Virus genome (UHGV): UHGV-1373577
DNA: 58,666 nt
Reading direction: 5' to 3' (one strand)
DNA from: a virus
Part shown: in pieces, positions 1-58,666 of the stretch
Position numbering within the stretch: the first letter of the stretch is position 1
Layout of the letters: every line of letters begins with the position of its first letter
The notes under the pieces: model-generated
Seen by the model: the letters and a program-made list of their open reading frames with translations, nothing else
Told to the model about the DNA's origin: nothing
Databases searched by the model: none
Translations under genes and position numbers: made by a program

Positions 1-60
1 GGACGGCCCCCGACCATGACGACGACGAACGAGGACGGCCCCCGACCATGACGACCTACG
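1..60. repeat. Tandem imperfect ~32-bp repeats (ggacggcccccgaccatgacgacgacgaacga, then ggacggcccccgaccatgacgacc...) that include the start codon of gene 48..2030. Same unit recurs at the window end.
   Basis: Direct reading: nt 1-32 and 33-56 are near-identical. Nt 58635-58666 is a third copy. Confidence 0.6.
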
Positions 61-2030
61 ACGTGTACTCGAAGAGGGGCGCCGACAACCGCTTCGCGCC
101 CAAGGCGAGTGTCGACGCCCTCACCAATGCCCAGGTCGCCCAGGGGGCCGAGATAGGGACCCTCAAGGAGCAGGTGCGGGCCCAGCTGCTCCTGTCGAAC
201 ATGCTGCCCCGTCAGGGGGGCCCGGGCACCCCCAGCGCCCTCGTCGTCGGGTTCATCGGCGATTCCTGGAGCACCCCCGGCGCCGGAGGCCAGGGGGGCG
301 CCCCCGAGGAGGCGACCATGGTGTCCGTCGCCGCTAAGAGGCTCGGTGTCGGGGCCGCGGTCAGCGGGCAGGGGTCCACGGGCTGGGCCCATGTCCCCTC
401 CCCGCAGGGCAGCACCGGGTTCTTCAGCGCCCCTGAGCGTGTCGACGCCGTCCTCGACGCCCACCCGTCCCTGCTCGTCGTCGTCGGCTCCGTGAACGAC
501 AACTGGGCGATCGACCAGCCCCCGACCCCGGCCGACCCCGCCTCCGGCCCCAGAGCCATCAGCCAGTCCGTCAAGGCCCTTGTCGATCGCGTCAGAGACC
601 GGGCCCCCGCCCTGCCGATCATCGTCGTCGGGCCCCAGCCCACCTCCGAGTACCGCACCTACGCGGGCTCCAGCCACAAGAGCGCCGCCGCGGTCAAGGC
701 GGGTGTCGAAGCCGCCGGGGGCCTCACGAATGGGATCTGGTTCAGTGACTGGCTCGGTGTCGCGACCAGCCCGGCCACCAGGTGGGACCCGGCCTCATCG
801 CCCAACCGGCACTGGGGGCGGGGCGAGATCATCTGCTACGACGGGGTGAACTACGAGGTGACGGCCGACGCCTGGGTCCCGGGCGCGAACCCCGACGCCG
901 CCGACCCCTACCTGGCGTCGTTCCTGCCGTCGGCGCCGGTGTCGAGGAGGACGGCGGTCCTGTCGGGGCGGGGGGCCGTCGGCAAGACCCCCGCCAGCGG
1001 GACCCGGGCGCTGTGGCTCATGAACGACGAGACGCACGTGAACGTGGGCGGGGCGCAGGCGTTCGGCGTCGAGCTGGCGGACCGGGTCATCGAAGGAACT
1101 CAAGCCCTCCGGGACTGGATCATCGGGCAGGGCCCCGTGGTCGTCCGCCCGGCGCCCCCGCCCGCCCCTCCGCCGCCGGGGCCCAACCCCCCTCCGCCGC
1201 CCGCCCGGCCCACGGGGGCGCTGGCCGACGTGCGCGACGCGCGCTGGGGCGTGAAGTGGGGGGCGCTGTCGGCCACTGCGCTTCAGGGGGCGCTGTCGCA
1301 GCTGCCGGAGGGCGCGGCCGTGAGGGGGTCCGCAGCCCTGCCCGTGCGCATGAGCAAGGACGAGGGCGCGGACAGGTTCGTGACGTCCACGGTGTCGTCC
1401 ATCACCCCGAAGGGCGGCGGTGCGGCCGTGCGCATCAACCAGTCCACCATCGCCCAGCTCAAGGCCGTCGAGGACGTCAACGGGGTGGTGGCGACCCTGG
1501 GCGAGGCGCTCGACATCCTGGACGCCGCACCCGCGCGCACCCCGATCATCGTGGAGTGCATGGACACGTCGAACGACATCATCGCGGACTACTGGGTGTA
1601 CGACCAGAAGATGATGCAGTACCTGCTGGGGCGCTACGGGGCCCGGGCCGCCGAGCGGGTCATCGTCGCCACCAACGGGACGCTGAACGCGGCCAGGAGC
1701 AAGGCGAAGGCGGATGCGGCGCTGAAAGTGCTGCCCCGCCTGGCGTACAAGCCGTCCGGGCCGTGGACCGCCGAGGACGTGGGCGCCCTGAAGGCCGTGG
1801 ACATGATCGCCTGCCGGTCGAACGACACCTCCAAGCCGGAGGTGCTGGCGGCCATCAAGAACCACCCGGAGAAGCCGGGGCTGTGGTGGGCGGGCATGAC
1901 GACGGCGGCGCACGTCGACGCCGCCAAGGCGGCGTCGAAGGCGGCGGGGCTGGCGATCGAGGGCTGGATCATGGAGGCGAAGGAGGCCGCTCCGGGGGCC
2001 CTGTCGACGGCGCTGCCCGTCAGGCCGTAG
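48..2030 (+). CDS. SGNH/GDSL-hydrolase-like esterase (candidate LysB-like lipolytic lysis protein or virion enzyme). Has a Pro-rich linker and a C-terminal domain of unknown function.
   Basis: 660-aa ORF. VVGFIGDSWST (GDS block I) and VVVGSVNDN (GxND block III) motifs. PAPPPAPPPPGPNPPPPPARP linker. Sits immediately upstream of the endolysin. Confidence 0.5.
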   Translation: MTTYDVYSKRGADNRFAPKASVDALTNAQVAQGAEIGTLKEQVRAQLLLSNMLPRQGGPGTPSALVVGFIGDSWSTPGAGGQGGAPEEATMVSVAAKRLGVGAAVSGQGSTGWAHVPSPQGSTGFFSAPERVDAVLDAHPSLLVVVGSVNDNWAIDQPPTPADPASGPRAISQSVKALVDRVRDRAPALPIIVVGPQPTSEYRTYAGSSHKSAAAVKAGVEAAGGLTNGIWFSDWLGVATSPATRWDPASSPNRHWGRGEIICYDGVNYEVTADAWVPGANPDAADPYLASFLPSAPVSRRTAVLSGRGAVGKTPASGTRALWLMNDETHVNVGGAQAFGVELADRVIEGTQALRDWIIGQGPVVVRPAPPPAPPPPGPNPPPPPARPTGALADVRDARWGVKWGALSATALQGALSQLPEGAAVRGSAALPVRMSKDEGADRFVTSTVSSITPKGGGAAVRINQSTIAQLKAVEDVNGVVATLGEALDILDAAPARTPIIVECMDTSNDIIADYWVYDQKMMQYLLGRYGARAAERVIVATNGTLNAARSKAKADAALKVLPRLAYKPSGPWTAEDVGALKAVDMIACRSNDTSKPEVLAAIKNHPEKPGLWWAGMTTAAHVDAAKAASKAAGLAIEGWIMEAKEAAPGALSTALPVRP

Positions 2031-2060
2031 CGTGAACCAACGAACGAGAAGGAGGACGAC

Positions 2061-3800
2061 ATGAGCGTTGTCGGGAATGAGGCCGCGGCGAGGATGGCGT
2101 ACTGGTGCGCCACCGATGAGAAGGGGGGTGTCGGCTACGACCAGGGGACCCGGGAGGAGATCCGGGACCTGTCTTATGTCAGTACGCCTCGGCTGACCGG
2201 GGCCGTGGACTCCGACTGTTCGGCCATGGTGGCGGCGGCCTGCAACCTGGGTCTGCGGGCGGCCGGTGTCGTGCCCGCGGACGCGGGGGACGGCGACCCC
2301 CGCCTGCTGCCCGCGTCCACGTGGACGGGGTCGATGCGCTCCGAGCTGGAGGCGAGGGGCTGGCGGGAGGTCCACTGGGACGACGCCGCCATGACGCCCG
2401 ACGGCGGCTTCCGGAAGGGCGACGTGGTCCTGTCGTCGAAGGACGAGGGGGGTGTCGGGCACGTGGCCATGGTCGTGGACGACAACCCCTCTGATCCGGT
2501 CCTGGCCGAGGCGTGGATCGACGAGCGCGGGGAGATCACCGGCGGGGCCGTCGGCGACCAGACCGGAGGGGAGACCCGGCTCGTGTCCTACTCGGCGCAT
2601 ATTTATACACAGCGTGGTGCGTGGACGTCCTGCCACCGGTACGCGGGGGCGGAAGCGACCCCCGCCCCGCCCTCCGCCTCCTCCTCGTCCGCCCCCGCCC
2701 CTTCCAACGGAGGCAAGCCGGGGCCGCTGCTCGGTGTCGACATCTCCAAGTGGCAGGCGGGCATCAACATCGGCGCGGTCAACCCCGACTTCGTCATCGT
2801 GAAGGTGACGCAGGACGCCGGGGCCTACGCCACCACCAACCCGAACCACGTCGAGCAGCTGGGCGCCGCTCTGTCCCTGGGGCGGCCCACCGGTGTGTAC
2901 CACTACGTCGGGGGCGGGGACAACGGGAACGCCGACGACGCCCTCGCGGAGGCGAACAGGTTCCTGGACGCCGTCAGGGCGACCGGTCACCAGGACGACG
3001 TCTTCTACGCCATCGACTGGGAGTCGATCGAGAACTCGGCCTGGGGGAACCTGGCGTACCTGTCGATCATCGTCGGCAAGGTGCAGTCGGCCACGGGCAA
3101 GCCCGTGCTCCTGTACGCCTCCTCGGGGAGCTACCCGTGGAAGGTCGCCCAGGACTACGGGTGCGTGCCGTGGGTGGCGCAGTACGCCGACGAGGAGCCC
3201 ACCGGTTGGGACGCCTCGCCCTGGACGGACGGCTCCTGGGGCACCGAAGGGCGCATGCACCAGTACACGGGAACGGGGCGGGTGCCCGGCTACGGGGGCG
3301 ACCTGGATCTGGACGTGTGGCACGCCTCCGAGGCGGCCCTGCGAGCGCTGGCCCCCTCCGGCGGCCCTGTCGTTTCGGCCCCTCCGGCCCCCGCGCCCCG
3401 CGAGACGGCCCTCGACGGCCAGGAGCTGCTGGAGGTCGACGGCGAGTGGGGCTCACGGACCGTCGCTCGCTTCCAGCAGGTCATGGGCACCCCCATCGAC
3501 GGCGTGCTCGACGACGACGGATCCGCCTGCATCGAGGCGTTCCAGCGGTTCCTCAACGGGGCTGTCGGCCCCGCTCACCTGTCCAATCTGATCGGCGCCC
3601 CGGCCCTTGAGGTTGACGGCATCGACGGCGAGCGGACGTGGAAGGCGTTCCAGTTCCTCGTGTGGGCCTGGCACAGGGAGTACGTGCCCGACGGCTGGGA
3701 CTTCGGCGACTGGATCGACGGCGTCGACGGCCCCGCCACCGTCAAGGCCCTCCAGCGGGCGCTGAACGTGTCGACGGCGGGCACCGGTAGACTGTGGTGA
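2061..3800 (+). CDS. Endolysin: N-terminal NlpC/P60-type peptidase, central GH25 muramidase, three C-terminal peptidoglycan-binding repeats.
   Basis: DCSAMV...GDVVL...GHVAMVV (NlpC/P60 Cys/His motifs). GVDISKWQAGI...DFVIVKVTQ...VYHYV...YAIDWE (GH25). Three DGxxGxxTxxAFQ repeats. RBS gaaggagga before the ATG. Confidence 0.8.
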   Translation: MSVVGNEAAARMAYWCATDEKGGVGYDQGTREEIRDLSYVSTPRLTGAVDSDCSAMVAAACNLGLRAAGVVPADAGDGDPRLLPASTWTGSMRSELEARGWREVHWDDAAMTPDGGFRKGDVVLSSKDEGGVGHVAMVVDDNPSDPVLAEAWIDERGEITGGAVGDQTGGETRLVSYSAHIYTQRGAWTSCHRYAGAEATPAPPSASSSSAPAPSNGGKPGPLLGVDISKWQAGINIGAVNPDFVIVKVTQDAGAYATTNPNHVEQLGAALSLGRPTGVYHYVGGGDNGNADDALAEANRFLDAVRATGHQDDVFYAIDWESIENSAWGNLAYLSIIVGKVQSATGKPVLLYASSGSYPWKVAQDYGCVPWVAQYADEEPTGWDASPWTDGSWGTEGRMHQYTGTGRVPGYGGDLDLDVWHASEAALRALAPSGGPVVSAPPAPAPRETALDGQELLEVDGEWGSRTVARFQQVMGTPIDGVLDDDGSACIEAFQRFLNGAVGPAHLSNLIGAPALEVDGIDGERTWKAFQFLVWAWHREYVPDGWDFGDWIDGVDGPATVKALQRALNVSTAGTGRLW

Positions 3801-3847
3801 TGTCGGCCCCGGGCCGACACAGGTTGGACCGCGAGGAAGGAGGCGCC

Positions 3848-4066
3848 GTGGGCGCCTACAGCAAGAAGACATTCTGGATGGGGGTCGCCGAGCGGGCGAC
3901 CAAGACGTTCGCCCAGGCGGCCGTGGCGGCGATCGGCACGGCGGCGCTTCTGAGCGAGGTGAACTGGGTGGCGGTGGGTTCGACGGCGGCGCTGGCGGCG
4001 CTGCTGTCGGTGCTCACCGCACTGGGTGATCCCAAGGCGACCGACATCGCCGTCGCGCAGGGCTGA
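3848..4066 (+). CDS. Holin, phage_r1t-like (two transmembrane segments).
   Basis: GTG start after RBS ggaaggagg. MGAYSKKTFWMGVAERATKTFAQA matches the r1t-holin N-terminal signature. Hydrophobic stretches follow. Directly downstream of the endolysin. Confidence 0.6.
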   Translation: MGAYSKKTFWMGVAERATKTFAQAAVAAIGTAALLSEVNWVAVGSTAALAALLSVLTALGDPKATDIAVAQG

Positions 4067-4133
4067 TCCCCGCACCGCGAACCGCGCCCCCGGCACCTCA
4101 CAAGGGTGCCGGGGGTTCTTCGTGTCCGCCACT

Positions 4134-4454
4134 TTTCCACAGGGTTTTCCACAGGTGGTGTCAACCTTGGTTGCTGAGGGGTGTCTCATGCCACACCAAT
4201 GTGGTCGGGGTCATAGGGGCTCGGGCTTTCGTTGGAAAACCGCCAAAACGCCCTGTGCACGAAGTTGGGGATAACTTGTGGATAAGTGGCCTCCTGACGG
4301 GGGGCAACTGACCATTAGAACTACCGTTCTAATCGGCCCTCCACAGAACCCCTAATTTTGTCCACTTCTGCGCCCACAAGCTAAACCGTTTTAGTACACA
4401 CGGCCATCCACAGGCAAAGCCGCGTCATACCAACGAAAAGTGGGGTTATCCACA
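4134..4454. promoter_or_regulatory. Cluster of six DnaA-box-like 9-mers in an AT-richer non-coding island.
   Basis: TTTTCCACA x2 (4134-4153), TGTGGATAA (4277-4285), TTGTCCACT (4368-4376), CCATCCACA (4404-4412), TTATCCACA (4446-4454). Confidence 0.4.
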
Positions 4455-4605
4455 GGAAAACCCGCTTACTACTACTACTTCTACCTCTTACATACCGCGG
4501 AGAAGAAAAAAGAAGAGCCGTCGTACAGGGGCTCCACCCCCGGCCACCACGGTCGCTTGCGAGCGGGTAGGATGTGTGCTAAGGCAGCACAGACGAAAGG
4601 GCGCC

Positions 4606-6234
4606 ATGACCACCTTCAGCGTGTACTCCCGTGACGGAGCGAACAGGCGGTTCGCCCTCCGCACCGAGACCGACGCCATCCGCAGCCTCCTGCCCGCCCT
4701 CACCGGGACCGGCACCGTCATCACCCTGCGTACCGGCGAACACGCCCCCGCTGGTACTAGGTCCGGCACCCTCGTCCTGCGCGAGAAGGCGGCCCTCGAA
4801 GGGGGCGTCGTCGTGCGCTCCTCGGCCGTCGGGCGGGCCCAGGCCGGTGTCGGCGACCCCCTCACCGCCACCAGCCAGCCCGGCGATTTGGCCGTGCTCA
4901 TCATGGCCGCCCAGCTCCAGGCCGACCCGACGCCCTCGCCCATTCCCGAGGGCTGGACGGGGACGTGGCAGCCGCAGATCGGGGGCACCAACCGCTCCGG
5001 CTACGTGGCCACGCGGAAGGTGACGGGGGCCACCGACACCCGCGGCGTGGAATGGTGGGTGAAGACCAAGGCGTGGACCGCCAGGCAGAGGGCCGTGCTC
5101 GTCATCCTGGCCGGTGTCGACGTCGATCGGGCGGCCGCCGGGCAGTGGAGCGCGACTCTGGGCGCGGCCCCGGCGGGCGCAACGGCCCGACTGCTCGTCT
5201 CGGCGGCCCACGGCACCAAGGACAACAAGATGGCGGCCTGGACCCTTGAGGGCGGGGCCGTCGTCGCCGACGGGCTGGCGGACGTGTCGACCACGGAGTC
5301 CTGGTCGGCGGTGCGCGCGGTGCTGGGCGGGGCCGACAAGCCCCCGGACGGGGCCGGAGCGAATCCCCCGGCCGCCTGGGCGCAGGTGGGCCTGGTGGCG
5401 AAGGCCGCCGGTGGGGGCGAGGATCTCGACGGGACGACGGTGCCCCTGCGGTTCGGGGGCGAGGCCACCCGGGCGGGGGTGTCGATCATGCCCTACGGGG
5501 CCCGGTCCGTCTCTGCGCTGAAGGAGGCGGGCGCAGGGCGCAAGAATCTTGTTATCGGGCACCGGGGCATGAGCGGGGCCGGGGATGTCGTGGAGCACAC
5601 CATGGCCGCGTACACCCGGGCGGTGGAGTGCGGTGTCGACGCCCTGGAGATCTCCTGCCACCGGACCTCCGACGGGGTGTGGCTCGCGTCGCACGACTCC
5701 ACTCTGGCGCGTCTGGGAGGCCCCTCCACGCCCATTCGGGACATGACCTGGGCCCAGGTGCAGGCGGCGTTCGCCGCTCGGCCCGAGGCCGTGCCGGTGA
5801 CGCTGAAGGACTACCTGGCGACCTACGGCGCAACGCACGTGACGATCTTCGACCCCAAGACGGAGATGGCCCGTTCCGACGAGTACCTGGCCCTGCTGAA
5901 GGACTACAAGGACCGTGTCGTCGTCAAGGCGTTCGCCGACGCCTGGTGGCTGTTCGCCAAGGTCAAGCAGGCCGGGTGGGCGACCTGGGGGTACGCCTAC
6001 GCCCGCAACCGCGGCCAGAACTGGTACCCGGACTTCGTCCAGGGCACGAACCTGGACTTCCTGTCGATGGAGTGGGATGCGTCGGATGACGTGTGGGCGC
6101 CGCTGGTGGCCACCGGCAAGCCGGTCATCGCCCACATCCCCGCCTCGGTCGCCCAGGCTGCGGAGGGCGCCCGCAAGGGGGCCGCGGGGTGCATCACGTC
6201 GCGCGCCGACCTCGTGGCCGGGCTGAAGGTGTAG
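4606..6234 (+). CDS. Glycerophosphodiester phosphodiesterase (GDPD) domain protein. N-terminal tag is shared with gene 48..2030.
   Basis: C-terminal VIGHRGMSGAG...VEHTMAAY...ALEISCHRTSDGVWLASHDSTL matches GDPD catalytic motifs (HRG, E..D..T.DG....HD). N-terminus MTTFSVYSRDGANRRFA parallels MTTYDVYSKRGADNRFA of gene 48. Confidence 0.65.
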   Translation: MTTFSVYSRDGANRRFALRTETDAIRSLLPALTGTGTVITLRTGEHAPAGTRSGTLVLREKAALEGGVVVRSSAVGRAQAGVGDPLTATSQPGDLAVLIMAAQLQADPTPSPIPEGWTGTWQPQIGGTNRSGYVATRKVTGATDTRGVEWWVKTKAWTARQRAVLVILAGVDVDRAAAGQWSATLGAAPAGATARLLVSAAHGTKDNKMAAWTLEGGAVVADGLADVSTTESWSAVRAVLGGADKPPDGAGANPPAAWAQVGLVAKAAGGGEDLDGTTVPLRFGGEATRAGVSIMPYGARSVSALKEAGAGRKNLVIGHRGMSGAGDVVEHTMAAYTRAVECGVDALEISCHRTSDGVWLASHDSTLARLGGPSTPIRDMTWAQVQAAFAARPEAVPVTLKDYLATYGATHVTIFDPKTEMARSDEYLALLKDYKDRVVVKAFADAWWLFAKVKQAGWATWGYAYARNRGQNWYPDFVQGTNLDFLSMEWDASDDVWAPLVATGKPVIAHIPASVAQAAEGARKGAAGCITSRADLVAGLKV

Positions 6235-6393
6235 TACGCTTGCCCGGCGGGCTTCTCATCTCTCTTCCCCCGCACGCCCCCGGTGTCGACCGTCTACGGC
6301 ACCGGGGGCATCCGCTTGCAGGAAACAGATGTGTACTGTATACTGAAACCACGGCCCGGGACGGAACGGGCCCGGAAGAGAGGAAGACGAAGC

Positions 6394-6972
6394 ATGAGCA
6401 GAATCAACGAGAGACGAGCTGAGATCCTCGCCAAGGCCAGGGCGCGCAAGGCGGAGATCGCCCACACGGCGCCATCCGAGAACACGCTACGGCGACGGGA
6501 CCAGGTCAAGCGGGTCAAGGGGCTCCTGCGCGAGTTCATCCTCGACCACGGCGTCGAGATCAAGGACGCGGGCAGGGTCACGGGGTACGAGTCCACCGCT
6601 CGGCTGCCCCGCCACCTCAGCCGCGGCATGATCGACCTTGAGGACCTCCTGGCCCTGACCGAGTACTTCGAGGACCTCGACATCACCACCATCCTGCGCG
6701 ACGTCATCCTCGGTGTCGATCTGCGCCCCGACGAGGCGCAGGCCCGCCGGGAGGGGACGATCACCCCCGACGGCGAACGGGTTGCGGCCCCCGAGGAGCC
6801 GGAAGAGGAGAAGGAGCTCAGCGCACCCTCCGTCCCCTCGCCGCAGGAGGACGAGGAGATCGTGGTCATCCAGCCCGACGCCATCGCCCCGCCGCAGGAG
6901 GACGACGAACCCTCGCTCGACACCGACGAGGGCCTGAGGGCCTGGGCCAACAGGTTCGGGTTCGCGATGTGA
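6394..6972 (+). CDS. Hypothetical protein with acidic C-terminus.
   Basis: ORF with RBS gaagaggaagacg. Coding-like composition. No motif recognised. Confidence 0.4.
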   Translation: MSRINERRAEILAKARARKAEIAHTAPSENTLRRRDQVKRVKGLLREFILDHGVEIKDAGRVTGYESTARLPRHLSRGMIDLEDLLALTEYFEDLDITTILRDVILGVDLRPDEAQARREGTITPDGERVAAPEEPEEEKELSAPSVPSPQEDEEIVVIQPDAIAPPQEDDEPSLDTDEGLRAWANRFGFAM

Positions 6973-7075
6973 CGGCTTGACAGACGCCCGACGGGGTGGG
7001 AGCATCTTCCCGGGAGACGGCATCCCGGCCCCCGGCACCAGCGGACGGTGCCGGGGGCTGCCCTATACTCGGGGC

Positions 7076-7252
7076 ATGGAATGGGACGCCAGCAAGGTAC
7101 GGGCCGACACGCTGCTACCGGACGACCCCCGGCTTCACATCGGCACCATCACAGCCGACAAGGTCAGCGCGGGAAGTTTCGATCCGGGCGCGTATCTCAC
7201 CGAGGAGCAACTCGCGTACATTCGCCGCGCCGTCATGAAGGGCTCCTCCTGA
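7076..7252 (+). CDS. Small hypothetical protein.
   Basis: 58-aa ORF. Stop overlaps the next start (TGATG). Confidence 0.3.
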   Translation: MEWDASKVRADTLLPDDPRLHIGTITADKVSAGSFDPGAYLTEEQLAYIRRAVMKGSS

Positions 7253-7440
7253 TGCTCGCCGCCGTCGCGATCATAGCGCTGCTCACAGGACTCACCCTCG
7301 GTCTCATCGCCGGGGTTCACTGGAAGGGGAAGGTGGACGATGAAAGGCTTAGTGGATTCCTCACCGAGCTCGAAGCCACGGCGGACCGGGTCGCAGTCCA
7401 GGCCCGCGAAGACGCCATCGAACGGGCGGGGCGCTATTAA
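7252..7440 (+). CDS. Small membrane-anchored protein.
   Basis: MLAAVAIIALLTGLTLGLIAGV N-terminal TM helix. Translationally coupled to the upstream ORF. Confidence 0.35.
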   Translation: MLAAVAIIALLTGLTLGLIAGVHWKGKVDDERLSGFLTELEATADRVAVQAREDAIERAGRY

Positions 7441-7492
7441 GCGCGTTGTCGACGCACCGCCCCCCACCGAGGGCGTCATCGCCCGGACGGGG

Positions 7493-8038
7493 GTGACCGA
7501 CGGGCAGGTCGACGAGGCCAAGCGGAACCTCGTCATCAACGCCCTCGTCAAGGGTGGCACCCGCGGCGACGTCGCCCACCAGGCGGGCCTCAGCGAGGCC
7601 CAGGTCTTCCGCATCGAGGAGGAGTACTACACGGGGCAGGCCATGCTGAGCGAGCACGCCCGCCTCATGAAGCAGATGGCCCGTCTCGACCGGGTGCTGG
7701 GCATGCTCGACGCCCGCGTGCAGTCCGCCCTCCTGGCCAACCCGGAGGGAGACCCCAAGTACTTCGACTCGATCCTCAAGGCCATCGACCAGACCAGCGA
7801 GCTCATGGGCCTGAAGAAGACCCGGATCCAGACCGAGGTGCGGGTCATCGAGACGAAGCAGGTGGAGGTCATCGTGTCGTTCACCCGCTCCGTCGTCGAG
7901 GCCATGGAGGCCAGGCTTCGGCCCATGCTAACGATCGCGGGGCGCGAGGAGCTGGAGGCCAAGCGGGAGGAGTGGCTGGCGCAGGCCACGCAGGCCAGCG
8001 CGGAGATCCTTGAGGCCACCGCGCCGATGGAGCTGTGA
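7493..8038 (+). CDS. Terminase small subunit candidate (HTH-containing). Start is uncertain.
   Basis: Helix-turn-helix-like GGTRGDVAHQAGLSEAQVFRI. Directly upstream of, and overlapping, the large terminase. Confidence 0.4.
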   Translation: MTDGQVDEAKRNLVINALVKGGTRGDVAHQAGLSEAQVFRIEEEYYTGQAMLSEHARLMKQMARLDRVLGMLDARVQSALLANPEGDPKYFDSILKAIDQTSELMGLKKTRIQTEVRVIETKQVEVIVSFTRSVVEAMEARLRPMLTIAGREELEAKREEWLAQATQASAEILEATAPMEL

Positions 8039-8042
8039 GCGC

Positions 8043-9608
8043 ATGACACCGGTTCTAGATTTTCGGGCCGTGGCCGCCTCGTTCGGCGAGGGGGCCAGGG
8101 CGGAGCGCCTGTCGAGGGACCCGGTGGCCTGGGTGGAGGAGCGCCTGGGCGAGCACGTGTGGTCCAAGCAGCGCGAGGCATTGGAATCCGTTATAAGCAA
8201 CAAGCGAACGATGGTCGCCTCTTGTCACGGTTCAGGGAAAACGTGGCTTGCGTCACGTTTGATCGGGTGGTGGCTCGACACTAAGGATACAGCACCCACC
8301 GAAACCCGCATCATCACCACCGCCCCCTCCTGGAACCAGGTCGCCAACGTCATGTGGGGCTACGTCGACGAAGTTCGCCAGAAGGCCGGCATGCCCGGCA
8401 ACATCACCGCCAAGGCGTCATGGACCTTCCCCGGCTACAAGACCCCCACCGCCTTCGGGCGCAAGCCCTCCGACTACGACGAATCCACCTTCCAGGGCAT
8501 CCACGCAACCAACGTCCTCGTCGTCGTTGACGAGGCCGGGGGCGTGCCCGAGTCGATCTTCACCTCCGTCGAAGCCATCACCACCAACGCCAACGCCCGC
8601 ATCCTCGCCATCGCCAACCCCGACGACCCCGGCTCCTACATGGCCAAGGTCTGGCGCGAGGAATCCAAGAAGGCCCCCGAAGACCGGCGCTGGAACCTCA
8701 TCACCATCTCCGCCTTCGACACCCCCAACTTCACCGGGGAGGACGTGCCCGAGAGGGCCCGCACCAACCTCCTCCAGAAGGAGTGGGTCGAGGACGCCCG
8801 CGTGCGCTGGGGCGAAACCGACCCCCGCTGGCAGGCCAAGGTTCTGGCCCGGTTCCCCGACGTCGGCGAGGACGGCCTGTTCAACCTCGGACGAGTGCTC
8901 GTGTCGATGAACGGGTACAACGACTTCGAGGAGCACGATGACCGGAAGGTGCTCGGCGTCGACGTCGGCCTGTCCATCACCGGCGACTACTCCGTCATCG
9001 CCCTCAACCGGGGCGGGCGCGTGTCGATCCTCGACAAGGTCAAGGGCTACGACGGAAACAAGCTCGCCAGGCTCATCGGGCAGCGGGTCAAGGAACTGGG
9101 CGGTGTCGACGAGATCCGCATCGACGCCGTCGGCGTGGGCCGGGGCGTGCAGGCCGTCCTCGACAACCACCTGCCCGAAGGCACCCTGGTGCGCTGGATC
9201 GTCGGCAATGCTGCGTCGCCCAACAAGCTCAAGTGGTACAACTTCCGGGCCGCCATGTACGACTCCGTCTCCGAGCTCATCAACGAGGGCGCCCTGGCCA
9301 TCCCCCCGGAGGACACCTCCGACGAGCGCACGCGGGGCCTGTACGACGAGTTCCGCACCATCAAGTACGAGTACCGCGGAACCGCCCTGCTCATCGAATC
9401 CAAGGACTCGCTCAAGAGACGGGGCGAGTCCTCGCCCGACACCATCGACGCCATCTGCTACGCCTCCATGCCCGCCGAGGTCATCGACGGCGGCGGCAAG
9501 GACCCGATCCTCGAACTCACCCTGGACACCGCCGCAGGGCCCCGTGTCGACGAGAGCCTGATCATCGACGAGTGGGGCAACGAGGCCTGGTCCTTCGCCC
9601 CGGCGTGA
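8043..9608 (+). CDS. Terminase large subunit.
   Basis: Walker-A-like SCHGSGKTWLAS. VVVDEAGGVPE (Walker B). C-terminal nuclease-like region. Position before the portal. Confidence 0.75.
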   Translation: MTPVLDFRAVAASFGEGARAERLSRDPVAWVEERLGEHVWSKQREALESVISNKRTMVASCHGSGKTWLASRLIGWWLDTKDTAPTETRIITTAPSWNQVANVMWGYVDEVRQKAGMPGNITAKASWTFPGYKTPTAFGRKPSDYDESTFQGIHATNVLVVVDEAGGVPESIFTSVEAITTNANARILAIANPDDPGSYMAKVWREESKKAPEDRRWNLITISAFDTPNFTGEDVPERARTNLLQKEWVEDARVRWGETDPRWQAKVLARFPDVGEDGLFNLGRVLVSMNGYNDFEEHDDRKVLGVDVGLSITGDYSVIALNRGGRVSILDKVKGYDGNKLARLIGQRVKELGGVDEIRIDAVGVGRGVQAVLDNHLPEGTLVRWIVGNAASPNKLKWYNFRAAMYDSVSELINEGALAIPPEDTSDERTRGLYDEFRTIKYEYRGTALLIESKDSLKRRGESSPDTIDAICYASMPAEVIDGGGKDPILELTLDTAAGPRVDESLIIDEWGNEAWSFAPA

Positions 9609-9661
9609 CGGGATAGTATATCCGCGTAACAAACAAGTGGGGCGGAGAAAGAGGAGGGGCC

Positions 9662-11089
9662 GTGGGCGTCATCCGGTGGCTGGAGCGGTTCGGGACCGAT
9701 GGGCGTGTCGAAGCGGCCATGGAATCCGCCGCCCGGGCGTTCTCCGACACGGCTGACGCCCTGACCCGGGCGTCCTTCATGAAGGAGGACGTCGGCTGGT
9801 ACGACCCCTCCGGACGCGCATCCGACCTCGTGCCCCTGAGTGTCATCAAGGAGCACTCCATCCGCTCACGGCGCCTGGCCACCTACAACACCATCGTCAA
9901 GCGCGGCATCAACATCCGCAACGCCTACATGTGGACGGACGTGCCCGAACCCCGCAAGATCGCCAAGCGGGCCAAGGAGAGGCTTGAGGCGACTCTCCTG
10001 GGCCGCGAGGCCAGGGTGCGCGACGAAGCCGCCTTCAACACCGACGGCATGGTCATCTACCGGGTGTCGCCCGGAGGGAACGTGGCGCCCGTGCCCATCA
10101 CCCGCGTGCAGGGCATCGCCCGGGCTGAGGACGCCCTCGAAGAGGCCGACATCCACGCCCTGCTCATCACCCCCGTACCCCTGGAGGACCCCTCGCGGGC
10201 CACCCTCCCCGACCCCGAGTGGGTCATCCTCGACGGCAAGCCTCGCGTCGACGTCGTCGACCAGGGCGGCTACAAGACCAACAAGACCGACGTGCTCGTT
10301 GTGGCTTGCGTCAACCGTCTCGCCGGGGAGCAGTGGGGCAAGCCCGACCTCATGGGCGCCGTCTACTGGGCGCAGGCCTACAAGGAGTACCTGGAGGCCG
10401 GCCACGTCCTGGCCAAGGCGCTCGCCCGCGTCGCCTTCAAGGTCAAGTCCACCACCACCGCCCAGCAGCAGGCGGTCATCGACAAGATGTCCACCCTCCA
10501 GGGCACCGGGGCCACCGCCTCGCTCGGCGCCGACCAGGACCTCCTGGCCGTGTCGAAGGCCGGGGCCGGGATCGAGTTCTCCGCCGGAACGCCCCTGGCC
10601 GCCATGGTCGCCGCCGCCCTCGACGTGCCCCTGTCCGTCCTGCTCACCGACGGATCCGCCGGCGGACGCCAGGGCGCCGAGACCGCCCTGGAGGAGCCCA
10701 CGTTCAAGGCCCTGGAGCTTCGGCGTCAGGTGCACAAGGACCTCGTTCGGAGGGTGCTGCGGGCCGCCGGGTTCAAGACCGAGGTGGACCTGGCACCCCT
10801 GTCGAATGACCTCATCCAGCGCTGGGGCCAGGTCGTCACGCTCGGCCTTCAGAACGGCATCCTGCACCGCGTCGAGGCCCGCGAGCTGTTCCTGCGCCGC
10901 TTCGCCCCCGTGAACGCCAAGCCGGTGTCGGCCCTACCCGACTGGGAGGACCTGTCCGCCCCGCAGCCGCAGCTCGGCTCGGGAGAGGAAGAGGACCAGG
11001 GCAAAGAGGACGGCAACACAGGGGTCGGGCCCCTTTCCGACGGGACGAACTCCTCTCGCGACGGCGAGGGCAAGACGACCAACGCCTGA
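9662..11089 (+). CDS. Portal protein.
   Basis: 475-aa ORF after terminase. GTG start with RBS agaggagggg. Acidic C-terminus typical of portals. Confidence 0.65.
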   Translation: MGVIRWLERFGTDGRVEAAMESAARAFSDTADALTRASFMKEDVGWYDPSGRASDLVPLSVIKEHSIRSRRLATYNTIVKRGINIRNAYMWTDVPEPRKIAKRAKERLEATLLGREARVRDEAAFNTDGMVIYRVSPGGNVAPVPITRVQGIARAEDALEEADIHALLITPVPLEDPSRATLPDPEWVILDGKPRVDVVDQGGYKTNKTDVLVVACVNRLAGEQWGKPDLMGAVYWAQAYKEYLEAGHVLAKALARVAFKVKSTTTAQQQAVIDKMSTLQGTGATASLGADQDLLAVSKAGAGIEFSAGTPLAAMVAAALDVPLSVLLTDGSAGGRQGAETALEEPTFKALELRRQVHKDLVRRVLRAAGFKTEVDLAPLSNDLIQRWGQVVTLGLQNGILHRVEARELFLRRFAPVNAKPVSALPDWEDLSAPQPQLGSGEEEDQGKEDGNTGVGPLSDGTNSSRDGEGKTTNA

Positions 11090-11127
11090 TGCAAGGCGCT
11101 GTATATTAGTTCACCGGGAGGACAAAC

Positions 11128-12066
11128 ATGACGCGAACCTACTTCCGCCTCAACCAGGGCAGCGCCCTGCTGGAGGCCAAGAAGCCGGGCGAGAAGGACG
11201 ACGGCGCCGGACGGTACCGCATCCGCATCATCGCGCCCGGACGCGGATCCACCGGCATGTACACCGCCCCCAACCTCGCCGAATCCGCGCCCCTGTTCAC
11301 GCCCGGCACCCACATGTTCTTCGACCACCAGACGATGACCGAGGACTGGGAGCGCCCCGAACGCAGCGTCCGCGACCTCGCCGGAGTCTTCGAATCCGGG
11401 GCCGAGATCATGCCCGACGGGTCACTGGAGGCCGACATCAAGGTCTACCCCTCCGTCAACGGAATCATCCGTGAACGGTGGGCCGACATCGGCGTGTCGA
11501 TCAACGGCTGGTCCGTTGAGGAAATAGGGCCCGACGGCGTCGTACCCGTCCTCGCCGGGATCCAGTCCGTCGACTTCGTCACCAGGGCCGGGGCCAAGGG
11601 CGCCGTCCTGGAGGTCCTGGAGTCCGACGGCCGCTGGCGCGTCAAGAACCCCCCTACCCCTTCCAACCCCACCAACACCAATGTTCAGGAGGAACAGGCC
11701 GTGAAGCCGGAGGATATCTGCAAGGCGGTGTCGGAGGCTATGGCGGCCGCCATGCCCGCTGCCATCAAGGAGGCCGCGGCCCTGCTCGCTGCGGACCAGG
11801 AGAAGAAGGTCGCCGAGGCCAAGAAGAATGAGGCGCCCGCCGTCGACCCCTACGAGGCCGCCGCCAAGGTCGCCGAGGCCAACGACCTGCCCAAGGAGGC
11901 CCGGGCCCGCGTCATGGAGGCAGTCAAGAGGGGCGCCGGTGTCGACGACGCCATCGAGGCCGAGCGCGCCTACATCAAGGCCATCGCCCCCGCGCCCGTC
12001 GTCCGCGAGGACGCCGCGGCCAAGACCGGCGGCGACGACGTCCAGGTCACCTCCTGGGCCAAGTGA
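11128..12066 (+). CDS. Capsid maturation protease / scaffold-like fusion.
   Basis: Position between portal and capsid. C-terminal Ala/Glu/Lys-rich helical region (AAKVAEANDLPKEARARVMEAVKRGAGVDDAIEAERAYIKAI). Confidence 0.5.
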   Translation: MTRTYFRLNQGSALLEAKKPGEKDDGAGRYRIRIIAPGRGSTGMYTAPNLAESAPLFTPGTHMFFDHQTMTEDWERPERSVRDLAGVFESGAEIMPDGSLEADIKVYPSVNGIIRERWADIGVSINGWSVEEIGPDGVVPVLAGIQSVDFVTRAGAKGAVLEVLESDGRWRVKNPPTPSNPTNTNVQEEQAVKPEDICKAVSEAMAAAMPAAIKEAAALLAADQEKKVAEAKKNEAPAVDPYEAAAKVAEANDLPKEARARVMEAVKRGAGVDDAIEAERAYIKAIAPAPVVREDAAAKTGGDDVQVTSWAK

Positions 12067-12086
12067 GCGAAGGAGGACGCGAATCA

Positions 12087-12583
12087 TGATCGGCATCAAC
12101 GAGTTCGGCGCCAAGAAGATCTCCGACATCCAGGTCTTCGAGTACACCGACACCCTCTCCCTGCCCGTCAGCAAGACCGACTACGGCCACAGCCACATCG
12201 GCGACATCGTCAAGGTCGGCAGCATCGTCGGCCTCCTCGTCACCGAGATCGCCGCCACCCCCGAGGAGATCAAGAAGGCCGTCAAGGCCGTCGAGGACGC
12301 GGGCGGCACCTACATCCCCGCCACCAAGCCCACCGGCGGCTTCAACGCCCCCGGCTACGCCTCCGTGCGCATCAAGGGCGGCGTGTTCAAGATGAGCGTC
12401 AAGCACTCCGGCGCCGTCAAGGTCGGCTCCCCCGTCTACGCCGACAAGCTCACCGACGGGCGCCACGCCATCACCACGACCAAGGCGGCCGACGGCTTCC
12501 AGGTCGGATACCTGTACAACGCCCTGCCCGCGCAGGGGGCGGAGCACGTCGTGCCCGTCATCTTCGACCCGACCGCCCGCTGA
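12087..12583 (+). CDS. Head protein (scaffold or decoration candidate).
   Basis: 165-aa ORF with RBS gaaggagga, between protease and major capsid. Confidence 0.4.
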
Positions 12584-12608
12584 CCGCGGACCGGGAAAGG
12601 AGTAACCC

Positions 12609-13826
12609 ATGATTCAGGGCAGGATCTGCGAGAACCGCAACGAGTTCGCCCACCACCTCGACCTCGCCCTCAAGGGCGTGCCCTCCTCGCAGGGCGTCGT
12701 CAAGGAGACCGTCATGATGACCCTCGGCCTGGCGCCCAGGGTCACCGAGGCCGTCACCTCCGACATGGTCGCAGGCTGGTTCACCTCCGTCGCCCAGGGC
12801 GCATTCGAGAGCCAGTACGCCGAGCAGACCACCACGTGGGAGAAGTTCGCCTCCACCGAGGCGCTGCCCTCCTTCCGCCCCACCCAGCTCTACGAGCTCG
12901 ACCACGACATCGACGCCACGCTCCTGCGCGACAACGGCGGCGAGGTCGTCGTCCCCCAGACGATGCCGCGCATCCCCGAGCTCACCCCCTACCCGACGTT
13001 CGGGTACCGGGCCTCGGGGCGCTGGGTGGAGGTGCACAAGGAGGGTGTGCGCCTCCAGATGTCCTGGGAGGCGTTCATCAACGACAACTGGAACATCATC
13101 GGCCGCTTCCCCAAGGACGCCGCGTTCCTGGCCTCCCGGACTGTCGACGCCGCCGTCTACGGCGCTCTGTTCTCCCTGGACGCCGCCGCGCCCGGCTTCA
13201 ACACGAACATCATCGCCGAGTCCAACGCCACGGTCCTCCAGGCCCGCACCGCCGACGGCGCCTACGTCCTGCGCGACGTGCCGAAGAACTCGCCGCTGAC
13301 CTTCGAGGCCCTGTGCGCCGCCATCTGGCAGGTGCGCCACACCAAGGTCAACGGCCGGTACATCCAGGTGCCCAAGTTCGTCCTGCTCGTGCCCCCGACT
13401 CTCAAGCCGATGGCCGACATGGTCACCTCCATGACGTCCATCGAGCACAAGGAGAAGGACGCGGCCGGGGCGACGTCGAACAAGACGATCCTGTCGACCA
13501 CGCCGACAGCGGGCGTGGAGGTCGTCGAGTCCGACATGGTCGGCCTGCTCGGCGGGCCCACCCAGGGCGACACCAACTGGATCCTGGCCCCGGCCGGTGG
13601 CCGCACTGCTTCGCGGCGCACCATCCTGCGCACCACGCTGATGGGCATGGAGGGCGTCGAGCTGCGGGCGGCGGCCAACCAGGGCACTTCTCTGGGCGGT
13701 GGGGCGCTTAGTGCCACCGCAGGCTCGTTCGACAACGACGACATCCAGTTCCGCGCCCGCATGGTCACCGGCGGCGCCGTCCTGCACACGGACGGCATCG
13801 TCGCCTCGACCGGCCAGGGCCACTGA
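12609..13826 (+). CDS. Major capsid protein (HK97-like).
   Basis: 405-aa ORF with RBS gaaaggag. Position and size. Followed by head-tail connector genes. Confidence 0.7.
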   Translation: MIQGRICENRNEFAHHLDLALKGVPSSQGVVKETVMMTLGLAPRVTEAVTSDMVAGWFTSVAQGAFESQYAEQTTTWEKFASTEALPSFRPTQLYELDHDIDATLLRDNGGEVVVPQTMPRIPELTPYPTFGYRASGRWVEVHKEGVRLQMSWEAFINDNWNIIGRFPKDAAFLASRTVDAAVYGALFSLDAAAPGFNTNIIAESNATVLQARTADGAYVLRDVPKNSPLTFEALCAAIWQVRHTKVNGRYIQVPKFVLLVPPTLKPMADMVTSMTSIEHKEKDAAGATSNKTILSTTPTAGVEVVESDMVGLLGGPTQGDTNWILAPAGGRTASRRTILRTTLMGMEGVELRAAANQGTSLGGGALSATAGSFDNDDIQFRARMVTGGAVLHTDGIVASTGQGH

Positions 13827-13884
13827 TAGACGCCCCGCCCCCGGGTTGCAGGCAGAGGCCCGGGGGCGGGGTTCTCCATAGGGG

Positions 13885-14280
13885 TTGAAGGAGGAAAAGA
13901 TGCCTGTGGCGTTCAACACAAATGTGGGTAGGGTAAGGCTCCTTATCCCCGACATCGAAGAGCGCTCCGACCCCCGCGACCTGCGCCAGCCCCCCACACT
14001 CCTGTTCACCGACGAACAGATCCAGGCCTTCCTCGACATCAACAACGGCAACATCAAGCGCGCCGCCGCCGACGCCGTCCGCGTCATCGCCACCACGCAG
14101 TCCCTCCTGCTCAAGGTTCTGTCCACCGACGACAAGTCCACCGACGGGGCCAAGCTCGGCGCCGAACTGCGCGCCCAGTCCAAGCGCCTCATGGACGAGG
14201 CCGACTCCGACGACAAGCGCGACATCGGCTTCGACATCGCCGAATGGACCCCCCAGCCCCGGGACTACGCATGGCACTGA
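13885..14280 (+). CDS. Head-tail connector protein.
   Basis: 131-aa ORF with RBS gaaggagga in the structural operon. Confidence 0.5.
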   Translation: MKEEKMPVAFNTNVGRVRLLIPDIEERSDPRDLRQPPTLLFTDEQIQAFLDINNGNIKRAAADAVRVIATTQSLLLKVLSTDDKSTDGAKLGAELRAQSKRLMDEADSDDKRDIGFDIAEWTPQPRDYAWH

Positions 14281-14780
14281 GCTCACTCGCCTTCAAGGAC
14301 CCCCACTTCGACTCCGCCGCCTACGACTTCCTGTCGCTGCTGTGCAACAGCCTCGTCGCCATCTACCCCCCGGCCGTCGGCAACGGCGAAGGCGAGGAGG
14401 ACACCTGGGTGCCCGGAACCGGTGTCGTCAAGAAGAAGGTCGACCCCATCTGGCGCGGCTGGGCCGCCATCACACCCAACAAGGACTGGCGCGCCCGCAA
14501 CAGGAGGCAGTCCTACGAGGACACCGCCACCCACGCCTACCGCGTCCAGCTGTGGCACATCGACAAGAACCTCCTCGTTCCTGCGGAATCGTGGGGGGAC
14601 CGGACCAAGCGGATCCGACTCGACTTCAACCAGCGCCTGCGTGTCGAGAGGCACGACACCGACCCCCAGCTGGAGGGGATGGCCATGGTCATCCGCAACC
14701 CCGTCACCGACTCCGACTGGTGGCAGCCCACCCTCCTGTGCGACGTGTCCGTCAACGACCTGCGGGGTGAGGGCTGGTGA
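14268..14780 (+). CDS. Head-tail joining protein.
   Basis: ATG overlaps the upstream stop. Structural operon position. Confidence 0.4.
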   Translation, partial: RMALSSLAFKDPHFDSAAYDFLSLLCNSLVAIYPPAVGNGEGEEDTWVPGTGVVKKKVDPIWRGWAAITPNKDWRARNRRQSYEDTATHAYRVQLWHIDKNLLVPAESWGDRTKRIRLDFNQRLRVERHDTDPQLEGMAMVIRNPVTDSDWWQPTLLCDVSVNDLRGEGW

Positions 14781-15226
14781 GCAGCACCAACGAGGGCAAC
14801 CTCGTCACCATCAGGCAGACCGGCGTCAAGGACATCCGCCGGGCCCTGCGCGGCCTGGAGGAGCGCGCCCTGGAGCGGGCCCTGGCCGAGGTCCGCCGGG
14901 CCGTCGACCAGGCCGCCGCCCAGGGCGTCAAGACCATCCAGTACGTCATCGACACCTCCGGCGCCGGAATGCCCTACAAGCACGACAAGAGCACCGACGC
15001 CCGCGTGCACACCGGCGCCATGCGCGAATCCGTCGGCGTGCGCTGGGAGCGCGACGACAGCAACGGCGTCACCGTGTTCATCGGCTTCATCAACACCCCC
15101 TCCTACACCGTCTTCCAGGAGGAGGGCACCCGCAAGCTGCGCGCCATGCAGGCCCTCGCCAAGGCGCGCGCCATGGCTGAGGACGACCTCGACAGCATTG
15201 CACTCACCCACGGGGTGCTGAAGTGA
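14777..15226 (+). CDS. Head-tail connector / tail completion protein.
   Basis: Overlapping start and stop (GGTGA). Structural operon position. Confidence 0.45.
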   Translation: MSSTNEGNLVTIRQTGVKDIRRALRGLEERALERALAEVRRAVDQAAAQGVKTIQYVIDTSGAGMPYKHDKSTDARVHTGAMRESVGVRWERDDSNGVTVFIGFINTPSYTVFQEEGTRKLRAMQALAKARAMAEDDLDSIALTHGVLK

Positions 15227-15630
15227 ACGTCTACGAAGTCGACCAGGCGCTCATGGCGCACCTGAAGGGGATCCCCGGCCTGGAGGTCGTCGAGGACGCC
15301 GTGCCCGGCGGGGCGAAGAGCCGTGACGTCTACGCCGTCTTCTTCGGCGGCGACCTCACCCCCCGCGCCAAGGCGGTGTCGATGGCTTCGCCGAGGTACT
15401 CGGCCATGATGCACACCTTCGCCGTCCTCGTCGCAGCCCGCACCGCCTCCGTCCGCAACTCCGTGCGCGAGGAGGTCCGCAACCGGCTTGTCGGCTGGAG
15501 CGCCCCCGGTGTCGGACAGGTCCGCGAGACCGGCCAGCTCAATTCCTACGGCGACACCGACGCCACCATCCAGCCGCTCAAATATGCTTGCTACATGACG
15601 TTCCAGACCATGATCAGCGAGGCCGTCTGA
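15223..15630 (+). CDS. Tail completion protein.
   Basis: 135-aa ORF translationally coupled on both sides. Confidence 0.45.
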   Translation: MNVYEVDQALMAHLKGIPGLEVVEDAVPGGAKSRDVYAVFFGGDLTPRAKAVSMASPRYSAMMHTFAVLVAARTASVRNSVREEVRNRLVGWSAPGVGQVRETGQLNSYGDTDATIQPLKYACYMTFQTMISEAV

Positions 15631-15839
15631 TGCCCCGCTACCAGACCCCCGAGGGGATCGTCGTGGAACTGGACGAAGGCTACGCGCAGACGCTGCCCTC
15701 TCTGTTCGAGCCTGTTCCACCGGACACCCCCGTCTCGCCGCGAGAGTGCTGCGGGGGAACCGGGTGGATCGTGAACGGCCGGGTGGTCCATCCCGGCGAC
15801 CCTGTCGACTCCAAGGAGGAGAACAACCATGGCAGCTAG
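15630..15839 (+). CDS. Small structural-operon protein with CCGG motif.
   Basis: ATGA overlap with the upstream stop. 69 aa. Confidence 0.3.
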   Translation: MPRYQTPEGIVVELDEGYAQTLPSLFEPVPPDTPVSPRECCGGTGWIVNGRVVHPGDPVDSKEENNHGS

Positions 15840-16374
15840 CGCCGGAACCAAGATGATGCCCGGCAACATCACCGTCTGGTGGGTGCCCATCGAGAAGGCC
15901 TCCAGCCCGACCGAGGTCCTCAAGGCCGCCACCCTCAAGGACCCCGCCGTCATCAACCTCTCGTGCGCCATCGTCACCGGCTTCACCCTCAACGCCACCG
16001 ACTCCGAGACGGACTCCACGGCGTCGATCTGCGACACCGCGGGCGTGTCGACCCCGACCCGCGACGCCTACGAGGCCAACCTGACCTTCTTCCGCCAGGA
16101 CCTGGCCGCCGCCGACGCCGCGAGCTCCGTTTTCACCAAGGCGTACGAGGCGTTCAAGAAGGGCGGCGCCAAGGCCAACAAGCGGGGATGGCTCGTCAAG
16201 CGGGTCGGCTACCCGGTCGACACCGAGCCCGCCAAGGACCAGGAGGTCTCCATCTTCCTGGTCATGCCCGACAACCCGCAGGACGTGTCCTCGGACGCCA
16301 CCACCCCCATCCAGTTCACTGTGCCCTTCCTGCCGCAGGGCACCATGATCCTCAACGAGAAGCTCACCGAGTGA
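15829..16374 (+). CDS. Major tail protein.
   Basis: 181-aa ORF immediately upstream of the chaperone pair and tape measure. RBS aggagaacaacc. Confidence 0.55.
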   Translation: MAASAGTKMMPGNITVWWVPIEKASSPTEVLKAATLKDPAVINLSCAIVTGFTLNATDSETDSTASICDTAGVSTPTRDAYEANLTFFRQDLAAADAASSVFTKAYEAFKKGGAKANKRGWLVKRVGYPVDTEPAKDQEVSIFLVMPDNPQDVSSDATTPIQFTVPFLPQGTMILNEKLTE

Positions 16375-16449
16375 TCGTCTGACGGATACACTTGACCCGG
16401 GTTCGAAAGAGCCCGGGTTTTGTGTTGAGACGAGAAGGAGCCCGCTGCC

Positions 16450-17076
16450 ATGGCCGAAGAGAAGAAGAACGAGGACGAGGGCTTCGACCTCGAAGCCGCC
16501 CTCGACGGGGTGCGCCAGGCCACCAAGACCGTCAAGATCTACCTCGACGCCACCGCCGCCGACGAGGCCTTCCGGCTCAACGGCGCCCTCCTGGAGGCCC
16601 GCGCCGACGCCAAGGACGGTGTCGAGCAGGTCCTGTCGATCGCCGAGGAGGCCCCCACCGTCCGCCTGGAGCGCGAGCTCAAGGAGGCCATCGCCGCCCT
16701 CGATGAGCATGCCATGACCTTCCACCTGCGGGCGCTGGCGTCCAAGGAGATGGACGTCATCCGCAATGTCGTCGTCAACAAGGTCAAGGCCCCCCGCAAC
16801 CAGAACGAGGAGGCCGCGGGCGAGTTCCGCCGGGAGCGGCAGGGCGTGCTCAACGAGTACTTCCTGTCGCACTCCGTCACCGCCGTCGAGTACCGCGGCA
16901 AGAAGCGCAAGGGGCTCAGCCTCGACGACGCTCGGAAGCTGCACGAGACCCTGCCCGCCACAGAGTGGGACCGCCTCACCGAAACCTTCCTGGAGGCCCA
17001 GGCCGCCCTCGACGCCATGCGGCAGGTGATGGCCGACCCCACGTTTCGTTGGGCCGTGTCTGACGACGCCGAGTAA
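16450..17076 (+). CDS. Tail assembly chaperone (G-like).
   Basis: Acidic helical 208-aa protein directly upstream of the tape measure. Confidence 0.55.
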   Translation: MAEEKKNEDEGFDLEAALDGVRQATKTVKIYLDATAADEAFRLNGALLEARADAKDGVEQVLSIAEEAPTVRLERELKEAIAALDEHAMTFHLRALASKEMDVIRNVVVNKVKAPRNQNEEAAGEFRRERQGVLNEYFLSHSVTAVEYRGKKRKGLSLDDARKLHETLPATEWDRLTETFLEAQAALDAMRQVMADPTFRWAVSDDAE

Positions 17077-17527
17077 TCAGCAGTTCCTGCTGGCGATCTC
17101 CACCGCCGTCGACAACCACCTGCCCCCCACCCTGTACCTCGGCGGTTGGGGCGCGTACGGGCGCACCGTGCCCCGGTGGGATGAGATAGCCGGTGGCTTC
17201 GTGCCCGAGTATCTGCCCCAGGATTACCGCACTCCGCTCGATATCGCCCTGGAGCTCGGCTACGCCTTCTACAAGCAGTCGGTCTGCTCCAAGTGCGGGG
17301 TGCCCGCCTGGTACGGTCGTTCCACCGACGGGCGCATCGACTTCGAAACCGAGGACATGGTCTGCTACGCCTGCCAGCACCTGGAGCAGGAGGAGAACCA
17401 GGAAGGCAAGAAGGGCGGCCGTAAGCCCGGCGTCACCAAGATCGTGCGCCCAGTGGGGCTGAAGTACGAGGCGATCGGACGCCAGGACCCCCTGCCGCCG
17501 CCGTGGGAGGCGATGCGGGGCTTGTAG
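17030..17527 (+). CDS. Frameshift extension of the tail assembly chaperone (G-T-like). Reached by a +1/-2 shift; contains a Cys4 zinc-ribbon-like motif.
   Basis: The +1 frame is open from 17030 (after a TGA at 17027-17029) to 17527. It overlaps the last 47 nt of the chaperone. The -1 frame hits a stop at 17061. CSKCG...CYACQ motif. Confidence 0.35.
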   Translation, partial: WPTPRFVGPCLTTPSNQQFLLAISTAVDNHLPPTLYLGGWGAYGRTVPRWDEIAGGFVPEYLPQDYRTPLDIALELGYAFYKQSVCSKCGVPAWYGRSTDGRIDFETEDMVCYACQHLEQEENQEGKKGGRKPGVTKIVRPVGLKYEAIGRQDPLPPPWEAMRGL

Positions 17528-17566
17528 AATGTTTCGCGGGTGAACGAACTGATCTAAGGAGCAGCC

Positions 17567-20500
17567 ATGGCCGGTGTCGACGACCTCGGATTCAAGATCA
17601 GCGTCGACGCCTCCGGCGCCACCAAGGGCGCCAACGAGTTCACGGCCGCCGCCGGGCGCATCGCCGAAGCCACCCGCGCCATGGCCCGGGCCACCCAGGG
17701 CGCCAAGGCCGCCGTCCTCCAGAACGCCGTCTCCGGGCGCGGTGGTGCGGAGTACCGCACCATGATGAAGCAGATCGAGGCCTACAAGGGCCTCATCAAG
17801 GTTACCCGCGAACTGGCCGCCGCCCGCAAGGAGCTCGACGGCGTCGACTTCTCCAAGACTGCCCAGAACATCTCCGAGGCCGTCAAGGCCATGGCCAAGG
17901 CCACCAGGACCACCGACTACATCGGCAGCCCCCAGCTGGACAAGGTCAAGTCGCAGATCGACTTGTACGCGCGCCTGGCCAACGTGTCCCGGGACCTCGC
18001 CCGTGCCAACAAGGAGCTCCAGTCCTCCCTGATCAAGACCAACCAGGCCGTGGCGGCGCAGCCCAAGCAGAAGACGGAACTCGACGAGGCCGCCAAGAGG
18101 GAGGCCCTCAGCGCGTTCCGGGGGAAGATGTACCGGGCCCGCGTCAGACAGGCCGACCCCACCGCCTCCGGGGCCGAAGTAGCCGAAGGAGTGCGAGCCG
18201 AGACCCAGGCCTACAAGGAGCTCGTCGACGCCATCGGCAAGGCCGAAGCCGCCGAGGAGAAGCGCGCCACCGTCGCGGGCATCAACCAGGACCTCGCCCG
18301 CGCCCGCCGCCAGGAGGCCGACGAAACCCGGCGCCTGGCCGAGGCCGAACGGGAGGCCGCCGAGATCTCCGGGCGCTCCTCCGTCTTCCGGGCCACCCAG
18401 ATCGCCGACATCAACTCCGCCATCGACGCCAACAACAGGTACATCGGCGCCCTGGAATCCACCCGCTTCGCCGCCCAGGACCTGCGCAACTACCTGACGC
18501 TGCTCGCCGCCGGGTTCACCTCCCTGTCCGTCGCCTTCGTGGCCGCCGCGGCCTCGCAGGAGCGCGCGTTCGCCGACGTCGCCCGCACCACCCAGCTGTC
18601 CGCGCAGTCCGCCGAGATGCGGGCCCTGTCGAACACCTACCGGGACCTGTCCACGCAGATCTCCACCACCTACGAGGATCTGTCGCAGATCGGCTCGCTG
18701 GGCGCCCAGATGGGCATCAGCGCCGACAAGCTCGGCGACTTCACCCACGCCGTCGCCGGGTTCACCACCATCACCGGCACCAACATCGACAGCGCCACCG
18801 AAGCCTTCGGCCGGTTCTTCGAGATGGTGGACAACGCCGGTGTCGAAGCCGACCACAGCGGCCAGAGGTACATGAACTTCGCCTCGCAGGTCGCCGAGCT
18901 CGGGGCCAAGTCCGTGGCCACCGAGTCCGAGATCCTCACCATGGCCAACTCGATCGCCGCCTCCGCCGCGAGCGCGGGGATCGGCCAGGACGCCATCCTC
19001 GCCTACGCCACCGCCCTGTCCAGCCTCGGCATCAAGCAGGAGTGGGCTCGCGGCTCCCTCCAGCGCATCTTCGGGTCCATCAACGACGCCGTCGCCGAAG
19101 CCGGTGAGGGCATGAACAAGTTCGCCACCGTCCTCGGAATGACCACCGAGGAGGCGGAGAACCTGTGGCGCACCGACCCCTCCACGTTCTTCAACAACCT
19201 GCTCACCTCCCTCAACAACGTCACCGACAGTGTTGAGCGCTGGACCATCATCAAGAACCTGGGCTTCAAGAACACCCGCGACATCCAGCTGCTCCAGCGC
19301 TTGTCGTTGAACATCGACCTCGTCAACGAGTCGTTCAAGAACTCCGCCGACGCCGCCCGCAACACCGAGTTCCTCGACAGCAGCCTGGAGACCCTCAACG
19401 CCACCCTCACCGAAACCATCGCCCGGTGGAAGAACTCCCTGGCCAACCTGGGCGCCTCGCTCGGCGGCCCCTTCCTCGGCGTCGTCAAGAAGATCCTCGA
19501 CGGCCTCATCGTCATCCAGGACGCCCTGTCGCACATAGGCGACAACGCCTTCGGCCGCGTCTTCCTGGCCGCCTCCTCCGGCCTGGTCGTCTTCGGCTCG
19601 CTCGTCGCCATCTCCAAGGTCCTCCAGGCCCTCGTCCTCAACGTCGCCGCCTCCTACGTGTCGATGAGGACGAACATGATGCAGGCGGGACTGTCGGGGC
19701 AGATGACCTGGTCGAACATCTACAAGCTCATCAAGCAGGCCAACATGGCCCTGTACGAGAACATCGGCCTGATGAAGACGCGCACCGCCCTGGAGCGCTC
19801 CGACCAGGCCGCCACCTCGCTCGGGGGCCTGGCCGCCGCGGGCGCGGCTGCGAAGAAGAACGCCGACGCCGCCAAGGATGCCGCTAAGGGCATCGCGGAA
19901 GTCGGGACGGCCGCCGCCTCCAGCGCCGCGCAGACCGGCCTGCTCGCCAAGGCCATGGGCGGTCTCAAGGGCGTCATGAGCGGGATCGCCTCCATCGGCC
20001 CCATGGGGTGGATCGGCATCGCCGCCACCGCCATCCCCGTCGTCATCCAGCTCTACGACGAGTGGGCCAACTCCGCCAAGCGCGCCGCCGAAGCCGCCCA
20101 GCAGGCCCGTGTCGAGAACCTCCAGGCCCTGGGCGGGGGAGAGGCCCTCACCAAGGCGCTCATCCAGGACGCCAAGGAGGCCGCCGACGGAACCCAGCAG
20201 ACCTTCGGCGCCCTCGAACTGGCCGTCGACGGGTCCGCCACCTCCACCAAGGACAGCGCCGACGCCCTCTACTACTGGATCGACGCCTCCGGCAATCTCG
20301 TCCAGGCCACCAAGGACCAGGCCGCCGCCATGGGCTACTCCACCCTGGCGATCGGCGACCACACCGCCGCGCTCATCAAGGACGCCATCGCCTCCTCCGA
20401 CGCCTTCAAGTCCCTGTCGGCCAACGACTTCAAGACGCTCACCGACCAGGGCTTCGACTGGAAGGAGTGGTCGCGCCAGTACGCCACCGGCGGGCAGGAC

Positions 20501-22963
20501 GCCGCCAACTCGTACATCGACGGGTTCATCCAGCAGCTCAAGGACCGGAAGGATGAGATCTACAAGGCCAACACGTACGAGGCGCGCACCTACTCCGGCC
20601 CCTACGACTACACCGGCACACCCATCCGCAAGTACTACAGCACCCAGGCCGGGCAGCAGGCCGAGCAGGACGTCCAGAATCTCAACAACCAGATCGAGGC
20701 CCTGGAGAACCTGCGCACGAAGCTCGGCGACGTGTCCGGGGCCGCCTCCGACGCCGTGTCGTCCCAGTCCGCCCTCGGCCAGATCGTCCAGGGGCTCACC
20801 GGCGACACCCAGGACGCCGCCGACGCCACGGGGAGCCTCGCAGACGCCACCGCCGACGCCGCCGAGGACGCCAAGACCGCCGGGCAGGCGTGGGACGAGT
20901 ACCTCCAGTCCCTCGACGCCATCGTCGACGCCGCCTTCCAGTTCACCAACGCCGAGGCGGGCATGTACTCCGCCCTCGACGAACTCAACCAGTCCTTGTA
21001 CGACAACGGCAACTCGTTCGACACGTTCACGGAGGCCGGGCGGTCCAACCTGGAGGCCCTCCAGAACTACCTGAAGGCCACCGCCCAGTACGCCGGTCGC
21101 ATGGCCGAGGAGATGGGCATGAGCGGCGTCGAGGCACAGGAGTACATCGCCTCCTATGTTCAGGCCGCCATCGACGACCTCAAGGCCCAGGGCATCGACA
21201 CCACGTGGGTGGAGGCCCAGATGTCGAACGTCGTCTCCTCCCTCGACCAGACCATCTCCGGGCCCACCGTCGACATGAGCGCCCTGAACGCGGGCCTCCA
21301 GGACGCGGTCACCAACGCCAACAACGCCGCCGCCCTCATCCAGCAGATCCTCGCGGGTGTCGGCATCCGCACCTCGTCGCGGCCCGGGGGCGGGCTGAAC
21401 ACCGGTGGGAAGCGGCTCAACAAGAACGTTCTCGGGTCGAAGGGCGGCCTGACCACTAAGCAGATCACCGCGGGGATGAGCATCGGGGCGATGGGGTTCA
21501 CCGGGGGCGGCGGCTCGGCCCGCGGCCTGGCGAACACCATGTTCCAGGGCAACAAGCAGCGCTACCAGTTCACCCCTAAGACCTCCTCCTCGGGCCACGG
21601 GGGCGGCGGAGGTGGCGGCCACCGCGGCGGTGGCGGTGGCGGCGGAGGGGGCCACGACCACACACCCCGGTCCTCCTCGTCGCGCACCAGGAAGGAGAAG
21701 ACCCCGGAGGAGATCTTCGAGGACTTCCTCTCCCGCCTCGACAAGGCCATGAACCAGGCTTTGAACAAGTTCTGGCAGAACCAGGACGCCCAGGACAAGT
21801 ACCACGCCCAGCTCAACTCGATGCGCAAGACCATCGAGGACGCCAACAAGTCAATCAAGGACCTCACCGACGACATCTGGGACCTGAACAACACCCTGTC
21901 GGAGAAGGAGAACGACCTGGCGAACCAGCGCTACTTCCAGTCCGTCGCCAAGAAGTACGGGGACACCAGCAGGCAGCGCGACATTCAGGTCGACATCGAC
22001 AAGACCACGAAGGAGATCTCCGACACGAAGAACTCCATCGCCGACAAGGAGAAGGAGATCGCCAAGACGAAGGAGGGCATGTACGCCCTCCAGGGGTACA
22101 CGGAGGCGGCCATCAACAACCGGGCCGCCCTCAAGGCCCTCCAGTCCACCATGATCGACATGATCAACGCCTACGCGGCCTCCGGGGCGTCCACGGAGCA
22201 GCTCACCGCCTACGCCGCCCAGCTGAAGCAGGAGTTCATCGCCCAGGCCACGCAGATGGGCTTCAACCAGGGCGAAGTGACCACCCTGTCCGGGGCGTTC
22301 GACAACCTCACCCGGACGATCCAGGCGGTGCCCCGCGTCGTCGACGTCGACGTGTCCGACAACGGCACCTCCGACCGCACCGGCGCCGGGATCCGCTCCA
22401 TGGCCTCCAACGGCGGGGCCGGCTACTCGGCCCCCGTCACCGCCGAGGCCGACACCTACAGGGCTGGGAAGCAGCTGAGCGATTTCACCAGGGACCGGTA
22501 CATGACGGTCTACGTTCAGGCGGTGCGCACCGGAGCGGCTCTGGGGGCCCTGGGAGCGATGGGCGGTTTCCGCTACGCCCACGGCGGCCGCGTGCCCGGC
22601 AGGGCCGGGGGCGGCGGCATGCTCGGAGGGCGCAGGCGCACCGGCAACTGGGACGCCGACGACCTGCTCGGCATCACCCCGGTCGGCGGCGTCATCGGCG
22701 TCCAGTCCGGCGAGTACGTCATGCCCCGCTCCAGCGTCGACAAGTACGGGCCCGGAATGATGGAGGCCATCCGTGCCGGGCAGTACCGCCCTGAGGTCAA
22801 GGTCAACAACAGCCCCGGCCTGTCGGGCCCCATTACGATCAACCCCAACCAGATCCACCAGCTCGCCCGGGCCGTGTCGACCGTCCTCAACCTGGACGGA
22901 CGCCAGGTCGGGGCCGCCGTCAACAACGTCAACGCCCGAAGCGGACGAAGGGGGACCTACTGA
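17567..22963 (+). CDS. Tape measure protein.
   Basis: 1798-aa mostly helical protein with an internal Gly/His-rich stretch. Follows the chaperones. RBS ggagcagcc. Confidence 0.85.
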   Translation: MAGVDDLGFKISVDASGATKGANEFTAAAGRIAEATRAMARATQGAKAAVLQNAVSGRGGAEYRTMMKQIEAYKGLIKVTRELAAARKELDGVDFSKTAQNISEAVKAMAKATRTTDYIGSPQLDKVKSQIDLYARLANVSRDLARANKELQSSLIKTNQAVAAQPKQKTELDEAAKREALSAFRGKMYRARVRQADPTASGAEVAEGVRAETQAYKELVDAIGKAEAAEEKRATVAGINQDLARARRQEADETRRLAEAEREAAEISGRSSVFRATQIADINSAIDANNRYIGALESTRFAAQDLRNYLTLLAAGFTSLSVAFVAAAASQERAFADVARTTQLSAQSAEMRALSNTYRDLSTQISTTYEDLSQIGSLGAQMGISADKLGDFTHAVAGFTTITGTNIDSATEAFGRFFEMVDNAGVEADHSGQRYMNFASQVAELGAKSVATESEILTMANSIAASAASAGIGQDAILAYATALSSLGIKQEWARGSLQRIFGSINDAVAEAGEGMNKFATVLGMTTEEAENLWRTDPSTFFNNLLTSLNNVTDSVERWTIIKNLGFKNTRDIQLLQRLSLNIDLVNESFKNSADAARNTEFLDSSLETLNATLTETIARWKNSLANLGASLGGPFLGVVKKILDGLIVIQDALSHIGDNAFGRVFLAASSGLVVFGSLVAISKVLQALVLNVAASYVSMRTNMMQAGLSGQMTWSNIYKLIKQANMALYENIGLMKTRTALERSDQAATSLGGLAAAGAAAKKNADAAKDAAKGIAEVGTAAASSAAQTGLLAKAMGGLKGVMSGIASIGPMGWIGIAATAIPVVIQLYDEWANSAKRAAEAAQQARVENLQALGGGEALTKALIQDAKEAADGTQQTFGALELAVDGSATSTKDSADALYYWIDASGNLVQATKDQAAAMGYSTLAIGDHTAALIKDAIASSDAFKSLSANDFKTLTDQGFDWKEWSRQYATGGQDAANSYIDGFIQQLKDRKDEIYKANTYEARTYSGPYDYTGTPIRKYYSTQAGQQAEQDVQNLNNQIEALENLRTKLGDVSGAASDAVSSQSALGQIVQGLTGDTQDAADATGSLADATADAAEDAKTAGQAWDEYLQSLDAIVDAAFQFTNAEAGMYSALDELNQSLYDNGNSFDTFTEAGRSNLEALQNYLKATAQYAGRMAEEMGMSGVEAQEYIASYVQAAIDDLKAQGIDTTWVEAQMSNVVSSLDQTISGPTVDMSALNAGLQDAVTNANNAAALIQQILAGVGIRTSSRPGGGLNTGGKRLNKNVLGSKGGLTTKQITAGMSIGAMGFTGGGGSARGLANTMFQGNKQRYQFTPKTSSSGHGGGGGGGHRGGGGGGGGGHDHTPRSSSSRTRKEKTPEEIFEDFLSRLDKAMNQALNKFWQNQDAQDKYHAQLNSMRKTIEDANKSIKDLTDDIWDLNNTLSEKENDLANQRYFQSVAKKYGDTSRQRDIQVDIDKTTKEISDTKNSIADKEKEIAKTKEGMYALQGYTEAAINNRAALKALQSTMIDMINAYAASGASTEQLTAYAAQLKQEFIAQATQMGFNQGEVTTLSGAFDNLTRTIQAVPRVVDVDVSDNGTSDRTGAGIRSMASNGGAGYSAPVTAEADTYRAGKQLSDFTRDRYMTVYVQAVRTGAALGALGAMGGFRYAHGGRVPGRAGGGGMLGGRRRTGNWDADDLLGITPVGGVIGVQSGEYVMPRSSVDKYGPGMMEAIRAGQYRPEVKVNNSPGLSGPITINPNQIHQLARAVSTVLNLDGRQVGAAVNNVNARSGRRGTY

Positions 22964-23799
22964 TGTCAGCGCACCACGGTGTCGCGGCCCTGTGGACGGG
23001 GCGGCGGTTCGCCTGGATCCCGGCCCCCGACGCCCCCGCCTCGCACACCCTGGTCTCCTGGGGGTCCGCCGACCAACTGATCGGGGGCGGGGCCGTCGTG
23101 TCCGCCTCCAGATATGCGGCCCGCACCATCGAACTGTCGTGGTCCAACCTGACCCGCTCCGAGCTGCTGCTCATCCAGGACATGCTCACCTGGGCGGGCG
23201 AGGATGAGATCATCTACCGGGACGACATGAACTCCGGCGGCAACATCCTCTCCCCCTTCCTGGGGCGCCCCCACCTGCACGCCGACTCGCTGACGCCCCT
23301 CGCCTACGACGACAAGGGCACCGTCCTGGGGCGCACCGTCGACGTCAACAACGGGCCCCTCAAGGCCCTGGAGTTCACCGGGGCGCAGGCCGCCGACGGC
23401 AAGCCGCACGTGTACCGGGAGCACGTGCTCATCCCCCCGGGCGCCGACATGCACATCGTCGCCTCCGGCGCCCTCACCGCACCCGGCCTCATCCAGGTCA
23501 CCGGCGGCGTCAACATCTCGTCGGCCGCCATCACCCGCATCCCCGGCCTCGACGACGCCCCCAGGATCGTCGACGTGACCGTCACCGCCCCCGCCGTCCC
23601 CGACCAGGTCCTCACCTGGGTTCGGGCCGCGTTCACCGCCCGCGGCGGGGCCGCCCCCGACCTGTGGCCGTACGCCACCCCGGAGGGCTTCGGCTCCATG
23701 CGCGTCGAGCCCGGCTCCCTGGCCGTCACCGGCGTCAACCCCGCCTACGGGCTGTTCTCCGCCACCGTCACATTGAGGGAGGTGTGGCCGTGGCTGTGA
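22963..23799 (+). CDS. Distal tail protein (Dit-like) candidate.
   Basis: Starts at the ATGA overlap with the tape measure stop. 278 aa. Confidence 0.45.
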   Translation: MSAHHGVAALWTGRRFAWIPAPDAPASHTLVSWGSADQLIGGGAVVSASRYAARTIELSWSNLTRSELLLIQDMLTWAGEDEIIYRDDMNSGGNILSPFLGRPHLHADSLTPLAYDDKGTVLGRTVDVNNGPLKALEFTGAQAADGKPHVYREHVLIPPGADMHIVASGALTAPGLIQVTGGVNISSAAITRIPGLDDAPRIVDVTVTAPAVPDQVLTWVRAAFTARGGAAPDLWPYATPEGFGSMRVEPGSLAVTGVNPAYGLFSATVTLREVWPWL

Positions 23800-25265
23800 G
23801 GTTCTTCGGCGCCCCCACCGGCATCGGCTCCTGGTCCTACGACGAGGACGCCGTGTCCCTCGACCGGGACGAATCCCCCTCGGGAACCGCCACCGTCACC
23901 GTCGGCGGCCCCGGCCGGTTCACCCCCGCCGACCTGACCCCCCTGCTCGGCAGGACCCTGATCGTCCAGTCCACCGGCCGCGGCCGGTCCGACATGATGA
24001 TCACCGATATCAGCATCGACGAGGACTCCTGGTCCATCACGGGGGGTTCGGGGCTGTCGGCCCTCAACCAGGTGGGCACGCTCAACCCCGTGCACCGCAC
24101 CGACCTGGAGTCGATCATCAGCCGGTGCTTCTTCGCCGTCAACTGGCCCATGCCGCCCGTCAACGTCGACACAGCCCTGAAGGACGAGCGCTACAACCTG
24201 CCCGGCGGGCGCGACAACGTGTGGTCCATGCTGCGTCGCTTCCTGTCCGCGAACATGCTCGACCTGTCGTGGCGGGAGGGCACCATCGCCATCACCCCCA
24301 GGCCCGGGCGCGACATCTACCTCCAGGACCGCCCCACGTCCTCCACCGTCAGCCTGGAGGACGGCGCCCGATCCAAGGAGATCCGGGTCAACGTCTACCA
24401 CCGCACCCGCATCGGGACGGGCGTGGGCGCGGGCGCCGACCGGGGCCTCATCTACCCCGTGGCCCCCTCCAAGTACCCGGGGGCCGACGTCCAGTACGGG
24501 GACCCCAGCGACACGGGCGCGATGAGCGTCAACGCCGGTGAGCGCACGGAGACCACCATCCGCTTCGGCGCCGAAGTCTCCTACGTCAACCAGCCCACCA
24601 TGGTCCGCTCCATCCCCTTCAAGGACGGCTCGCCGGACCTGACGCACATGCGCAACGGCCTGTACGTCGTCGTCGGCAAGGACAACAAGCCGATCACGCC
24701 CGCCCAGTGGGCCGACATGGGCGGCGGGCTCACCGTAAAGCTCAACGACGACCGGCGCTCTGCCACCGTCATCCTGTCCGGCATGAACTACGAGCACCTG
24801 TCCCCCTACCGGGTCTGCGAGTCCGACGGCAAAGTGGACCACCCGGCCCTGTACCTGATCGGCGGCCTGGGCTCCTACGTCGACGTGGAGACCCTCAGCC
24901 TGGCGACCGGGGCGAAGGGCACCGACGACGTCACCACGATCGACAACCCGTCCATCGACACCACGACCAAGGGCTGGGCTGCGGCGCAGGCGGCAGCGGA
25001 CGCCCGCGTCGGCTCCACGCTCACCCTGCAATGGAAGGGCGCCCCGCCCTCCGGACCGGTCCTGGGGGCCCTGCCGGGGGCCCGGTTCCGCTACCGAGGG
25101 CACTGGTGGCGGGTCGACTCGGCCACGATCGAGGAGGGGGCGGTGTCACTCCAGGCCACCAGCCACCCGCTCCTGTCCGACTACAACCGCAAATACCCGC
25201 GCGTGTCGAATCTTCCGCTTAGCGGAAGAACCCTGCGCGACCTGTCCACGATCGGAGTCCTGTGA
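23796..25265 (+). CDS. Tail-associated / baseplate hub-like minor tail protein.
   Basis: GTGA overlap with the upstream stop. 490 aa downstream of the Dit-like gene. Confidence 0.45.
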   Translation: MRFFGAPTGIGSWSYDEDAVSLDRDESPSGTATVTVGGPGRFTPADLTPLLGRTLIVQSTGRGRSDMMITDISIDEDSWSITGGSGLSALNQVGTLNPVHRTDLESIISRCFFAVNWPMPPVNVDTALKDERYNLPGGRDNVWSMLRRFLSANMLDLSWREGTIAITPRPGRDIYLQDRPTSSTVSLEDGARSKEIRVNVYHRTRIGTGVGAGADRGLIYPVAPSKYPGADVQYGDPSDTGAMSVNAGERTETTIRFGAEVSYVNQPTMVRSIPFKDGSPDLTHMRNGLYVVVGKDNKPITPAQWADMGGGLTVKLNDDRRSATVILSGMNYEHLSPYRVCESDGKVDHPALYLIGGLGSYVDVETLSLATGAKGTDDVTTIDNPSIDTTTKGWAAAQAAADARVGSTLTLQWKGAPPSGPVLGALPGARFRYRGHWWRVDSATIEEGAVSLQATSHPLLSDYNRKYPRVSNLPLSGRTLRDLSTIGVL

Positions 25266-27289
25266 TGGCGTACACCGCATCCGTGTTCCCCGCCTCCAAC
25301 CTCTCACCCCAGTCGCAGCAGTGGCGCGGCGCCGTCGAGAAGCGCGTGTCGATCCTGGAGGAGGGCGACACCTCCGCCCACGCCCGGCGCCTCATGAGCC
25401 GGTGGACGGCGACCATGGGGTCCATCGGCAGCCTGGAGGACCGCCTCGACGACGCCCAGTCGCTCGCGCAGATCGCCGGGGCCATGGCCGACGACGCCGT
25501 CTCCTGGCACGACGCGCCCCCCGTGTCCCCCGGGCCCGGCGTCGACAACCCGGACATCCCCGTCAACCAGAACGCCACCTGGTACGTGTGCGAACTGTCC
25601 AAGCAGGGCGGTGTCGACAAGGACCGCGTCAAGCAGGTGTGGCAGTGGTCGCCCCCGGGCGTGGACGGCGACGCGGACGGCAAGTGGGTGCAGCAGCACT
25701 GGGGCACCGACACCCTCGGTGAGGGGGCCGTCGACTACAAGCACCTGGCCGCCGCCGCCAAGGGGGACCTCCAGGCCGCTAAGGCCCTGTCGGGGCGCTT
25801 CGACACGCTGGCCGCCTCGTACGAGCAGACGAGGGCGGACCTGGAGCAGGCGAAGAAGGACGTCGCCAAGGCGGTGGCCGGTGCCAAGGCCGTCATCATC
25901 TCCGACAGGGAGCCCACCGGCGCGGACCGCAAGCAGGGGAACCTGTGGGTGTCGACCGCTGGAGGCACGACGAGGCTCTACGTGTTCGACGAGGCGAAGA
26001 ACGCCTGGGTCCTCGTCGAGGGGGACGACGCCGCCCAGGCCGCGGCCGCCGCCGCCGAGGCGCAGAAGAAGGCGAAGGAGGCCCTGGACAAGGCGCAGGC
26101 CGTGGAGGACATGGCCACGGCCGCCAAGCTCGCCGCCGAGCGCGCCCAGAAGAGCGCCGACGGGAAGAACACGATCTTCTACCAGGCCAACAAGCCCTCG
26201 CTCAACGGGCGCAATGACGGGGACCTGTGGTACGACACGGATGACAACTACAGGATGTACCGCTTCCGGGCCGGTGTCGAGGACTTCATCGAGGCGGGGG
26301 TGGCCGCCGCGGACCTCACGGGCACCATGTCGAACAGCATGGTCGAGGGGGTGTGGAAGCAGGCGCAGTCCTCCGGGGCCGTGGCCAGGAACCCGGTCGA
26401 GGGGTCGATGATCGCCAATGGGGCTATCACCACCACTCATGTGCAGGGCCTTGACGCCGGTGTGATCACCTCCGGATTCCTCGGCTCCGACCGCATCGCC
26501 GCCAGGTCCCTCACCGCCGCCGTGCTGGCCGCCGGGACCATCACCGTCGAAAGCGGGGTCATCGGCAGCCTGAACGCCAACGACATCAAGTTCGGCACCC
26601 TGTCGGGCGACCGCGTCGACGCCAACACACTGCGCGGAAAGCTCATCGAGGGCGGAACCATCAAGGGCGGACTGATCGCCGGGGGCAGGGTTCTGGGCGC
26701 AACCCTGGCCACCACGACGAACGGGGACGGTGACCGCGTGGAGATCGACGCCAATCACGGTCTGACCGTGTGGCGGGGGAACAAGGTGTACGCCCAACTG
26801 CATCCGTCCCTGGCCAACGGCCTGGCGTTGAACAACCCGCACAGCGGCAATCTGGTTCAAGGCCCGTACGCCGACCTGACGGACGTGTCGTCCATTATTT
26901 TCGGGGCGCAGTTCCAGTTCCGTCGCAACCCCACGACGGTCAACGCCGCCTCCGACGGATGCGTCGCCTACTCGTGGTCCTTCAACGCCCCCTCCTCGGG
27001 GCGGGCCATCATCATCGCGTCGATCAACTGCGTGTCGGGGGCGCAGAACCCCAACCAGCGGGCCTTCTTCATCCTGCGCAACAGGGACTCGGGTTCGTGG
27101 GTGGAGACGGGTTACGTGTACAACGGCTACGGATGGCAGTCCGACGTCCCCATGTTCATGGGCATGGCCACGAAGCTGCCCACCTCGGGCAAGTGCACGA
27201 TCTGGACGAAGATGGGCATGCGCAACAACGGGGCCAACTACATCGGCTGGGGCTCGGACTTCGCCTCCACCATGCTCATCCCCTGTTGA
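25262..27289 (+). CDS. Minor tail / fibre protein with a central coiled coil.
   Basis: 675 aa. AAQAAAAAAEAQKKAKEALDKAQAVEDMATAAKLAAERAQ coiled-coil segment. C-terminal beta-rich region. Confidence 0.5.
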   Translation: MMAYTASVFPASNLSPQSQQWRGAVEKRVSILEEGDTSAHARRLMSRWTATMGSIGSLEDRLDDAQSLAQIAGAMADDAVSWHDAPPVSPGPGVDNPDIPVNQNATWYVCELSKQGGVDKDRVKQVWQWSPPGVDGDADGKWVQQHWGTDTLGEGAVDYKHLAAAAKGDLQAAKALSGRFDTLAASYEQTRADLEQAKKDVAKAVAGAKAVIISDREPTGADRKQGNLWVSTAGGTTRLYVFDEAKNAWVLVEGDDAAQAAAAAAEAQKKAKEALDKAQAVEDMATAAKLAAERAQKSADGKNTIFYQANKPSLNGRNDGDLWYDTDDNYRMYRFRAGVEDFIEAGVAAADLTGTMSNSMVEGVWKQAQSSGAVARNPVEGSMIANGAITTTHVQGLDAGVITSGFLGSDRIAARSLTAAVLAAGTITVESGVIGSLNANDIKFGTLSGDRVDANTLRGKLIEGGTIKGGLIAGGRVLGATLATTTNGDGDRVEIDANHGLTVWRGNKVYAQLHPSLANGLALNNPHSGNLVQGPYADLTDVSSIIFGAQFQFRRNPTTVNAASDGCVAYSWSFNAPSSGRAIIIASINCVSGAQNPNQRAFFILRNRDSGSWVETGYVYNGYGWQSDVPMFMGMATKLPTSGKCTIWTKMGMRNNGANYIGWGSDFASTMLIPC

Positions 27290-27306
27290 GAAGGGACAAT
27301 AGGACC

Positions 27307-27978
27307 ATGACGGGAACCGACCGCAACGGAATCTACACGTACTCCGGCGACGACACCGCCGCCGACTGGCCCACGCTACTCAACCTCGGCGTCTCCTCCG
27401 TGTCGAACGTGATCTCCAAGCTGCGCCAGTCGTCCATCTACAAAGCGGCCAACGCCGCCGCCGCCAACACCCTGCGCGACACCCTCGTCGCCGCCGGGAT
27501 CACCCCCACCGCCACCGACCCCATCCTCGTATACCTCACCTCCAACGGGCGCATCATCGCCTGGGACGGGGCCACCTGGAAGTCCGACGGCTCCAACATC
27601 ACCTCCTGGATGATCACCGGCTCGGAGGTGGCCACCCCCGCCACCCCCATCACCAACGCCATCCTCGTCGGCAGCCGCGGGGAGGCCAGCAGGTTCCGGG
27701 AGGAAGCGGGCTCAACCGTCATCCGGGTGCCCACCCCCCTGGACTCCAAGTTCACCGGGTTCATCAGCCTGGCCCGCAAGTACACGGGCATCGCCACGGC
27801 CCTGATCACCAACGGCGACGTGTGGTCCTTCGGGGGGAACATCGGGGGAGCCGGTTACGGGTGGGACAAGGTCAAGAACAACGAGGGCGTCATCGTCCGC
27901 GTCCCCTACGTGGCCCGGGGCGCCGCACCCGGCAGCCTCATCCGCATCAACTACGCCATCAAGGGCTGGGAGGCGTGA
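27307..27978 (+). CDS. Minor tail protein.
   Basis: 224-aa ORF with RBS gaagggacaatagg. Last tail-module gene. Confidence 0.45.
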   Translation: MTGTDRNGIYTYSGDDTAADWPTLLNLGVSSVSNVISKLRQSSIYKAANAAAANTLRDTLVAAGITPTATDPILVYLTSNGRIIAWDGATWKSDGSNITSWMITGSEVATPATPITNAILVGSRGEASRFREEAGSTVIRVPTPLDSKFTGFISLARKYTGIATALITNGDVWSFGGNIGGAGYGWDKVKNNEGVIVRVPYVARGAAPGSLIRINYAIKGWEA

Positions 27979-27984
27979 GCCTCA

Positions 27985-28409
27985 TGTACATACCGCACCC
28001 GCCCTGGGCCAACACCCTCGACCGGGGGCTGCGCGCCGTCGGCTACGTGGCCCTGTCGCTGTTCTCCATTCGCGAGGCCGGGCTCATGCCCTACACGCCC
28101 GACGCCGCCATCTGGTACAACCTCGCCGTCCACATCGCCCTGTCGGTCATGGCGGGCGGCTGCGCGCTCGCCTGCCTGACCGGGCGCTCGCAGGCGGAGA
28201 TGGTCATCCTGCCCCTCGTCCTGGGGTGCGCGTCGGCCTCCTGGATCCTCGTCGTATCCGCCCATGGTTTCGGGGCCCGATCCGCCCTGCTCCTGTCCGT
28301 CGTGTTCCTGCTGTCGGCTAGAATGAACTGGCTGCGGTGGCTCAGACACCGCGCCATAATCCTCACCGCACTGCGTGACCGCGGCGGCCCGAACACCGAC
28401 AGGGGGTGA
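27985..28409 (+). CDS. Integral membrane protein (about 4 TM).
   Basis: Four hydrophobic segments (VGYVALSLFSI, LAVHIALSVMAGGCALACL, MVILPLVLGCASASWILVV, ALLLSVVFLLS). Confidence 0.45.
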
Positions 28410-28413
28410 TCGC

Positions 28414-28695
28414 TTGACGCCCCTGCTCACCACAGTGGGGTCCGTCATCGCCCTCATCACCTCCGCCCTGGCGGCCTGGGGCTCCTGGGTGAAAGTCAGC
28501 GCTGACCGCAAGCGGGGCGTCGGAGAGGCGGAGATGGCCCGCTCCAGGTTCGGCTTGGAGAGCCTCCAGGCGGCCCTGAACACGAAGGACACGATCATTG
28601 CCCAGTACCAGGAGGAGAACAGCCGCCTGCGCATCGAGGTCCACGACCTGCGTGTCGAGGTTGAGCGCTTGCAGCGGCGCCGTAAGAACGGCTGA
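28414..28695 (+). CDS. Single-pass membrane protein with C-terminal coiled coil. Start is uncertain (TTG or GTG).
   Basis: PLLTTVGSVIALITSALAAWGSW TM segment, then heptad-like LESLQAALNTKDTIIAQYQEENSRLRIEVHDLRVEVERLQ. Confidence 0.35.
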   Translation: MTPLLTTVGSVIALITSALAAWGSWVKVSADRKRGVGEAEMARSRFGLESLQAALNTKDTIIAQYQEENSRLRIEVHDLRVEVERLQRRRKNG

Positions 28696-28706
28696 GCCAG
28701 AATACG

Positions 28707-28745
28707 AAAAAGCCCGCCCCCTCCCCGAAGGAAGAGGGCGGGCCT
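28707..28745. terminator. Factor-independent terminator at the convergence point of the + and - gene blocks. A U-tract follows the hairpin for leftward transcripts.
   Basis: aaaaa-gcccgccc...gggcgggc 8-bp GC stem. Read on the - strand, TTTTT follows the hairpin. Lies between the stop at 28695 (+) and the stop at 28754 (-). Confidence 0.5.
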
Positions 28746-28753
28746 CTCGTCAA

Positions 28754-29221
28754 CTACCTCGACATGCGCTCCAGCAGACCCTTCAGGCGAAGCGTCATGG
28801 CGCAGTAGTGGTAGAGGTGGCGTGCGGCGTCGCGCACGTCGTCGGCGTCCGGCTGGTCAACCGACTTGCCGGTCGGCCAGAACCCGAGCGCCTTCAGCGT
28901 GGCGTCGCGAACCAGGGTCTTGGCCTGCGTCGGCGTCTGGTAGACGATCGGGCGCTTGTCGTAGATGTAGTCCATGATCGCGTTGACCTTCACCGGGGTG
29001 AGGTCTGCGAGGAACTGGTTGTGCGGGCGCAGGTCGAAGCGCTCGCCGACGACGACGTCCGGCTTGTAGCACCAGATGGCGCCTTTGAGCGTGAACGCCG
29101 TGTCGGTGTGGCTCGGGGCGGTGAACTGGTCGTACTCGATGATCTCGACGTCGTCGCCGTTGACATCCCCCAGGACCCACCCGGTCGACACCCCCGGGTC
29201 GTAGGCGAAGATCCGGGTCAC
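28754..29221 (-). CDS. RuvC-like Holliday junction resolvase.
   Basis: N-terminal IFAYDPGVSTGWVL matches the RuvC/YqgF motif I (IxGIDPG..G.A). 155 aa. Confidence 0.55.
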   Translation of the reverse strand: MTRIFAYDPGVSTGWVLGDVNGDDVEIIEYDQFTAPSHTDTAFTLKGAIWCYKPDVVVGERFDLRPHNQFLADLTPVKVNAIMDYIYDKRPIVYQTPTQAKTLVRDATLKALGFWPTGKSVDQPDADDVRDAARHLYHYCAMTLRLKGLLERMSR

Positions 29222-29223
29222 AG

Positions 29224-29373
29224 CGTGCTCACCACCAACCAGACAGTGAGGGCGGCGGCCGGGACGGCCAGCACCTTGATCATGACTCTGACGGGCCCCT
29301 CGAACGCTTCGGCGATCTCATTCAGCGAGAACGAGAGCATGAACGCCGCGATGAATGCGAGTGCGTACTTCAT
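29224..29373 (-). CDS. Tiny membrane protein (about 50 aa).
   Basis: MKYALAFIAAFMLSFSL... Hydrophobic. ATGA and GTGA overlaps couple it to its neighbours. Confidence 0.3.
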
Positions 29374-29537
29374 CGATCTCCTCCGTAGAAGTAGTACGAG
29401 GCGAGCACGACCAGCGCCGCGATCGGCACCTCGAAGAAGTTGAAGACTCGGCTAACCGTATCCTCCCTGTCCCTTGAGGTGATGTCGAAGAGGAGGGCGA
29501 GAACGACCGTGCCCGCCAGGGCGATGATGACGTCCTT
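29370..29537 (-). CDS. Tiny membrane protein (about 55 aa).
   Basis: VKDVIIALAGTVVLALLF...IAALVVLASYYF. Two hydrophobic segments. Overlapping start and stop codons. Confidence 0.3.
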   Translation of the reverse strand, partial: KDVIIALAGTVVLALLFDITSRDREDTVSRVFNFFEVPIAALVVLASYYFYGGDR

Positions 29538-29722
29538 CACCAGCCCATCACCGCCCCGATGACGCCGAAGCACACCAGTGCGATCGACAGGCAGCACAGG
29601 GCCCGGAACCACCACTTGGAAAAGCCCTCCTCGTGGCCGTCCACGGTGAACATGTACGCGGTGCAGAAGCCGAGCAGGGGCACGGTGAAGAACCAATAGG
29701 CGAACCAACTTCCGACGTTCAC
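29537..29722 (-). CDS. Small membrane protein (61 aa).
   Basis: WFAYWFFTVPLLGFCTAYMF and LCCLSIALVCFGVIGAVMGW hydrophobic helices. Confidence 0.4.
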   Translation of the reverse strand: MNVGSWFAYWFFTVPLLGFCTAYMFTVDGHEEGFSKWWFRALCCLSIALVCFGVIGAVMGW

Positions 29723-30111
29723 GCCTCGATCACCACCGCGTCCTCGCCGCGAAGGTCGCCCGGCTCAGCCTTGCGCCAGCGCCCGGAGCCCTTGGCGTGC
29801 GAGGCGACAGCCCGGCACGCCACCGCCCGGGCGGGGTCGCAACCCTCCTTGCCGCGGTGCCACGCCAGGACGGGGATATCGCCCTTGTCGAACCACACCC
29901 GGGTCAGGACCCGCAGCATGGCGGCCACGCCGCAGGCCCGGGAGCGCCGGACCCGCTCGGGCTGGGCGCGGGGGTCGAAGGGGGCGGGCGACCAGATGAT
30001 GTCGAACTCGTTGACTCCGCCCCACAGGGCCTGCCCGCCGACGTTGTCGATGATGTGCACGCCGTTGGGGTGCATCTCGATGCGGATCGCAACCTTGCTG
30101 CCGCGGCTCAC
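29719..30111 (-). CDS. Hypothetical protein.
   Basis: GTG start overlaps the MazG stop (GTGA) after RBS GAGGAGGAA. 130 aa. Confidence 0.4.
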   Translation of the reverse strand: MSRGSKVAIRIEMHPNGVHIIDNVGGQALWGGVNEFDIIWSPAPFDPRAQPERVRRSRACGVAAMLRVLTRVWFDKGDIPVLAWHRGKEGCDPARAVACRAVASHAKGSGRWRKAEPGDLRGEDAVVIEA

Positions 30112-30629
30112 GGGTTGTTCCTCCTCTCGGTGTCGACGATGATGCGGGCGCACCAGGCCAGGGCCATGGCCGCCACCTGGATGAGCTCGTCGCGCAGCGG
30201 GGCCGCGTGGCCGACGGGGGTGTCGGCGTCGGGGGTCAGGGCGCGGGCCACCTCGCCGACCTCCTCGGCCAGGATCACGAACTTCATCTGCTCGGCCACC
30301 TCCGGGTTGAAGGGGGTGCGGCCGTGGTGCTTGTCGTAGGCGCGCTGGTACTCGGCGACGACCTCGTTCTCCAGGACGCGACGCGCCCGTCCCCGGCGGC
30401 GTCGCAGGCCGTGCAGGGACGTGCCGTCGGTCTTCTCATCGAGGTAGGCGACCCACAGGGCGGCGCGGGCGGCGATGGCGGACAGGGAGAATCGCTTGGC
30501 CCCGCTGCTCCAGGCGGCCGAGGTCAGGAACATGATCTCGGCCAGGTAGTTGTAGGGGTTGACGGTGTTGCAGCCCACGTAGTCGATCTCGTCGACGGCA
30601 CGGGCGACAGCGGGGTCGATGTCACTCAT
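30108..30629 (-). CDS. MazG-like nucleotide pyrophosphohydrolase.
   Basis: KHHGRTPFNPEVAEQMKFVILAEEVGEVARAL...RDELIQVAAMALAW resembles the MazG EExxE helices. Confidence 0.45.
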   Translation of the reverse strand: MSDIDPAVARAVDEIDYVGCNTVNPYNYLAEIMFLTSAAWSSGAKRFSLSAIAARAALWVAYLDEKTDGTSLHGLRRRRGRARRVLENEVVAEYQRAYDKHHGRTPFNPEVAEQMKFVILAEEVGEVARALTPDADTPVGHAAPLRDELIQVAAMALAWCARIIVDTERRNNP

Positions 30630-31203
30630 CGGTGCTCTCCTTCTTGTTGTTCCCGGCCTCGACCTGTGCGGCCAGGCGGCGGATGGTGTCGGCGAGCTCG
30701 GCTCGCTCCTCGTCGAGGTACTTCAGGTCGCGCTGAGCGCGCAGGAGCCGCAGCTCGGTATCGCTGGGCCAGGGGACGGAGGCCTCCACGTATCCGTGGC
30801 TGCCGACGTTCTCCGGGTCGACGCAGGTGTTGTAGTACAGGCGCCCGCCCCGGGTGAACAGCATGCCCGCCAGGGCGGTCACGTTCGTGGTGTCGACACC
30901 GGCGGCCTTCAGGACGATCTTCGCGTCGCGGATGAAGGCGTACGGGGCGCAGTCGGAGTGCCGGATGTTGTCGTGGATTCCGTCGTAGAGGCGGATCTTG
31001 CGCTCCAGGTACCACAGCGCCTTGTACAGGTCGGCCAGGGGGTCGGCGCCCCTCTTGCGCCCCTCGCGGCAGATGTACTTGACGACGTTGCCGGACAGGA
31101 AGTCCAGGTGCTCGGTGATCTCGATGACCTCGCGGTCGCCGAGCTTGTAGTGGGGTGGGTGGTTGATCATGTCGTCGGACACGCTCTCTTCCTCTCTTGT
31201 CAT
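30622..31203 (-). CDS. DUF3310-like phage protein (HPxHY motif).
   Basis: MINHPPHYKLGDREVIEI...GNVVKYICR matches the DUF3310 signature as remembered. ATGA overlap with the polymerase stop. Confidence 0.5.
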   Translation of the reverse strand: MTREEESVSDDMINHPPHYKLGDREVIEITEHLDFLSGNVVKYICREGRKRGADPLADLYKALWYLERKIRLYDGIHDNIRHSDCAPYAFIRDAKIVLKAAGVDTTNVTALAGMLFTRGGRLYYNTCVDPENVGSHGYVEASVPWPSDTELRLLRAQRDLKYLDEERAELADTIRRLAAQVEAGNNKKESTDE

Positions 31204-33437
31204 TCCTTGTGGTACCGCTGGCAGGTGTAACCGGCGGCCTTGATCACGAGATCGTCGTCGGCCCAGGCGGGCGGACGGCACATGATCTCGGACACTTCGG
31301 TAATAAGCTCGGTCTCTTCGAGACCTCGCCTATTCTCAGGGATTTCGCAGACGACTTCGTCGTGGATGTGGGTGACGACGGGCCACCCGGCCTCTTCCAA
31401 AGCGCGAAGCGCTTGGACGAGGATGTCGCGTGCGACGGCCTGCACGATGTTCTCGGTGATGATGCCCCCGTGCAGGGGCTTGTAGGGGACCCGGGCCCTG
31501 TCGCCCCCCGTGTTGAGGACGTGGGGTACGAGGCGGGCCGGACCCAGCGGGGTGCCGTCGACGTCGAGGGGCTGCCTCCAGCGGCGGGTGAGGCCCCGGT
31601 AGACGATGGGCCTCTTGGAGGGCAGCCACACGTAGCGGTCCTGCCCCTTGACCTCGATGCTGACCAGGCCGGTTTCGACACCCCCACCGGTGTAGAGGAT
31701 GCGCTCCAGCTGCGACCAGAAGCGCCGGACGGCGGGGGACTTGTCGCGCCAATTGTTAATGATGGCCTGCAATTCCTTGCGGAGAATATTCTCCGGGGTG
31801 CCTTTCGGCATGATTTTCCGACCGCCCATTTTGAGCGCCGCACCAACGCCCCCGCGATAGCCACAGCTGAGTACCATAACCTTGCCGTGCTGCCGATCGA
31901 AGCCTCTTTCCGGCCCTCCAAGTTTATCAGCAGTGGCGACATAAATGTCCTCGCCGTTGTGGAACGCGTCGAGCATCCACTGCTCACCGGCCAGCCACGC
32001 CAGCACCCGGGGCTCGATCGACGAGTAGTCGCACACGACAAACGGACCCATCAGCAACGGTCGGATCAGCTTCTTCAGCTCAGGCGAGGGGACCGAGCCC
32101 CCCGACAGCAGCCTGTCGACGGCCAGCCCCTCAGCCTGCGTGTCGTAGCCACCGTCCGGCCCCGGTTTCTTGAAGCCATCGCGGGCCAGGTTCTGGAACT
32201 GGATGAGCCGACCGGCGAACCGGCCCGTCGACGCACCGAAGTACTGCATAGTGCCCCGCAGGCGGCCGTCACCGCTCGTGGCCCGGATGGCGGCGGTGAA
32301 CTTCGCCGCGGCCGACACCGCACACTCCTGGCGCAGCACGAGCACCCGGCGGACGTCGTCGGGGATCTCGTCCTCCAGCAGGTCCTTCACCGTGTCCTTG
32401 CGCAGGTCCTCCGTGTCGACACCCCGGCTCTTCAGCCACGCCCTCAGCTGGACCACCGAGTTGCCGTTGTCGACACCGGCGATTTCCTCGATCTCCTTCA
32501 GCGCCTCGGCCCGGTTGTCCTTGAAGCAGCGCTCGGCGGCTCTCGCCAGCTCGACGTCGACACGAACGCCCCGATCGTTGATTCGCTGGTCGACCTCGTA
32601 GACGGCGCGCTCGTCGCGGGGGAAGTCGCGTGCGAGCCTCTTGGCGGCGTCGCGCATGGTCTCCACGTCCTGGTCGCAGTAGGCGCCGAACGCCGCCCAG
32701 TCGTCGGGCCGCTCAGCGGGGTTCACTCGTTCACCCCGCCGATTCGGCTTGGAGAACAGGTTGATGAGCCGGGCTCCGGCCTCGTCCTTCTCCTCAGCGC
32801 CCATGGCCAGGGCGAAGTCCTTCAGGGAGGCGGGCAGCCCCCACGCCCGTGCAAGGGCGGCGGTGTCGAAGAACTGCTCGGGTGGCAGAAATCCCCGCCT
32901 CTTGAGCCTCGACAGGTTGACGCGCTCGAAGGAGGCGTTGTGAGCGATCTTGAGGACCTTCTTGTCGAACAGGCCGGGGATCTTGAGGATCGCCTCGTGC
33001 CCTTCGGCCCGATGCACCTCGCCGTCGTTCAGAGCCCAGGAGCACATGAGGATCCGCCAATCCGGGTGCTCTGTATACTTATACACTCCGGCTTTTGCCA
33101 GGTCGACGGGCGAGTACGTCTCGATGTCGATCCACAGGACGTCCTGCGTCATCCACGGCGCCCCGCCCTTCTCCGAGGCGCTCACCGTCCAACGGCCCTG
33201 GAGGACAAGCGGCCAGATCTCGTCAAAGCCGCCGTCGGCGGGGGCCGTCCACGGACCCTCGACACCGAACAGGCCGATGGCCGGGCAGCGGGGGTCCAGA
33301 GGCCAGTCGGGCCCGGCCAGGTCGATGGACTTACCGATAGCCGACTTGATGTCGCACAGCACCCCGATCTGCTCTTCCGTCAGGTCACGGGGGTCGGGCA
33401 CCAGGAACACGGGCTTGGCGGCCCAGAAGTCACTCAC
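31200..33437 (-). CDS. Family A DNA polymerase with 3'-5' exonuclease domain.
   Basis: DIETYSPVD (Exo I). DYSSIEPRVLAWLAGE (motif A). KVMVLSCGYRGGVGAL (motif B). HDEVVCE (motif C). Confidence 0.85.
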   Translation of the reverse strand: MSDFWAAKPVFLVPDPRDLTEEQIGVLCDIKSAIGKSIDLAGPDWPLDPRCPAIGLFGVEGPWTAPADGGFDEIWPLVLQGRWTVSASEKGGAPWMTQDVLWIDIETYSPVDLAKAGVYKYTEHPDWRILMCSWALNDGEVHRAEGHEAILKIPGLFDKKVLKIAHNASFERVNLSRLKRRGFLPPEQFFDTAALARAWGLPASLKDFALAMGAEEKDEAGARLINLFSKPNRRGERVNPAERPDDWAAFGAYCDQDVETMRDAAKRLARDFPRDERAVYEVDQRINDRGVRVDVELARAAERCFKDNRAEALKEIEEIAGVDNGNSVVQLRAWLKSRGVDTEDLRKDTVKDLLEDEIPDDVRRVLVLRQECAVSAAAKFTAAIRATSGDGRLRGTMQYFGASTGRFAGRLIQFQNLARDGFKKPGPDGGYDTQAEGLAVDRLLSGGSVPSPELKKLIRPLLMGPFVVCDYSSIEPRVLAWLAGEQWMLDAFHNGEDIYVATADKLGGPERGFDRQHGKVMVLSCGYRGGVGAALKMGGRKIMPKGTPENILRKELQAIINNWRDKSPAVRRFWSQLERILYTGGGVETGLVSIEVKGQDRYVWLPSKRPIVYRGLTRRWRQPLDVDGTPLGPARLVPHVLNTGGDRARVPYKPLHGGIITENIVQAVARDILVQALRALEEAGWPVVTHIHDEVVCEIPENRRGLEETELITEVSEIMCRPPAWADDDLVIKAAGYTCQRYHKE

Positions 33438-34005
33438 CGTCGGCCTCCTGTTCCTGCTCCTGCGCCTTGATACGGCGGCGCTCCTCGCCCTTGACCCGCC
33501 ACGGAACCTCGCCGACCTTCTGGCGCACCTCGAACTTGGGGCGGAAGTCGATGTTGTCCGGCCCCCACGGCAGGCTGCTGTCGGGACGCATGAACGACCA
33601 GCCGTCCATGTCGTCGAACGGGGGGAGGTTGAAGTTGGACAGGACCCAGTTGACGGCCTCCGTGCCGTTGGCCCACGTCATGCCCCCGGGGCTCTTGCGC
33701 CAGTTGTCGGCCCGCTTGAGCAGGGACTTGCGCAGGCGCAGGTCGCTCGCGGCCCGCTGGCGCCCCTTGGCCTTGATGCCCGCCTTGCAGCCGCACAGCG
33801 GCCCTTCGAGCAGCCCCGACGCGGACGCCTGGCTGTGCCGTCCGCAGAAGACGCACTTGATGTCGAACACGGCGCCGCGGGTGGACGTCCACCCCGCCGG
33901 GTCGAGGGACGTGATGCGCCAGTCGCCGAAGCGGTGGTCGAGCAGCGCCCCCAGGAGTGGGTGGGGTGAGTAGATGGTCTTGGCCGGCTCTCGGTGGGTG
34001 ATCAT
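33430..34005 (-). CDS. HNH-like / zinc-finger protein.
   Basis: CVFCG...CGC Cys cluster. Basic. 191 aa between polymerase and primase. Confidence 0.35.
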   Translation of the reverse strand: MITHREPAKTIYSPHPLLGALLDHRFGDWRITSLDPAGWTSTRGAVFDIKCVFCGRHSQASASGLLEGPLCGCKAGIKAKGRQRAASDLRLRKSLLKRADNWRKSPGGMTWANGTEAVNWVLSNFNLPPFDDMDGWSFMRPDSSLPWGPDNIDFRPKFEVRQKVGEVPWRVKGEERRRIKAQEQEQEADGE

Positions 34006-34037
34006 GGTTCTCTCTCTCTTCTTGTTGTGCTGGTTTG

Positions 34038-36476
34038 CTATGCGTCGGTTACGGTCCGGGCGGTGTAGACGACCTCGCGGTCACCCGGGCGTTCGGGGTT
34101 TGGCAGAATGTCTCGCAGGGTTCCCTTCTTCTGACAGTGCATGAGGACTCGGGTGAGCGCCTCGGGCCCGTCGAACTTGTTCTGGAACTTGGTGACCAAG
34201 GCCGCGTACGACACCCGGTGACCGGGCTGGGAGGCGACCCACTGCTCGACGTCAGACACCATGCGGGAGAACCCGTTGGAGTCGACCTGGTTGACCAGGG
34301 CCTCGGCGCACCTGGCCCACGTCCCGGCCAGGTCGATCGCCTTGACGACGTGGCGCAGCTCGATGGTGTCCTTCATCTCCGTCATGGCCAGCAGGGCCGC
34401 CACCCGCAGGGCGGAGAACGACAGCCGTTCGCAGGTGGGGAACAGGGCCACGGCGTTGAGCGGGTGGTTGGCGGCCAGGAACGTGACGTCGTAGGCGAAG
34501 CACTTCCACCGCTCCAGGGCGTCCTCATTGCACTTGAGGGGCACGCGCAGGTCGTCGAACGGACCCGACACCGGGACGGCGGCCTGGAATCCCTTGTCCC
34601 AGTGCTTGACCACGGAGGTCAGGTGGTGGATGAGCATGTCGCGCACCTGGTCGACACGGGCCCGCTCGCCGGTGCGCCACGCGACGTCGTTGGCACCGGG
34701 GTCGAAGCCCTCGCGGGAGTCGACGACGACCAGGCACCGGGGCACGAAGCCGGAGATGATGCGCTCCATGGTCAGGTAGCGGGCGGTGAGGTCGAAGATG
34801 CCGGTGCCGTAGAACGACATCTGGTGGTCGACACCGCCCTTTCTGGCCAGGCCCCCGGTCTTGCGCAGGATGGCGGGCACGCGCCCGTCGTAGATCTTGG
34901 TGAGCATGGGGATGAAGGAGGCCATGTAGGAGCCCTTGCGGGAGGCGGCTGCGAAGGTGTCCTGGACTTCGTCGACGCTGAGCAGCGTGGACAGGCGGGG
35001 CAGGTCGCCCAGCCATTCCTGGAGGGCCTCGGCGGTGGCGTCCTCGGGGGCCTCGTAGCCGCTGCTGTCGACACCCACCTCCTCAGCCACGTCGTTCAGG
35101 ACGCCGCGGGCCAGGCGCAGGGCGGTGCTCTTGCGGGACTGCGTGGTGCGGCCCAGGACCAACCAGTAGAGGTTGAGGCCCATGTCGGTGAAGGTGAGCG
35201 GCAGTTTGGCGTAGCGCGACAGGAGGGCGGAGAGCATGGCCAGGCCGCCCGCCACGGAGAACTCCCATGGGGCCTGCGGGGACTTGTGCCCCACCCATGA
35301 GGTGAAGGCGTCGATGAACGTGTCGTTGATGGGCTGCTCCTCGGGGTGGAGGAACTGCACGCGCGTCCAGTACAGGCCGTTGGCGTCGGCGTCGAGCACG
35401 GAGGGCAGGCGGTCGACAAGCGCTTCTGGCGAAGATTCGTCGCCGAACTGGTTGACTCCCTCCAAGGGCGTAAGCCCGAGGACCCGGAGGATGTCGGCGT
35501 CGTCGTCCATGATGAAGTCCTCGCCGTCGTGGTACTGCCTCCACCTTGCGGCGTCGCGCTGAACCTGCACCCACAAGTCGATGTCGGGGCGGTTGTCGCG
35601 CCGGTACTTGTTGCAGGCGGCCTCGTGCAGGACGAGGTAGCAGGAGCGGGCGTCGAACCCGGCCTCCATGAGGATGCATTGGAGGTGGTACATGCGGGCG
35701 GACCAGTCGTCGCCGATCTCGGGGCGGATCATGAACAGGTCGTTGGCGACGGAGTTGTTGACCAGGGCGAGCAGGCGGTAGATCTCGTTGGGGTCCTGCT
35801 CCTGGGGGACCTTGGAGTCGAGCTCCTCCTGGGACAGCGGTTCGGCCGGGGGGTAGTGGGCGGCGAACTCGGCGACGGTGACGGCCTCGCCCTCGCGCTG
35901 GATTTCGACCAGGTCGACACCGCCCGCCCCTCTTCTCCTGACGGTCTCCTCGGAGTACTGGGTGACGCGAAACGGCGCACCGTACTCGGGCTTGGTGTTG
36001 TAGGACCAGGGGACGCGCAGCATCTTGGCCAGGGGCCAGCCGCGGTCCATGCCGTCGGCGGCATGAGCGTTGTACAGTCCGTGAGACAGGTCCTCCAGGT
36101 CGTTGTTCGACAGGTTCTCGGCGTCCAGGAACCGCCAGTAGCCGTGCCAGTGGCCGGGGGACGTGCGCACGAACGTGGTGGGGAGGATGGCGAGCTTGGA
36201 GGGGTCCATGTCGTCGCCGTCGCAGTAGACGACGTCGCAGCGCAGCACGTTGGCCTTGGTGGCGTGGCGGGGGTCGGTCAGGGAGGGGGGCTGGGTGAAC
36301 GTCATGGGCTTGAAGTAGACGTCGCCTGCGCCGTGAGCCTCGACGTAGCGCCCCATGGCGGCCTTCTCGTCGGGCCAGGAGAACCACTTGAAGACGGTGA
36401 GGCGCCCGAAGGGGTCCTTGGTGATGATGGGCACCCAGCCGGGCGCGTCTGGCAGTACCTCCTCGAAGAAGGCCAT
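34038..36476 (-). CDS. DNA primase-polymerase / helicase-like replication protein.
   Basis: 812 aa. N-terminal prim-pol-like region (DVYF...HWHGYWRF). Central P-loop-like LVLGRTTQSRKSTAL. Size and position next to the polymerase. Confidence 0.55.
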   Translation of the reverse strand: MAFFEEVLPDAPGWVPIITKDPFGRLTVFKWFSWPDEKAAMGRYVEAHGAGDVYFKPMTFTQPPSLTDPRHATKANVLRCDVVYCDGDDMDPSKLAILPTTFVRTSPGHWHGYWRFLDAENLSNNDLEDLSHGLYNAHAADGMDRGWPLAKMLRVPWSYNTKPEYGAPFRVTQYSEETVRRRGAGGVDLVEIQREGEAVTVAEFAAHYPPAEPLSQEELDSKVPQEQDPNEIYRLLALVNNSVANDLFMIRPEIGDDWSARMYHLQCILMEAGFDARSCYLVLHEAACNKYRRDNRPDIDLWVQVQRDAARWRQYHDGEDFIMDDDADILRVLGLTPLEGVNQFGDESSPEALVDRLPSVLDADANGLYWTRVQFLHPEEQPINDTFIDAFTSWVGHKSPQAPWEFSVAGGLAMLSALLSRYAKLPLTFTDMGLNLYWLVLGRTTQSRKSTALRLARGVLNDVAEEVGVDSSGYEAPEDATAEALQEWLGDLPRLSTLLSVDEVQDTFAAASRKGSYMASFIPMLTKIYDGRVPAILRKTGGLARKGGVDHQMSFYGTGIFDLTARYLTMERIISGFVPRCLVVVDSREGFDPGANDVAWRTGERARVDQVRDMLIHHLTSVVKHWDKGFQAAVPVSGPFDDLRVPLKCNEDALERWKCFAYDVTFLAANHPLNAVALFPTCERLSFSALRVAALLAMTEMKDTIELRHVVKAIDLAGTWARCAEALVNQVDSNGFSRMVSDVEQWVASQPGHRVSYAALVTKFQNKFDGPEALTRVLMHCQKKGTLRDILPNPERPGDREVVYTARTVTDA

Positions 36477-36568
36477 GGTTCTCTTTCTTTTCCTTCTTTG
36501 TTTCCGTCTCTTCCGCGGGGACGACGGGGCCCCGACGCCGTCAGTTTAGCGACGCCGGGGCCCGGCCG

Positions 36569-36838
36569 TCAGTCGAAGGTCTTGTCAGTGGCGCTCACCA
36601 GGTGAACGACGTGGACGGGGTCGGTGCCCTGAGCGTGGGCCCAGAGGGCGCTCTCGTCGTAGCGTCCGTCCCACCACTTCTCGTGGCCTCCTCGGGCGCG
36701 GCTGTCGTAGACGTCGAGGGTGTCGACGTCGTCGACGCGGTCGTAGCCGCTCTCGTAGCCTCGGACGACGATGATGGTGTCGCCTCCCTCCTTGTCGCGC
36801 ATCTGCGTCAGCTTCTCGATGAGTTCGTCGAGGGTCAT
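36569..36838 (-). CDS. Hypothetical protein.
   Basis: 89-aa ORF with RBS. Confidence 0.35.
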   Translation of the reverse strand: MTLDELIEKLTQMRDKEGGDTIIVVRGYESGYDRVDDVDTLDVYDSRARGGHEKWWDGRYDESALWAHAQGTDPVHVVHLVSATDKTFD

Positions 36839-36859
36839 CGGTTACTCCTCTTCTTCTTA

Positions 36860-37159
36860 TTACGATGTGAGCTCGTCCAGGACCCACAGCAGAAGTCTGC
36901 GACCGGAGGGCTTGAGGGATCGCGAAGCGAACACGATGAGCCCGATGTCCGAGATGATCGCGCTCCTCTGTCGTCCGCCCTCGGTCTCCAGCTCCGGGTA
37001 CGCCTTGTCCCCGTCGGCCACCGAGCGGGCGATGGCGTACCCGTCACGGAACCCCAGGGCCCTGGCGAGGTCCGAGGCGGCGAACCAGAGGTGGCGGCCG
37101 TCGTGGTAGGTGCGGATGACATGCCCCTCGTAGTGCATGTTCTGTGTTCTGTCCATCAC
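36860..37159 (-). CDS. Bro-N domain protein (paralog 1).
   Basis: HVIRTYHDGRHLWFAASDLARALGF matches the Bro-N core (VR....WF.A.DVA..LG). Confidence 0.5.
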   Translation of the reverse strand: MMDRTQNMHYEGHVIRTYHDGRHLWFAASDLARALGFRDGYAIARSVADGDKAYPELETEGGRQRSAIISDIGLIVFASRSLKPSGRRLLLWVLDELTS

Positions 37160-37926
37160 TTCTTCTCCTTGTTCTTCTTGGCTTCCCTCTTCTCCGGGAA
37201 GCCCTTGGCGTAGCTCTCGCTCCAGGCGCAGTCGAAGATCGGGCGGTCGGCCTCGGTGTAGACGCAGACCTCGTGGACCTGACCGGAAGGGGTCTCGTCG
37301 AAGCGCTTGCCAGGTTCGACACCCCGCTCGGCCTTGTAGGCCTTCTTGACGTACTTGCCGAAGGTGGGGGCGTAGCTCTTGATGTTGTCGCTCGACACCC
37401 CCTGCTCGCGCATGTAGTCCTGGATGTAGAGGGGTCGCGCGCTCGCTTCGATCTCGGGCGTGTCGCCCATGGCCCGGGCCAGGACGATCTTGGCCTTGGC
37501 CTCCAGGTAGTCCCTGGCGATGACGTTCTTCAGGGTGTCGAGGACACGGGCCTGGATCTCGAAGCCGGTTGTTGCGGTCGGCGCCGCCCCGGGCCGACTG
37601 TAGGACCCGGTCCGTCGGATCGACGGCAGGACCTCGTGGGTGACCCAGCGTCGGAACGGCGTGGCCGCCTCGACACGAGCCCGCATGAGCACCGTAACCA
37701 GTCCAGCCTCGGAGATGGTGCTGAGTGTCTGCTCTCCTCCAGGGGTACTAACAATGGTAGTACCCCTCTCGTCCTCGTCGACGCCCTTGATGGTGTTTGC
37801 GGCATCACGGTGTCCGAGGATGCGGGCGACGTCGGCGGCGATGAACCAGGCCATGCCCTTCTCGTCCTCGTAGGCTCGGAGCCTCTCGTCCCCGTAGTGG
37901 AACGGGGTCAGTGCAGTGTCCGTCAC
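37156..37926 (-). CDS. Bro-N domain antirepressor-like protein (paralog 2, with C-terminal extension).
   Basis: GMAWFIAADVARILGHRD Bro-N core. 256 aa. Confidence 0.5.
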   Translation of the reverse strand: MTDTALTPFHYGDERLRAYEDEKGMAWFIAADVARILGHRDAANTIKGVDEDERGTTIVSTPGGEQTLSTISEAGLVTVLMRARVEAATPFRRWVTHEVLPSIRRTGSYSRPGAAPTATTGFEIQARVLDTLKNVIARDYLEAKAKIVLARAMGDTPEIEASARPLYIQDYMREQGVSSDNIKSYAPTFGKYVKKAYKAERGVEPGKRFDETPSGQVHEVCVYTEADRPIFDCAWSESYAKGFPEKREAKKNKEKK

Positions 37927-37983
37927 AGTTTTCCTCTCTTTCTTGGCGACTGGTCGAGACCTCTCGGTCGGCCCCGATGGTGA

Positions 37984-38217
37984 CTACCCTACCCTACTAC
38001 CGCGGGGGCCCGCAAGACGTGGACCGATGGTGGCCAGCCACATGGTGAACGTGCGCCGGTCGATGAAAACCATCTCGCGGACCTTGCCATCCGCGGCAAC
38101 CGAGGTCATCATGACCTCAACTGCCCAGGACTGACGCTGGAGCCGGTGACGCTGCGAGTGCACGTCCAGACCGAGCGCCTCGCAGACAGGGCGCAGGGCG
38201 ACGTGAGCCCAACTCAT
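37984..38217 (-). CDS. P22 antirepressor N-terminal (AR_N)-like domain protein.
   Basis: CEALGLDVHSQRHRLQRQSW...REMVFIDRRTFTMWLATI resembles the P22_AR_N profile as remembered. Confidence 0.4.
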   Translation of the reverse strand: MSWAHVALRPVCEALGLDVHSQRHRLQRQSWAVEVMMTSVAADGKVREMVFIDRRTFTMWLATIGPRLAGPRGSRVG

Positions 38218-38555
38218 ACCATCCCCCGTCCCTCCTCTCTCGCCCGCTCCCTGGCGTCCTTGCGCAGCTCGACATCCAGGACCTCATCCAGCAGCCAGCG
38301 GTAGAAGCCCTCGGACCGCTCGGACCGGGACCGGAACGCCAGGCCGATCAGCGCCCGGGCCGACACCGCCCTGGCATCATGTACCCCCCGGCGCCCAGAC
38401 ACCTTGAACCAGCGGACCTCGTTCTTGCTGAACCTGCGCAGCATGTTGGGCGAGTCCCGGTACCCCAGGGCCACGGCCACGTCCGCGGCGACGAACCAGG
38501 CGCCGTCGTCATCGACGAACGCCCGCAGTTCATTCTTCTCGTAGTAGAACAAAAG
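38214..38555 (-). CDS. Bro-N domain protein (paralog 3).
   Basis: ELRAFVDDDGAWFVAADVAVALGYRD Bro-N core. Start taken at MLLFYYEK. Confidence 0.5.
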   Translation of the reverse strand, partial: LLFYYEKNELRAFVDDDGAWFVAADVAVALGYRDSPNMLRRFSKNEVRWFKVSGRRGVHDARAVSARALIGLAFRSRSERSEGFYRWLLDEVLDVELRKDARERAREEGRGMV

Positions 38556-38625
38556 CATGGCTTCTCCTTCCCCGACACGGCCGGGGCCCCGCCATGCAGC
38601 AGGACCCCGGCCGGTCATCATGGGA

Positions 38626-39237
38626 TCAGAACGGAGTGGTCGAGCTGTCGACCGGCTCGTACTCCACCTCGTCGACCTGCCCCCGCGGGCTGCCCATCAG
38701 CGGGGTGCCGTCGGGGTTGAACATCGGCTGCCCGGTCTCGCGGTCCACGCGCTGACGCGGCGGGGCCACCGACGTCTTGATCGTGCACTTGCGGCGCAGC
38801 ATCAGAGCGAACAGGCGGTCGACAGTCGTCTTCAGCCCAGCCGCGTTGAGCATGGGCGCCCGCTCACGCGGGTCCTCGCGCCACAGGTCCACAGCCTCCA
38901 GCATCCGCCGGAAACCGGGGTTGAGGACCCGCGTGGTCCGCCCCTGCTCCGTGCGCTTGAAGTAGAGGACCGTGTACCCCAGCACGACGACACCGTGGTC
39001 GGGGTCGTTGGTGTCGTCGATGGCGTACGTGAGGACGGCCATCGGCAGGCCCTTGGACGACAGCCGGCACTCCGTCTTGGTGACGACGGCGTTGTGGTAC
39101 CCGGGCTCGGGGGCACGGAACGAGAACTCCTCCGCGACCTCCACCTGGGACAGGTCGAGGCCGTCCAGGGCGGTGAGGTCCGCGCCGGACGTACCGGCGG
39201 GGGCGAACGAGGCGAAGGGGTCGTTGTTGGTGGTCAT
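38626..39237 (-). CDS. SSB-like / DUF669-like protein partnered with the RecA-like ATPase.
   Basis: 203 aa immediately downstream of the Sak4-like gene, overlapping its stop (ATGA). Assignment is by context only. Confidence 0.3.
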   Translation of the reverse strand: MTTNNDPFASFAPAGTSGADLTALDGLDLSQVEVAEEFSFRAPEPGYHNAVVTKTECRLSSKGLPMAVLTYAIDDTNDPDHGVVVLGYTVLYFKRTEQGRTTRVLNPGFRRMLEAVDLWREDPRERAPMLNAAGLKTTVDRLFALMLRRKCTIKTSVAPPRQRVDRETGQPMFNPDGTPLMGSPRGQVDEVEYEPVDSSTTPF

Positions 39238-40025
39238 GCGTTCTCCTTATTGGTTGTGGTGGTGTTGGTAGTGGCTTCGGTGTTGTGAGCGAGCATCCAG
39301 ACCCGGCCCATGGTGGGGTTCTCCAAGAAGTCGGGGAAGTCCTTGACCCGACGCTTGGTGATGGCCCCCGGCAGAGCGAAGTCCGCTCGGACGGCGAACT
39401 TCCCGCTCTCCAACCTGCCCGACCTCATGTAGGCGACGAAGTCGAAGTTGGAGGGCATGTGCTTGTCGGACTGCTGACCCCGGAAGGCCGGTCCGATCTC
39501 GGTCTCCCCGGTCACCGAGTTGGTGACCCGGGCGACGTGGGTGAGAGCCAGGAGGTTGACGCCATCGCATCGCATGAAGGCGTTGATCAGCGTCATGACA
39601 TTGTCGTAGGCGTCGGTCCACGGCTTGTAGTTGTTGCCGGGATTGGCCGTACGGGACTCGCCCACGATGAGCTCCTGGAGCTTGTCGATGGTGTCGAAGA
39701 CGACGGTGCGGTAGGGGAAGGACCTACTGTTCATCGTGGGCCGGACGACCTGGGCGATGAACCGGTGGGTGTCGGCCCAGGAGTCCAGGTGGATGATGGT
39801 GATCCTGTCCAGGTCGCCCCAGTCACGCAGGGGCAGAGTGCCCCGCTCGAAGTCGAGGTAGAGCACCGGGGCCATCTCCTCGACCTTGGAGGCGGTGGCG
39901 GACAGAGAACTCTTGCCGCTGCCCGCCCCTCCGTAAAGGAGTACCGAGATATCCTTGAGCTCCTGCGGATCCTCCGCCGTGAAACCGGCTGCGGCGAGCA
40001 TCTTATCAAAAGCCGATGTCGACAT
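39234..40025 (-). CDS. RecA-like recombination ATPase (AAA_24 / Sak4-like).
   Basis: Walker A LLYGGAGSGKSS. Walker B VVFDTID. RecA-like core length (263 aa). Confidence 0.55.
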   Translation of the reverse strand: MSTSAFDKMLAAAGFTAEDPQELKDISVLLYGGAGSGKSSLSATASKVEEMAPVLYLDFERGTLPLRDWGDLDRITIIHLDSWADTHRFIAQVVRPTMNSRSFPYRTVVFDTIDKLQELIVGESRTANPGNNYKPWTDAYDNVMTLINAFMRCDGVNLLALTHVARVTNSVTGETEIGPAFRGQQSDKHMPSNFDFVAYMRSGRLESGKFAVRADFALPGAITKRRVKDFPDFLENPTMGRVWMLAHNTEATTNTTTTNKENA

Positions 40026-40438
40026 CAGGCCGCCTCCCCGCCGTTGTTTCCCGGACCCTCATCGAGCGGGAACAGCGCCAGCTGCTTCCAGCCCGGCAGG
40101 AGCAGGGTGTCGACGAGCTCGGCGCCCTCCACGCCGCGCAGGCGCCACAGGGCCAGCAGACGCTCCAGGTCCTCCCCGGTGCGCAGGTCGACGACCTCAC
40201 CCCGACTGGACAGGGTGCACTCGATGCGGTCGCTCCTGTGCATGACGGCGGGGCGGGTCAACGTGAGGACGAGCGGCTCGGTGTCGACGTTGAGCTCATT
40301 GGTGATGGTCCACATCGTGGTGCTGTCTCCGCACAGGAGCCGAACCTCCTCGCCGCCGTCGACCACGAGGCCGGGCATGCGCTCGGCTCGCTTCAGCACC
40401 CGGTCGATGCTCCTGGTGCGGATGGAGGAGCCCCTCAT
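40025..40438 (-). CDS. Hypothetical protein.
   Basis: 137-aa ORF coupled by ATGA to the upstream gene. Confidence 0.35.
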   Translation of the reverse strand: MRGSSIRTRSIDRVLKRAERMPGLVVDGGEEVRLLCGDSTTMWTITNELNVDTEPLVLTLTRPAVMHRSDRIECTLSSRGEVVDLRTGEDLERLLALWRLRGVEGAELVDTLLLPGWKQLALFPLDEGPGNNGGEAA

Positions 40439-40686
40439 CGCGCCTCCCTCTCGACCCAGCGCAGAACGTCATCCGAGGCGCCCATGAAAGATCGCGTCCA
40501 GCCCAGGGACGTGCTCCACTCGTAGACGGCCACGGCCCCGTCGTACCAGGCGATCAGGGCGAGCTGACGCCCGTCCTTGGTGTAGACAGCCCTGTAGCGG
40601 CCCAGGTTGTTGCGGGGCCGGTCGAGCGCCCACCCCGCCTTCCTCAGCGTCTCTTCGATCATGCCGGTCACGGCATACCTCCCCAT
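40435..40686 (-). CDS. Hypothetical protein.
   Basis: 83-aa ORF. Overlapping start and stop codons. Confidence 0.3.
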   Translation of the reverse strand: MGRYAVTGMIEETLRKAGWALDRPRNNLGRYRAVYTKDGRQLALIAWYDGAVAVYEWSTSLGWTRSFMGASDDVLRWVEREAR

Positions 40687-41447
40687 GCGGCCATGTCGGC
40701 CTCCTCCTTCTTCAGTCGCTTGCAGCGGTAGCAGCCGGGCGAGGACTCGTACTCCCCGCTCGACGCTCCTGCCTCTTCACTACGAACCCGGGCCACGAGC
40801 TCGCTGAAACGGCCCAGGACGGCCTCGGCGACGGCCCGACGGTACTGGAACACCAGCACCCTCGCGCAGCCCGGCAGAACGTCCGTGGACGCATCACGGG
40901 GGATCATGAGCAGGCTCGCCCGCTCCACCTCGTAGCCGTCGCGCTCCAGGGCGTAGCCGTAGAGCATCATCTGCGCGTAGTACTTCCACGCGGTCTCCCA
41001 GATGATCCTGTCCCGGTCCATCAGGACCGACCCGTCCAGGCGGGTGTGCACCACGGAGGAGAGCCCCGCAATGCGGGCCTTCGACAGGACCTTCCAGTCG
41101 ATGACCTCCCTGCGCTCGATGTCGAACAGGTCGACAGTGCCCCTGATCGGCCCGTAGCCGTCAATCTGGGCGACGTCGACCCGCTTCTCCACGAGGATCA
41201 GTCCGGCCCGTCCCTCGGGGGAGTTCGACAAGCGCTGCTGGGCGAGCAGGTGGAAGGCGGTGCCCAGCAGCGGGGCGAGCGGGGTGCCCGCCCTCTTGTC
41301 CTCGTAGGTGCCGCGGATCTTGTCGGCCAGGCAGCGCTCGCAGACCTCTCCGAGCTCGGAGGGCCCGACGTGGCGCTGCCGGTCCCGGTCGGTGGGGGCG
41401 CCGACGATCTCCAGGGCTCGGCCGGTGGCCTCAGAGCCCCACATCAC
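40668..41447 (-). CDS. Cas4-like PD-(D/E)xK exonuclease with Cys cluster.
   Basis: EVCERC near the N-terminus and PGCYRC at the C-terminus (Fe-S-type Cys arrangement). DWK and YYAQMMLYGYAL (QhxxY) nuclease motifs. Confidence 0.5.
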   Translation of the reverse strand: MMWGSEATGRALEIVGAPTDRDRQRHVGPSELGEVCERCLADKIRGTYEDKRAGTPLAPLLGTAFHLLAQQRLSNSPEGRAGLILVEKRVDVAQIDGYGPIRGTVDLFDIERREVIDWKVLSKARIAGLSSVVHTRLDGSVLMDRDRIIWETAWKYYAQMMLYGYALERDGYEVERASLLMIPRDASTDVLPGCARVLVFQYRRAVAEAVLGRFSELVARVRSEEAGASSGEYESSPGCYRCKRLKKEEADMAAWGGMP

Positions 41448-41911
41448 AGGCCCTCGTCTTCGCCGTCGCTCCGAACCCGCTGCACGAGGTAGGGTTCGCC
41501 GGGCTCGCAGGCCTGCGCGTAGATGTCGGGGAACCGCTCCTTCAGGGCCCCGGGGTCGATGACCTCCTTGTACACGCCCATCCGTTCGTCCGTCGACACG
41601 AGCCTCTCGTCGAGCAGGGCGGCGGCGACGAAGGGGCGGAAGTGCGACCGTCGGGTGAGCACGGCGCCGTCGTAGCGGTCGAGTCCCCTCCGGGTCATCT
41701 CGGCGGTGATCGCCTGGTTGAGGCCGGTCAGCTGCCTGTTGACGGCGGAGCGGGCCTCGATGAGCCCGGCCCGTCGTTCGATCAGTTCGGACAGTGCGTC
41801 ATCGTTCACGTACTGTTCCTCTCTTCCTTCTAGATGAGCCCTGATTCCGTCAGGGCGCGGTGCCTTTCGGCGAGTCTTCCGACGACAGTGTCGTCGATGG
41901 TCCCGGGGCAC
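41444..41911 (-). CDS. Hypothetical protein.
   Basis: 155-aa ORF. Confidence 0.35.
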   Translation of the reverse strand: MPRDHRRHCRRKTRRKAPRPDGIRAHLEGREEQYVNDDALSELIERRAGLIEARSAVNRQLTGLNQAITAEMTRRGLDRYDGAVLTRRSHFRPFVAAALLDERLVSTDERMGVYKEVIDPGALKERFPDIYAQACEPGEPYLVQRVRSDGEDEGL

Positions 41912-43272
41912 TGCACCAGGTAGCGCACGACACCCCGCTTCTGGCCGGAGCGGTGAAGGCGCCCCTGGGCCTGCTCGTTGATGACCAGGGAGGAGTCCCT
42001 CGACAGCCAGATCTCGGTATGGCAGTCCGTCTGGAGTCCGTCGACGCCCTCGGCGATGGCGGACACGACGGCCAGGAGGATCTGCACCTCGTGGTCATCG
42101 CGGAACGTGCGCCAGCCCTCGTGGTCGTCCCCGCTGACCTGCTCCACCCGGTAGCCCGCCTTCTCCAGCCGCCACCGCAGGGGAATAAGGAACTTGCGGG
42201 AGTGCGTGAAGACGATGACCCGCTCGTCGCCGAGGTCCTGGAGGATGTCGAGCAGGGCGTCGATCTTGCCGCTCTTGGCGTCCTTGTCGAAGGTGACGAC
42301 CTCTCTCGTCCCGCCGGTTGAGGTGGCGTAGTCCAGGACGACGGGTTGGGCGAGGGTGGCCTGCTGGAGGCGGGTGTCGAGGACGACGGGGAGGTTTACG
42401 GCCACGGGGTGGTCGTCGAGCCAGGCGATAGCCTTGTCCCGCCACGCACGATAGATGCGCGTCTGTTCCCGGGTCATGGTGGCGGCCACGCGGCGGATGT
42501 CGACGTCGGCCAGTTCGGGCAGCGCCTCCTGGCGGGTGACCGACACCCAGCACGGCGTCGTGGCCCGAACTCTTCCGGGCCACTTCTCCTCGCCGTAGAG
42601 CTTTCCGTACCCGGATTCGGAGTAGTAGTTGGGCGCGGACTCGAAGAAGAAGTCGGCGAAGCGGGTGAAGGAGGTGTATCGCACGGGCCACAGGAAGTGC
42701 AGAGCGCCGAAGATGTTGACGGGCAAGTTGCCTGCCGGCGTGGCCGACAGGGCCAGTCGCCGCTTCGCGCGGATCCGGCATAGGACCTTGGAGTTGAGGG
42801 ACTTGTAGTTGCAGGCCCGGTGCACCTCGTCGGCGATGACGACGTCGAAGAGTGTGCCTCCGAAGGCGTGCGTGTCGGGCGCTGAGACCATCTTCCCGGT
42901 CCGGTTGTCCTTCTTCTTGTGCTTGTTGCGGGCGGTCATGAGGGACCAGCCGATGAAGAAGACCCCCTTCTCGTTCCTGTCCCACAGGGCTTCGAGGTTC
43001 GCCTTCCTGTTCGCTCCCTTGGCCGCACACTCGCGCAGCTCCATGCCCCAGACTTCACGAACGTGTCGTCGCCAGCCGTCGATGGTGTGCAGGGGCGCGA
43101 CGATGAGGACGCGGGCGTCCTTAGGCTCCTTGGCGTCGTACTTGAGCGTCCTCTCAGTGCTGGCCAGGGACACCAGGGTCTTCCCGGAGCCTAAGCAGCA
43201 GGCCAGCAGGCCCGTGCCCCCGGCGGCGGCGACCTGTTCGACCGCCGCCGCCTGGTAGTCACGAAGCTCCAT
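41830..43272 (-). CDS. SF2 helicase (SNF2/DEXH-like).
   Basis: LGSGKT (motif I). VIADEVH (DEXH motif II). LSATP (motif III). 480 aa. Confidence 0.65.
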   Translation of the reverse strand: MELRDYQAAAVEQVAAAGGTGLLACCLGSGKTLVSLASTERTLKYDAKEPKDARVLIVAPLHTIDGWRRHVREVWGMELRECAAKGANRKANLEALWDRNEKGVFFIGWSLMTARNKHKKKDNRTGKMVSAPDTHAFGGTLFDVVIADEVHRACNYKSLNSKVLCRIRAKRRLALSATPAGNLPVNIFGALHFLWPVRYTSFTRFADFFFESAPNYYSESGYGKLYGEEKWPGRVRATTPCWVSVTRQEALPELADVDIRRVAATMTREQTRIYRAWRDKAIAWLDDHPVAVNLPVVLDTRLQQATLAQPVVLDYATSTGGTREVVTFDKDAKSGKIDALLDILQDLGDERVIVFTHSRKFLIPLRWRLEKAGYRVEQVSGDDHEGWRTFRDDHEVQILLAVVSAIAEGVDGLQTDCHTEIWLSRDSSLVINEQAQGRLHRSGQKRGVVRYLVQCPGTIDDTVVGRLAERHRALTESGLI

Positions 43273-43657
43273 CGCCGTGCTTCTTCAGCGTGTTGCGGGC
43301 CAGGTCCTCGACGTCGGCGGTCAGGTCGCGCAGGATGTCGTCCACGTTGTCGCCACGATAGTAGACGACGTCGCCGCAGCGCTGGTAGCCCATGTGCTCG
43401 CCGTCGGTGAGCAGATCGGGCTCGTTGATGTGGAAGGCGATCTCCGGGGCCATGATGCCGTGGTCTCGCAGGTAGTAGTACGGGCCCCTCAGGATGCCCA
43501 GCACGTGCCACAGCCAAGGCTGCCGGATGCAGATGCTCACGTCCGCGCCGCCCTCGTCGTCCCACTTGTCGTTCTCCAGGAAGGCGGCCGACACCCGCAC
43601 CAGCGGGAAGTCGCTGGGCAGGTGCGCCTTGAGCCGGTCTTCGATGTAGTTGTGCAT
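43259..43657 (-). CDS. Hypothetical protein.
   Basis: 132-aa ORF. Confidence 0.35.
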   Translation of the reverse strand: MHNYIEDRLKAHLPSDFPLVRVSAAFLENDKWDDEGGADVSICIRQPWLWHVLGILRGPYYYLRDHGIMAPEIAFHINEPDLLTDGEHMGYQRCGDVVYYRGDNVDDILRDLTADVEDLARNTLKKHGDGAS

Positions 43658-43675
43658 CCCTCTTCCTTCCTGTTG

Positions 43676-43999
43676 TTACTTGACGGGGATGTCGATGAAC
43701 AGGAGCGAAGGCAGGATCCGATCCACGATCAGGTCCGGCTTGTCGAGCCGGGCAACGTCGAGGTTGATCTCGATGAGCTCCCCGGCCCGACCGGTGCGCC
43801 GCATCAGGGTGAGCACGTCCCAGGCGGTGATGGCCGCCGTCCACTCCTGGCCGCCCATGATCCACACGATCATGCACAGGCCCTCGGCCCCCTTGCTTTC
43901 GTCGATGGGCAGGGGCCGGTACCCCTTGCGGATCATGGCCACGCGCAGACCCAACATGGCCAGGGCCAATTCGTTGGTCCTCTTGTCCTCAGCGCTCAT
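43676..43999 (-). CDS. Hypothetical protein.
   Basis: Inner Met start MSAEDKRTNEL. About 107 aa. Confidence 0.3.
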   Translation of the reverse strand: MSAEDKRTNELALAMLGLRVAMIRKGYRPLPIDESKGAEGLCMIVWIMGGQEWTAAITAWDVLTLMRRTGRAGELIEINLDVARLDKPDLIVDRILPSLLFIDIPVK

Positions 44000-44330
44000 T
44001 CTTGTTCTTCTCCTCCTTCTCATTCTTCCGGGCCTCTTGTGGGGTCCAGTTGGCCATGTACTGGAGCGCCACTCCCACGAAGAAGTCGGGGTCACGACAG
44101 ATATAAGGGCCGAACATCACATTGAAATGCCACACCTCATTGGTGTCGGGCAGGTCAACACGGCGCCGAACCAGAACTTCCTGGCCCATCGGGCCGGGGC
44201 CCACATCCCAGGCCCCGAACTCATCCTCCCAGAATAAGCACTCGCCGTGGCGTTCGACATGGCGCCCGGCGGCTACGACAGCCTCGTACAGCCGGTCGAA
44301 GTACTGGGCCTCAAGAAACCGCGGCATCGT
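43989..44330 (-). CDS. Hypothetical protein with Lys/Glu-rich C-terminus.
   Basis: Inner start MPRFLEAQYFDRLYEAVV. About 113 aa. Confidence 0.3.
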   Translation of the reverse strand, partial: TMPRFLEAQYFDRLYEAVVAAGRHVERHGECLFWEDEFGAWDVGPGPMGQEVLVRRRVDLPDTNEVWHFNVMFGPYICRDPDFFVGVALQYMANWTPQEARKNEKEEKNKNER

Positions 44331-44676
44331 CCCCCTCCTTCCTCGCCACGTCGGTTCCGGCCGGGGCCTCGTAGGGATTGATTCGCAGCATCCACTGCGT
44401 GCCATCGGGGGCGTCGTCGAGGCGAGCGAAGCCCACGGGGCGGTGGACCAGGGCGCGCTGGGCGGTGGACGCCAGGACCACGGAGTGCGCCCAGGACTTC
44501 CACGCCTCGCGCTCCTTCTCGCCGCCCCAGGCCCCGCCCATCTCCAGGATCCTGCTGAGCAGATCGTCCAGGTCATCCCAGCGCACTCGCCGAGCCTCCC
44601 TCGTGTCCCCGCACCACAGCTCGATGCGGTCGTCGGTGTAGGGTCGTCCGGGCTTGTTGAAGTACTCGAAGTTCAC
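44311..44676 (-). CDS. Hypothetical protein.
   Basis: 121-aa ORF MNFEYFNKPGRPYTDDRIELWCGD. Confidence 0.35.
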   Translation of the reverse strand: MNFEYFNKPGRPYTDDRIELWCGDTREARRVRWDDLDDLLSRILEMGGAWGGEKEREAWKSWAHSVVLASTAQRALVHRPVGFARLDDAPDGTQWMLRINPYEAPAGTDVARKEGDDAAVS

Positions 44677-44924
44677 CGCCGCCCCCGCTCCGGAGTGAAC
44701 ACGACGGACCAGTTCTGGCCGTCGGGGGCGTCGTCAATGATGCTGACGGCCTCCTCAGCCCCACCCAGGGAGTCCATGGCGTCGCGCTGGGCGACAACCC
44801 GGTCGGCGAACACCGACCACTCCATCCCCTCGATCTCAGAGGTCTTGGAGACCCGGCGGACGACACCGCGCAGTTTGGCGACGGTGACCCCCCGGCCGTT
44901 ACGCAGAATCTTCGTGTTGAGCAT
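44673..44924 (-). CDS. Hypothetical protein.
   Basis: 83-aa ORF. Overlapping start and stop codons. Confidence 0.3.
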   Translation of the reverse strand: MLNTKILRNGRGVTVAKLRGVVRRVSKTSEIEGMEWSVFADRVVAQRDAMDSLGGAEEAVSIIDDAPDGQNWSVVFTPERGRR

Positions 44925-44936
44925 GTTGCTGTCCTT

Positions 44937-45572
44937 TCACTCGGTGGGGTTGTTAAGGTCCCAGATAACGTAGCGGGGCAGGGCGCCCCCGGGTGCGATG
45001 CGCTCGACACCGTGCTGCCGGGGAGTGTCGACCACGACCTGCACGGACCCGTACCCGTTTGTGCTTTTGGGATTCATGCACACGGTCCCCTGCGTTGTCG
45101 TAATGATCGTGGAGCCGTCGCCCGTGCGCTCGATGATGTGCGGCCCCAGCCGTTTGGCCGCGTCGGCGGCGATCAGGCGGATCGTCTGGTCCGCCAGGGC
45201 CCTGATCCCTGCCTCTACGGCGTCGTTGTAGTAGTCGTGCGCCCGCAGGTCCAGGAAGGGCCCCATACCGGAGTCCCTGAGGCGCACGGTCCCCTTGCGG
45301 ACGTTGAACTTGTAGATTCCGTCGAGTGCCCGGTCCAGGCTGGGCAGGATGTCGTCGGTGAACGCCCGTTCGGTGAGGTACATGGCGGCGGCGACGTCGG
45401 TGATGTCCTGCTCGTGCCCGCCCGACCAGATGGTCATGCAGCCGAAGGTGTCCTCGTAACGCCAGGCGGTCCTGTCGTCCCAGTCGCAGGTGACCTGGCC
45501 GTCCTGGAAATAGACGGCGCTGCGCATAGCCTTGGGCAGGTGGCCCTTGATCCTCTCCTCCGCGCCTCTCAC
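44937..45572 (-). CDS. Hypothetical protein.
   Basis: 211-aa ORF. Confidence 0.4.
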   Translation of the reverse strand: MRGAEERIKGHLPKAMRSAVYFQDGQVTCDWDDRTAWRYEDTFGCMTIWSGGHEQDITDVAAAMYLTERAFTDDILPSLDRALDGIYKFNVRKGTVRLRDSGMGPFLDLRAHDYYNDAVEAGIRALADQTIRLIAADAAKRLGPHIIERTGDGSTIITTTQGTVCMNPKSTNGYGSVQVVVDTPRQHGVERIAPGGALPRYVIWDLNNPTE

Positions 45573-45781
45573 AGCAGGGCCCCCTCGCAGTCGACACGGA
45601 CCTCGAAGGGCAGGTCCATCAGCGTGTCGTTGAAGCGGGGGTGGTGGGCGAGCTCGTCCACCGCCTGCCAGTAGTCCCTGTCGTCCTCACCCGCGTTCGG
45701 GTGCCCGAACGGGTAGCGGGGCAGCCCGTCCAGGTTCATGTTGACGATGTCGACAACCATGTGTTCGATGTCAGTTGCCAT
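45569..45781 (-). CDS. Hypothetical protein.
   Basis: 70-aa ORF. Confidence 0.3.
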   Translation of the reverse strand: MATDIEHMVVDIVNMNLDGLPRYPFGHPNAGEDDRDYWQAVDELAHHPRFNDTLMDLPFEVRVDCEGALL

Positions 45782-45808
45782 CTCTCTTCCTTCTTCCTCT
45801 CTCGCTCT

Positions 45809-46170
45809 TCACTTGAAGGCCCTCAAGGCCTCATCGTAGCGAAGCACCCTGTCATTCGACAGGACGATCTCGTTCTCCTTCAGGGCCACGATCCACTGGG
45901 CCCGTTCGAGGCTGACGTTCACTGCCGTCCAGTAGGCGTCGAGGCGCTTGTCGGCCTCGACGAGTAGGTCCTCGACGTCCGACGCCGACAGGTGCTTCAA
46001 GCTCCGAGTGACGCGGATCTGCCTGTGCTTGACGACGAGGCCGCGAACGGGGGCCCCGAACAGGGCCAGAATGTAGGACCCGTCCCGGGTGCGAACCCCG
46101 CGGGCGTGGTCCAGATGCTCGATGTCGTCCAGCGACACGCCCGTATGCTTGGCCAGCGCCCGGGCCATGA
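45809..46170 (-). CDS. Hypothetical protein.
   Basis: Inner start MARALAKHTGVSLDD. About 120 aa. Confidence 0.3.
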
Positions 46171-46191
46171 TGTCCTTATAGGGTCTGCGGG

Positions 46192-47016
46192 TCACTCCTC
46201 CCCCTCCTCGGCGTCCTCGTCGATCAGCCAGTCGACGGCTGCGTGCATCTCCGAGGAGTCCTCGGGACTCATCATCGCCTCCGACGCCCGCTTGATGAAG
46301 AACGTGTCGCTGTTCTTCGCCGAGATGCGGGCGACCATGCACCGTGAGCCGCCGTCCTCCGGGTAGCGCAGGTCGACATCCAGGCTCAGCGCCCGCCCGG
46401 AGCGCTCGTTGACGAAGATCCAGTCCGACGAAGGGTCCTGCCTCACGTCGGCGAAACCCTCCCCGGGCTGGAGGTCGATGTTGTCCACGATGGTCTCGCG
46501 GATGAACGACCTCACGTCCATGGCGCCCTTGTCGTAGGCGTCGGCGAGCACCGCCCTCAGGTCATCGTCGACCTCGACGCTGCCCTCGTCGTTGTAGTAG
46601 ATCTTCCCGTCCTCGCGCTCGCCTCCGGCCAGGTGGTGGATCATGTCGAGCGCGGTGCCGATGACGTCCCCGGCCAGTTCGCTCATGGCCTCGTCCATAT
46701 CCTGCGGGCTATCGGTATCCCCGACACCAGAGCGGGACCAGTCCCGAGTCCACCACTGAAGGTCGGGGTCGTGCTCGTCCGCGCCCTCGTCGCGACCCCA
46801 CTGGAGGTGGATGGTCTCCTCGCTGTGGGCCGTGTCGGCGTCGCCCAGGTCGATGACCAGGCGGGCCTCTCCACCTTCGCCGGGGATGAGTCTCAGGTCG
46901 TGGTCCTCGTCCTCTTCCTTGCCGGGGAAGTGGGCTTCGACGCCGTCGGGCAGGGCCTTCGACAGGGCCTCAGCCAACTCGTCCCAGTCATCCCGGGTCT
47001 TGGTGTTGATGTTCAC
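46192..47016 (-). CDS. Highly acidic hypothetical protein.
   Basis: 274 aa, Asp/Glu-rich throughout. GTG start after RBS aagagagaaaggaa. Confidence 0.45.
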   Translation of the reverse strand: MNINTKTRDDWDELAEALSKALPDGVEAHFPGKEEDEDHDLRLIPGEGGEARLVIDLGDADTAHSEETIHLQWGRDEGADEHDPDLQWWTRDWSRSGVGDTDSPQDMDEAMSELAGDVIGTALDMIHHLAGGEREDGKIYYNDEGSVEVDDDLRAVLADAYDKGAMDVRSFIRETIVDNIDLQPGEGFADVRQDPSSDWIFVNERSGRALSLDVDLRYPEDGGSRCMVARISAKNSDTFFIKRASEAMMSPEDSSEMHAAVDWLIDEDAEEGEE

Positions 47017-47049
47017 GACAATTCCTTTCTCTCTTCAGTTCTGTGAACA

Positions 47050-47122
47050 GGCCCCCGGGGAGGACTCGAACCTCCCTTTATTCCTCCGCAATAAAGCACG
47101 GTAACTTCATTATGGCGGGGGC
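47050..47122 (-). ncRNA. tRNA-like element A (73 nt). 7-bp acceptor-like stem GCCCCCG/CGGGGGC, T-arm GGAGG-TTCGAGT-CCTCC, and an AU-rich 7-bp hairpin in place of canonical D and anticodon arms.
   Basis: Read on the - strand in the intergenic gap between the stop at 47128 and the start at 47016. No U8 and no U33-type anticodon loop, so it is not a canonical tRNA. Confidence 0.45.
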
Positions 47123-47127
47123 TCCCG

Positions 47128-47526
47128 TCAGCGCTCCAGGAGCCTGCGGGCGGTGGCCCCGGAGGCCGTCAAACCAAGGGAGCCGTAGTGGACCCCGTTC
47201 CGCCGGATGTTGCGGCCGGGGGTGAGGATGTCGTCGCGTTCGGGGAACAGGTCCTCCGTGGTCTGCTGCACCATGCGCGACACGACCAGGAACGTGTCCT
47301 CCCGGTAGGGCGGGAGGAAGGCGTGCGTGGCCCGCCCCTTGCACGACACGGGGATGCGGGTGATGCCCCTCCAGCCGGGGACGGTGGCGTCAACCTCGGT
47401 CATGCCCTCGTCCCGGTGCCGAACAGTGGGCGAGTTGCCGTCAGGCTGGAGCACCATGATGGTGGTCTCCCTGTCGGCGGGGTCGATGATGCGAAGCGGC
47501 CGCCCCGTCATGTTCAGGATGCGGGC
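47128..47526 (-). CDS. Hypothetical protein.
   Basis: MARILNMTGRPL start overlaps the upstream stop (TGATG). 133 aa. The longer listed ORF was rejected. Confidence 0.35.
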   Translation of the reverse strand, partial: ARILNMTGRPLRIIDPADRETTIMVLQPDGNSPTVRHRDEGMTEVDATVPGWRGITRIPVSCKGRATHAFLPPYREDTFLVVSRMVQQTTEDLFPERDDILTPGRNIRRNGVHYGSLGLTASGATARRLLER

Positions 47527-47528
47527 CA

Positions 47529-48308
47529 TCAGTACCGCCCCCCGAGCCGGTCCAGTGCGGTGCGGACGGCGTCGACGACATCGACATAGCCCTCGCCCAG
47601 GCCGTTGGGGGCGGTCCCGACGCGGAAGTGCAGGTAGTTCATCGCCCCGTCGTCGAGGAGGCGGACCCGGGCGCTTCCGTCCGAGTTGGCCGTCAGGTAG
47701 AGCATGAACCGGGTGGCCCCGTTGTCGTCCTCGACGAGGTCGAGCGTGGCCTCGGACTCGTAGCCCAGACTGTTGAGCCACAGGTCGTCGGTTCCCCGAC
47801 GAACCTGCTCCTTGATCCAGTTCTCAAGGGTCTTGCGCAGGTCGGCGAGGGCGTGCCCGATGGCGAGCACCGACAGGCCCCGTCGTGCCTCCTTGACGGC
47901 CTGGTCGAAGGTCAGGGCCTTGTCGAGGTCGGCGAGTACGCGTCCCCAGGAGTCGTCCGGGCCGGGCCCGAACCAGCACAGCGAGTACGCCCCGTACAGG
48001 GGCCCGGGGGCGAGGCACTTGTCGGCCTGCTCGGGGTCGAGCCCCGACTGGTCCTTCAGCAGATCGAAGGCGTCGGCGATGATGTGCTCGGCGATCTCCT
48101 CCTGGTACTCCCCCGTCAGCGGCAGGCCGAACCCCCTGCCTGAGATGTCCTCGACCCGGTAGCCGTCCCCGGTGTTCGACACCCGGTACCTGGCGTAGTC
48201 GTCGAGGTAGATGGTTCCGTCCGGGTGGAACCACAGGGACTCGGGTGTGGTCAGGGCGTGGGGCAGGGTGCGCTGCACCTTCCTCCAGGCCTCGTGCATG
48301 TCGGTCAT
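47529..48308 (-). CDS. Hypothetical protein.
   Basis: 259-aa ORF. Confidence 0.45.
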   Translation of the reverse strand: MTDMHEAWRKVQRTLPHALTTPESLWFHPDGTIYLDDYARYRVSNTGDGYRVEDISGRGFGLPLTGEYQEEIAEHIIADAFDLLKDQSGLDPEQADKCLAPGPLYGAYSLCWFGPGPDDSWGRVLADLDKALTFDQAVKEARRGLSVLAIGHALADLRKTLENWIKEQVRRGTDDLWLNSLGYESEATLDLVEDDNGATRFMLYLTANSDGSARVRLLDDGAMNYLHFRVGTAPNGLGEGYVDVVDAVRTALDRLGGRY

Positions 48309-48326
48309 GTGTTCCTCTCTTTCTCT

Positions 48327-48653
48327 TCACGGGTTGTGGCGGTACCGCACCCGCTTGGCGGTCATTCTCAGGGCCTCCAGGTCACCGGGGCTCACTCGTC
48401 CCGAGTCGTCGGGGTGAACATCGAACTCGATGTCGTCGGGGCGCAGGCCGTCCAGTTCTTCCGGCGTGCGGGGGTCGTCGCTCTTGATGGTGACGACGTC
48501 GCCGTAGGCGCAGATGCTCACCTGGCTGCGGGCTGCGTGAAGGTGCACGATCGCGTTGCGCCGGTACTCGACCTTCACGAACCACTCCCCGGCTTCGCGC
48601 ATGGCCAGGAGCATGTAGGCCCCGAGAGCGGCTACGACATCGTCGTTCTTCAC
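48327..48653 (-). CDS. Hypothetical protein.
   Basis: 108-aa ORF. Confidence 0.4.
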   Translation of the reverse strand: MKNDDVVAALGAYMLLAMREAGEWFVKVEYRRNAIVHLHAARSQVSICAYGDVVTIKSDDPRTPEELDGLRPDDIEFDVHPDDSGRVSPGDLEALRMTAKRVRYRHNP

Positions 48654-49378
48654 TTCTCGCTCCTATTGTTGGCTTCCAGACTCTCCCTCACCCGGTTCAG
48701 CAGAGCCTTGATGACGTCCTCGCTCTCGCTCGACAGGCCCGTGGGTCGCTCACCGGGGCAGAACTCGACGGCGTCGGGGTTCCCGTCGGGGGCGGGACGG
48801 ACGTCGACGCGCCCGAAGGCGTAGACGGTGACGATCTTGACCGGCAGGTAGCACTCCCTGTCCCAGATCCGGAACTCCGTGCTATCGTCGCGCTTCTCCG
48901 TCGACGTGATGGTGATCCGCCAACTGCGCGGATCCCAGGAGTTGAGCACGTTGCTCACCCACCGTCTCGCCTTCTCATAGGCGATGAGCCGCACAGCACT
49001 GCCCAGCCGGGTCTGCACCGAGCGCCAGCACCCCTCCTCCCACACGTCGACGAGGAACGTCGCCTCCTCGGGGTTCACGTTGGGGTTGAACCAGAAGACC
49101 CGCCCTGCGTCGATGACCAGGTGGTTGTAGAAGCCGGTCTCGTTCTCCAGCCACGCCCGCAGGACCTTGTCGACGATCCAGCCGACGGTGCAGTCTTCCC
49201 CGATCTCGCGCTCCTCGCCCGACTCGTGCTCCACGATCAGGTCGAACTCGGGCGCGACCTCGAAGTCCAGCCCCGAGAAGCCCACGGGGGTGATCCTGTT
49301 CTCCTGTCCTTCGGACGCCAGCGCCCCGTCCAGGCCCGGGGGCAGCGTCGACTTGATGTCGTCCCATGCGGCGCTCAT
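48650..49378 (-). CDS. Hypothetical protein.
   Basis: Inner start MSAAWDDIKS. About 243 aa. The upstream listed extension looks like GC-frame readthrough. Confidence 0.4.
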   Translation of the reverse strand: MSAAWDDIKSTLPPGLDGALASEGQENRITPVGFSGLDFEVAPEFDLIVEHESGEEREIGEDCTVGWIVDKVLRAWLENETGFYNHLVIDAGRVFWFNPNVNPEEATFLVDVWEEGCWRSVQTRLGSAVRLIAYEKARRWVSNVLNSWDPRSWRITITSTEKRDDSTEFRIWDRECYLPVKIVTVYAFGRVDVRPAPDGNPDAVEFCPGERPTGLSSESEDVIKALLNRVRESLEANNRSEK

Positions 49379-49974
49379 CGGTTCTCCTTCGCAGCGTAGA
49401 GCAGGTCGTTCATAGCGGTGAATGAGTACGTGATCCCGTGCCCGCCGGTGAGGTACCGGATCATGTTCGGCGTGGACTCCTTGGTCACCTGGAGGGGGAG
49501 GTCGTCGTCCAGGTCCATGGCGAAGTCGCCGACCCAGCACCACGCCGCGAACCGGCGGACCGCGTCCCGGTACTCGCGCAGGTCCGTGGTGTTCACGTCC
49601 AGGCTCTCCGTCATGCTGTCCGTCGACCAGCACAGGCCGTCCATGTCGTCCCAGACCAGCGGCAGGTCCCCGACGAGGACGTTCAGGGCCGAGTGGTACA
49701 CGGCCAGGGCGATGCTGCGGGCGTATCCCGTCTCGTAGGGAATAGGCCTGACGGGGCGGCCCTTGAGCGGGGTGAAGACCTCCTCCCCCGCGTCCTCACC
49801 GATGACGCCGAGCACCCGGTCGCAGCCCACACCGCGCAGGGTGACGACGCCGGTGTTCAGGTCGAGGCGCAGCATGCGCACGATCGCCTCCGTCGGAATG
49901 TTCGCCAGGACCTGCATCCAGATCCGGGTGCGCTCGTCGAACGTGTCCCAAGTGATCTCCTCAAGCGCCATCAC
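49375..49974 (-). CDS. Hypothetical protein.
   Basis: 199-aa ORF. ATGA overlap with the upstream gene. Confidence 0.4.
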   Translation of the reverse strand: MMALEEITWDTFDERTRIWMQVLANIPTEAIVRMLRLDLNTGVVTLRGVGCDRVLGVIGEDAGEEVFTPLKGRPVRPIPYETGYARSIALAVYHSALNVLVGDLPLVWDDMDGLCWSTDSMTESLDVNTTDLREYRDAVRRFAAWCWVGDFAMDLDDDLPLQVTKESTPNMIRYLTGGHGITYSFTAMNDLLYAAKENR

Positions 49975-50279
49975 TTCTCCTCCTTCTCCTCCCGGTCGCG
50001 GACGGCCTCGTGCAGGACCAGGAAGTTGGCGAGGGCGACGATCATCTGGTCCTCCCGTCGGCTGCCGCGCTGGAAGGTGATCCTGCCGCCGTTGTCGTCA
50101 TTGTGGTCATGGTGCATCGTGGCGATGCTGTTCTCCCCGGCCGGGGCCAGGTGGATGATCGCGTGCGCTCCACCGGACCCGGGGATCTCGATACGGGCAT
50201 AGGAGCGGACGCCTCCCATGACTCGTGCCGAGGGCGCGTCCCTGGTGATCCCGGCGATGATCTGCTGAAGTGTTCTCAA
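49971..50279 (-). CDS. Hypothetical protein (TTG start).
   Basis: 102-aa ORF. RBS GGAGGAAGAGGAATGAG precedes the TTG. Confidence 0.35.
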   Translation of the reverse strand: MRTLQQIIAGITRDAPSARVMGGVRSYARIEIPGSGGAHAIIHLAPAGENSIATMHHDHNDDNGGRITFQRGSRREDQMIVALANFLVLHEAVRDREEKEEK

Positions 50280-50330
50280 GGCTCTCTTCTCATTCCTCTT
50301 CCTCCGGTTCGCAGCTCTTCCGCGAACCCG

Positions 50331-50372
50331 TGCCGGACGGGGGAGTCGAACCCCCGCTTCGACCGTCCCGGC
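50331..50372 (-). ncRNA. tRNA-like minihelix B (42 nt). Acceptor-like stem GCCGG(G)AC/GTCCGGC with one bulge, 9-nt joiner, T-arm GGGGG-TTCGACT-CCCCC.
   Basis: Read on the - strand between the stop at 50385 and the start at 50279. Confidence 0.4.
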
Positions 50373-50384
50373 TAATGTGGGCTC

Positions 50385-50828
50385 TCACCACACGTAGATG
50401 GTTACCTTGTCCGTGGCGCCGTCGACGGTGCGGTGGCAGTCGACGCAGACGGCTCCCACCCAGGACGGGTCCGGTACGGTCCCGACCTTGCGCGCCTCGT
50501 ACTTGTGCTGTGCCTCATGCCGGGGGCACAGCGGACCGTATCGGCGGTTCCCGTCGTCGGTCCAGTTCTGGGGCAGGACGACAAAGCCCTCTGCGTTCAG
50601 GGCGGCCGTCAGGAAGTCCCGGGTCACGGGTTCGGCCAGCGGGTTCCTCCCGTCGTACGGCTTGCGACCCAGGAGGTCGTTGGCGAGGCGTCGCAGGCCC
50701 TCCCAGGTGAGCACGTGGTCGGCCCACGACGGGGCCGGGTTCCACTCGGGGCTCGTGTCCACGTTCAGCGCCTCGACGATCCGCTCGATGAGCGCGTCGG
50801 AGCCGGTCCTGGCCTCGTTCTCGTTCAT
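50385..50828 (-). CDS. Hypothetical Cys/His-rich protein (possible zinc binding).
   Basis: CPRHEAQHKY...CVDCH cluster. 147 aa. Confidence 0.4.
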   Translation of the reverse strand: MNENEARTGSDALIERIVEALNVDTSPEWNPAPSWADHVLTWEGLRRLANDLLGRKPYDGRNPLAEPVTRDFLTAALNAEGFVVLPQNWTDDGNRRYGPLCPRHEAQHKYEARKVGTVPDPSWVGAVCVDCHRTVDGATDKVTIYVW

Positions 50829-50839
50829 TGCTCTCTCTT

Positions 50840-51148
50840 TCAGTGGCGTTCCGCGTACAGGGCGCCATAAAGGGACGCCCGGATCTCCCGGTCCAGACGG
50901 TAGGTGCGCTCCTCATGCACGAAGACCCTGTCCGACTGCCGGATGAATGCGCTCCGAACACCGGTGATCTCATCGTCGTCCAGCGGGAACAGCGCCAGGC
51001 GGATGATGAGATCCGGTCGGATCCCCTCGGGAGCACCCCCGTCCTCGAAGATGAACCGGAGGGCGTCCCTCGCCTCGTTCAGGTTTCCCGCGAGCAGCGC
51101 GTCCCGGACAAGCCGGGCCTGCTCGTGCAGCCAGGTGGTCAGGTTCAT
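50840..51148 (-). CDS. Hypothetical protein.
   Basis: 102-aa ORF with RBS GAGAGGAAGTATC. Confidence 0.35.
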   Translation of the reverse strand: MNLTTWLHEQARLVRDALLAGNLNEARDALRFIFEDGGAPEGIRPDLIIRLALFPLDDDEITGVRSAFIRQSDRVFVHEERTYRLDREIRASLYGALYAERH

Positions 51149-51183
51149 GATGATACTTCCTCTCTTATCGGTTGAGTTGGTCG

Positions 51184-51237
51184 TGCTCCCGGCGGGGCTC
51201 GAACCCGCTTCGCGGCCTTGACGTTCACGACGGGAGC
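51184..51237 (-). ncRNA. tRNA-like minihelix C (54 nt). Acceptor GCTCCCG/CGGGAGC, 22-nt joiner, T-arm GCGGG-TTCGAGC-CCCGC.
   Basis: Perfect 7-bp and 5-bp helices, read on the - strand. Followed by an A discriminator. Confidence 0.45.
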
Positions 51238-51246
51238 TACCGGGGC

Positions 51247-51285
51247 GGGCGAGTATGGAAATCTCGTCCCGCCCCGGCTCGGTTT
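51247..51285. terminator. Strong hairpin (14 bp with a 1-nt bulge) followed by TTTTT on the + strand. Abuts the stop of - gene 51287..52003.
   Basis: ccggggcgggcgag-tatggaaat-ctcgtcccgccccgg then ctcggttttt. The 20-mer gagtatggaaatctcgtccc recurs at 56289-56308. Confidence 0.45.
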
Positions 51286-51286
51286 T

Positions 51287-52003
51287 TCAGGCGTCGGCGT
51301 AGACCCGCAGGGCCGGGGCCAGATCGACCTCAGTGGGCACGGGGATGACGGCACCGTCCTCGTACTCCTCCCGAACCCCGCCGCGCGGGGTTCCGTCCGC
51401 GGCCCACAGGAAGACAACGACATAGCCGTCCCGCTTCGGCGTGAAGCGGGCCAGGACTCCCCCGTCGAGGGAGTTACGTGAGAAGTCCGTGCGAATGGTC
51501 TCGGGCACGACATTCCCCAGCCGCCAGCCGACATACCCATCGGCGGGCGACGCACCGGCCTCAAGGGCTCGGTCGACATCGGCCAGGACCGCGTTCAGGT
51601 TCTCCCACGGCATGTCGTTGCCCTTACGCCGGGCGAACACGACATGGGCAGGGATCACGCCCCACGGCGTCTCAAGGGAACCCGGCTCATCGCCGAGGAA
51701 GAACCTCCCGGCGTCGCCGCGGTCCTGGACGAGCCAGGACGAGACGAGCAGGGATGCGATCCGCTCCCGGACTTGGGCCACGGTGGGGCGGGCGTCGCCG
51801 TCCCAGTACACGGCGTCCTGACCTTCCTGGCCGTCCCAGCCCGGCTGGAAAGCAAGGACGCCCTCGTCCGCGTAGAACCCGGGCGGGGCGTAGTAAGGCA
51901 TCCGTTTGAGCTCCTCGTAGGGGCGCAGAATCCCGCCCCCGAGAAGCGGTCCGACTTCGTCCCACTGGGACGGGTCGACAATGCGGTTCTCAACCGTGTT
52001 CAT
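51287..52003 (-). CDS. Hypothetical protein.
   Basis: 238-aa ORF with RBS GAAGAGAGGAAGACAC. Confidence 0.45.
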   Translation of the reverse strand: MNTVENRIVDPSQWDEVGPLLGGGILRPYEELKRMPYYAPPGFYADEGVLAFQPGWDGQEGQDAVYWDGDARPTVAQVRERIASLLVSSWLVQDRGDAGRFFLGDEPGSLETPWGVIPAHVVFARRKGNDMPWENLNAVLADVDRALEAGASPADGYVGWRLGNVVPETIRTDFSRNSLDGGVLARFTPKRDGYVVVFLWAADGTPRGGVREEYEDGAVIPVPTEVDLAPALRVYADA

Positions 52004-52023
52004 TGTGTCTTCCTCTCTTCCTT

Positions 52024-52320
52024 TCAGTACCCGAAGAGGACCTGTTCAAGCGCGTCGGTCAGCTCCCGACGCAGGCCGTCCTCCGTGGGGCCGAAAACCT
52101 CATCGCCGTGCAGACGCACAGCCACGAGCGCGGCGTTGGCTTCCTGCGGGGCCAGGTCATGCACGGCAAGCCGGGCCACAACGCCCGCCGGGATCGTGGG
52201 GAAGGCCGTCAGATGGGTGATGGCCCGGCGCAGATCGCGGTAGTCCCCGGTGCGCAGGGACAGGTAGGCCATGCGGGCCTGTTCGACAACGGCCTGCGTT
52301 GTGGCGGCATTCGTGCTCAT
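52024..52320 (-). CDS. Hypothetical protein.
   Basis: 98-aa ORF. Confidence 0.35.
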   Translation of the reverse strand: MSTNAATTQAVVEQARMAYLSLRTGDYRDLRRAITHLTAFPTIPAGVVARLAVHDLAPQEANAALVAVRLHGDEVFGPTEDGLRRELTDALEQVLFGY

Positions 52321-52358
52321 TGTTTTCCTCCCGGTTTTCGTGGGTGTGTGAGTGTTGC

Positions 52359-52643
52359 TCAGCGGGCGGCCCGACGGGCACGGTGGTCCCGGATGGCCTT
52401 GTACTCGTTCAGGAACGCCCGGGACCAGTACCGCAGACTGGGCAGAGGATCCCAGTCCCCAGTCTTGCGTCCCTTGCGGGCGGCCTGAAACAGGACGTCT
52501 CCCGCCGCCTTGAAGTCCTCATCATTCTTCAGGCGGTACAGCCAAAGGCCGTACTCGCCGATGCCCCTGCGTCCAAACTTAATGGTTTCGTGCAGGTAGT
52601 CATTCGTTACCTGTACGATCCACTCCCGGGTTTGGGCGTCCAT
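52359..52643 (-). CDS. Hypothetical protein.
   Basis: 94-aa ORF with RBS GAAAGGAAGAGAC. Confidence 0.4.
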   Translation of the reverse strand: MDAQTREWIVQVTNDYLHETIKFGRRGIGEYGLWLYRLKNDEDFKAAGDVLFQAARKGRKTGDWDPLPSLRYWSRAFLNEYKAIRDHRARRAAR

Positions 52644-52689
52644 TGTCTCTTCCTTTCAGTTGTGTGCCGTACGGATTGCACGACATTCG

Positions 52690-52734
52690 TGCCCCGGGCC
52701 CGCGACGAACGGGCGATGGTTCTCCCTCCGGGGC
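52690..52734 (-). ncRNA. tRNA-like minihelix F (45 nt). Acceptor GCCCCGG/CCGGGGC, 13-nt joiner, T-arm GCCCG-TTCGTCG-CGGGC.
   Basis: Perfect helices, read on the - strand. A discriminator. Preceded by the GNRA-type hairpin GCGGGAC-GAAA-GTCCGC. Confidence 0.4.
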
Positions 52735-52740
52735 TGCCGT

Positions 52741-52780
52741 AGCGGACTTTCGTCCCGCGCCGGCTCGATTTTTGGGGCTC
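52741..52780. terminator. Hairpin gcggac-tttc-gtcccgc followed by gccggctcgattttt on the + strand. Parallels the 51247 element.
   Basis: Direct reading. T-tract on the + strand only. Confidence 0.35.
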
Positions 52781-53138
52781 AGCCCCGGTTCTGGCGCCAG
52801 ATGACGTAGCTAGTGCCCGTGCGGTTCCCGCGATCCTGGGCGTCCCAGTAACAACCGTCATAGGACGCGGGGATAGCCTCGTCCCCCGCCTCATCGGTGA
52901 GGCAGGCGGCGACCGGCACCCAAGCACAGTCCTCGGCTCCCGCGGTAGAAGTCTCGAAGCACCGGGGCGCCAAGTGGGTGGGTTCAGTCCCGGCCGGGGC
53001 GGCCGTCGTGACGACGGCGGGAGCCGGCTGGGTGGTCGGGGCGGGCTCCCCCGACGCGATAAGGGCGACGACGCCGGCGGCCATTCCGCCTGCGAGGACG
53101 AGCGCCGCCGCCACTGGGGCGGCGTCACGGATGTTCAT
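52779..53138 (-). CDS. Secreted / membrane-anchored Cys-containing protein.
   Basis: N-terminal hydrophobic AAPVAAALVLAGGMAAGVVALIA. Four Cys in the mature part. Confidence 0.4.
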   Translation of the reverse strand: MNIRDAAPVAAALVLAGGMAAGVVALIASGEPAPTTQPAPAVVTTAAPAGTEPTHLAPRCFETSTAGAEDCAWVPVAACLTDEAGDEAIPASYDGCYWDAQDRGNRTGTSYVIWRQNRG

Positions 53139-53175
53139 TTGGGTTCTCTCTCTTCGATTGGTGGGTGGGTGCTTA

Positions 53176-53526
53176 TCAGGCGCGACGGGTCAGCCCGTCG
53201 CAGCCGATGACGGTTCCGTCCTCGTCCCGGAGCAGGCGCCCCGGGCTCATAAGGTCCCCGCGGCTCGCCGGGGCGGCGTCACTAACCGCCTTGGCGACGA
53301 TGAGGATCACGTCCTCCTCGGGCTCGGGGAGACCAACGATCTCCCGCGGGCTCCCGGCCACGCTAATCTGGACTTCGTGTCCGGCGATATTGGTCTGCTC
53401 GGGCGGGAGCCGGTCATACACGACGCGCGCGGCGCCCCGCTCATCCGGCGGGATGACGACGGTGGCCCCGTCCAGCGCCTTGATGCTCAGCGCGTGGGGC
53501 GTGAGGTTACGGTAGATCGTGGTCAT
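53176..53526 (-). CDS. Hypothetical protein.
   Basis: 116-aa ORF with RBS GAAGAGAGAAGAACC. Confidence 0.4.
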   Translation of the reverse strand: MTTIYRNLTPHALSIKALDGATVVIPPDERGAARVVYDRLPPEQTNIAGHEVQISVAGSPREIVGLPEPEEDVILIVAKAVSDAAPASRGDLMSPGRLLRDEDGTVIGCDGLTRRA

Positions 53527-53888
53527 GGTTCTCTTCTCTCTTCGGTTGTGGGCCGCATTGTTGCGGAGCGCCGATCTTTCAGGCGCATCCCCGCTTGCGC
53601 GGGGTTAAAGGTGGGTTGGGTTCAGGCGCTGGCGGCCGCGCGCTCGAAGAATCGGGCGATGGCGTCCCGGTCCTCGATCGGGGCGCTGTGGCCGCGACGG
53701 TCGGTAATGCCGTCTCCGAGGATCGTGAAGGCGCCGATCACGCGGCCCCGGTAGAGCGCATTCCCGTTGCCGGTCACACCGGCTTCGGGGATGATGCTCC
53801 GGAGGTAGTCCCCGCGCCGCGCTGGGTGGGGACAGTGGCCCTGGTATTCATTTTCGGTTCCTCTCTTCGAAGGTGCTGCGTTTCAGCG

Positions 53889-53942
53889 CGCCCGGGCGCG
53901 GGATCGAACCGCACTGCGTCCTCCGCCGTGGGGCGGCCGGGC
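53889..53942 (-). ncRNA. tRNA-like minihelix D (54 nt). Acceptor GCCCGGC/CCCGGGC (6 of 7 bp), joiner with a CGCC-CCAC-GGCG hairpin, T-arm TGCGG-TTCGATC-CCGCG.
   Basis: Read on the - strand between the stop at 53951 and the tiny ORF start at 53870. Confidence 0.35.
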
Positions 53943-53950
53943 CGATAGGG

Positions 53951-54676
53951 TCAGAGATAGTAGTCGTGTTCACGCAGGTAGGCGTCCGCGGCCTCGATCA
54001 CGGGCCGCACGATATCGTCCATATCCCGCCAGTCGACGGGCTCAGTGCGCCCGGGGCGCATCATGTGGGCGCCGCCGTCGGGCCCGGTGAGGGTGACGCT
54101 GCCGTCATCCTTCCAGTCGACGGAGATGATGACGACGCCGCAGTCCCCGTAGCTCTTCCCGTTCCTGCGCACCACAGAGGCGCCCTTGGTGGCCGCCTCG
54201 ATCGCGTGCTCAATGGTCCTGGCCGCCGCGCACGCCGCGGCCCGGCGCAGCCGACGCCGAATCTGCGCCACAGTGCGCAGACGATCGTCGCCCAGACCCA
54301 GGATCACGCCTCCGGCGCCGATGGGCGCCGTGATCACTCGGCCGCCCTGGCGGTCGGTCCCGCACGTGCGCAGTCCGCCGCCCGCTTCGGCGGCCAGATA
54401 GCGGGCTGCGAGTGCGGCGATCGCCCACGGGGCGTCGTCGTCGGCCAGACGGATGGCGTCCCCGCCGTCCGCGGGATAGAGGACGGCGTCATCCTTGGCG
54501 CCGCTGAGATACCCGAGGATGGGCCGTTTCGGCGTCCCGAGCCGGATCACGGCGTCGGCGCCGTCGGCGGAGAGATTGTGAACAAGGCCGCCCCGGATTG
54601 CGAGTGCCGGGGCGATATCCGCGATCCGCAGCCGCAGGTCGGCCACAGCGGTACGGTAGCAGGTCTTGAGGTTCAT
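53951..54676 (-). CDS. Hypothetical protein.
   Basis: Start MNLKTCYRTAV after RBS GAAAGGAACCGAAAA. About 241 aa. Confidence 0.4.
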   Translation of the reverse strand: MNLKTCYRTAVADLRLRIADIAPALAIRGGLVHNLSADGADAVIRLGTPKRPILGYLSGAKDDAVLYPADGGDAIRLADDDAPWAIAALAARYLAAEAGGGLRTCGTDRQGGRVITAPIGAGGVILGLGDDRLRTVAQIRRRLRRAAACAAARTIEHAIEAATKGASVVRRNGKSYGDCGVVIISVDWKDDGSVTLTGPDGGAHMMRPGRTEPVDWRDMDDIVRPVIEAADAYLREHDYYL

Positions 54677-55250
54677 TTTTCGGTTCCTTTCGGAATTGGG
54701 TGGGGATGATAATGGGTGCCCGGTCCTCTTCTGACAGAGTCCTCTCGTCACCATGCGGGTGACCGGGGCGGTTCTGAGCCGTCCGCTCGGTGTTACCGGG
54801 CCGCGTATTTCGTCTTAAATCCGTTCATCTCACGCCCCAGGACCGTTCTGGGCGTCCCACGACATATGATGATACGGGCTCCCGGTCCCCTTGGGGACCG
54901 GTCCTGCGCATCGTCGTGGGCGTCCGCACGGCCCTATGGGCACGGATCGCGTCTGGCTCGCCAGCCGCTCGCGGTAATTTTTAACCGTCTATTGCATTAC
55001 CGCGAATATGTAGTTCTCAATCTTCCCGGGGTAAGGATGAGACCGGAGGACTTCGTCCTCGCTCTCTTCCTCCCCTTTGTGATGACTCCAGTCTAGCGCG
55101 CCTGTTGGGGTTTGTCTATGCTTGATTCTGTGTTCTACGTCTCTTTGAGGTTTGAGGTTCAAACTCGGGAGTTCGTCCGCCGGATGGCGGGGCCGACAAA
55201 TGCTCGTCCTGTTCGCGCGCTATGCAGTTGTGCTGAGTCGCGCCCGCCGG

Positions 55251-55303
55251 AGGAATCGAACCCCCGGGCCCGCCGTCATGGGCGACGGCGGGCGACCATC
55301 CGG
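55251..55303 (-). ncRNA. tRNA-like minihelix E (53 nt). Acceptor GCCCGCC/GGCGGGC, joiner with a CGCC-CATGAC-GGCG hairpin, T-arm GGGGG-TTCGATT-CCTCC (one G-U pair).
   Basis: Read on the - strand, 14 nt after the stop of gene 55317..55655. Confidence 0.4.
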
Positions 55304-55316
55304 GCTGTAGCGGGGC

Positions 55317-55655
55317 TCAGTCCTCGGCCGGGGCGAAGAGCATGCGCACGATCTCCCGGCGCGCCCGGTCACTCGGAGCGATGCCCGTCAGCCGGACGAT
55401 GGCGCGGGCCGGGAGCTCCGAGACCAGGGAGACCACCTGGGGCAGCGTGAGGTTCTGGGTAATGGCGCGGTAGCCGCCCTCATCCATGGCGTCCTGCCAC
55501 TGGGCGGCGATATCGCCGTCGGGATCGGTGAGGATCGCGAAGGCGTCCTCATAGAGGCGCCCGATGAGGGGAGTCATGCCGTCCTGGCGGATGGTCCAGT
55601 GGGCGAGTGGGAAGCCGTACATCTGGGCCGGCTGGGTGATGCTCCCGGGGTTCAT
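55317..55655 (-). CDS. Hypothetical protein (first gene of the leftward block).
   Basis: 112-aa ORF with RBS GAAGGGAACACCGAG. Confidence 0.4.
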   Translation of the reverse strand: MNPGSITQPAQMYGFPLAHWTIRQDGMTPLIGRLYEDAFAILTDPDGDIAAQWQDAMDEGGYRAITQNLTLPQVVSLVSELPARAIVRLTGIAPSDRARREIVRMLFAPAED

Positions 55656-56389
55656 CTCGGTGTTCCCTTCGATCGGTGCTCCTTGCTGACGGGTATAAAT
55701 GTACTCGCCCCGTGAGGGCTGGTCAAGGGGTGAGGGCGGTTGTGGAGCGTGTTCTGCGTCTCATTTTGAGTTGGGGGCGGGGATGAGGGCACGACTCACT
55801 TCGTGATCTCGACAATCCCCGGGGCGCACGGATGATGCTCGTCAGTTTCACGTGAAACATATGAGTAGGGAATGGCGGGGTATGGGGCGGGGAGTCGACA
55901 TGCGCTTGGCTGCCTTGCGTGCTCCTGCGTCGCACGCGCGTCTCGCCAGCGCGTGACCTAGAGCACATAGAAGCGGGGATGCACAAGGATGGGGGTAAGG
56001 CAAGGGACAAAAGTCCCGAAGAGAGGATTGGGTTGGTTGGGGGTAGGGCGAAAGTTTCGGGTAGCCGAAACATGGTATGTGTGACGTAGGTATGTGCGGC
56101 GTGGTATTACGTCTGGCGTATCATCCTCGGGGAGGAGAAGTGTGATGGAGAAGACATACATTTGGGGGTAGACAGAATGACTTGGGTATGCTATGGAGAA
56201 TGAGATGGGGATCACAGGGGATGAGGGTTGAAGATAACGTTGTTATGTGTATGTGTGAGTAGCAATCTCGCGTGAGGGTGGGTTGGGAGTATGGAAATCT
56301 CGTCCCAAAAATAGTGAAGTTCGGGTAAATGTGACTTGGACCATATGCATAAAGATACGGTTGAGTGCATATTGCGTTATCTTCGTAAT

Positions 56390-56465
56390 AGATGATGATG
56401 ATGATGATGATGATAGATGATGATTGATGATATATGATAGATGATAATAGATGATAGACGATGAC
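56390..56465. repeat. (GATGAT)n microsatellite degenerating into GATAGATGA variants.
   Basis: gatgatgatgatgatgatgatgatagatgatgattgatgatatatgatagatgataatagatgatagacgatgac. Confidence 0.8.
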
Positions 56466-56525
56466 TATATTTGGTAAACGATAGTCTTTAATCCTGCGTT
56501 TACTATTTCCTGTTCAACGCTAAAT

Positions 56526-56620
56526 GTGACCTAAGTTACGTTATCTATTTTTGACTTTGTGACCTGGGTTACGTTAACTATTCTTGATTGTGGCCTGGCT
56601 CACGTTTATCTATATTTGAC
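56526..56620. repeat. Three tandem iteron-like repeats of about 32 bp (GTGACCTRRGTTACGTTAWCTATTYTTGA).
   Basis: gtgacctaagttacgttatctatttttgac / gtgacctgggttacgttaactattcttgat / gtggcctggctcacgtttatctatatttgac. Confidence 0.7.
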
Positions 56621-57768
56621 GGCCTTTTACGCATACGTCGGCCTCGGATTGGTACTCATTAGACAAGCGTCGAATTAGCCTTTCACGCTGGGTTGAAACG
56701 ATTCGAAGCCGAATCGTCGCTGTACGGGGCCTAGAACGGCCCATACCCCTACCCCCAGGCAGTTACACCGACCGGGGTGAGTTAGGCCGCCAGCGTGGCT
56801 TACAGCGCGTCGGAGACCCATATGGGCCTGCCTCAGTACACACCCATGCACACGCACGCGCGCGTGATAGCACCATAGGGAGGAAAGTGCAAGGGTGAGT
56901 TTGTGTGCGGTGAGTCATGTGTCTTGACACAGTGTGTGTGAGCAAGGCAACAAATTAGTGGGAGTGCCCCATCGTTTCGATTTGGGGTAGGAGCTGCGTT
57001 CCGCCCACGGGGACCTTTCGTTGGCACCGTAGGGAAAGGTGCCGATAAGTACCGTTATGACAATTTACTTAGCAGACTATCTACATACCGGGGAGTTTTT
57101 GAGCGGGGCATTTTAGTGCGTGCGTGGGAGAAAATCAATGTGACGTCGCTCGCAGCCGGGCGAAGGCGAAATCGGATGCTCTCGACGACGGGGCGTGGCA
57201 CGCGGGTGTGAGGTCGCTCATCTTTCCCCGCACCCTACCCACCTAAACCCCCAACTTCCCTACTCGCCTAGCAGAGTGTCGACTGATCCGTCAAAACGGC
57301 CCTCCTCGCCTCCCGAGACCCAATATAAGTTTATGCACTCTTTTTATCCATGGCTGCATAAACGTGTTCCACGTCACGAGTACTAAACCAGCCCCTTCAG
57401 CCACACAAACCCCGCCCGTACCATAGGACTTCGGACCCATCACCCCGACCTACTCCAGCCATCTCAACGAAAAGTCCCCCTTAGGCCACCCTAAGAAAAT
57501 CCTGCATATTTCCTATGCACACCCATGCATAAAACCCTAATATTTCGGCCTTGTCCGCAATCTGAGATTTTCGCCGAATATGTCTACTGCGTCACACTTT
57601 TTTATCCACTCAACCCCCTCCTCTCCTCAGTACCTATCTGTTACTGGTGTGACTCCACATCATCAAACACACCCCATCAGCACCAAACATCTTGATTCCT
57701 CGAAGACAGTTACCCGTGCGGCCTGTGTGACTAAGCCCGACCGCAAAACCCCTCTCCACCATCATCAA

Positions 57769-58050
57769 GGGGGTGTCGATGCCTCCTAGGCCCCGAAACC
57801 CCGATACAACTTCTCTGTTTACTATGCGAACCCCTTCCTCCTCTTCTTTCGCCCCCTCCTCCTGAGCCCCGCCAGTCACAGCCCGGCCCTCAGCCCTTCC
57901 GCGCCCCGCCGACCCGGCCGTCCGCTTCAACGCCCTCTCCTCAAGGGCGGGGGTGTCGACAAACCCCCTTGACAGTCCGCCAACACCGGTTATAATCGCG
58001 CGCCCGCGCACGCGCGGTAATAAGAAGGAGAAGCCGGAGGGGGTGTCGAA
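57769..58050. promoter_or_regulatory. Three spaced copies of AAGGG(CG)GGGGTGTCGA upstream of gene 58089..58631. Candidate operator, pac or ori protein-binding sites.
   Basis: caagggggtgtcgat (57769), agggcgggggtgtcgac (57948), ggagggggtgtcgaa (58038). Confidence 0.35.
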
Positions 58051-58088
58051 CCCCGAAACGGGCAGGAACCTCGTGATATCCTCAAGTC

Positions 58089-58631
58089 ATGCGGATCGAG
58101 ATCAAGCCGCCCTCCGGCGCCACCCCGCCCCTTCGGCCCGGGGCGCTCGTGACCCTCCGTGTCGAGGCCGCCGACCCGGCCCCGCGAATCGACGGCCCGG
58201 TGTCGATCGCCTACGAGGGCCGCTACGCCCCCGCCAACAACCCCCCGGCCTTCCTGTTCCCGGAGAAGGACCCCGCCCCGGGGGTGTCGACCGCCACCAG
58301 CGCGGCATCCGATTTCCGCACCCCCGCCGCCACCCCCTCATCGCCCCATGTCGACATTCCCGCCCACGAGGGCGACACGATCACGGCGACCCTCATCACC
58401 GCACCCCCGAACGCCAAGACCTACAGCGCGGCCCTCAGGGCCCCGGCCCCCGGAAACAACCCCCACCAGCCCGTCGAGATGACCCTCGTAGAAGGCGGCG
58501 CTGCACCGCCCACTCCGCCGACGCCGGGGCCGGCGCCCGGGCTGACCATCACCCCCGACGACCCCGACGACCCCGACGTGCTCACCCTCGACCCCGCCCC
58601 CGGCAACGACAACATCGTCGTCGTGGGCTGA
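58089..58631 (+). CDS. Pro/Ala-rich hypothetical protein. Adjacent to the esterase-like gene if the genome is circular.
   Basis: 180-aa ORF. Contains sense-oriented GGTGTCGA copies, like other + genes. Weak RBS. Confidence 0.4.
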   Translation: MRIEIKPPSGATPPLRPGALVTLRVEAADPAPRIDGPVSIAYEGRYAPANNPPAFLFPEKDPAPGVSTATSAASDFRTPAATPSSPHVDIPAHEGDTITATLITAPPNAKTYSAALRAPAPGNNPHQPVEMTLVEGGAAPPTPPTPGPAPGLTITPDDPDDPDVLTLDPAPGNDNIVVVG

Positions 58632-58666
58632 GAAGGACCCCCGACGACCATGACGACGACGAACGA
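58632..58666. repeat. Third copy of the ~32-bp terminal/tandem repeat, matching nt 1-32.
   Basis: gaaggacccccgacgaccatgacgacgacgaacga versus ggacggcccccgaccatgacgacgacgaacga at nt 1-32. Confidence 0.6.

Follow-up and report, generated by a model that had tools for sequence, protein, structure and literature searches.

Six short RNA elements, A to F, lie on the minus strand between genes of the leftward early operon in the 58,666-nt stretch of virus genome UHGV-1373577 analysed here (the window). They are tRNA-like yet are not tRNA genes, and we put the chance that they are tRNA-derived signals, cut by the host RNase P and RNase Z in the early transcript, at about even (roughly 0.5). The first-pass annotation had reported six minus-strand intergenic elements; they were present at essentially the positions given, except that the start of E (55303 or 55293) was corrected to 55305. 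Overall, its observation is partly confirmed and its interpretation partly supported.

The number of elements is far above chance. The window was scanned for a 5-bp stem with a TTCRANN loop stacked on a 7-nt acceptor, and 200 Markov simulations served as the null. The results showed three perfect sites (12/12) against 0.08 expected and six near-perfect sites (at least 11/12) against 0.49 expected, five of the latter being elements A, B, C, D and E, each of them in an intergenic gap and on the minus strand. Element F, which lacks a TTCRANN loop, was picked up by a separate TTC-loop scan. The reported placement between a stop codon and the next start codon was borne out: G1 of every element lies 5-49 nt downstream of a stop codon, and in all copies other than E a ribosome-binding site and the next start codon follow, the start lying 33-51 nt past the discriminator (565 nt for E). 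Operon junctions that carry no element are tight or overlapping. No CCA or U-run is encoded after the elements, and none of the six was flagged as terminator-like on the minus strand.

Anatomy of the elements

Each element is an acceptor/T-stem stack capped by a T-loop, and the stack has 12 layers in B-F and 13 in A, one more than in the other five (Table 1). Counted from the T-loop as far as position 72, the 3′ strand always measures 12 nt in B-F and 13 nt in A, while its division between acceptor and T stem varies by class (7+5, 6+6, 5+7 and 8+5/7+6). RNase P measures total helix length (PMC4919913); if that is what happens here, the split would be free to vary as long as the total stayed constant. 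The 7-bp and 5-bp stems initially assigned to all six elements hold for C and F, and for A with its additional layer, but not for B and D, which are split 6+6 with a 7:66 mismatch, nor for E (5+7). Of the acceptors first assigned, GCCGGAC in B is not contiguous, the sequence being GCCGGGA, and the arm with GCCCGCC in E is present in this genome only, the conserved pairing being the 5-bp acceptor and 7-bp T stem of Table 1.

Table 1. Coordinates and parts of the elements and of neighbouring features.
Feature	Position	Strand	G1	Acceptor; discriminator	Other parts or context
Element A	47050..47122	-	47122	GCCCCCG/CGGGGGC; C	T arm GGAGG-TTCGAGT-CCTCC (loop 47070-47064); middle with A+T-rich D-like and anticodon-like arms, in other genomes a 20-nt G+C hairpin instead
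Element B	50331..50372	-	50372	GCCGGG/UCCGGC, 6 bp, one G.U; A	10-nt linker; 6-bp T stem; loop TTCGACT (50350-50344); minimal form, 42 nt
Element C	51184..51237	-	51237	GCTCCCG/CGGGAGC, 7 bp; A	variable linker, 22 nt; T arm GCGGG-TTCGAGC-CCCGC (loop 51203-51197)
Element F	52690..52734	-	52734	GCCCCGG/CCGGGGC, 7 bp; A	13-nt linker; 5-bp stem; non-canonical loop TTCGTCG (52709-52703)
Element D	53889..53942	-	53942	GCCCGG/CCGGGC, 6 bp; G	after the acceptor a small covarying hairpin, AGGACGCA; 6-bp T stem; loop TTCGATC (53908-53902)
Element E	55241..55305	-	55305	GCCCG/CGGGC, 5 bp; G	linker GAUGGU; 10-bp internal hairpin; 7-bp T stem; loop TTCGATT (55260-55254)
Hairpin	50306..50328	-			downstream of B, ahead of the next gene's ribosome-binding site
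Small hairpin TGTGG-TGAGAGC-CCACA	50376..50392	-			surrounds the stop codon of the gene that precedes B
Long hairpin	51239..51278	-			immediately upstream of C; loop contains the 20-mer GGGACGAGATTTCCATACTC
Hairpin	52665..52685	-			downstream of F, ahead of the next ribosome-binding site
Hairpin	52736..52764	-			immediately upstream of F
Promoter-like site TAGACA-17-TAGACT	55090..55118	-			between E and the next gene
Promoter-like site TTGACC-17-TACATT	55698..55726	-			precedes the leftward block's first gene

All classes share an invariant G1, C2, G53, T54, T55, C56, G57 and C61. The universal tRNA T-arm residues (G53, T54, T55, C56, R57, A58 and C61) are found in all six elements with the exception of A58 in F, so that the canonical T-loop attributed to every element stands for all but this one. 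The short linker contains GG in every element, a possible stand-in for the D-loop G18-G19. The base at -1 is A or C, and a CGA is conserved after the discriminator in C-F. In an alignment of the six classes that was made by hand and is hence fitted to the structure, 93.9% of cells are paired, compared with 69% for shuffled and 41-62% for slid partners, and 9 of 12 pairs have changed on both sides. The compensatory covariation proposed earlier thus exists between paralogous classes, but within orthologous classes the stems hardly vary. When folded alone, the 42-nt form adopts the mini-helix in 93% of the ensemble; folding z-scores of the elements ranged from +0.5 to -4, which says little by itself, the DNA being G+C-rich.

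The hairpins upstream of F and of C have a common 5′ half (CGAGCCGGsGCGGGACGA), and the one downstream of B differs in sequence among genomes with its pairing mostly retained. Ordinary hairpins beside the elements vary freely in sequence while the mini-helix stays fixed.

Conservation and a second phage lineage

Syntenic copies in related phages, for which the first-pass annotation had proposed a search, were found in at least 24 related IMG/VR contigs. The genes between the elements vary among these relatives and the order E-D-F-C-B-A is kept, F not always being present: it occurs in 3 contigs only and is truncated in L001, and element C is precisely deleted in L009. Identity is 0.92-1.0 in the mini-helix, against 0.60-0.80 in the linker and 0.42-0.77 at flanking codon third positions. 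The idea that structure is under selection therefore holds for the acceptor/T-arm helix and not for the middle, purifying selection being confined to the mini-helix. Linkers are exchanged wholesale, e.g., 40 nt versus 20 nt in element A, and stem sequences within each class are nearly invariant, with nearly all single stem changes yielding G.U. In 39 related loci, 99 T-arm motifs were on the coding strand and 4 on the opposite strand. Together with pairs that are G.U on the coding strand only, this bias suggests that the elements act as sense-strand RNA.

Gene junctions of this kind also carry a 42-nt copy of the B/E type in at least 43 contigs from uncultured phages of a second, independent lineage, where it is a single copy per locus among early genes. 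A blastn comparison of six of these loci with the window showed nothing shared except the element, and a tblastn search with the ORFs flanking the element in one locus (L115) gave no match to the window. A covariance model built from the second lineage alone matched B over its full length (55.1 bits, E 4e-10) and also matched E (29.4 bits, E 2.7e-4). In the 42-nt form A7, T8, G9, G10, T11, G13 and A15 are conserved, the CGA follows the discriminator in every second-lineage copy, and the stop-codon-enclosing hairpin likewise has an analogue in this lineage.

Proposed processing of the early transcript and other explanations

That the elements are not tRNA genes had been claimed from the start, and the searches agree. 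No tRNA match was obtained from Rfam in the window even up to E 10, the sole near-match being element C to mascRNA-menRNA (RF01684; 20.6 bits against a gathering threshold of 42.5; E 2.9). ARAGORN made one call, a tRNA-Met at E (55240-55315), which was reproduced in no relative, and its calls in relatives were sporadic and mutually discordant. The reported lack of D and anticodon arms is right in that no anticodon arm is conserved, and is qualified by the cloverleaf-like extra arms of A. Unusual working tRNAs that decode codons, armless like some mitochondrial ones, would account for the tRNA-Met call and for the outline of A; this reading is close to refuted by the missing conserved anticodon loop, by a would-be anticodon region of 9-40 nt that is constant among orthologues neither in length nor in sequence and measures just 10 nt in the commonest form, and by the discordant calls and absent Rfam match.

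In the processing model, the elements would be tRNA-derived modules within a leftward polycistronic early RNA, each keeping just the parts that tRNA end-processing enzymes read, namely the 12-layer helix from G1:C72, the universal T-loop residues, the GG linker and a discriminator without an encoded CCA. Host RNase P would cut 5′ of G1, and RNase Z, or another 3′ tRNA-maturation route, would cut after the discriminator. The cuts would divide the operon's first ~9 kb into blocks of translationally coupled small genes, nearby hairpins would shield the newly made ends, and a tRNA-like RNA of 42-73 nt would be set free and might gain CCA. We infer from the sequence that the elements are transcribed through, cleaved and perhaps CCA-tailed, and that this affects mRNA fate. 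Cutting by RNase P or RNase Z, CCA addition, end stabilisation and mimicry, all listed in the first-pass annotation, would each be compatible with the anatomy, given the 12-nt 3′ strand, the invariant G1 and T-loop residues and the lack of CCA or a U-run. E. coli RNase P prefers U at -1. Against processing stand the A or C at this position, the missing A58 in F and the conserved CGA, for which the model does not account; the single copy per locus in the second lineage, so that punctuation is not the general arrangement; and the apparent loss of individual copies, as with C and F above. Nor are RNase P and RNase Z known to require stems as nearly invariant as those within a class, a constraint that may point to recognition of the sequence itself or to a function of the released RNA. 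Neither the data nor the earlier list of proposals separates the cut as purpose from the released RNA as purpose.

It is possible, if rather unlikely, that the released mini-tRNAs are the product, acting in trans by binding or sequestering host factors that recognise the acceptor/T-arm or the tRNA 3′ end (candidates being MenT/AbiEii-type nucleotidyltransferase toxins, tRNA-processing or CCA-adding enzymes, EF-Tu or a synthetase), with RNase P/Z excision merely their way of production. The near-constancy of stems and linkers, both inside a class and in the 42-nt form, would suit a defined fold or a sequence-specific partner, single copies occur among early genes of many otherwise unrelated phages, and copies are individually dispensable, as accessory anti-defence genes are. 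Moreover, toxins targeting acceptor stems exist in Actinobacteria (PMC7450476, PMC10435456) and phage tRNAs are known to serve in counter-defence (10.1101/2023.03.15.532788). However, the binding partner is still a matter of candidates, the ORFs that were scanned yielded no protein related to tRNAs or to defence, and six paralogues in one operon, each exactly at a gene junction, would be explained at least as well by cis signals. The exact 24-nt 3′ half of class C was absent from all actinobacterial species-representative genomes and so is not a copy of a host tRNA.

Plain structural elements whose tRNA likeness is ancestry only, serving without tRNA enzymes as stabilising 5′ or 3′ hairpins, as terminators or attenuators without a U-tract, or to keep Rho off untranslated gaps, seem improbable. 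They would fit stable G+C-rich helices in such gaps, often beside ordinary hairpins, and the promoter-like site after E, as for a terminator; but a generic hairpin needs no invariant T-loop, G1, 12-nt 3′ strand or one-sided bulge of 9-40 nt, the adjoining hairpins drift where the mini-helix does not, and the elements have neither a U-run nor a terminator-like flag on the minus strand. Decaying tRNA genes, or linkers kept by recombination among mosaic phages and having no RNA function, are very improbable. The elements do look like tRNAs minus D and anticodon arms, they lie at junctions where genomes differ in gene content, and deletion endpoints fall inside them or at short repeats within them. 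Neutral relics would not be expected to show 92-100% identity next to 42-77% at codon third positions, to keep pairing through G.U-only changes, or to recur at the same junction type in loci without other detectable similarity, and gene conversion would also homogenise the linker, which varies.

Comparison with known tRNA-like RNAs

Literature searches found no published phage description of such elements, in agreement with the earlier statement that no described phage system matches. Close analogues exist outside phages in plant mitochondrial t-elements, mascRNA and YrlA. The t-elements, found with the same GGTTCRANYCC screen as used here, are cut by RNase P/Z, define mRNA 5′ and 3′ ends and receive a non-templated C/A or CCA once excised (PMC1920247). 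Like the phage elements they are tRNA-like without being canonical in fold, keep the GGTTCRANYCC T-arm well and are embedded in mRNA precursors beside coding regions (Forner et al., 2007). They are, however, organellar, scattered single copies of ~74 nt with a cloverleaf outline and demonstrated cleavage, whereas the phage elements span 42-73 nt, have for the most part no D or anticodon arm, form five to six ordered paralogues per operon and are predicted from sequence to be processed.

tRNA-shaped units between coding regions also mark RNase P/RNase Z cuts in mitochondrial polycistronic transcripts (PMC8601606), but those are working tRNAs and the phage elements cannot decode. Bacterial RNase P cuts non-tRNA phage and operon RNAs such as phi80 M3 RNA, P1/P7 C4 antisense RNA and operon mRNAs (PMC11143913); each of these is a single regulatory RNA or a weak site that lacks a canonical T-arm, and together they do not make up a conserved family of modules with acceptor and T-arm placed at gene junctions. 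The tRNA-like domain of tmRNA and the 3′ TLS of plant viruses are likewise acceptor/T-arm mimics that tRNA enzymes recognise and that have no anticodon arm, but tmRNA carries a tag reading frame, G3:U70 and a CCA that is either encoded or added, all absent from the phage elements, and the plant-virus TLS lies at the 3′ end of a genomic RNA, in many cases with a pseudoknot, neither of which applies here.

The mascRNA/MEN-beta family (RF01684) shares an acceptor and T-arm with a reduced middle inside a longer transcript, and mascRNA is freed by RNase P and RNase Z (PMC11693755). It is a 3′-end device of vertebrate nuclear lncRNA, and element C resembles it in shape without being a member. YrlA Y RNAs are tRNA mimics in bacteria and mycobacteriophages; they differ in lying within 4 kb of a Ro60 (Rsr) gene and in having conserved D and T arms, a closed 'acceptor' stem-loop and a Ro-binding helix with GNCGAAN0-1G, and the window contains no Ro60-size ORF with such a domain and no Rfam match. 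In M. smegmatis, the YrlA tRNA-like domain is a substrate of RNase P and acquires CCA in vivo (Chen et al., 2014; PMC4201824), which shows that actinobacterial enzymes accept such mimics.

Elements at gene junctions of the minus-strand block

The window is a tailed-phage genome of 58.7 kb and 67% G+C, with genes for lysin, terminase, portal, tape measure, DNA polymerase, primase and an SNF2 helicase. A near-identity search with the element region against 50,697 deposited phage genomes gave no match, and the terminase-region and DNA-polymerase proteins matched distant relatives only. The closest DNA polymerases (~40% identical) come from Glutamicibacter and Brevibacterium phages, a kinship which suggests that the host is probably a high-G+C actinobacterium; the nearest isolate tested, Glutamicibacter phage Montesquieu, contains no such element. 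The minus-strand block opens at a promoter-like site and runs through many small ORFs without assigned function into the replication genes, an order from which we infer that the block is expressed early.

The first-pass annotation had named six tRNA-like mini-helices (A to F) in this block, and all six were found again, within its first ~9 kb. The window was scanned for a 5-bp stem with a TTCRANN loop stacked on an acceptor, with the chance level taken from simulated sequence. The results showed three perfect sites versus 0.08 in simulation and six near-perfect sites versus 0.49, and five of the latter were elements A, B, C, D and E. The sixth, at 26334 within a plus-strand tail gene, looks like chance. 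Element F, which has a different loop, was picked up by a separate scan, and the T-arm pattern GGTTCGWNYC was matched by five of the six elements. The placement claimed earlier, after a stop codon and before the next start, was borne out: all copies lie between same-strand ORFs, with G1 (tRNA numbering is used throughout) 5-49 nt past the stop codon and the next start codon 33-51 nt beyond the element, except for E, where it is 565 nt away. The elements are presumably co-transcribed with the flanking genes. The trailers read CTGTT, ACGGG, ACGAC, ACGAA, GCGCT and GCGAC, and neither CCA nor a U-run directly follows any of the six.

Coordinates of the six elements (G1 to discriminator) and of the promoter-like site, with the split of each helix into acceptor and T stem
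Feature	Position	Strand	Acceptor + T stem	Remark
Promoter-like site	55726-55698	-		start of minus-strand block
Element E	55305-55241	-	5+7 in the window	5 + two mismatches + 5 in relatives
Element D	53942-53889	-	6+6	7:66 mismatch
Element F	52734-52690	-	7+5	
Element C	51237-51184	-	7+5	
Element B	50372-50331	-	6+6	7:66 mismatch
Element A	47122-47050	-	7+6 or 8+5	

The conserved fold and its spread

What the elements have in common is a continuous 3' strand that leads from the T-loop to position 72 and is 12 nt long, or 13 nt in A; its partner 5' strand is broken at differing points between classes. The uniform 7-bp and 5-bp stems described in the first-pass annotation therefore hold for C and F, but not for B, D, E or A. 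Likewise, the acceptor GCCCGCC assigned to E pairs perfectly in the window but is not kept in relatives, where GCCCG/CGGGC is kept. Over all classes G1, C2, G53, T54, T55, C56, G57 and C61 are invariant, and the acceptor/T-arm invariants of tRNA (G53, T54, T55, C56, R57, A58, C61 and the 12-nt 3' strand) are present in full apart from the 13 layers of A and the absence of A58 from F; the T-loops had been called canonical in all six, which is correct for every class but F. The linker, which joins the 5' acceptor strand to the T stem, measures 9-40 nt, differs in length and sequence between orthologues and always contains GG. Folding placed D-like and anticodon-like arms in the middle region of A, a small hairpin in that of D and E, and an unpaired stretch in that of B, C and F. 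A conserved CGA lies downstream of the discriminator, and several leaders have a conserved A at -1/-4. Element A (47050-47122, minus strand), with its 13-layer helix and C discriminator, can be read with its first G as -1, which gives a tRNA-His-type acceptor geometry (G-1:C73) found in class A alone.

Protein-anchored searches of IMG/VR yielded 39 related loci on ~25 contigs of 30-61 kb. In these loci, T-arm motifs numbered 99 on the coding strand versus 4 on the opposite strand, and the relatives carried the same six orthologous classes in the order E-D-(F)-C-B-A, the syntenic copies that the first-pass annotation had proposed looking for, with insertions, deletions and replacements among the genes between them. 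Pairwise identity was 0.92-1.0 in the 5' acceptor strand and 0.96-0.99 in the T arm and 3' acceptor strand, compared with 0.60-0.80 in the linker and 0.42-0.77 at third codon positions of flanking genes, which points to selection on the mini-helix and not on the linker. The linker of A occurs in two forms, one of 40 nt and A+T-rich and the other a 20-nt G+C hairpin; that of B also has two forms, D has hairpins of 4-10 bp whose stems are compensated, and the C linkers differ by lengths that are not multiples of three, so that this region is non-coding. Within a class, stem changes are rare and nearly always C to U opposite G, and the resulting G.U pairs form on the element's own strand only.

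A full-length MAFFT alignment left the 5' ends out of register, and a hand-made 32-column alignment of the mini-helix, fitted to the structure and holding 22 distinct sequences from all classes, was used instead for the pairing counts. In it 93.9% of cells were paired, compared with 69% after shuffling and 41-62% when partners were slid. Both-sided changes were seen at 9 of the 12 pairs of this fitted alignment, the double changes being those between paralogous classes; position 3:70 is C:G or U:A. The compensatory covariation claimed earlier thus stands between paralogous classes, but not within a class, where stems are nearly fixed. Together, these data show a conserved sense-strand RNA fold at gene junctions whose helix length is constant and whose split is variable.

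Single copies can be lost. In locus L009 (4775-4800) class C and its upstream hairpin are deleted exactly between two GCCGGG repeats, and in locus L001 (9770-9810) a deletion of ~530 nt runs from the T-loop of F into the next gene but one downstream, leaving F truncated; single copies are therefore dispensable, and the element region is plastic. A class C copy in the metagenome contig ERZ772918.8174 (L103, ~320-420), with a 4-nt linker and an acceptor paired at 6 of 7 positions, lies between two copies of the direct repeat GGTAAACCCCGCGCGAGCGGGGATGATC. When metagenomes were scanned with the 3' half of class C, 31 additional phage-type loci came up, as well as real tRNAs with the same T-arm; the matches are DNA contigs, and in none does CCA follow the discriminator. 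A covariance model of class C by itself proved too narrow, returning B, E, F and D at the right coordinates with E-values of 0.3-1.8 amid noise and missing A; its second-best match (41033-41091) falls inside an exonuclease gene, has no T-loop and was set aside as chance.

A second lineage of phage contigs, apart from the window's own clade, carries a 42-nt minimal form, GCCCGRATGGTYGYAGCGGGGGTTCGAYTCCCCCGCCGGGCR, with a 5-bp acceptor, a 10-nt linker and a 7-bp T stem. Scanning IMG/VR with E- and B-type patterns, which gives lower bounds, placed this form in at least 43 further contigs of ~38-44 kb and 61-67% G+C, several of them with sample identifiers resembling those of the Human Microbiome Project. 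When six of these loci were compared with the window by blastn the element alone matched; in one locus (L115), a tblastn search with the ORFs on either side of the element found nothing, and tblastx between the two lineages gave compositional noise only. Each locus has one copy, with small early genes around it and an Erf recombinase nearby, and the gene that precedes it is, across loci, one of at least three. A stop codon, often enclosed by a small hairpin, is followed after 1-5 nt by the element, then by 'CGAC/CGAA', ~20 nt of C/A-rich spacer, AGGAG and ATG, and the placement is the same as in the window. In isolation the 42-nt form adopts the mini-helix fold in 93% of the ensemble; its stems are 100% paired, and variation, confined to three pairs, gives G.U or U.G. 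A covariance model trained on second-lineage copies only found the window's B at full length with 55.1 bits (E-value 4e-10) and its E with 29.4 bits (E-value 2.7e-4), and nothing else in the window below an E-value of 0.6. Therefore, B and E belong to a widespread family. No tRNA finder or Rfam model reports its members, and the family is thus currently unannotated.

Candidate identities and proposed function

Several known identities were considered and discarded. The elements had been held not to be tRNA genes, and this proved right: they have no conserved anticodon and a variable middle of 9-40 nt, and the Rfam tRNA model has no match in the window even at E-values up to 10. ARAGORN, which the first-pass annotation had expected to fail or to report pseudo-tRNAs, gave no consistent call in relatives, the 21 related loci giving nothing or inconsistent calls running into the upstream gene and the 17 second-lineage loci none. 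In the window it called E as tRNA-Met, the one tRNA call there; the hairpin that would hold the anticodon has different loop sequences in orthologues of E. At gathering score no Rfam family matched the window or six related loci, and up to an E-value of 10 the only relevant match was C to mascRNA-menRNA (RF01684), with 20.6 bits against a gathering score of 42.5 (E-value 2.9) and with A, B, D, E and F not matched, so that membership was rejected. A tmRNA tRNA-like domain was excluded since position 3:70 is not G3:U70 and ARAGORN reports no tmRNA. For YrlA-type bacterial Y RNAs, which have a Ro60 (Rsr) gene within ~4 kb on the same strand, B in the window happens to contain GTCGAAG, which fits the motif GNCGAAN0-1G, but neither B orthologues (GGTCATTGCGC, GGTCTTCGAC) nor the other classes preserve it, there is no conserved D arm, and no Ro60/TROVE protein came out of Pfam or PHROGs scans of 40 window ORFs. 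These scans, which took in 10 of the 11 ORFs of at least 450 aa (all but a putative tape measure ORF of 1798 aa), also showed no integrase or tRNA-related enzymes. An attP copy of a host tRNA 3' end, which would be a single site beside an integrase, was rejected because the window has six sites, both acceptor strands are present at each, and the scanned ORFs include no integrase. The SD-like GGAGG of several linkers was considered as a ribosome-binding decoy and set aside, because it is absent from B and C and is common in tRNA variable regions. The 24-mer forming the 3' half of class C was absent from 185,579 species genomes except for four unrelated records: one tRNA-Glu of Peribacteria and three myxobacterial loci without an ARAGORN call, which may be tmRNA 3' ends.

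The fold keeps exactly the half of a tRNA that is read by RNase P, RNase Z, the CCA-adding enzyme and T-loop modification enzymes. We propose, at roughly even odds (about 0.5) and from the comparative analysis, that the early transcript is cleaved at the elements by RNase P and a 3' tRNA-maturation activity. The elements would be transcribed inside an early polycistronic RNA, host RNase P would cut before G1, and the 3' activity would cut after the discriminator. These cuts would separate blocks of translationally coupled genes and release a small tRNA-like RNA, and the new mRNA ends would lie beside the ordinary hairpins that adjoin C, F and B on the 5' side and B, D and F on the 3' side. RNase P is established to read the acceptor/T-stem stack in a ruler-like manner (PMC4919913), phage and operon-mRNA substrates of this enzyme are known (PMC11143913), and actinobacterial enzymes process a tRNA mimic, the YrlA of M. 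smegmatis (PMC4201824). In function the nearest analogue is the t-element of plant mitochondria, which a screen for the same GGTTCRANYCC motif uncovered and which RNase P/Z cleave before it is tagged with C/A (PMC1920247); the phage elements likewise have a conserved T-arm motif of the GGTTCRANYCC type in a non-canonical tRNA-like fold at sites adjoining same-strand coding regions. Further tRNA mimics freed or trimmed by tRNA enzymes are mascRNA/MEN-beta and YrlA, and the mascRNA-menRNA family, which C resembles below gathering score, is a tRNA-like RNA without an anticodon arm.

The main rival is that the released RNA is itself the purpose and acts as a tRNA decoy. This is unlikely in our estimate, and it draws on the near-invariant stem and linker sequences, on single-copy spread through loci without other detectable similarity, and on the occurrence in Actinobacteria of toxins that target acceptor ends (PMC7450476, PMC10435456). 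A more specific version, which we consider improbable, is an array of excised 42-73-nt mimics, perhaps bearing CCA, that would titrate factors acting on tRNA acceptor ends and so guard the host tRNA pool early in infection; MenT/AbiEii nucleotidyltransferase-type abortive-infection toxins and tRNA-3'-end pyrophosphokinases would be the candidate targets of most interest. The near-invariance, the single-copy spread among early genes and the dispensability of copies would suit such accessory counter-defense RNAs. Plain hairpins or terminators are less likely, since they would leave the T-loop invariance without explanation; intrinsic termination was rejected because the trailers lack a U-run and no element was flagged as a terminator on the minus strand. 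Neutral tRNA relics or recombination linkers are also less likely in view of conservation far above that of synonymous sites and of a linker that is not homogenized, as are working armless tRNAs, given that the anticodon is not conserved.

A full-text literature search found no account of tRNA-like elements at gene junctions of phage operons, in line with the first-pass annotation, which knew of no matching phage system, and the text of a large survey of structured viral RNAs refers to tRNA-like candidates in general terms only. If host RNase P/RNase Z cut the elements, a group of bacterial viruses would use tRNA-shaped transcript cut marks like those of mitochondria, here stripped to as little as 42 nt. 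Cleavage would add a layer of control to phage early gene expression, offer the smallest natural substrate family for learning how bacterial tRNA-processing enzymes measure their targets, and furnish synthetic biology in actinobacteria with compact RNA-processing parts that the host powers. If the released RNAs were decoys, they would be a new class of RNA-based counter-defense. Either way, the family is common in metagenomic phage contigs, including those with Human Microbiome Project-like identifiers.

Other features of the genome

An exact 20-mer, GGGACGAGATTTCCATACTC, occurs twice on the minus strand, at 51251-51270 in the loop of the hairpin just 5' of C and at 56287-56306 in non-coding DNA rich in A+T. 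In the window and in relatives, C and F are preceded by a related motif, CGAGCCGGsGCGGGACGA, which could serve in protein binding or as a promoter element. A near-identical RBS/start context, GAAGAGAGGAA(n)ATG, recurs at many early genes, at several sites in 47022-53868 (minus strand), which corresponds to repeat families D2 and D5 and recalls the start-associated sequences of some actinophages. Downstream of element D (region 53622-53850), two short overlapping minus-strand ORFs (53850-53774 and 53777-53622) may be a split or frameshifted gene. A hairpin-rich untranslated stretch of ~415 nt (54676-55090, minus strand) separates a promoter-like site (55118-55090) from the start codon at 54675. 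Rfam gave no match for it; it may be a long structured leader or an uncharacterized RNA.

The ~2.3 kb at 55700-58050 hold no convincing genes, have a G+C content of 52% versus 67% overall and contain short ATGAT/GATAGAT repeats (56385-56467); this could be an origin or regulatory region. The 11-mer TCGACACCCCC has nine exact copies in the whole window, on both strands, and 33 copies at up to one mismatch versus 3.6 expected, with a cluster at 57769-58290. Four exact copies flank a perfect sigma-70-type promoter (TTGACA-16-TATAAT, 57969-57996, plus strand), and the 11-mer looks like a dispersed operator or 'stoperator'-type site. The first large ORF (48-2030, plus strand) has a GDSL/SGNH lipase-acylhydrolase domain and adjoins a multi-domain lysin (GH25, endolysin-like domain, PG-binding), and its product may serve as an additional lysis enzyme that targets an acylated cell envelope.

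What the first reader, a model, noticed from the sequence alone, without database searches (positions are those of the whole stretch)
55656..58088. 2.4-kb non-coding control region: iterons, a (GATGAT)n microsatellite and a G-run to C-run strand switch
This region sits between the divergent leftward and rightward gene blocks. It has no convincing ORF and GC below the genome average. It contains:
- Several canonical G-quadruplex-type runs on the + strand between about 55730 and 56300, for example gggaatggcggggtatggggcgggg.
- A (GATGAT)8+ microsatellite at 56390-56465.
- Three 32-bp iterons at 56526-56620.
- C-rich + strand sequence (G-rich - strand) from about 56750 to 57500.
- Three AAGGG(CG)GGGGTGTCGA sites at 57769-58050.

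Iterons with an adjacent strand-composition switch and a slippage-prone repeat are classic hallmarks of a replication origin or partition locus. The microsatellite could serve as a phase-variable spacer.
Basis: seen in the sequence. Interest (0 to 1): 0.65.

Follow-up and report, generated by a model that had tools for sequence, protein, structure and literature searches.

The report
Conserved non-coding control region of a phage
A 2.4-kb gene-free stretch between the early genes and the lysis/structural genes of an uncultured high-GC phage is a conserved, densely organised protein-binding control region that probably also holds the replication origin, and two mirror-image flanks of it are conserved in base composition but not in sequence.

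Summary
Window 55656-58088 is non-coding in this phage and in about 40 relatives.

What I found:
- **Iterons.** The three "iterons" are 3 of at least 11 dyad boxes matching TGTGA-N6-TCACA. Chance predicts 0.75. They keep their positions in relatives, with half-sites kept and spacers free.
- **Centre.** The boxes flank an AT-rich, C-free short-repeat tract. In other relatives this tract is a different cassette: ATAGATA-type, (TATAG)n, (TAG)9-15 or inverted (ATC)n.
- **Promoters.** Promoter-like sites face outward at both edges. Their hexamers are kept in relatives of the window type. A third, inward-facing site (TTGATT-17-TAGAAT) has invariant hexamers and a variable spacer in 22 variants.
- **Arms.** The G-rich and C-rich arms are as alike between clades as shuffled sequence, yet keep the same composition.
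- **Negative results.** No ORF, no Rfam family and no conserved RNA fold.

Best reading (about 0.45): a combined transcription-control region and replication origin. The origin function is inferred, not shown.

- A partition role is unsupported, since no ParA/ParB gene was found.
- The (GAT)8 run is length-stable, which argues against a slipping spacer.
- The skew polarity is that of a chromosomal terminus, not an origin.

The binding protein is unknown. Interest is moderate to high: a new variant of a known kind.

The parts
55698..55726 (-). Pleft: promoter-like site TTGACC-17-TACATT just upstream of the first leftward (early) gene
   Evidence: The hexamers are kept in relatives of the window type. 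A differently worded TTGACC-17-TACCTT sits at the same place in the distant clade (read directly).
55730..56390 (.). Left arm: + strand G-rich and C-poor (G/C 2.25), about 660 bp
   Evidence: The same profile appears in all relatives. Sequence identity to the distant clade is about that of shuffles, while composition is the same.
55748..55763 (.). Degenerate dyad box (CGTGT-N6-TCTCA; 3 mismatches in the window, 2 or fewer in 9 of 11 relatives)
55845..55858 (.). Perfect 14-bp palindrome GTTTCACGTGAAAC, a candidate operator
   Evidence: Unique in the window. Most relatives read carry one to three copies, including the distant clade.
55868..55892 (+). The only canonical four-run G motif on the + strand
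55952..55967 (.). Dyad box CGTGA-N6-GCACA
   Evidence: 11 of 11 relatives, spacer varies.
56141..56156 (.). Dyad box TGTGA-N6-AGACA
   Evidence: 8 of 11.
56201..56216 (.). Dyad box TGAGA-N6-TCACA
   Evidence: 11 of 11.
56330..56345 (.). Dyad box TGTGA-N6-CCATA on the left side of the AT-rich tract
   Evidence: 11 of 11.
56346..56373 (+). P_x: candidate inward (rightward) promoter TGCATA-16-CATATT (CATAAT in most relatives), abutting box 56330
   Evidence: The distant clade has TATAAT at the same relative place. Weak -35; tentative.
56300..56650 (.). AT-rich core (200-nt GC 0.345-0.43 in a 0.67 genome), a candidate unwinding element
   Evidence: GC is 0.27-0.37 in eight window-type relatives and 0.41-0.47 in the distant clade.
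56388..56465 (+). C-poor short-repeat tract: (GAT)8 followed by ATAGATGAT-type units
   Evidence: Replaced by other cassettes in relatives.
56525..56620 (.). Three tandem repeats of about 33 bp (the "iterons"). Each contains a dyad box, at 56525-56540, 56558-56573 and 56589-56604.
   Evidence: Three copies are seen in each of the 9 relatives where the array could be located, in two sequence types with different spacing.
56848..56867 (.). Alternating purine-pyrimidine CG/CA run ending in GCGCGCGTGATA
   Evidence: Read. The 12-mer at 56858 is shared by 14 of 15 sequences, including the distant clade. CACGCGCG-type words are enriched.
56937..56952 (.). Dyad box TGTGA-N6-CAACA
   Evidence: 10 of 11.
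57040..57240 (.). Most conserved block of the region. It is the longer of only two stretches BLASTN-alignable to the distant clade; the other is 56287-56320.
57110..57138 (-). P_C: inward (leftward) promoter-like site TTGATT-17-TAAAAT (TAGAAT in the 21 other variants)
   Evidence: The hexamers are invariant and the spacer varies in 22 unique variants.
57139..57154 (.). Dyad box TGTGA-N6-TCGCA, abutting the -35 of P_C
   Evidence: The box is missing in the distant clade.
57207..57222 (.). Dyad box TGTGA-N6-TCATC
   Evidence: 11 of 11.
57200..57960 (.). Right arm: + strand C-rich and G-poor (C/G 2.37), about 760 bp
57581..57596 (.). Dyad box TGTCT-N6-TCACA
   Evidence: 8 of 11.
57330..57362 (.). 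Inverted pair TTTATGCA ... TGCATAAA. All four TGCATAAA copies of the genome lie in the region (the other two are at 56346 and 57526).
57770..57779 (+). GGGGTGTCGA site 1
57950..57959 (+). GGGGTGTCGA site 2, about 10 bp upstream of the -35 of Pright
57969..57996 (+). Pright: perfect TTGACA-16-TATAAT, 92 bp upstream of the first rightward gene
   Evidence: Kept in relatives of the window type.
58040..58049 (+). GGGGTGTCGA site 3, in the leader downstream of Pright
58281..58290 (+). GGGGTGTCGA site 4, inside the 180-aa gene

Best explanation
The region is a conserved non-coding control region laid out roughly symmetrically.

**Shown**
- Outward-facing promoter-like sites sit at the two edges. Pleft leads into the early/replication block. 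Pright, a perfect consensus, leads into the GDSL-lipase, endolysin and structural block.
- Two arms of 650-800 bp carry mirror-image strand composition.
- An 800-bp centre holds an AT-rich, C-poor short-repeat tract, bracketed by dyad boxes of the form TGTGA-N6-(T/C)CACA: one on the left and three tandem on the right.
- There are at least 11 such boxes in all.
- A conserved promoter-like site, P_C, points into the centre.

**Inferred: how it works**
1. A dimeric or multimeric DNA-binding protein occupies the box array.
   - First candidate: the C-terminal winged-helix-like domain of the phage's own 812-aa primase/helicase, by analogy with phage P4 alpha protein and its ori/crr iterons.
   - Second candidate: a host CRP-family protein.
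2. This nucleoprotein complex opens the adjacent AT-rich tract. One strand of the tract contains almost no C, so it cannot fold on itself. That makes the centre the replication origin.
3. Inward transcription from P_C (and perhaps P_x) helps to open or prime the origin.
4. The arms are C-rich and G-poor when read as RNA running outward (C/G about 2.3). They would act as composition-coded, Rho-type termination zones. These would stop centre-derived transcripts from reading into the early genes or the lysis genes.

The origin function, the binder and the role of the arms are all inference.
For: **Non-coding and conserved**

**Box array**
- Eleven of the 15 genome-wide matches lie in 4% of the genome.
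- Shuffles that keep local composition give 0.75, with a maximum of 5 in 2000.
- The positions are kept in 8-11 of 11 relatives, with half-sites conserved and 6-nt spacers variable.
- The distant clade has 10-12 boxes against about 1 expected. Metagenome relatives have 8-12, random pattern hits mostly 0-1 and at most 6. Fifteen of 16 hits in L263 fall inside its gene-free gap.

**Origin-like core**
- The AT-rich core with three tandem boxes is found in every relative where it could be located.

**Promoters**
- The P_C hexamers are invariant and its spacer variable in 22 variants.
- Pright and Pleft.

**Arms**
- Composition is conserved without sequence conservation, and the skew is extreme.

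**Replication genes and the candidate binder**
- The phage carries its own PolA, primase/helicase and SNF2 helicase.
- The last ~75 residues of the primase are modelled as H-E-H-H-E-E with pLDDT 72-79. Their best PDB matches are MarR-type winged-helix DNA binders (probability 0.99-1.0, E 5e-3 and weaker).
- That tail is 80% identical between the two clades, which also share the box half-sites.

**Parallel in a cultured phage**
- Arthrobacter phage Amigo shares the layout. Its divergent gap holds tandem TTGTAC repeats plus DnaA-box-like palindromes.
Against: - There is no direct evidence of replication initiation.
- No initiator gene lies next to the region, and the adjacent genes are ORFans that vary between relatives.
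- No DnaA box lies in the region beyond chance one-mismatch hits.
- The boxes match a transcription-factor consensus. One abuts a promoter-like site at a class-II-like distance, which a purely regulatory reading explains equally well.
- The primase is 97-99% identical among relatives whose tandem boxes belong to two sequence types. There is therefore no co-variation signal.
- The winged-helix model comes from a single sequence, and the fold matches are weak (TM 0.40-0.46).
- P_x has a poor -35. Convergent P_x and P_C transcription would put positive supercoils on the centre.
- The role of the arms is untested. At 700 bp each, they are much longer than known rut sites.
Confidence: 0.45

Rival explanations
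1. Purely transcriptional control hub. The boxes are operators or activator sites for a CRP/FNR-like dimer, from the host or an unrecognised phage protein. This protein times the early and late/lysis promoters and the internal promoter. No origin lies here.
For: - The consensus TGTGA-N6-TCACA equals the CRP-family site, which is also used by actinobacterial Crp (PMC4218801, found).
- Many boxes have AAA/AAT on the 5' flank, as in the 22-bp CRP consensus (read).
- Box 57139 abuts the -35 of P_C, with its centre about 43.5 bp upstream of the estimated start. Box 56330 abuts candidate P_x.
- In the distant clade a box abuts the -35 of Pleft.
Against: - Only 2-3 of the 11 or more boxes sit next to a promoter-like site.
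- The three tandem boxes beside the AT-rich tract have none.
- The P_C box is missing in the distant clade although the promoter is kept.
- No CRP/FNR or HTH protein was detected in the phage.
- This reading does not explain the conserved AT-rich repeat tract or the arms.
Confidence: 0.25
2. Genome ends or packaging region. The physical termini (cos, pac or a terminal repeat) lie in the centre. The G-rich strands run 5'->3' toward the ends and act as polar, Chi-like protection or translocase-guiding sequences.
For: - The skew polarity converges on the centre, as at a chromosomal terminus.
- Several metagenomic contigs break inside or at the edges of the region.
- GGGGTGTCGA is a polar motif, with 10 of 11 copies co-oriented with the genes.
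Against: - Many contigs break instead at the tandem repeat at window 1-62, and complete contigs run straight through the region.
- In Arthrobacter phage Amigo, which has the same layout, the ends lie about 5.5 kb to the right of the divergent gap. By analogy the ends here would fall near 4.1-4.6 kb.
- No dominant G-rich word recurs in the arms.
Confidence: 0.08
3. Decoy or silencing target. The region titrates a host global regulator (CRP family), or it nucleates a host AT-binding silencer (Lsr2 type) on low-GC DNA.
For: - There is a dense array of sites for one protein.
- GC is 10-35 points below the genome.
- The same genome carries an optional DnaA-box cluster that looks like a titration site.
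Against: - The ordered layout is more than a sponge needs: promoters at the edges, a conserved internal promoter, the tract, and fixed box positions.
- The host and its regulators are unknown.
Confidence: 0.07
4. Non-coding RNA locus. The conserved blocks encode one or more functional RNAs, for example a transcript from P_C.
For: - P_C is a well-conserved promoter-like site with no ORF downstream.
- Conserved sequence islands lie downstream of it.
Against: - No Rfam family was found at gathering score or at E<=5.
- The consensus fold of the putative P_C transcript in 13 sequences is -0.2 kcal/mol, with no compensatory pair.
- Hairpins found in sliding windows occur on both strands, so they are DNA palindromes.
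- The arms cannot pair internally because one of G or C is scarce.
Confidence: 0.05
5. Partition (centromere-like) site of a plasmid-type prophage.
For: Repeated binding sites occur in an intergenic region.
Against: - No ParA/ParB, integrase or repressor family was detected in any scanned ORF.
- The gene content is that of a lytic replication module.
Confidence: 0.02

Closest known systems
Iteron-plus-AT-rich origins (phage lambda ori; phage P4 ori/crr bound by the alpha primase-helicase; plasmid F ori2 with RepE iterons containing TGTGAC). Recalled from established knowledge, not tested here.
   Same: - Tandem binding sites at a multiple of the helical repeat (33 bp) next to an AT-rich stretch.
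- Lambda iterons are also dyad-symmetric.
- P4 uses dispersed site clusters read by the C-terminal winged-helix domain of a primase-helicase of similar size.
   Different: - No initiator gene lies at or next to the site.
- At least 11 sites are spread over 1.7 kb.
- There is a swappable short-repeat tract.
- Skewed arms are present.
- Function is untested.
CRP/FNR-family operator, TGTGA-N6-TCACA (used also by mycobacterial Crp, PMC4218801)
   Same: - The same 16-bp dyad consensus, with A/T-rich flanks.
- One box sits about 43 bp upstream of a promoter start, like class II sites.
   Different: - Eleven or more sites lie in one non-coding stretch, most without a promoter.
- The right half-site is looser (NCACA).
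- No CRP-family gene was found in the phage, and the host is unknown.
[quoted passage not shown]
   Same: - Double-strand boxes lie next to a trinucleotide-periodic tract and AT-rich DNA.
- The distant clade carries (TAG)9-15, which equals 3'-GAT-5'.
   Different: - There are no DnaA boxes at the tract.
- The window's (GAT)8 has the opposite polarity to the trio consensus.
- Some relatives have 5-nt or irregular repeats instead.
Polyomavirus non-coding control region (NCCR) (PMC7762344)
   Same: A non-coding stretch between divergent early and late regions that combines bidirectional promoters with the origin. This is an analogy of layout only.
   Different: - Unrelated virus, proteins and motifs.
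- The region here is several times longer.
Divergent intergenic gap of Arthrobacter phage Amigo (cluster AK), NC_041949 52621-53605
   Same: - Same genome size and gene layout.
- The primase is 28% identical.
- Its gap of about 1 kb lies between leftward and rightward blocks and holds tandem short repeats and palindromes.
   Different: - Different repeats (TTGTACYGG) and DnaA-box-like palindromes.
- No skewed arms.
- No TGTGA boxes were noted.
Rho-utilisation (rut) regions of Rho-dependent terminators (established knowledge)
   Same: They are defined by composition (C-rich, G-poor, unstructured RNA) rather than by sequence. This matches arms that keep composition but not sequence.
   Different: - The arms are 650-800 bp, far longer than known rut sites.
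- Whether they are transcribed outward at all is unknown.

Membership tests
Iteron-type replication origin | Three or more tandem copies of a 16-22 bp initiator site at regular spacing | tested here: met
   Three copies of period 33 at 56525-56620. Three copies are seen in each of the 9 relatives where the array was located.
Iteron-type replication origin | Adjacent AT-rich unwinding element | tested here: met
   GC is 0.345 at 56300-56600 in a 0.67 genome, and 0.27-0.37 in eight window-type relatives.
Iteron-type replication origin | Cognate initiator (Rep) gene at or beside the origin | tested here: not met
   Adjacent genes have no family match and vary between relatives. The only candidate binder, the primase/helicase, is 20 kb away.
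Iteron-type replication origin | Supports initiation of replication | not testable with these tools
   This needs marker-frequency mapping or an autonomous-replication assay.
DnaA-dependent origin / basal unwinding system | DnaA box within about 16 bp of at least 3 trinucleotide trios (NAN, consensus 3'-GAT-5') | tested here: not met
   There is no exact DnaA box in the region. All four exact TTNTCCACA copies lie at 4133-4454. The tract is trinucleotide-periodic with a central A, but (GAT)n has the opposite polarity to the consensus.
CRP/FNR-type operator | 16-bp dyad TGTGA-N6-TCACA | tested here: met
   Eleven sites with 2 or fewer mismatches against 0.75 expected.
CRP/FNR-type operator | Site centred near -41.5 or -61.5 of a dependent promoter | tested here: inconclusive
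   This holds for box 57139 with P_C (about -43.5) and box 56330 with candidate P_x (about -42.5). The other boxes have no promoter-like site beside them. Transcription starts are only estimated.
CRP/FNR-type operator | A CRP-family protein present in the phage or host that binds the sites | not testable with these tools
   None was found in the phage ORFs. The host was not identified.
Partition site (parS / centromere-like) | Linked ParA-type ATPase and ParB/ParR-type adaptor genes | tested here: not met
   No such family was found in any scanned ORF.
Phase-variable microsatellite | Repeat number differs freely among close relatives | tested here: not met
   The (GAT) run is n=8 in 7 of 10 relatives, 7 and 9 in two others, and interrupted in two. 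The variation seen is cassette replacement.
Canonical G-quadruplex cluster | Several G3+N1-7 x4 motifs | tested here: not met
   One motif on the + strand and two on the - strand. G-richness without canonical motifs is real.
Structured non-coding RNA | Known family match, or a conserved fold with compensatory changes | tested here: not met
Rho-dependent termination zone (rut) | C-rich, G-poor, unstructured transcript | tested here: met
   Outward RNA C/G is 2.25-2.37, against 0.85-1.28 in ten genes. Only the composition was tested.
Rho-dependent termination zone (rut) | Transcript ends depend on Rho | not testable with these tools
   This needs 3'-end mapping with and without Rho inhibition.

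The most novel reading that the evidence does not exclude
A new style of phage origin, with three linked features:
1. The winged-helix tail of a D5/P4-type primase-helicase reads an array of CRP-like dyad boxes.
2. The enzyme loads onto a C-free, short-period repeat tract. This would be a phage counterpart of the DnaA-box + DnaA-trio unwinding module, with interchangeable repeat cassettes.
3. Two mirror-image arms insulate the unit on both sides. Their function is coded only by strand composition, for example as bidirectional Rho-termination zones.
Probability: 0.15. Interest if true: 0.8.

Novelty: new variant of a known kind. Interest (0 to 1): 0.6.

Why it matters
- Phage genomes are tightly packed. 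A family that keeps 4% of its genome gene-free across clades must use that DNA.
- The region offers a compact natural system with several experimentally separable parts:
  - a large array of one dyad site with conserved positions;
  - a short-repeat tract that is exchanged as a cassette;
  - 700-bp flanks that are conserved in strand composition while their sequence has randomised.
- The last feature is rare, direct evidence for selection on composition itself. It would let Rho-type or other composition-read mechanisms be tested in an actinophage.
- If the centre is the origin, it would define how primase-helicase/PolA phages of high-GC Gram-positive hosts start replication. This is largely unknown.

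Tried and rejected
**Searches for known similarity**
- DNA similarity to 50,697 phage records in near and distant modes gave no match.
- Rfam at gathering score and at E<=5 gave nothing relevant.

**Structured RNA**
- Sliding-window consensus folding on both strands found only short palindromic hairpins.
- The consensus fold of the putative P_C transcript showed no structure.

**Hidden coding sequence**
- No frame stays clearly open across relatives: only four short stretches (about 70-170 nt) pass the 80-codon test, and none shows codon phase.
- Substitutions show no codon phase.

**DnaA boxes**
- The region has only chance-level one-mismatch hits.
- The DnaA-box cluster at 4133-4454 was considered as the true origin. 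I rejected it as the family's origin because it is an insertion absent from 6 of 8 relatives.

**Motifs in the arms**
- A single recurrent G-rich word in the arms (Chi- or KOPS-like) was not found.

**Candidate binder**
- Co-variation of the primase with the repeat type gave no signal. The primase is 97-99% identical in all close relatives.
- A sequence match of the primase to solved structures was uninformative.

**Host identification**
- The endolysin gave no hit in 185,579 genomes.
- A DnaA-box-pair pattern hit many unrelated phyla.

**Other**
- Homologues of the conserved 241-aa neighbour gene are restricted to this phage group and have no domains.
- Literature searches for a described equivalent in actinophages found none.
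Full report
**Setting**

The window is a circular permutation of a complete phage genome of about 58.7 kb and 67% GC. Relatives align straight across the junction 58666->1.
- Rightward genes run from 58089 across the junction to about 29 kb. In order they are a 180-aa protein, a 660-aa protein (its homologue in related contigs carries a GDSL-lipase domain), an endolysin, a holin-like gene, then the terminase and structural genes.
- Leftward genes run from 55655 down to about 29 kb. They include many ORFans, an SNF2 helicase, an exonuclease with a Sak4-like annealing protein, Bro-N/Ant-like proteins, an 812-aa primase/helicase and a family A DNA polymerase.
- No integrase, repressor or partition gene was detected.
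- The finding therefore sits between the starts of the two divergent blocks.
- The nearest cultured phages, by primase at 28% identity, are Arthrobacter cluster AK phages of the same size and layout.

**The observation**

- The interval is non-coding.
  - ORFs inside it have GC3 of 0.57-0.65, against 0.8-0.96 in most called genes.
  - No long frame stays clearly open across relatives.
  - Substitutions among relatives are spread evenly over the three phases (29-38%). In the flanking lipase and endolysin genes 53-56% fall on the third position.
  - Independent gene calls on related contigs leave the gap empty.
- GC falls to 0.345.
- The quoted G-run is the only canonical four-run motif on the + strand.
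- The microsatellite is a perfect (GAT)8 followed by degenerate ATAGATGAT units.
- The three 33-bp repeats are real.
- The C-rich + strand starts at about 57200, not 56750.
- GGGGTGTCGA occurs four times around the rightward promoter-like site, and seven more times elsewhere.
- The skew is extreme. Twenty of 44 200-nt windows exceed the largest value (0.387) found in the remaining 55 kb.

**Relatives**
- Searches with flanking proteins and with a DNA pattern brought in about 40 related contigs from IMG/VR, ENA and Logan assemblies.
- A more distant clade was also found. Its primase is 77% identical, and its copy of the region was recovered in L097 and L099.
- Every relative that spans the site has a gene-free stretch of 2.4-2.7 kb with the same GC and skew profile.
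- Within the close clade the region is 65-89% identical. It is less conserved than the primase at 97-99% amino-acid identity, and it is mosaic, with two or three alternative versions of many segments.
- Between clades BLASTN aligns only window 57089-57215 and 56287-56320.

**What the "iterons" are**
- Each 33-bp repeat contains a 16-bp dyad TGTGA-N6-(T/C)(T/C)AC(G/A).
- Searching TGTGA-N6-TCACA with up to two mismatches gives 15 hits in the genome, which is the chance number. However, 11 of them lie in the 2.4 kb.
- Shuffles that keep local composition give 0.75, with a maximum of 5 in 2000.
- The sites hold their positions in 8-11 of 11 aligned relatives. Their half-sites are kept and their 6-nt spacers are free to vary. 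For example, at 55952 the spacer reads cctaga, tgcgga, cacggg, cgtatg or cgtagg. This is the signature of a protein-binding dyad.
- The distant clade has 12 and 10 such boxes against about 1 expected, while its coding DNA has about 5 per 20 kb.
- Metagenome relatives have 8-12 each, and chance pattern hits mostly 0-1, at most 6.
- In L263, 15 of 16 hits fall inside the gap.
- The tandem trio exists in two sequence types with spacings of 33/31 or 44/32 bp. All three copies change together within a genome.
- The consensus is that of CRP/FNR-family sites, which actinobacterial Crp also uses (PMC4218801).
- TGTGAC is also the core of some Rep-protein iterons. That is my own knowledge and was not tested here.

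**Promoters and other sites**
- Pright is a perfect TTGACA-16-TATAAT (57969-57996), kept in relatives of the window type.
- Pleft (TTGACC-17-TACATT, 55726-55698, minus strand) is also kept, and it has a reworded counterpart in the distant clade.
- A third site, P_C (TTGATT-17-TAAAAT; TAGAAT in the other 21 variants; 57138-57110, minus strand), points into the centre. Its hexamers are invariant and its spacer varies in 22 unique variants from both clades.
- Box 57139 touches the -35 of P_C. It is missing in the distant clade.
- A weaker candidate, P_x (56346-56373, plus strand), touches box 56330 and points at the repeat tract. The distant clade has TATAAT at the same relative place.
- A perfect palindrome GTTTCACGTGAAAC (55845) is unique in the window. 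Most relatives read carry one to three copies, including the distant clade.
- TGCATAAA (4 of 4 genome copies) and TATGCA (8 of 10) are confined to the region.

**The repeat tract**
- In most close relatives the (GAT) run is exactly 8 units. It is therefore not a freely slipping tract.
- Other lineages carry a different cassette at the same place:
  - a 150-bp ATAGATA-type tract;
  - (TATAG)n;
  - (TAG)9 or (TAG)15;
  - in L099, the window-type tract inverted.
- All versions are AT-rich and nearly free of C on one strand.
- (TAG)n equals the DnaA-trio consensus 3'-GAT-5' (PMC8287927). However, no DnaA box adjoins the tract, and the window's (GAT)n has the other polarity. I therefore treat this as a resemblance of design, not membership.

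**The arms**
- The left arm (55730-56390) has G/C of 2.25 on the + strand. The right arm (57200-57960) has C/G of 2.37.
- Between the window and the distant clade the arms are no more alike than composition-matched shuffles: 0.58 against 0.54, and 0.55 against 0.57. Yet their base compositions agree within 5 points.
- Composition, not sequence, is therefore what is kept.
- No single G-rich word accounts for the skew.
- Read outward, both arms would give C-rich, G-poor RNA that cannot fold. Rho-dependent terminators are the best-known elements defined in that way.
- The polarity (+ then -) is that of a bacterial terminus rather than an origin.

**Not an RNA**

No Rfam family matched. No conserved fold was found downstream of P_C. 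The hairpins that appear occur on both strands.

**Candidate binder**
- No HTH or CRP-like family was found in the phage ORFs.
- The last ~75 residues of the primase/helicase are modelled, from a single sequence at pLDDT 72-79, with the order H-E-H-H-E-E.
- Their best matches among solved structures are MarR-type winged-helix DNA binders (probability 0.99-1.0 but weak E-values and TM 0.40-0.46).
- That tail is 80% identical between clades.
- This is compatible with a P4-alpha-like arrangement (my own knowledge). It is weak evidence.

**Conclusion**
- What is shown:
  - a conserved, non-coding, multi-site protein-binding region;
  - promoter-like sites at both edges and one inside;
  - an AT-rich repeat tract bracketed by boxes;
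  - composition-coded arms.
- What is inferred:
  - the centre is the replication origin;
  - who binds the boxes;
  - the arms act as termination zones.
- I put the combined origin-plus-control reading at about 0.45 and a purely regulatory array at about 0.25. Termini, decoy, RNA and partition readings are well below that.
- The layout recalls the non-coding control region of polyomaviruses (PMC7762344) and the divergent gap of Arthrobacter phage Amigo, which holds its own tandem repeats.

Noticed in passing
window 4066-4576 (boxes at 4133-4141, 4145-4153, 4277-4285, 4446-4454; near-matches at 4266 and 4358): A second non-coding gap holds all four exact TTNTCCACA (DnaA-box) copies of the genome, plus two near-matches. 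It is an insertion of about 430 bp, present only in the window and in L003 and absent from six relatives. This looks like an optional DnaA-binding or titration module, or a captured piece of an oriC-like region.
   Followed up: partly
window-wide: 5476(+), 8725(-), 29194(-), 31684(-), 32425(-), 37325(-), 37401(-), 57770(+), 57950(+), 58040(+), 58281(+): GGGGTGTCGA occurs 11 times exactly, against about 0.25 expected. It lies mostly inside genes, in two reading frames, and 10 of 11 copies are co-oriented with the local genes. This is a polar, DNA- or RNA-level motif of unknown role. Four copies cluster around Pright.
   Followed up: partly
window 55240-55315 (-): ARAGORN calls a tRNA-Met (CAT) here. 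Rfam's tRNA model does not report it, even at E<=5; only a weak tRNA-Sec hit at 18.9 bits appears. The gene, and the 112-aa gene next to it, are missing at this place in several relatives.
   Followed up: no
window 1-62 and 58625-58666: A tandem repeat of about 16-32 bp (GGACGGCCCCCGACCATGACGACGACGAACGA-like) spans the junction of the circular permutation, just before the 660-aa gene. Many metagenomic contigs of relatives start or end within a few hundred bases of it, so it seems to break assemblies.
   Followed up: partly
window 54755-55240: Another gene-free stretch lies left of the tRNA. It is 70-79% identical even to the distant clade (for example ATATGTAGTTCTCAATCTTCCCGGGGTAAG). In the distant clade it carries a good TGTGA-type box and a further GTTTCACGTGAAAC palindrome. 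The control region may therefore extend beyond the reported left edge.
   Followed up: partly
L061:1677-4226: In the distant clade the SNF2-type helicase ORF is 849 aa, against 480 aa in the window. The extra part contains an LAGLIDADG-like string (LLAGLMDGDGS), which suggests an intein.
   Followed up: no
L142:6622-7606 (Arthrobacter phage Amigo NC_041949, 52621-53605): The divergent gap of this cultured phage holds about eight tandem TTGTAC(Y)GG repeats, a perfect TTATCCACA, and two TTCCACA..TGTGGAA palindromes. This is a possible origin or control region at the equivalent genome position. I found no description of it in the papers searched.
   Followed up: partly
L035-L038 (e.g. L036:41-4437): In these relatives the match to the 660-aa protein spans about 2.86 kb and the 552-aa phosphodiesterase-like gene starts at about 2.8 kb. 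The endolysin/holin pair seems not to lie between them as it does in the window.
   Followed up: no
L099 (upstream piece, about 2140-2200) versus L097/L136/L141: Two otherwise near-identical distant-clade genomes differ by a cassette of about 200 bp at the repeat tract: (ATC)n in one and (TAG)9-15 in the others. This points to recent replacement or inversion of the tract.
   Followed up: partly
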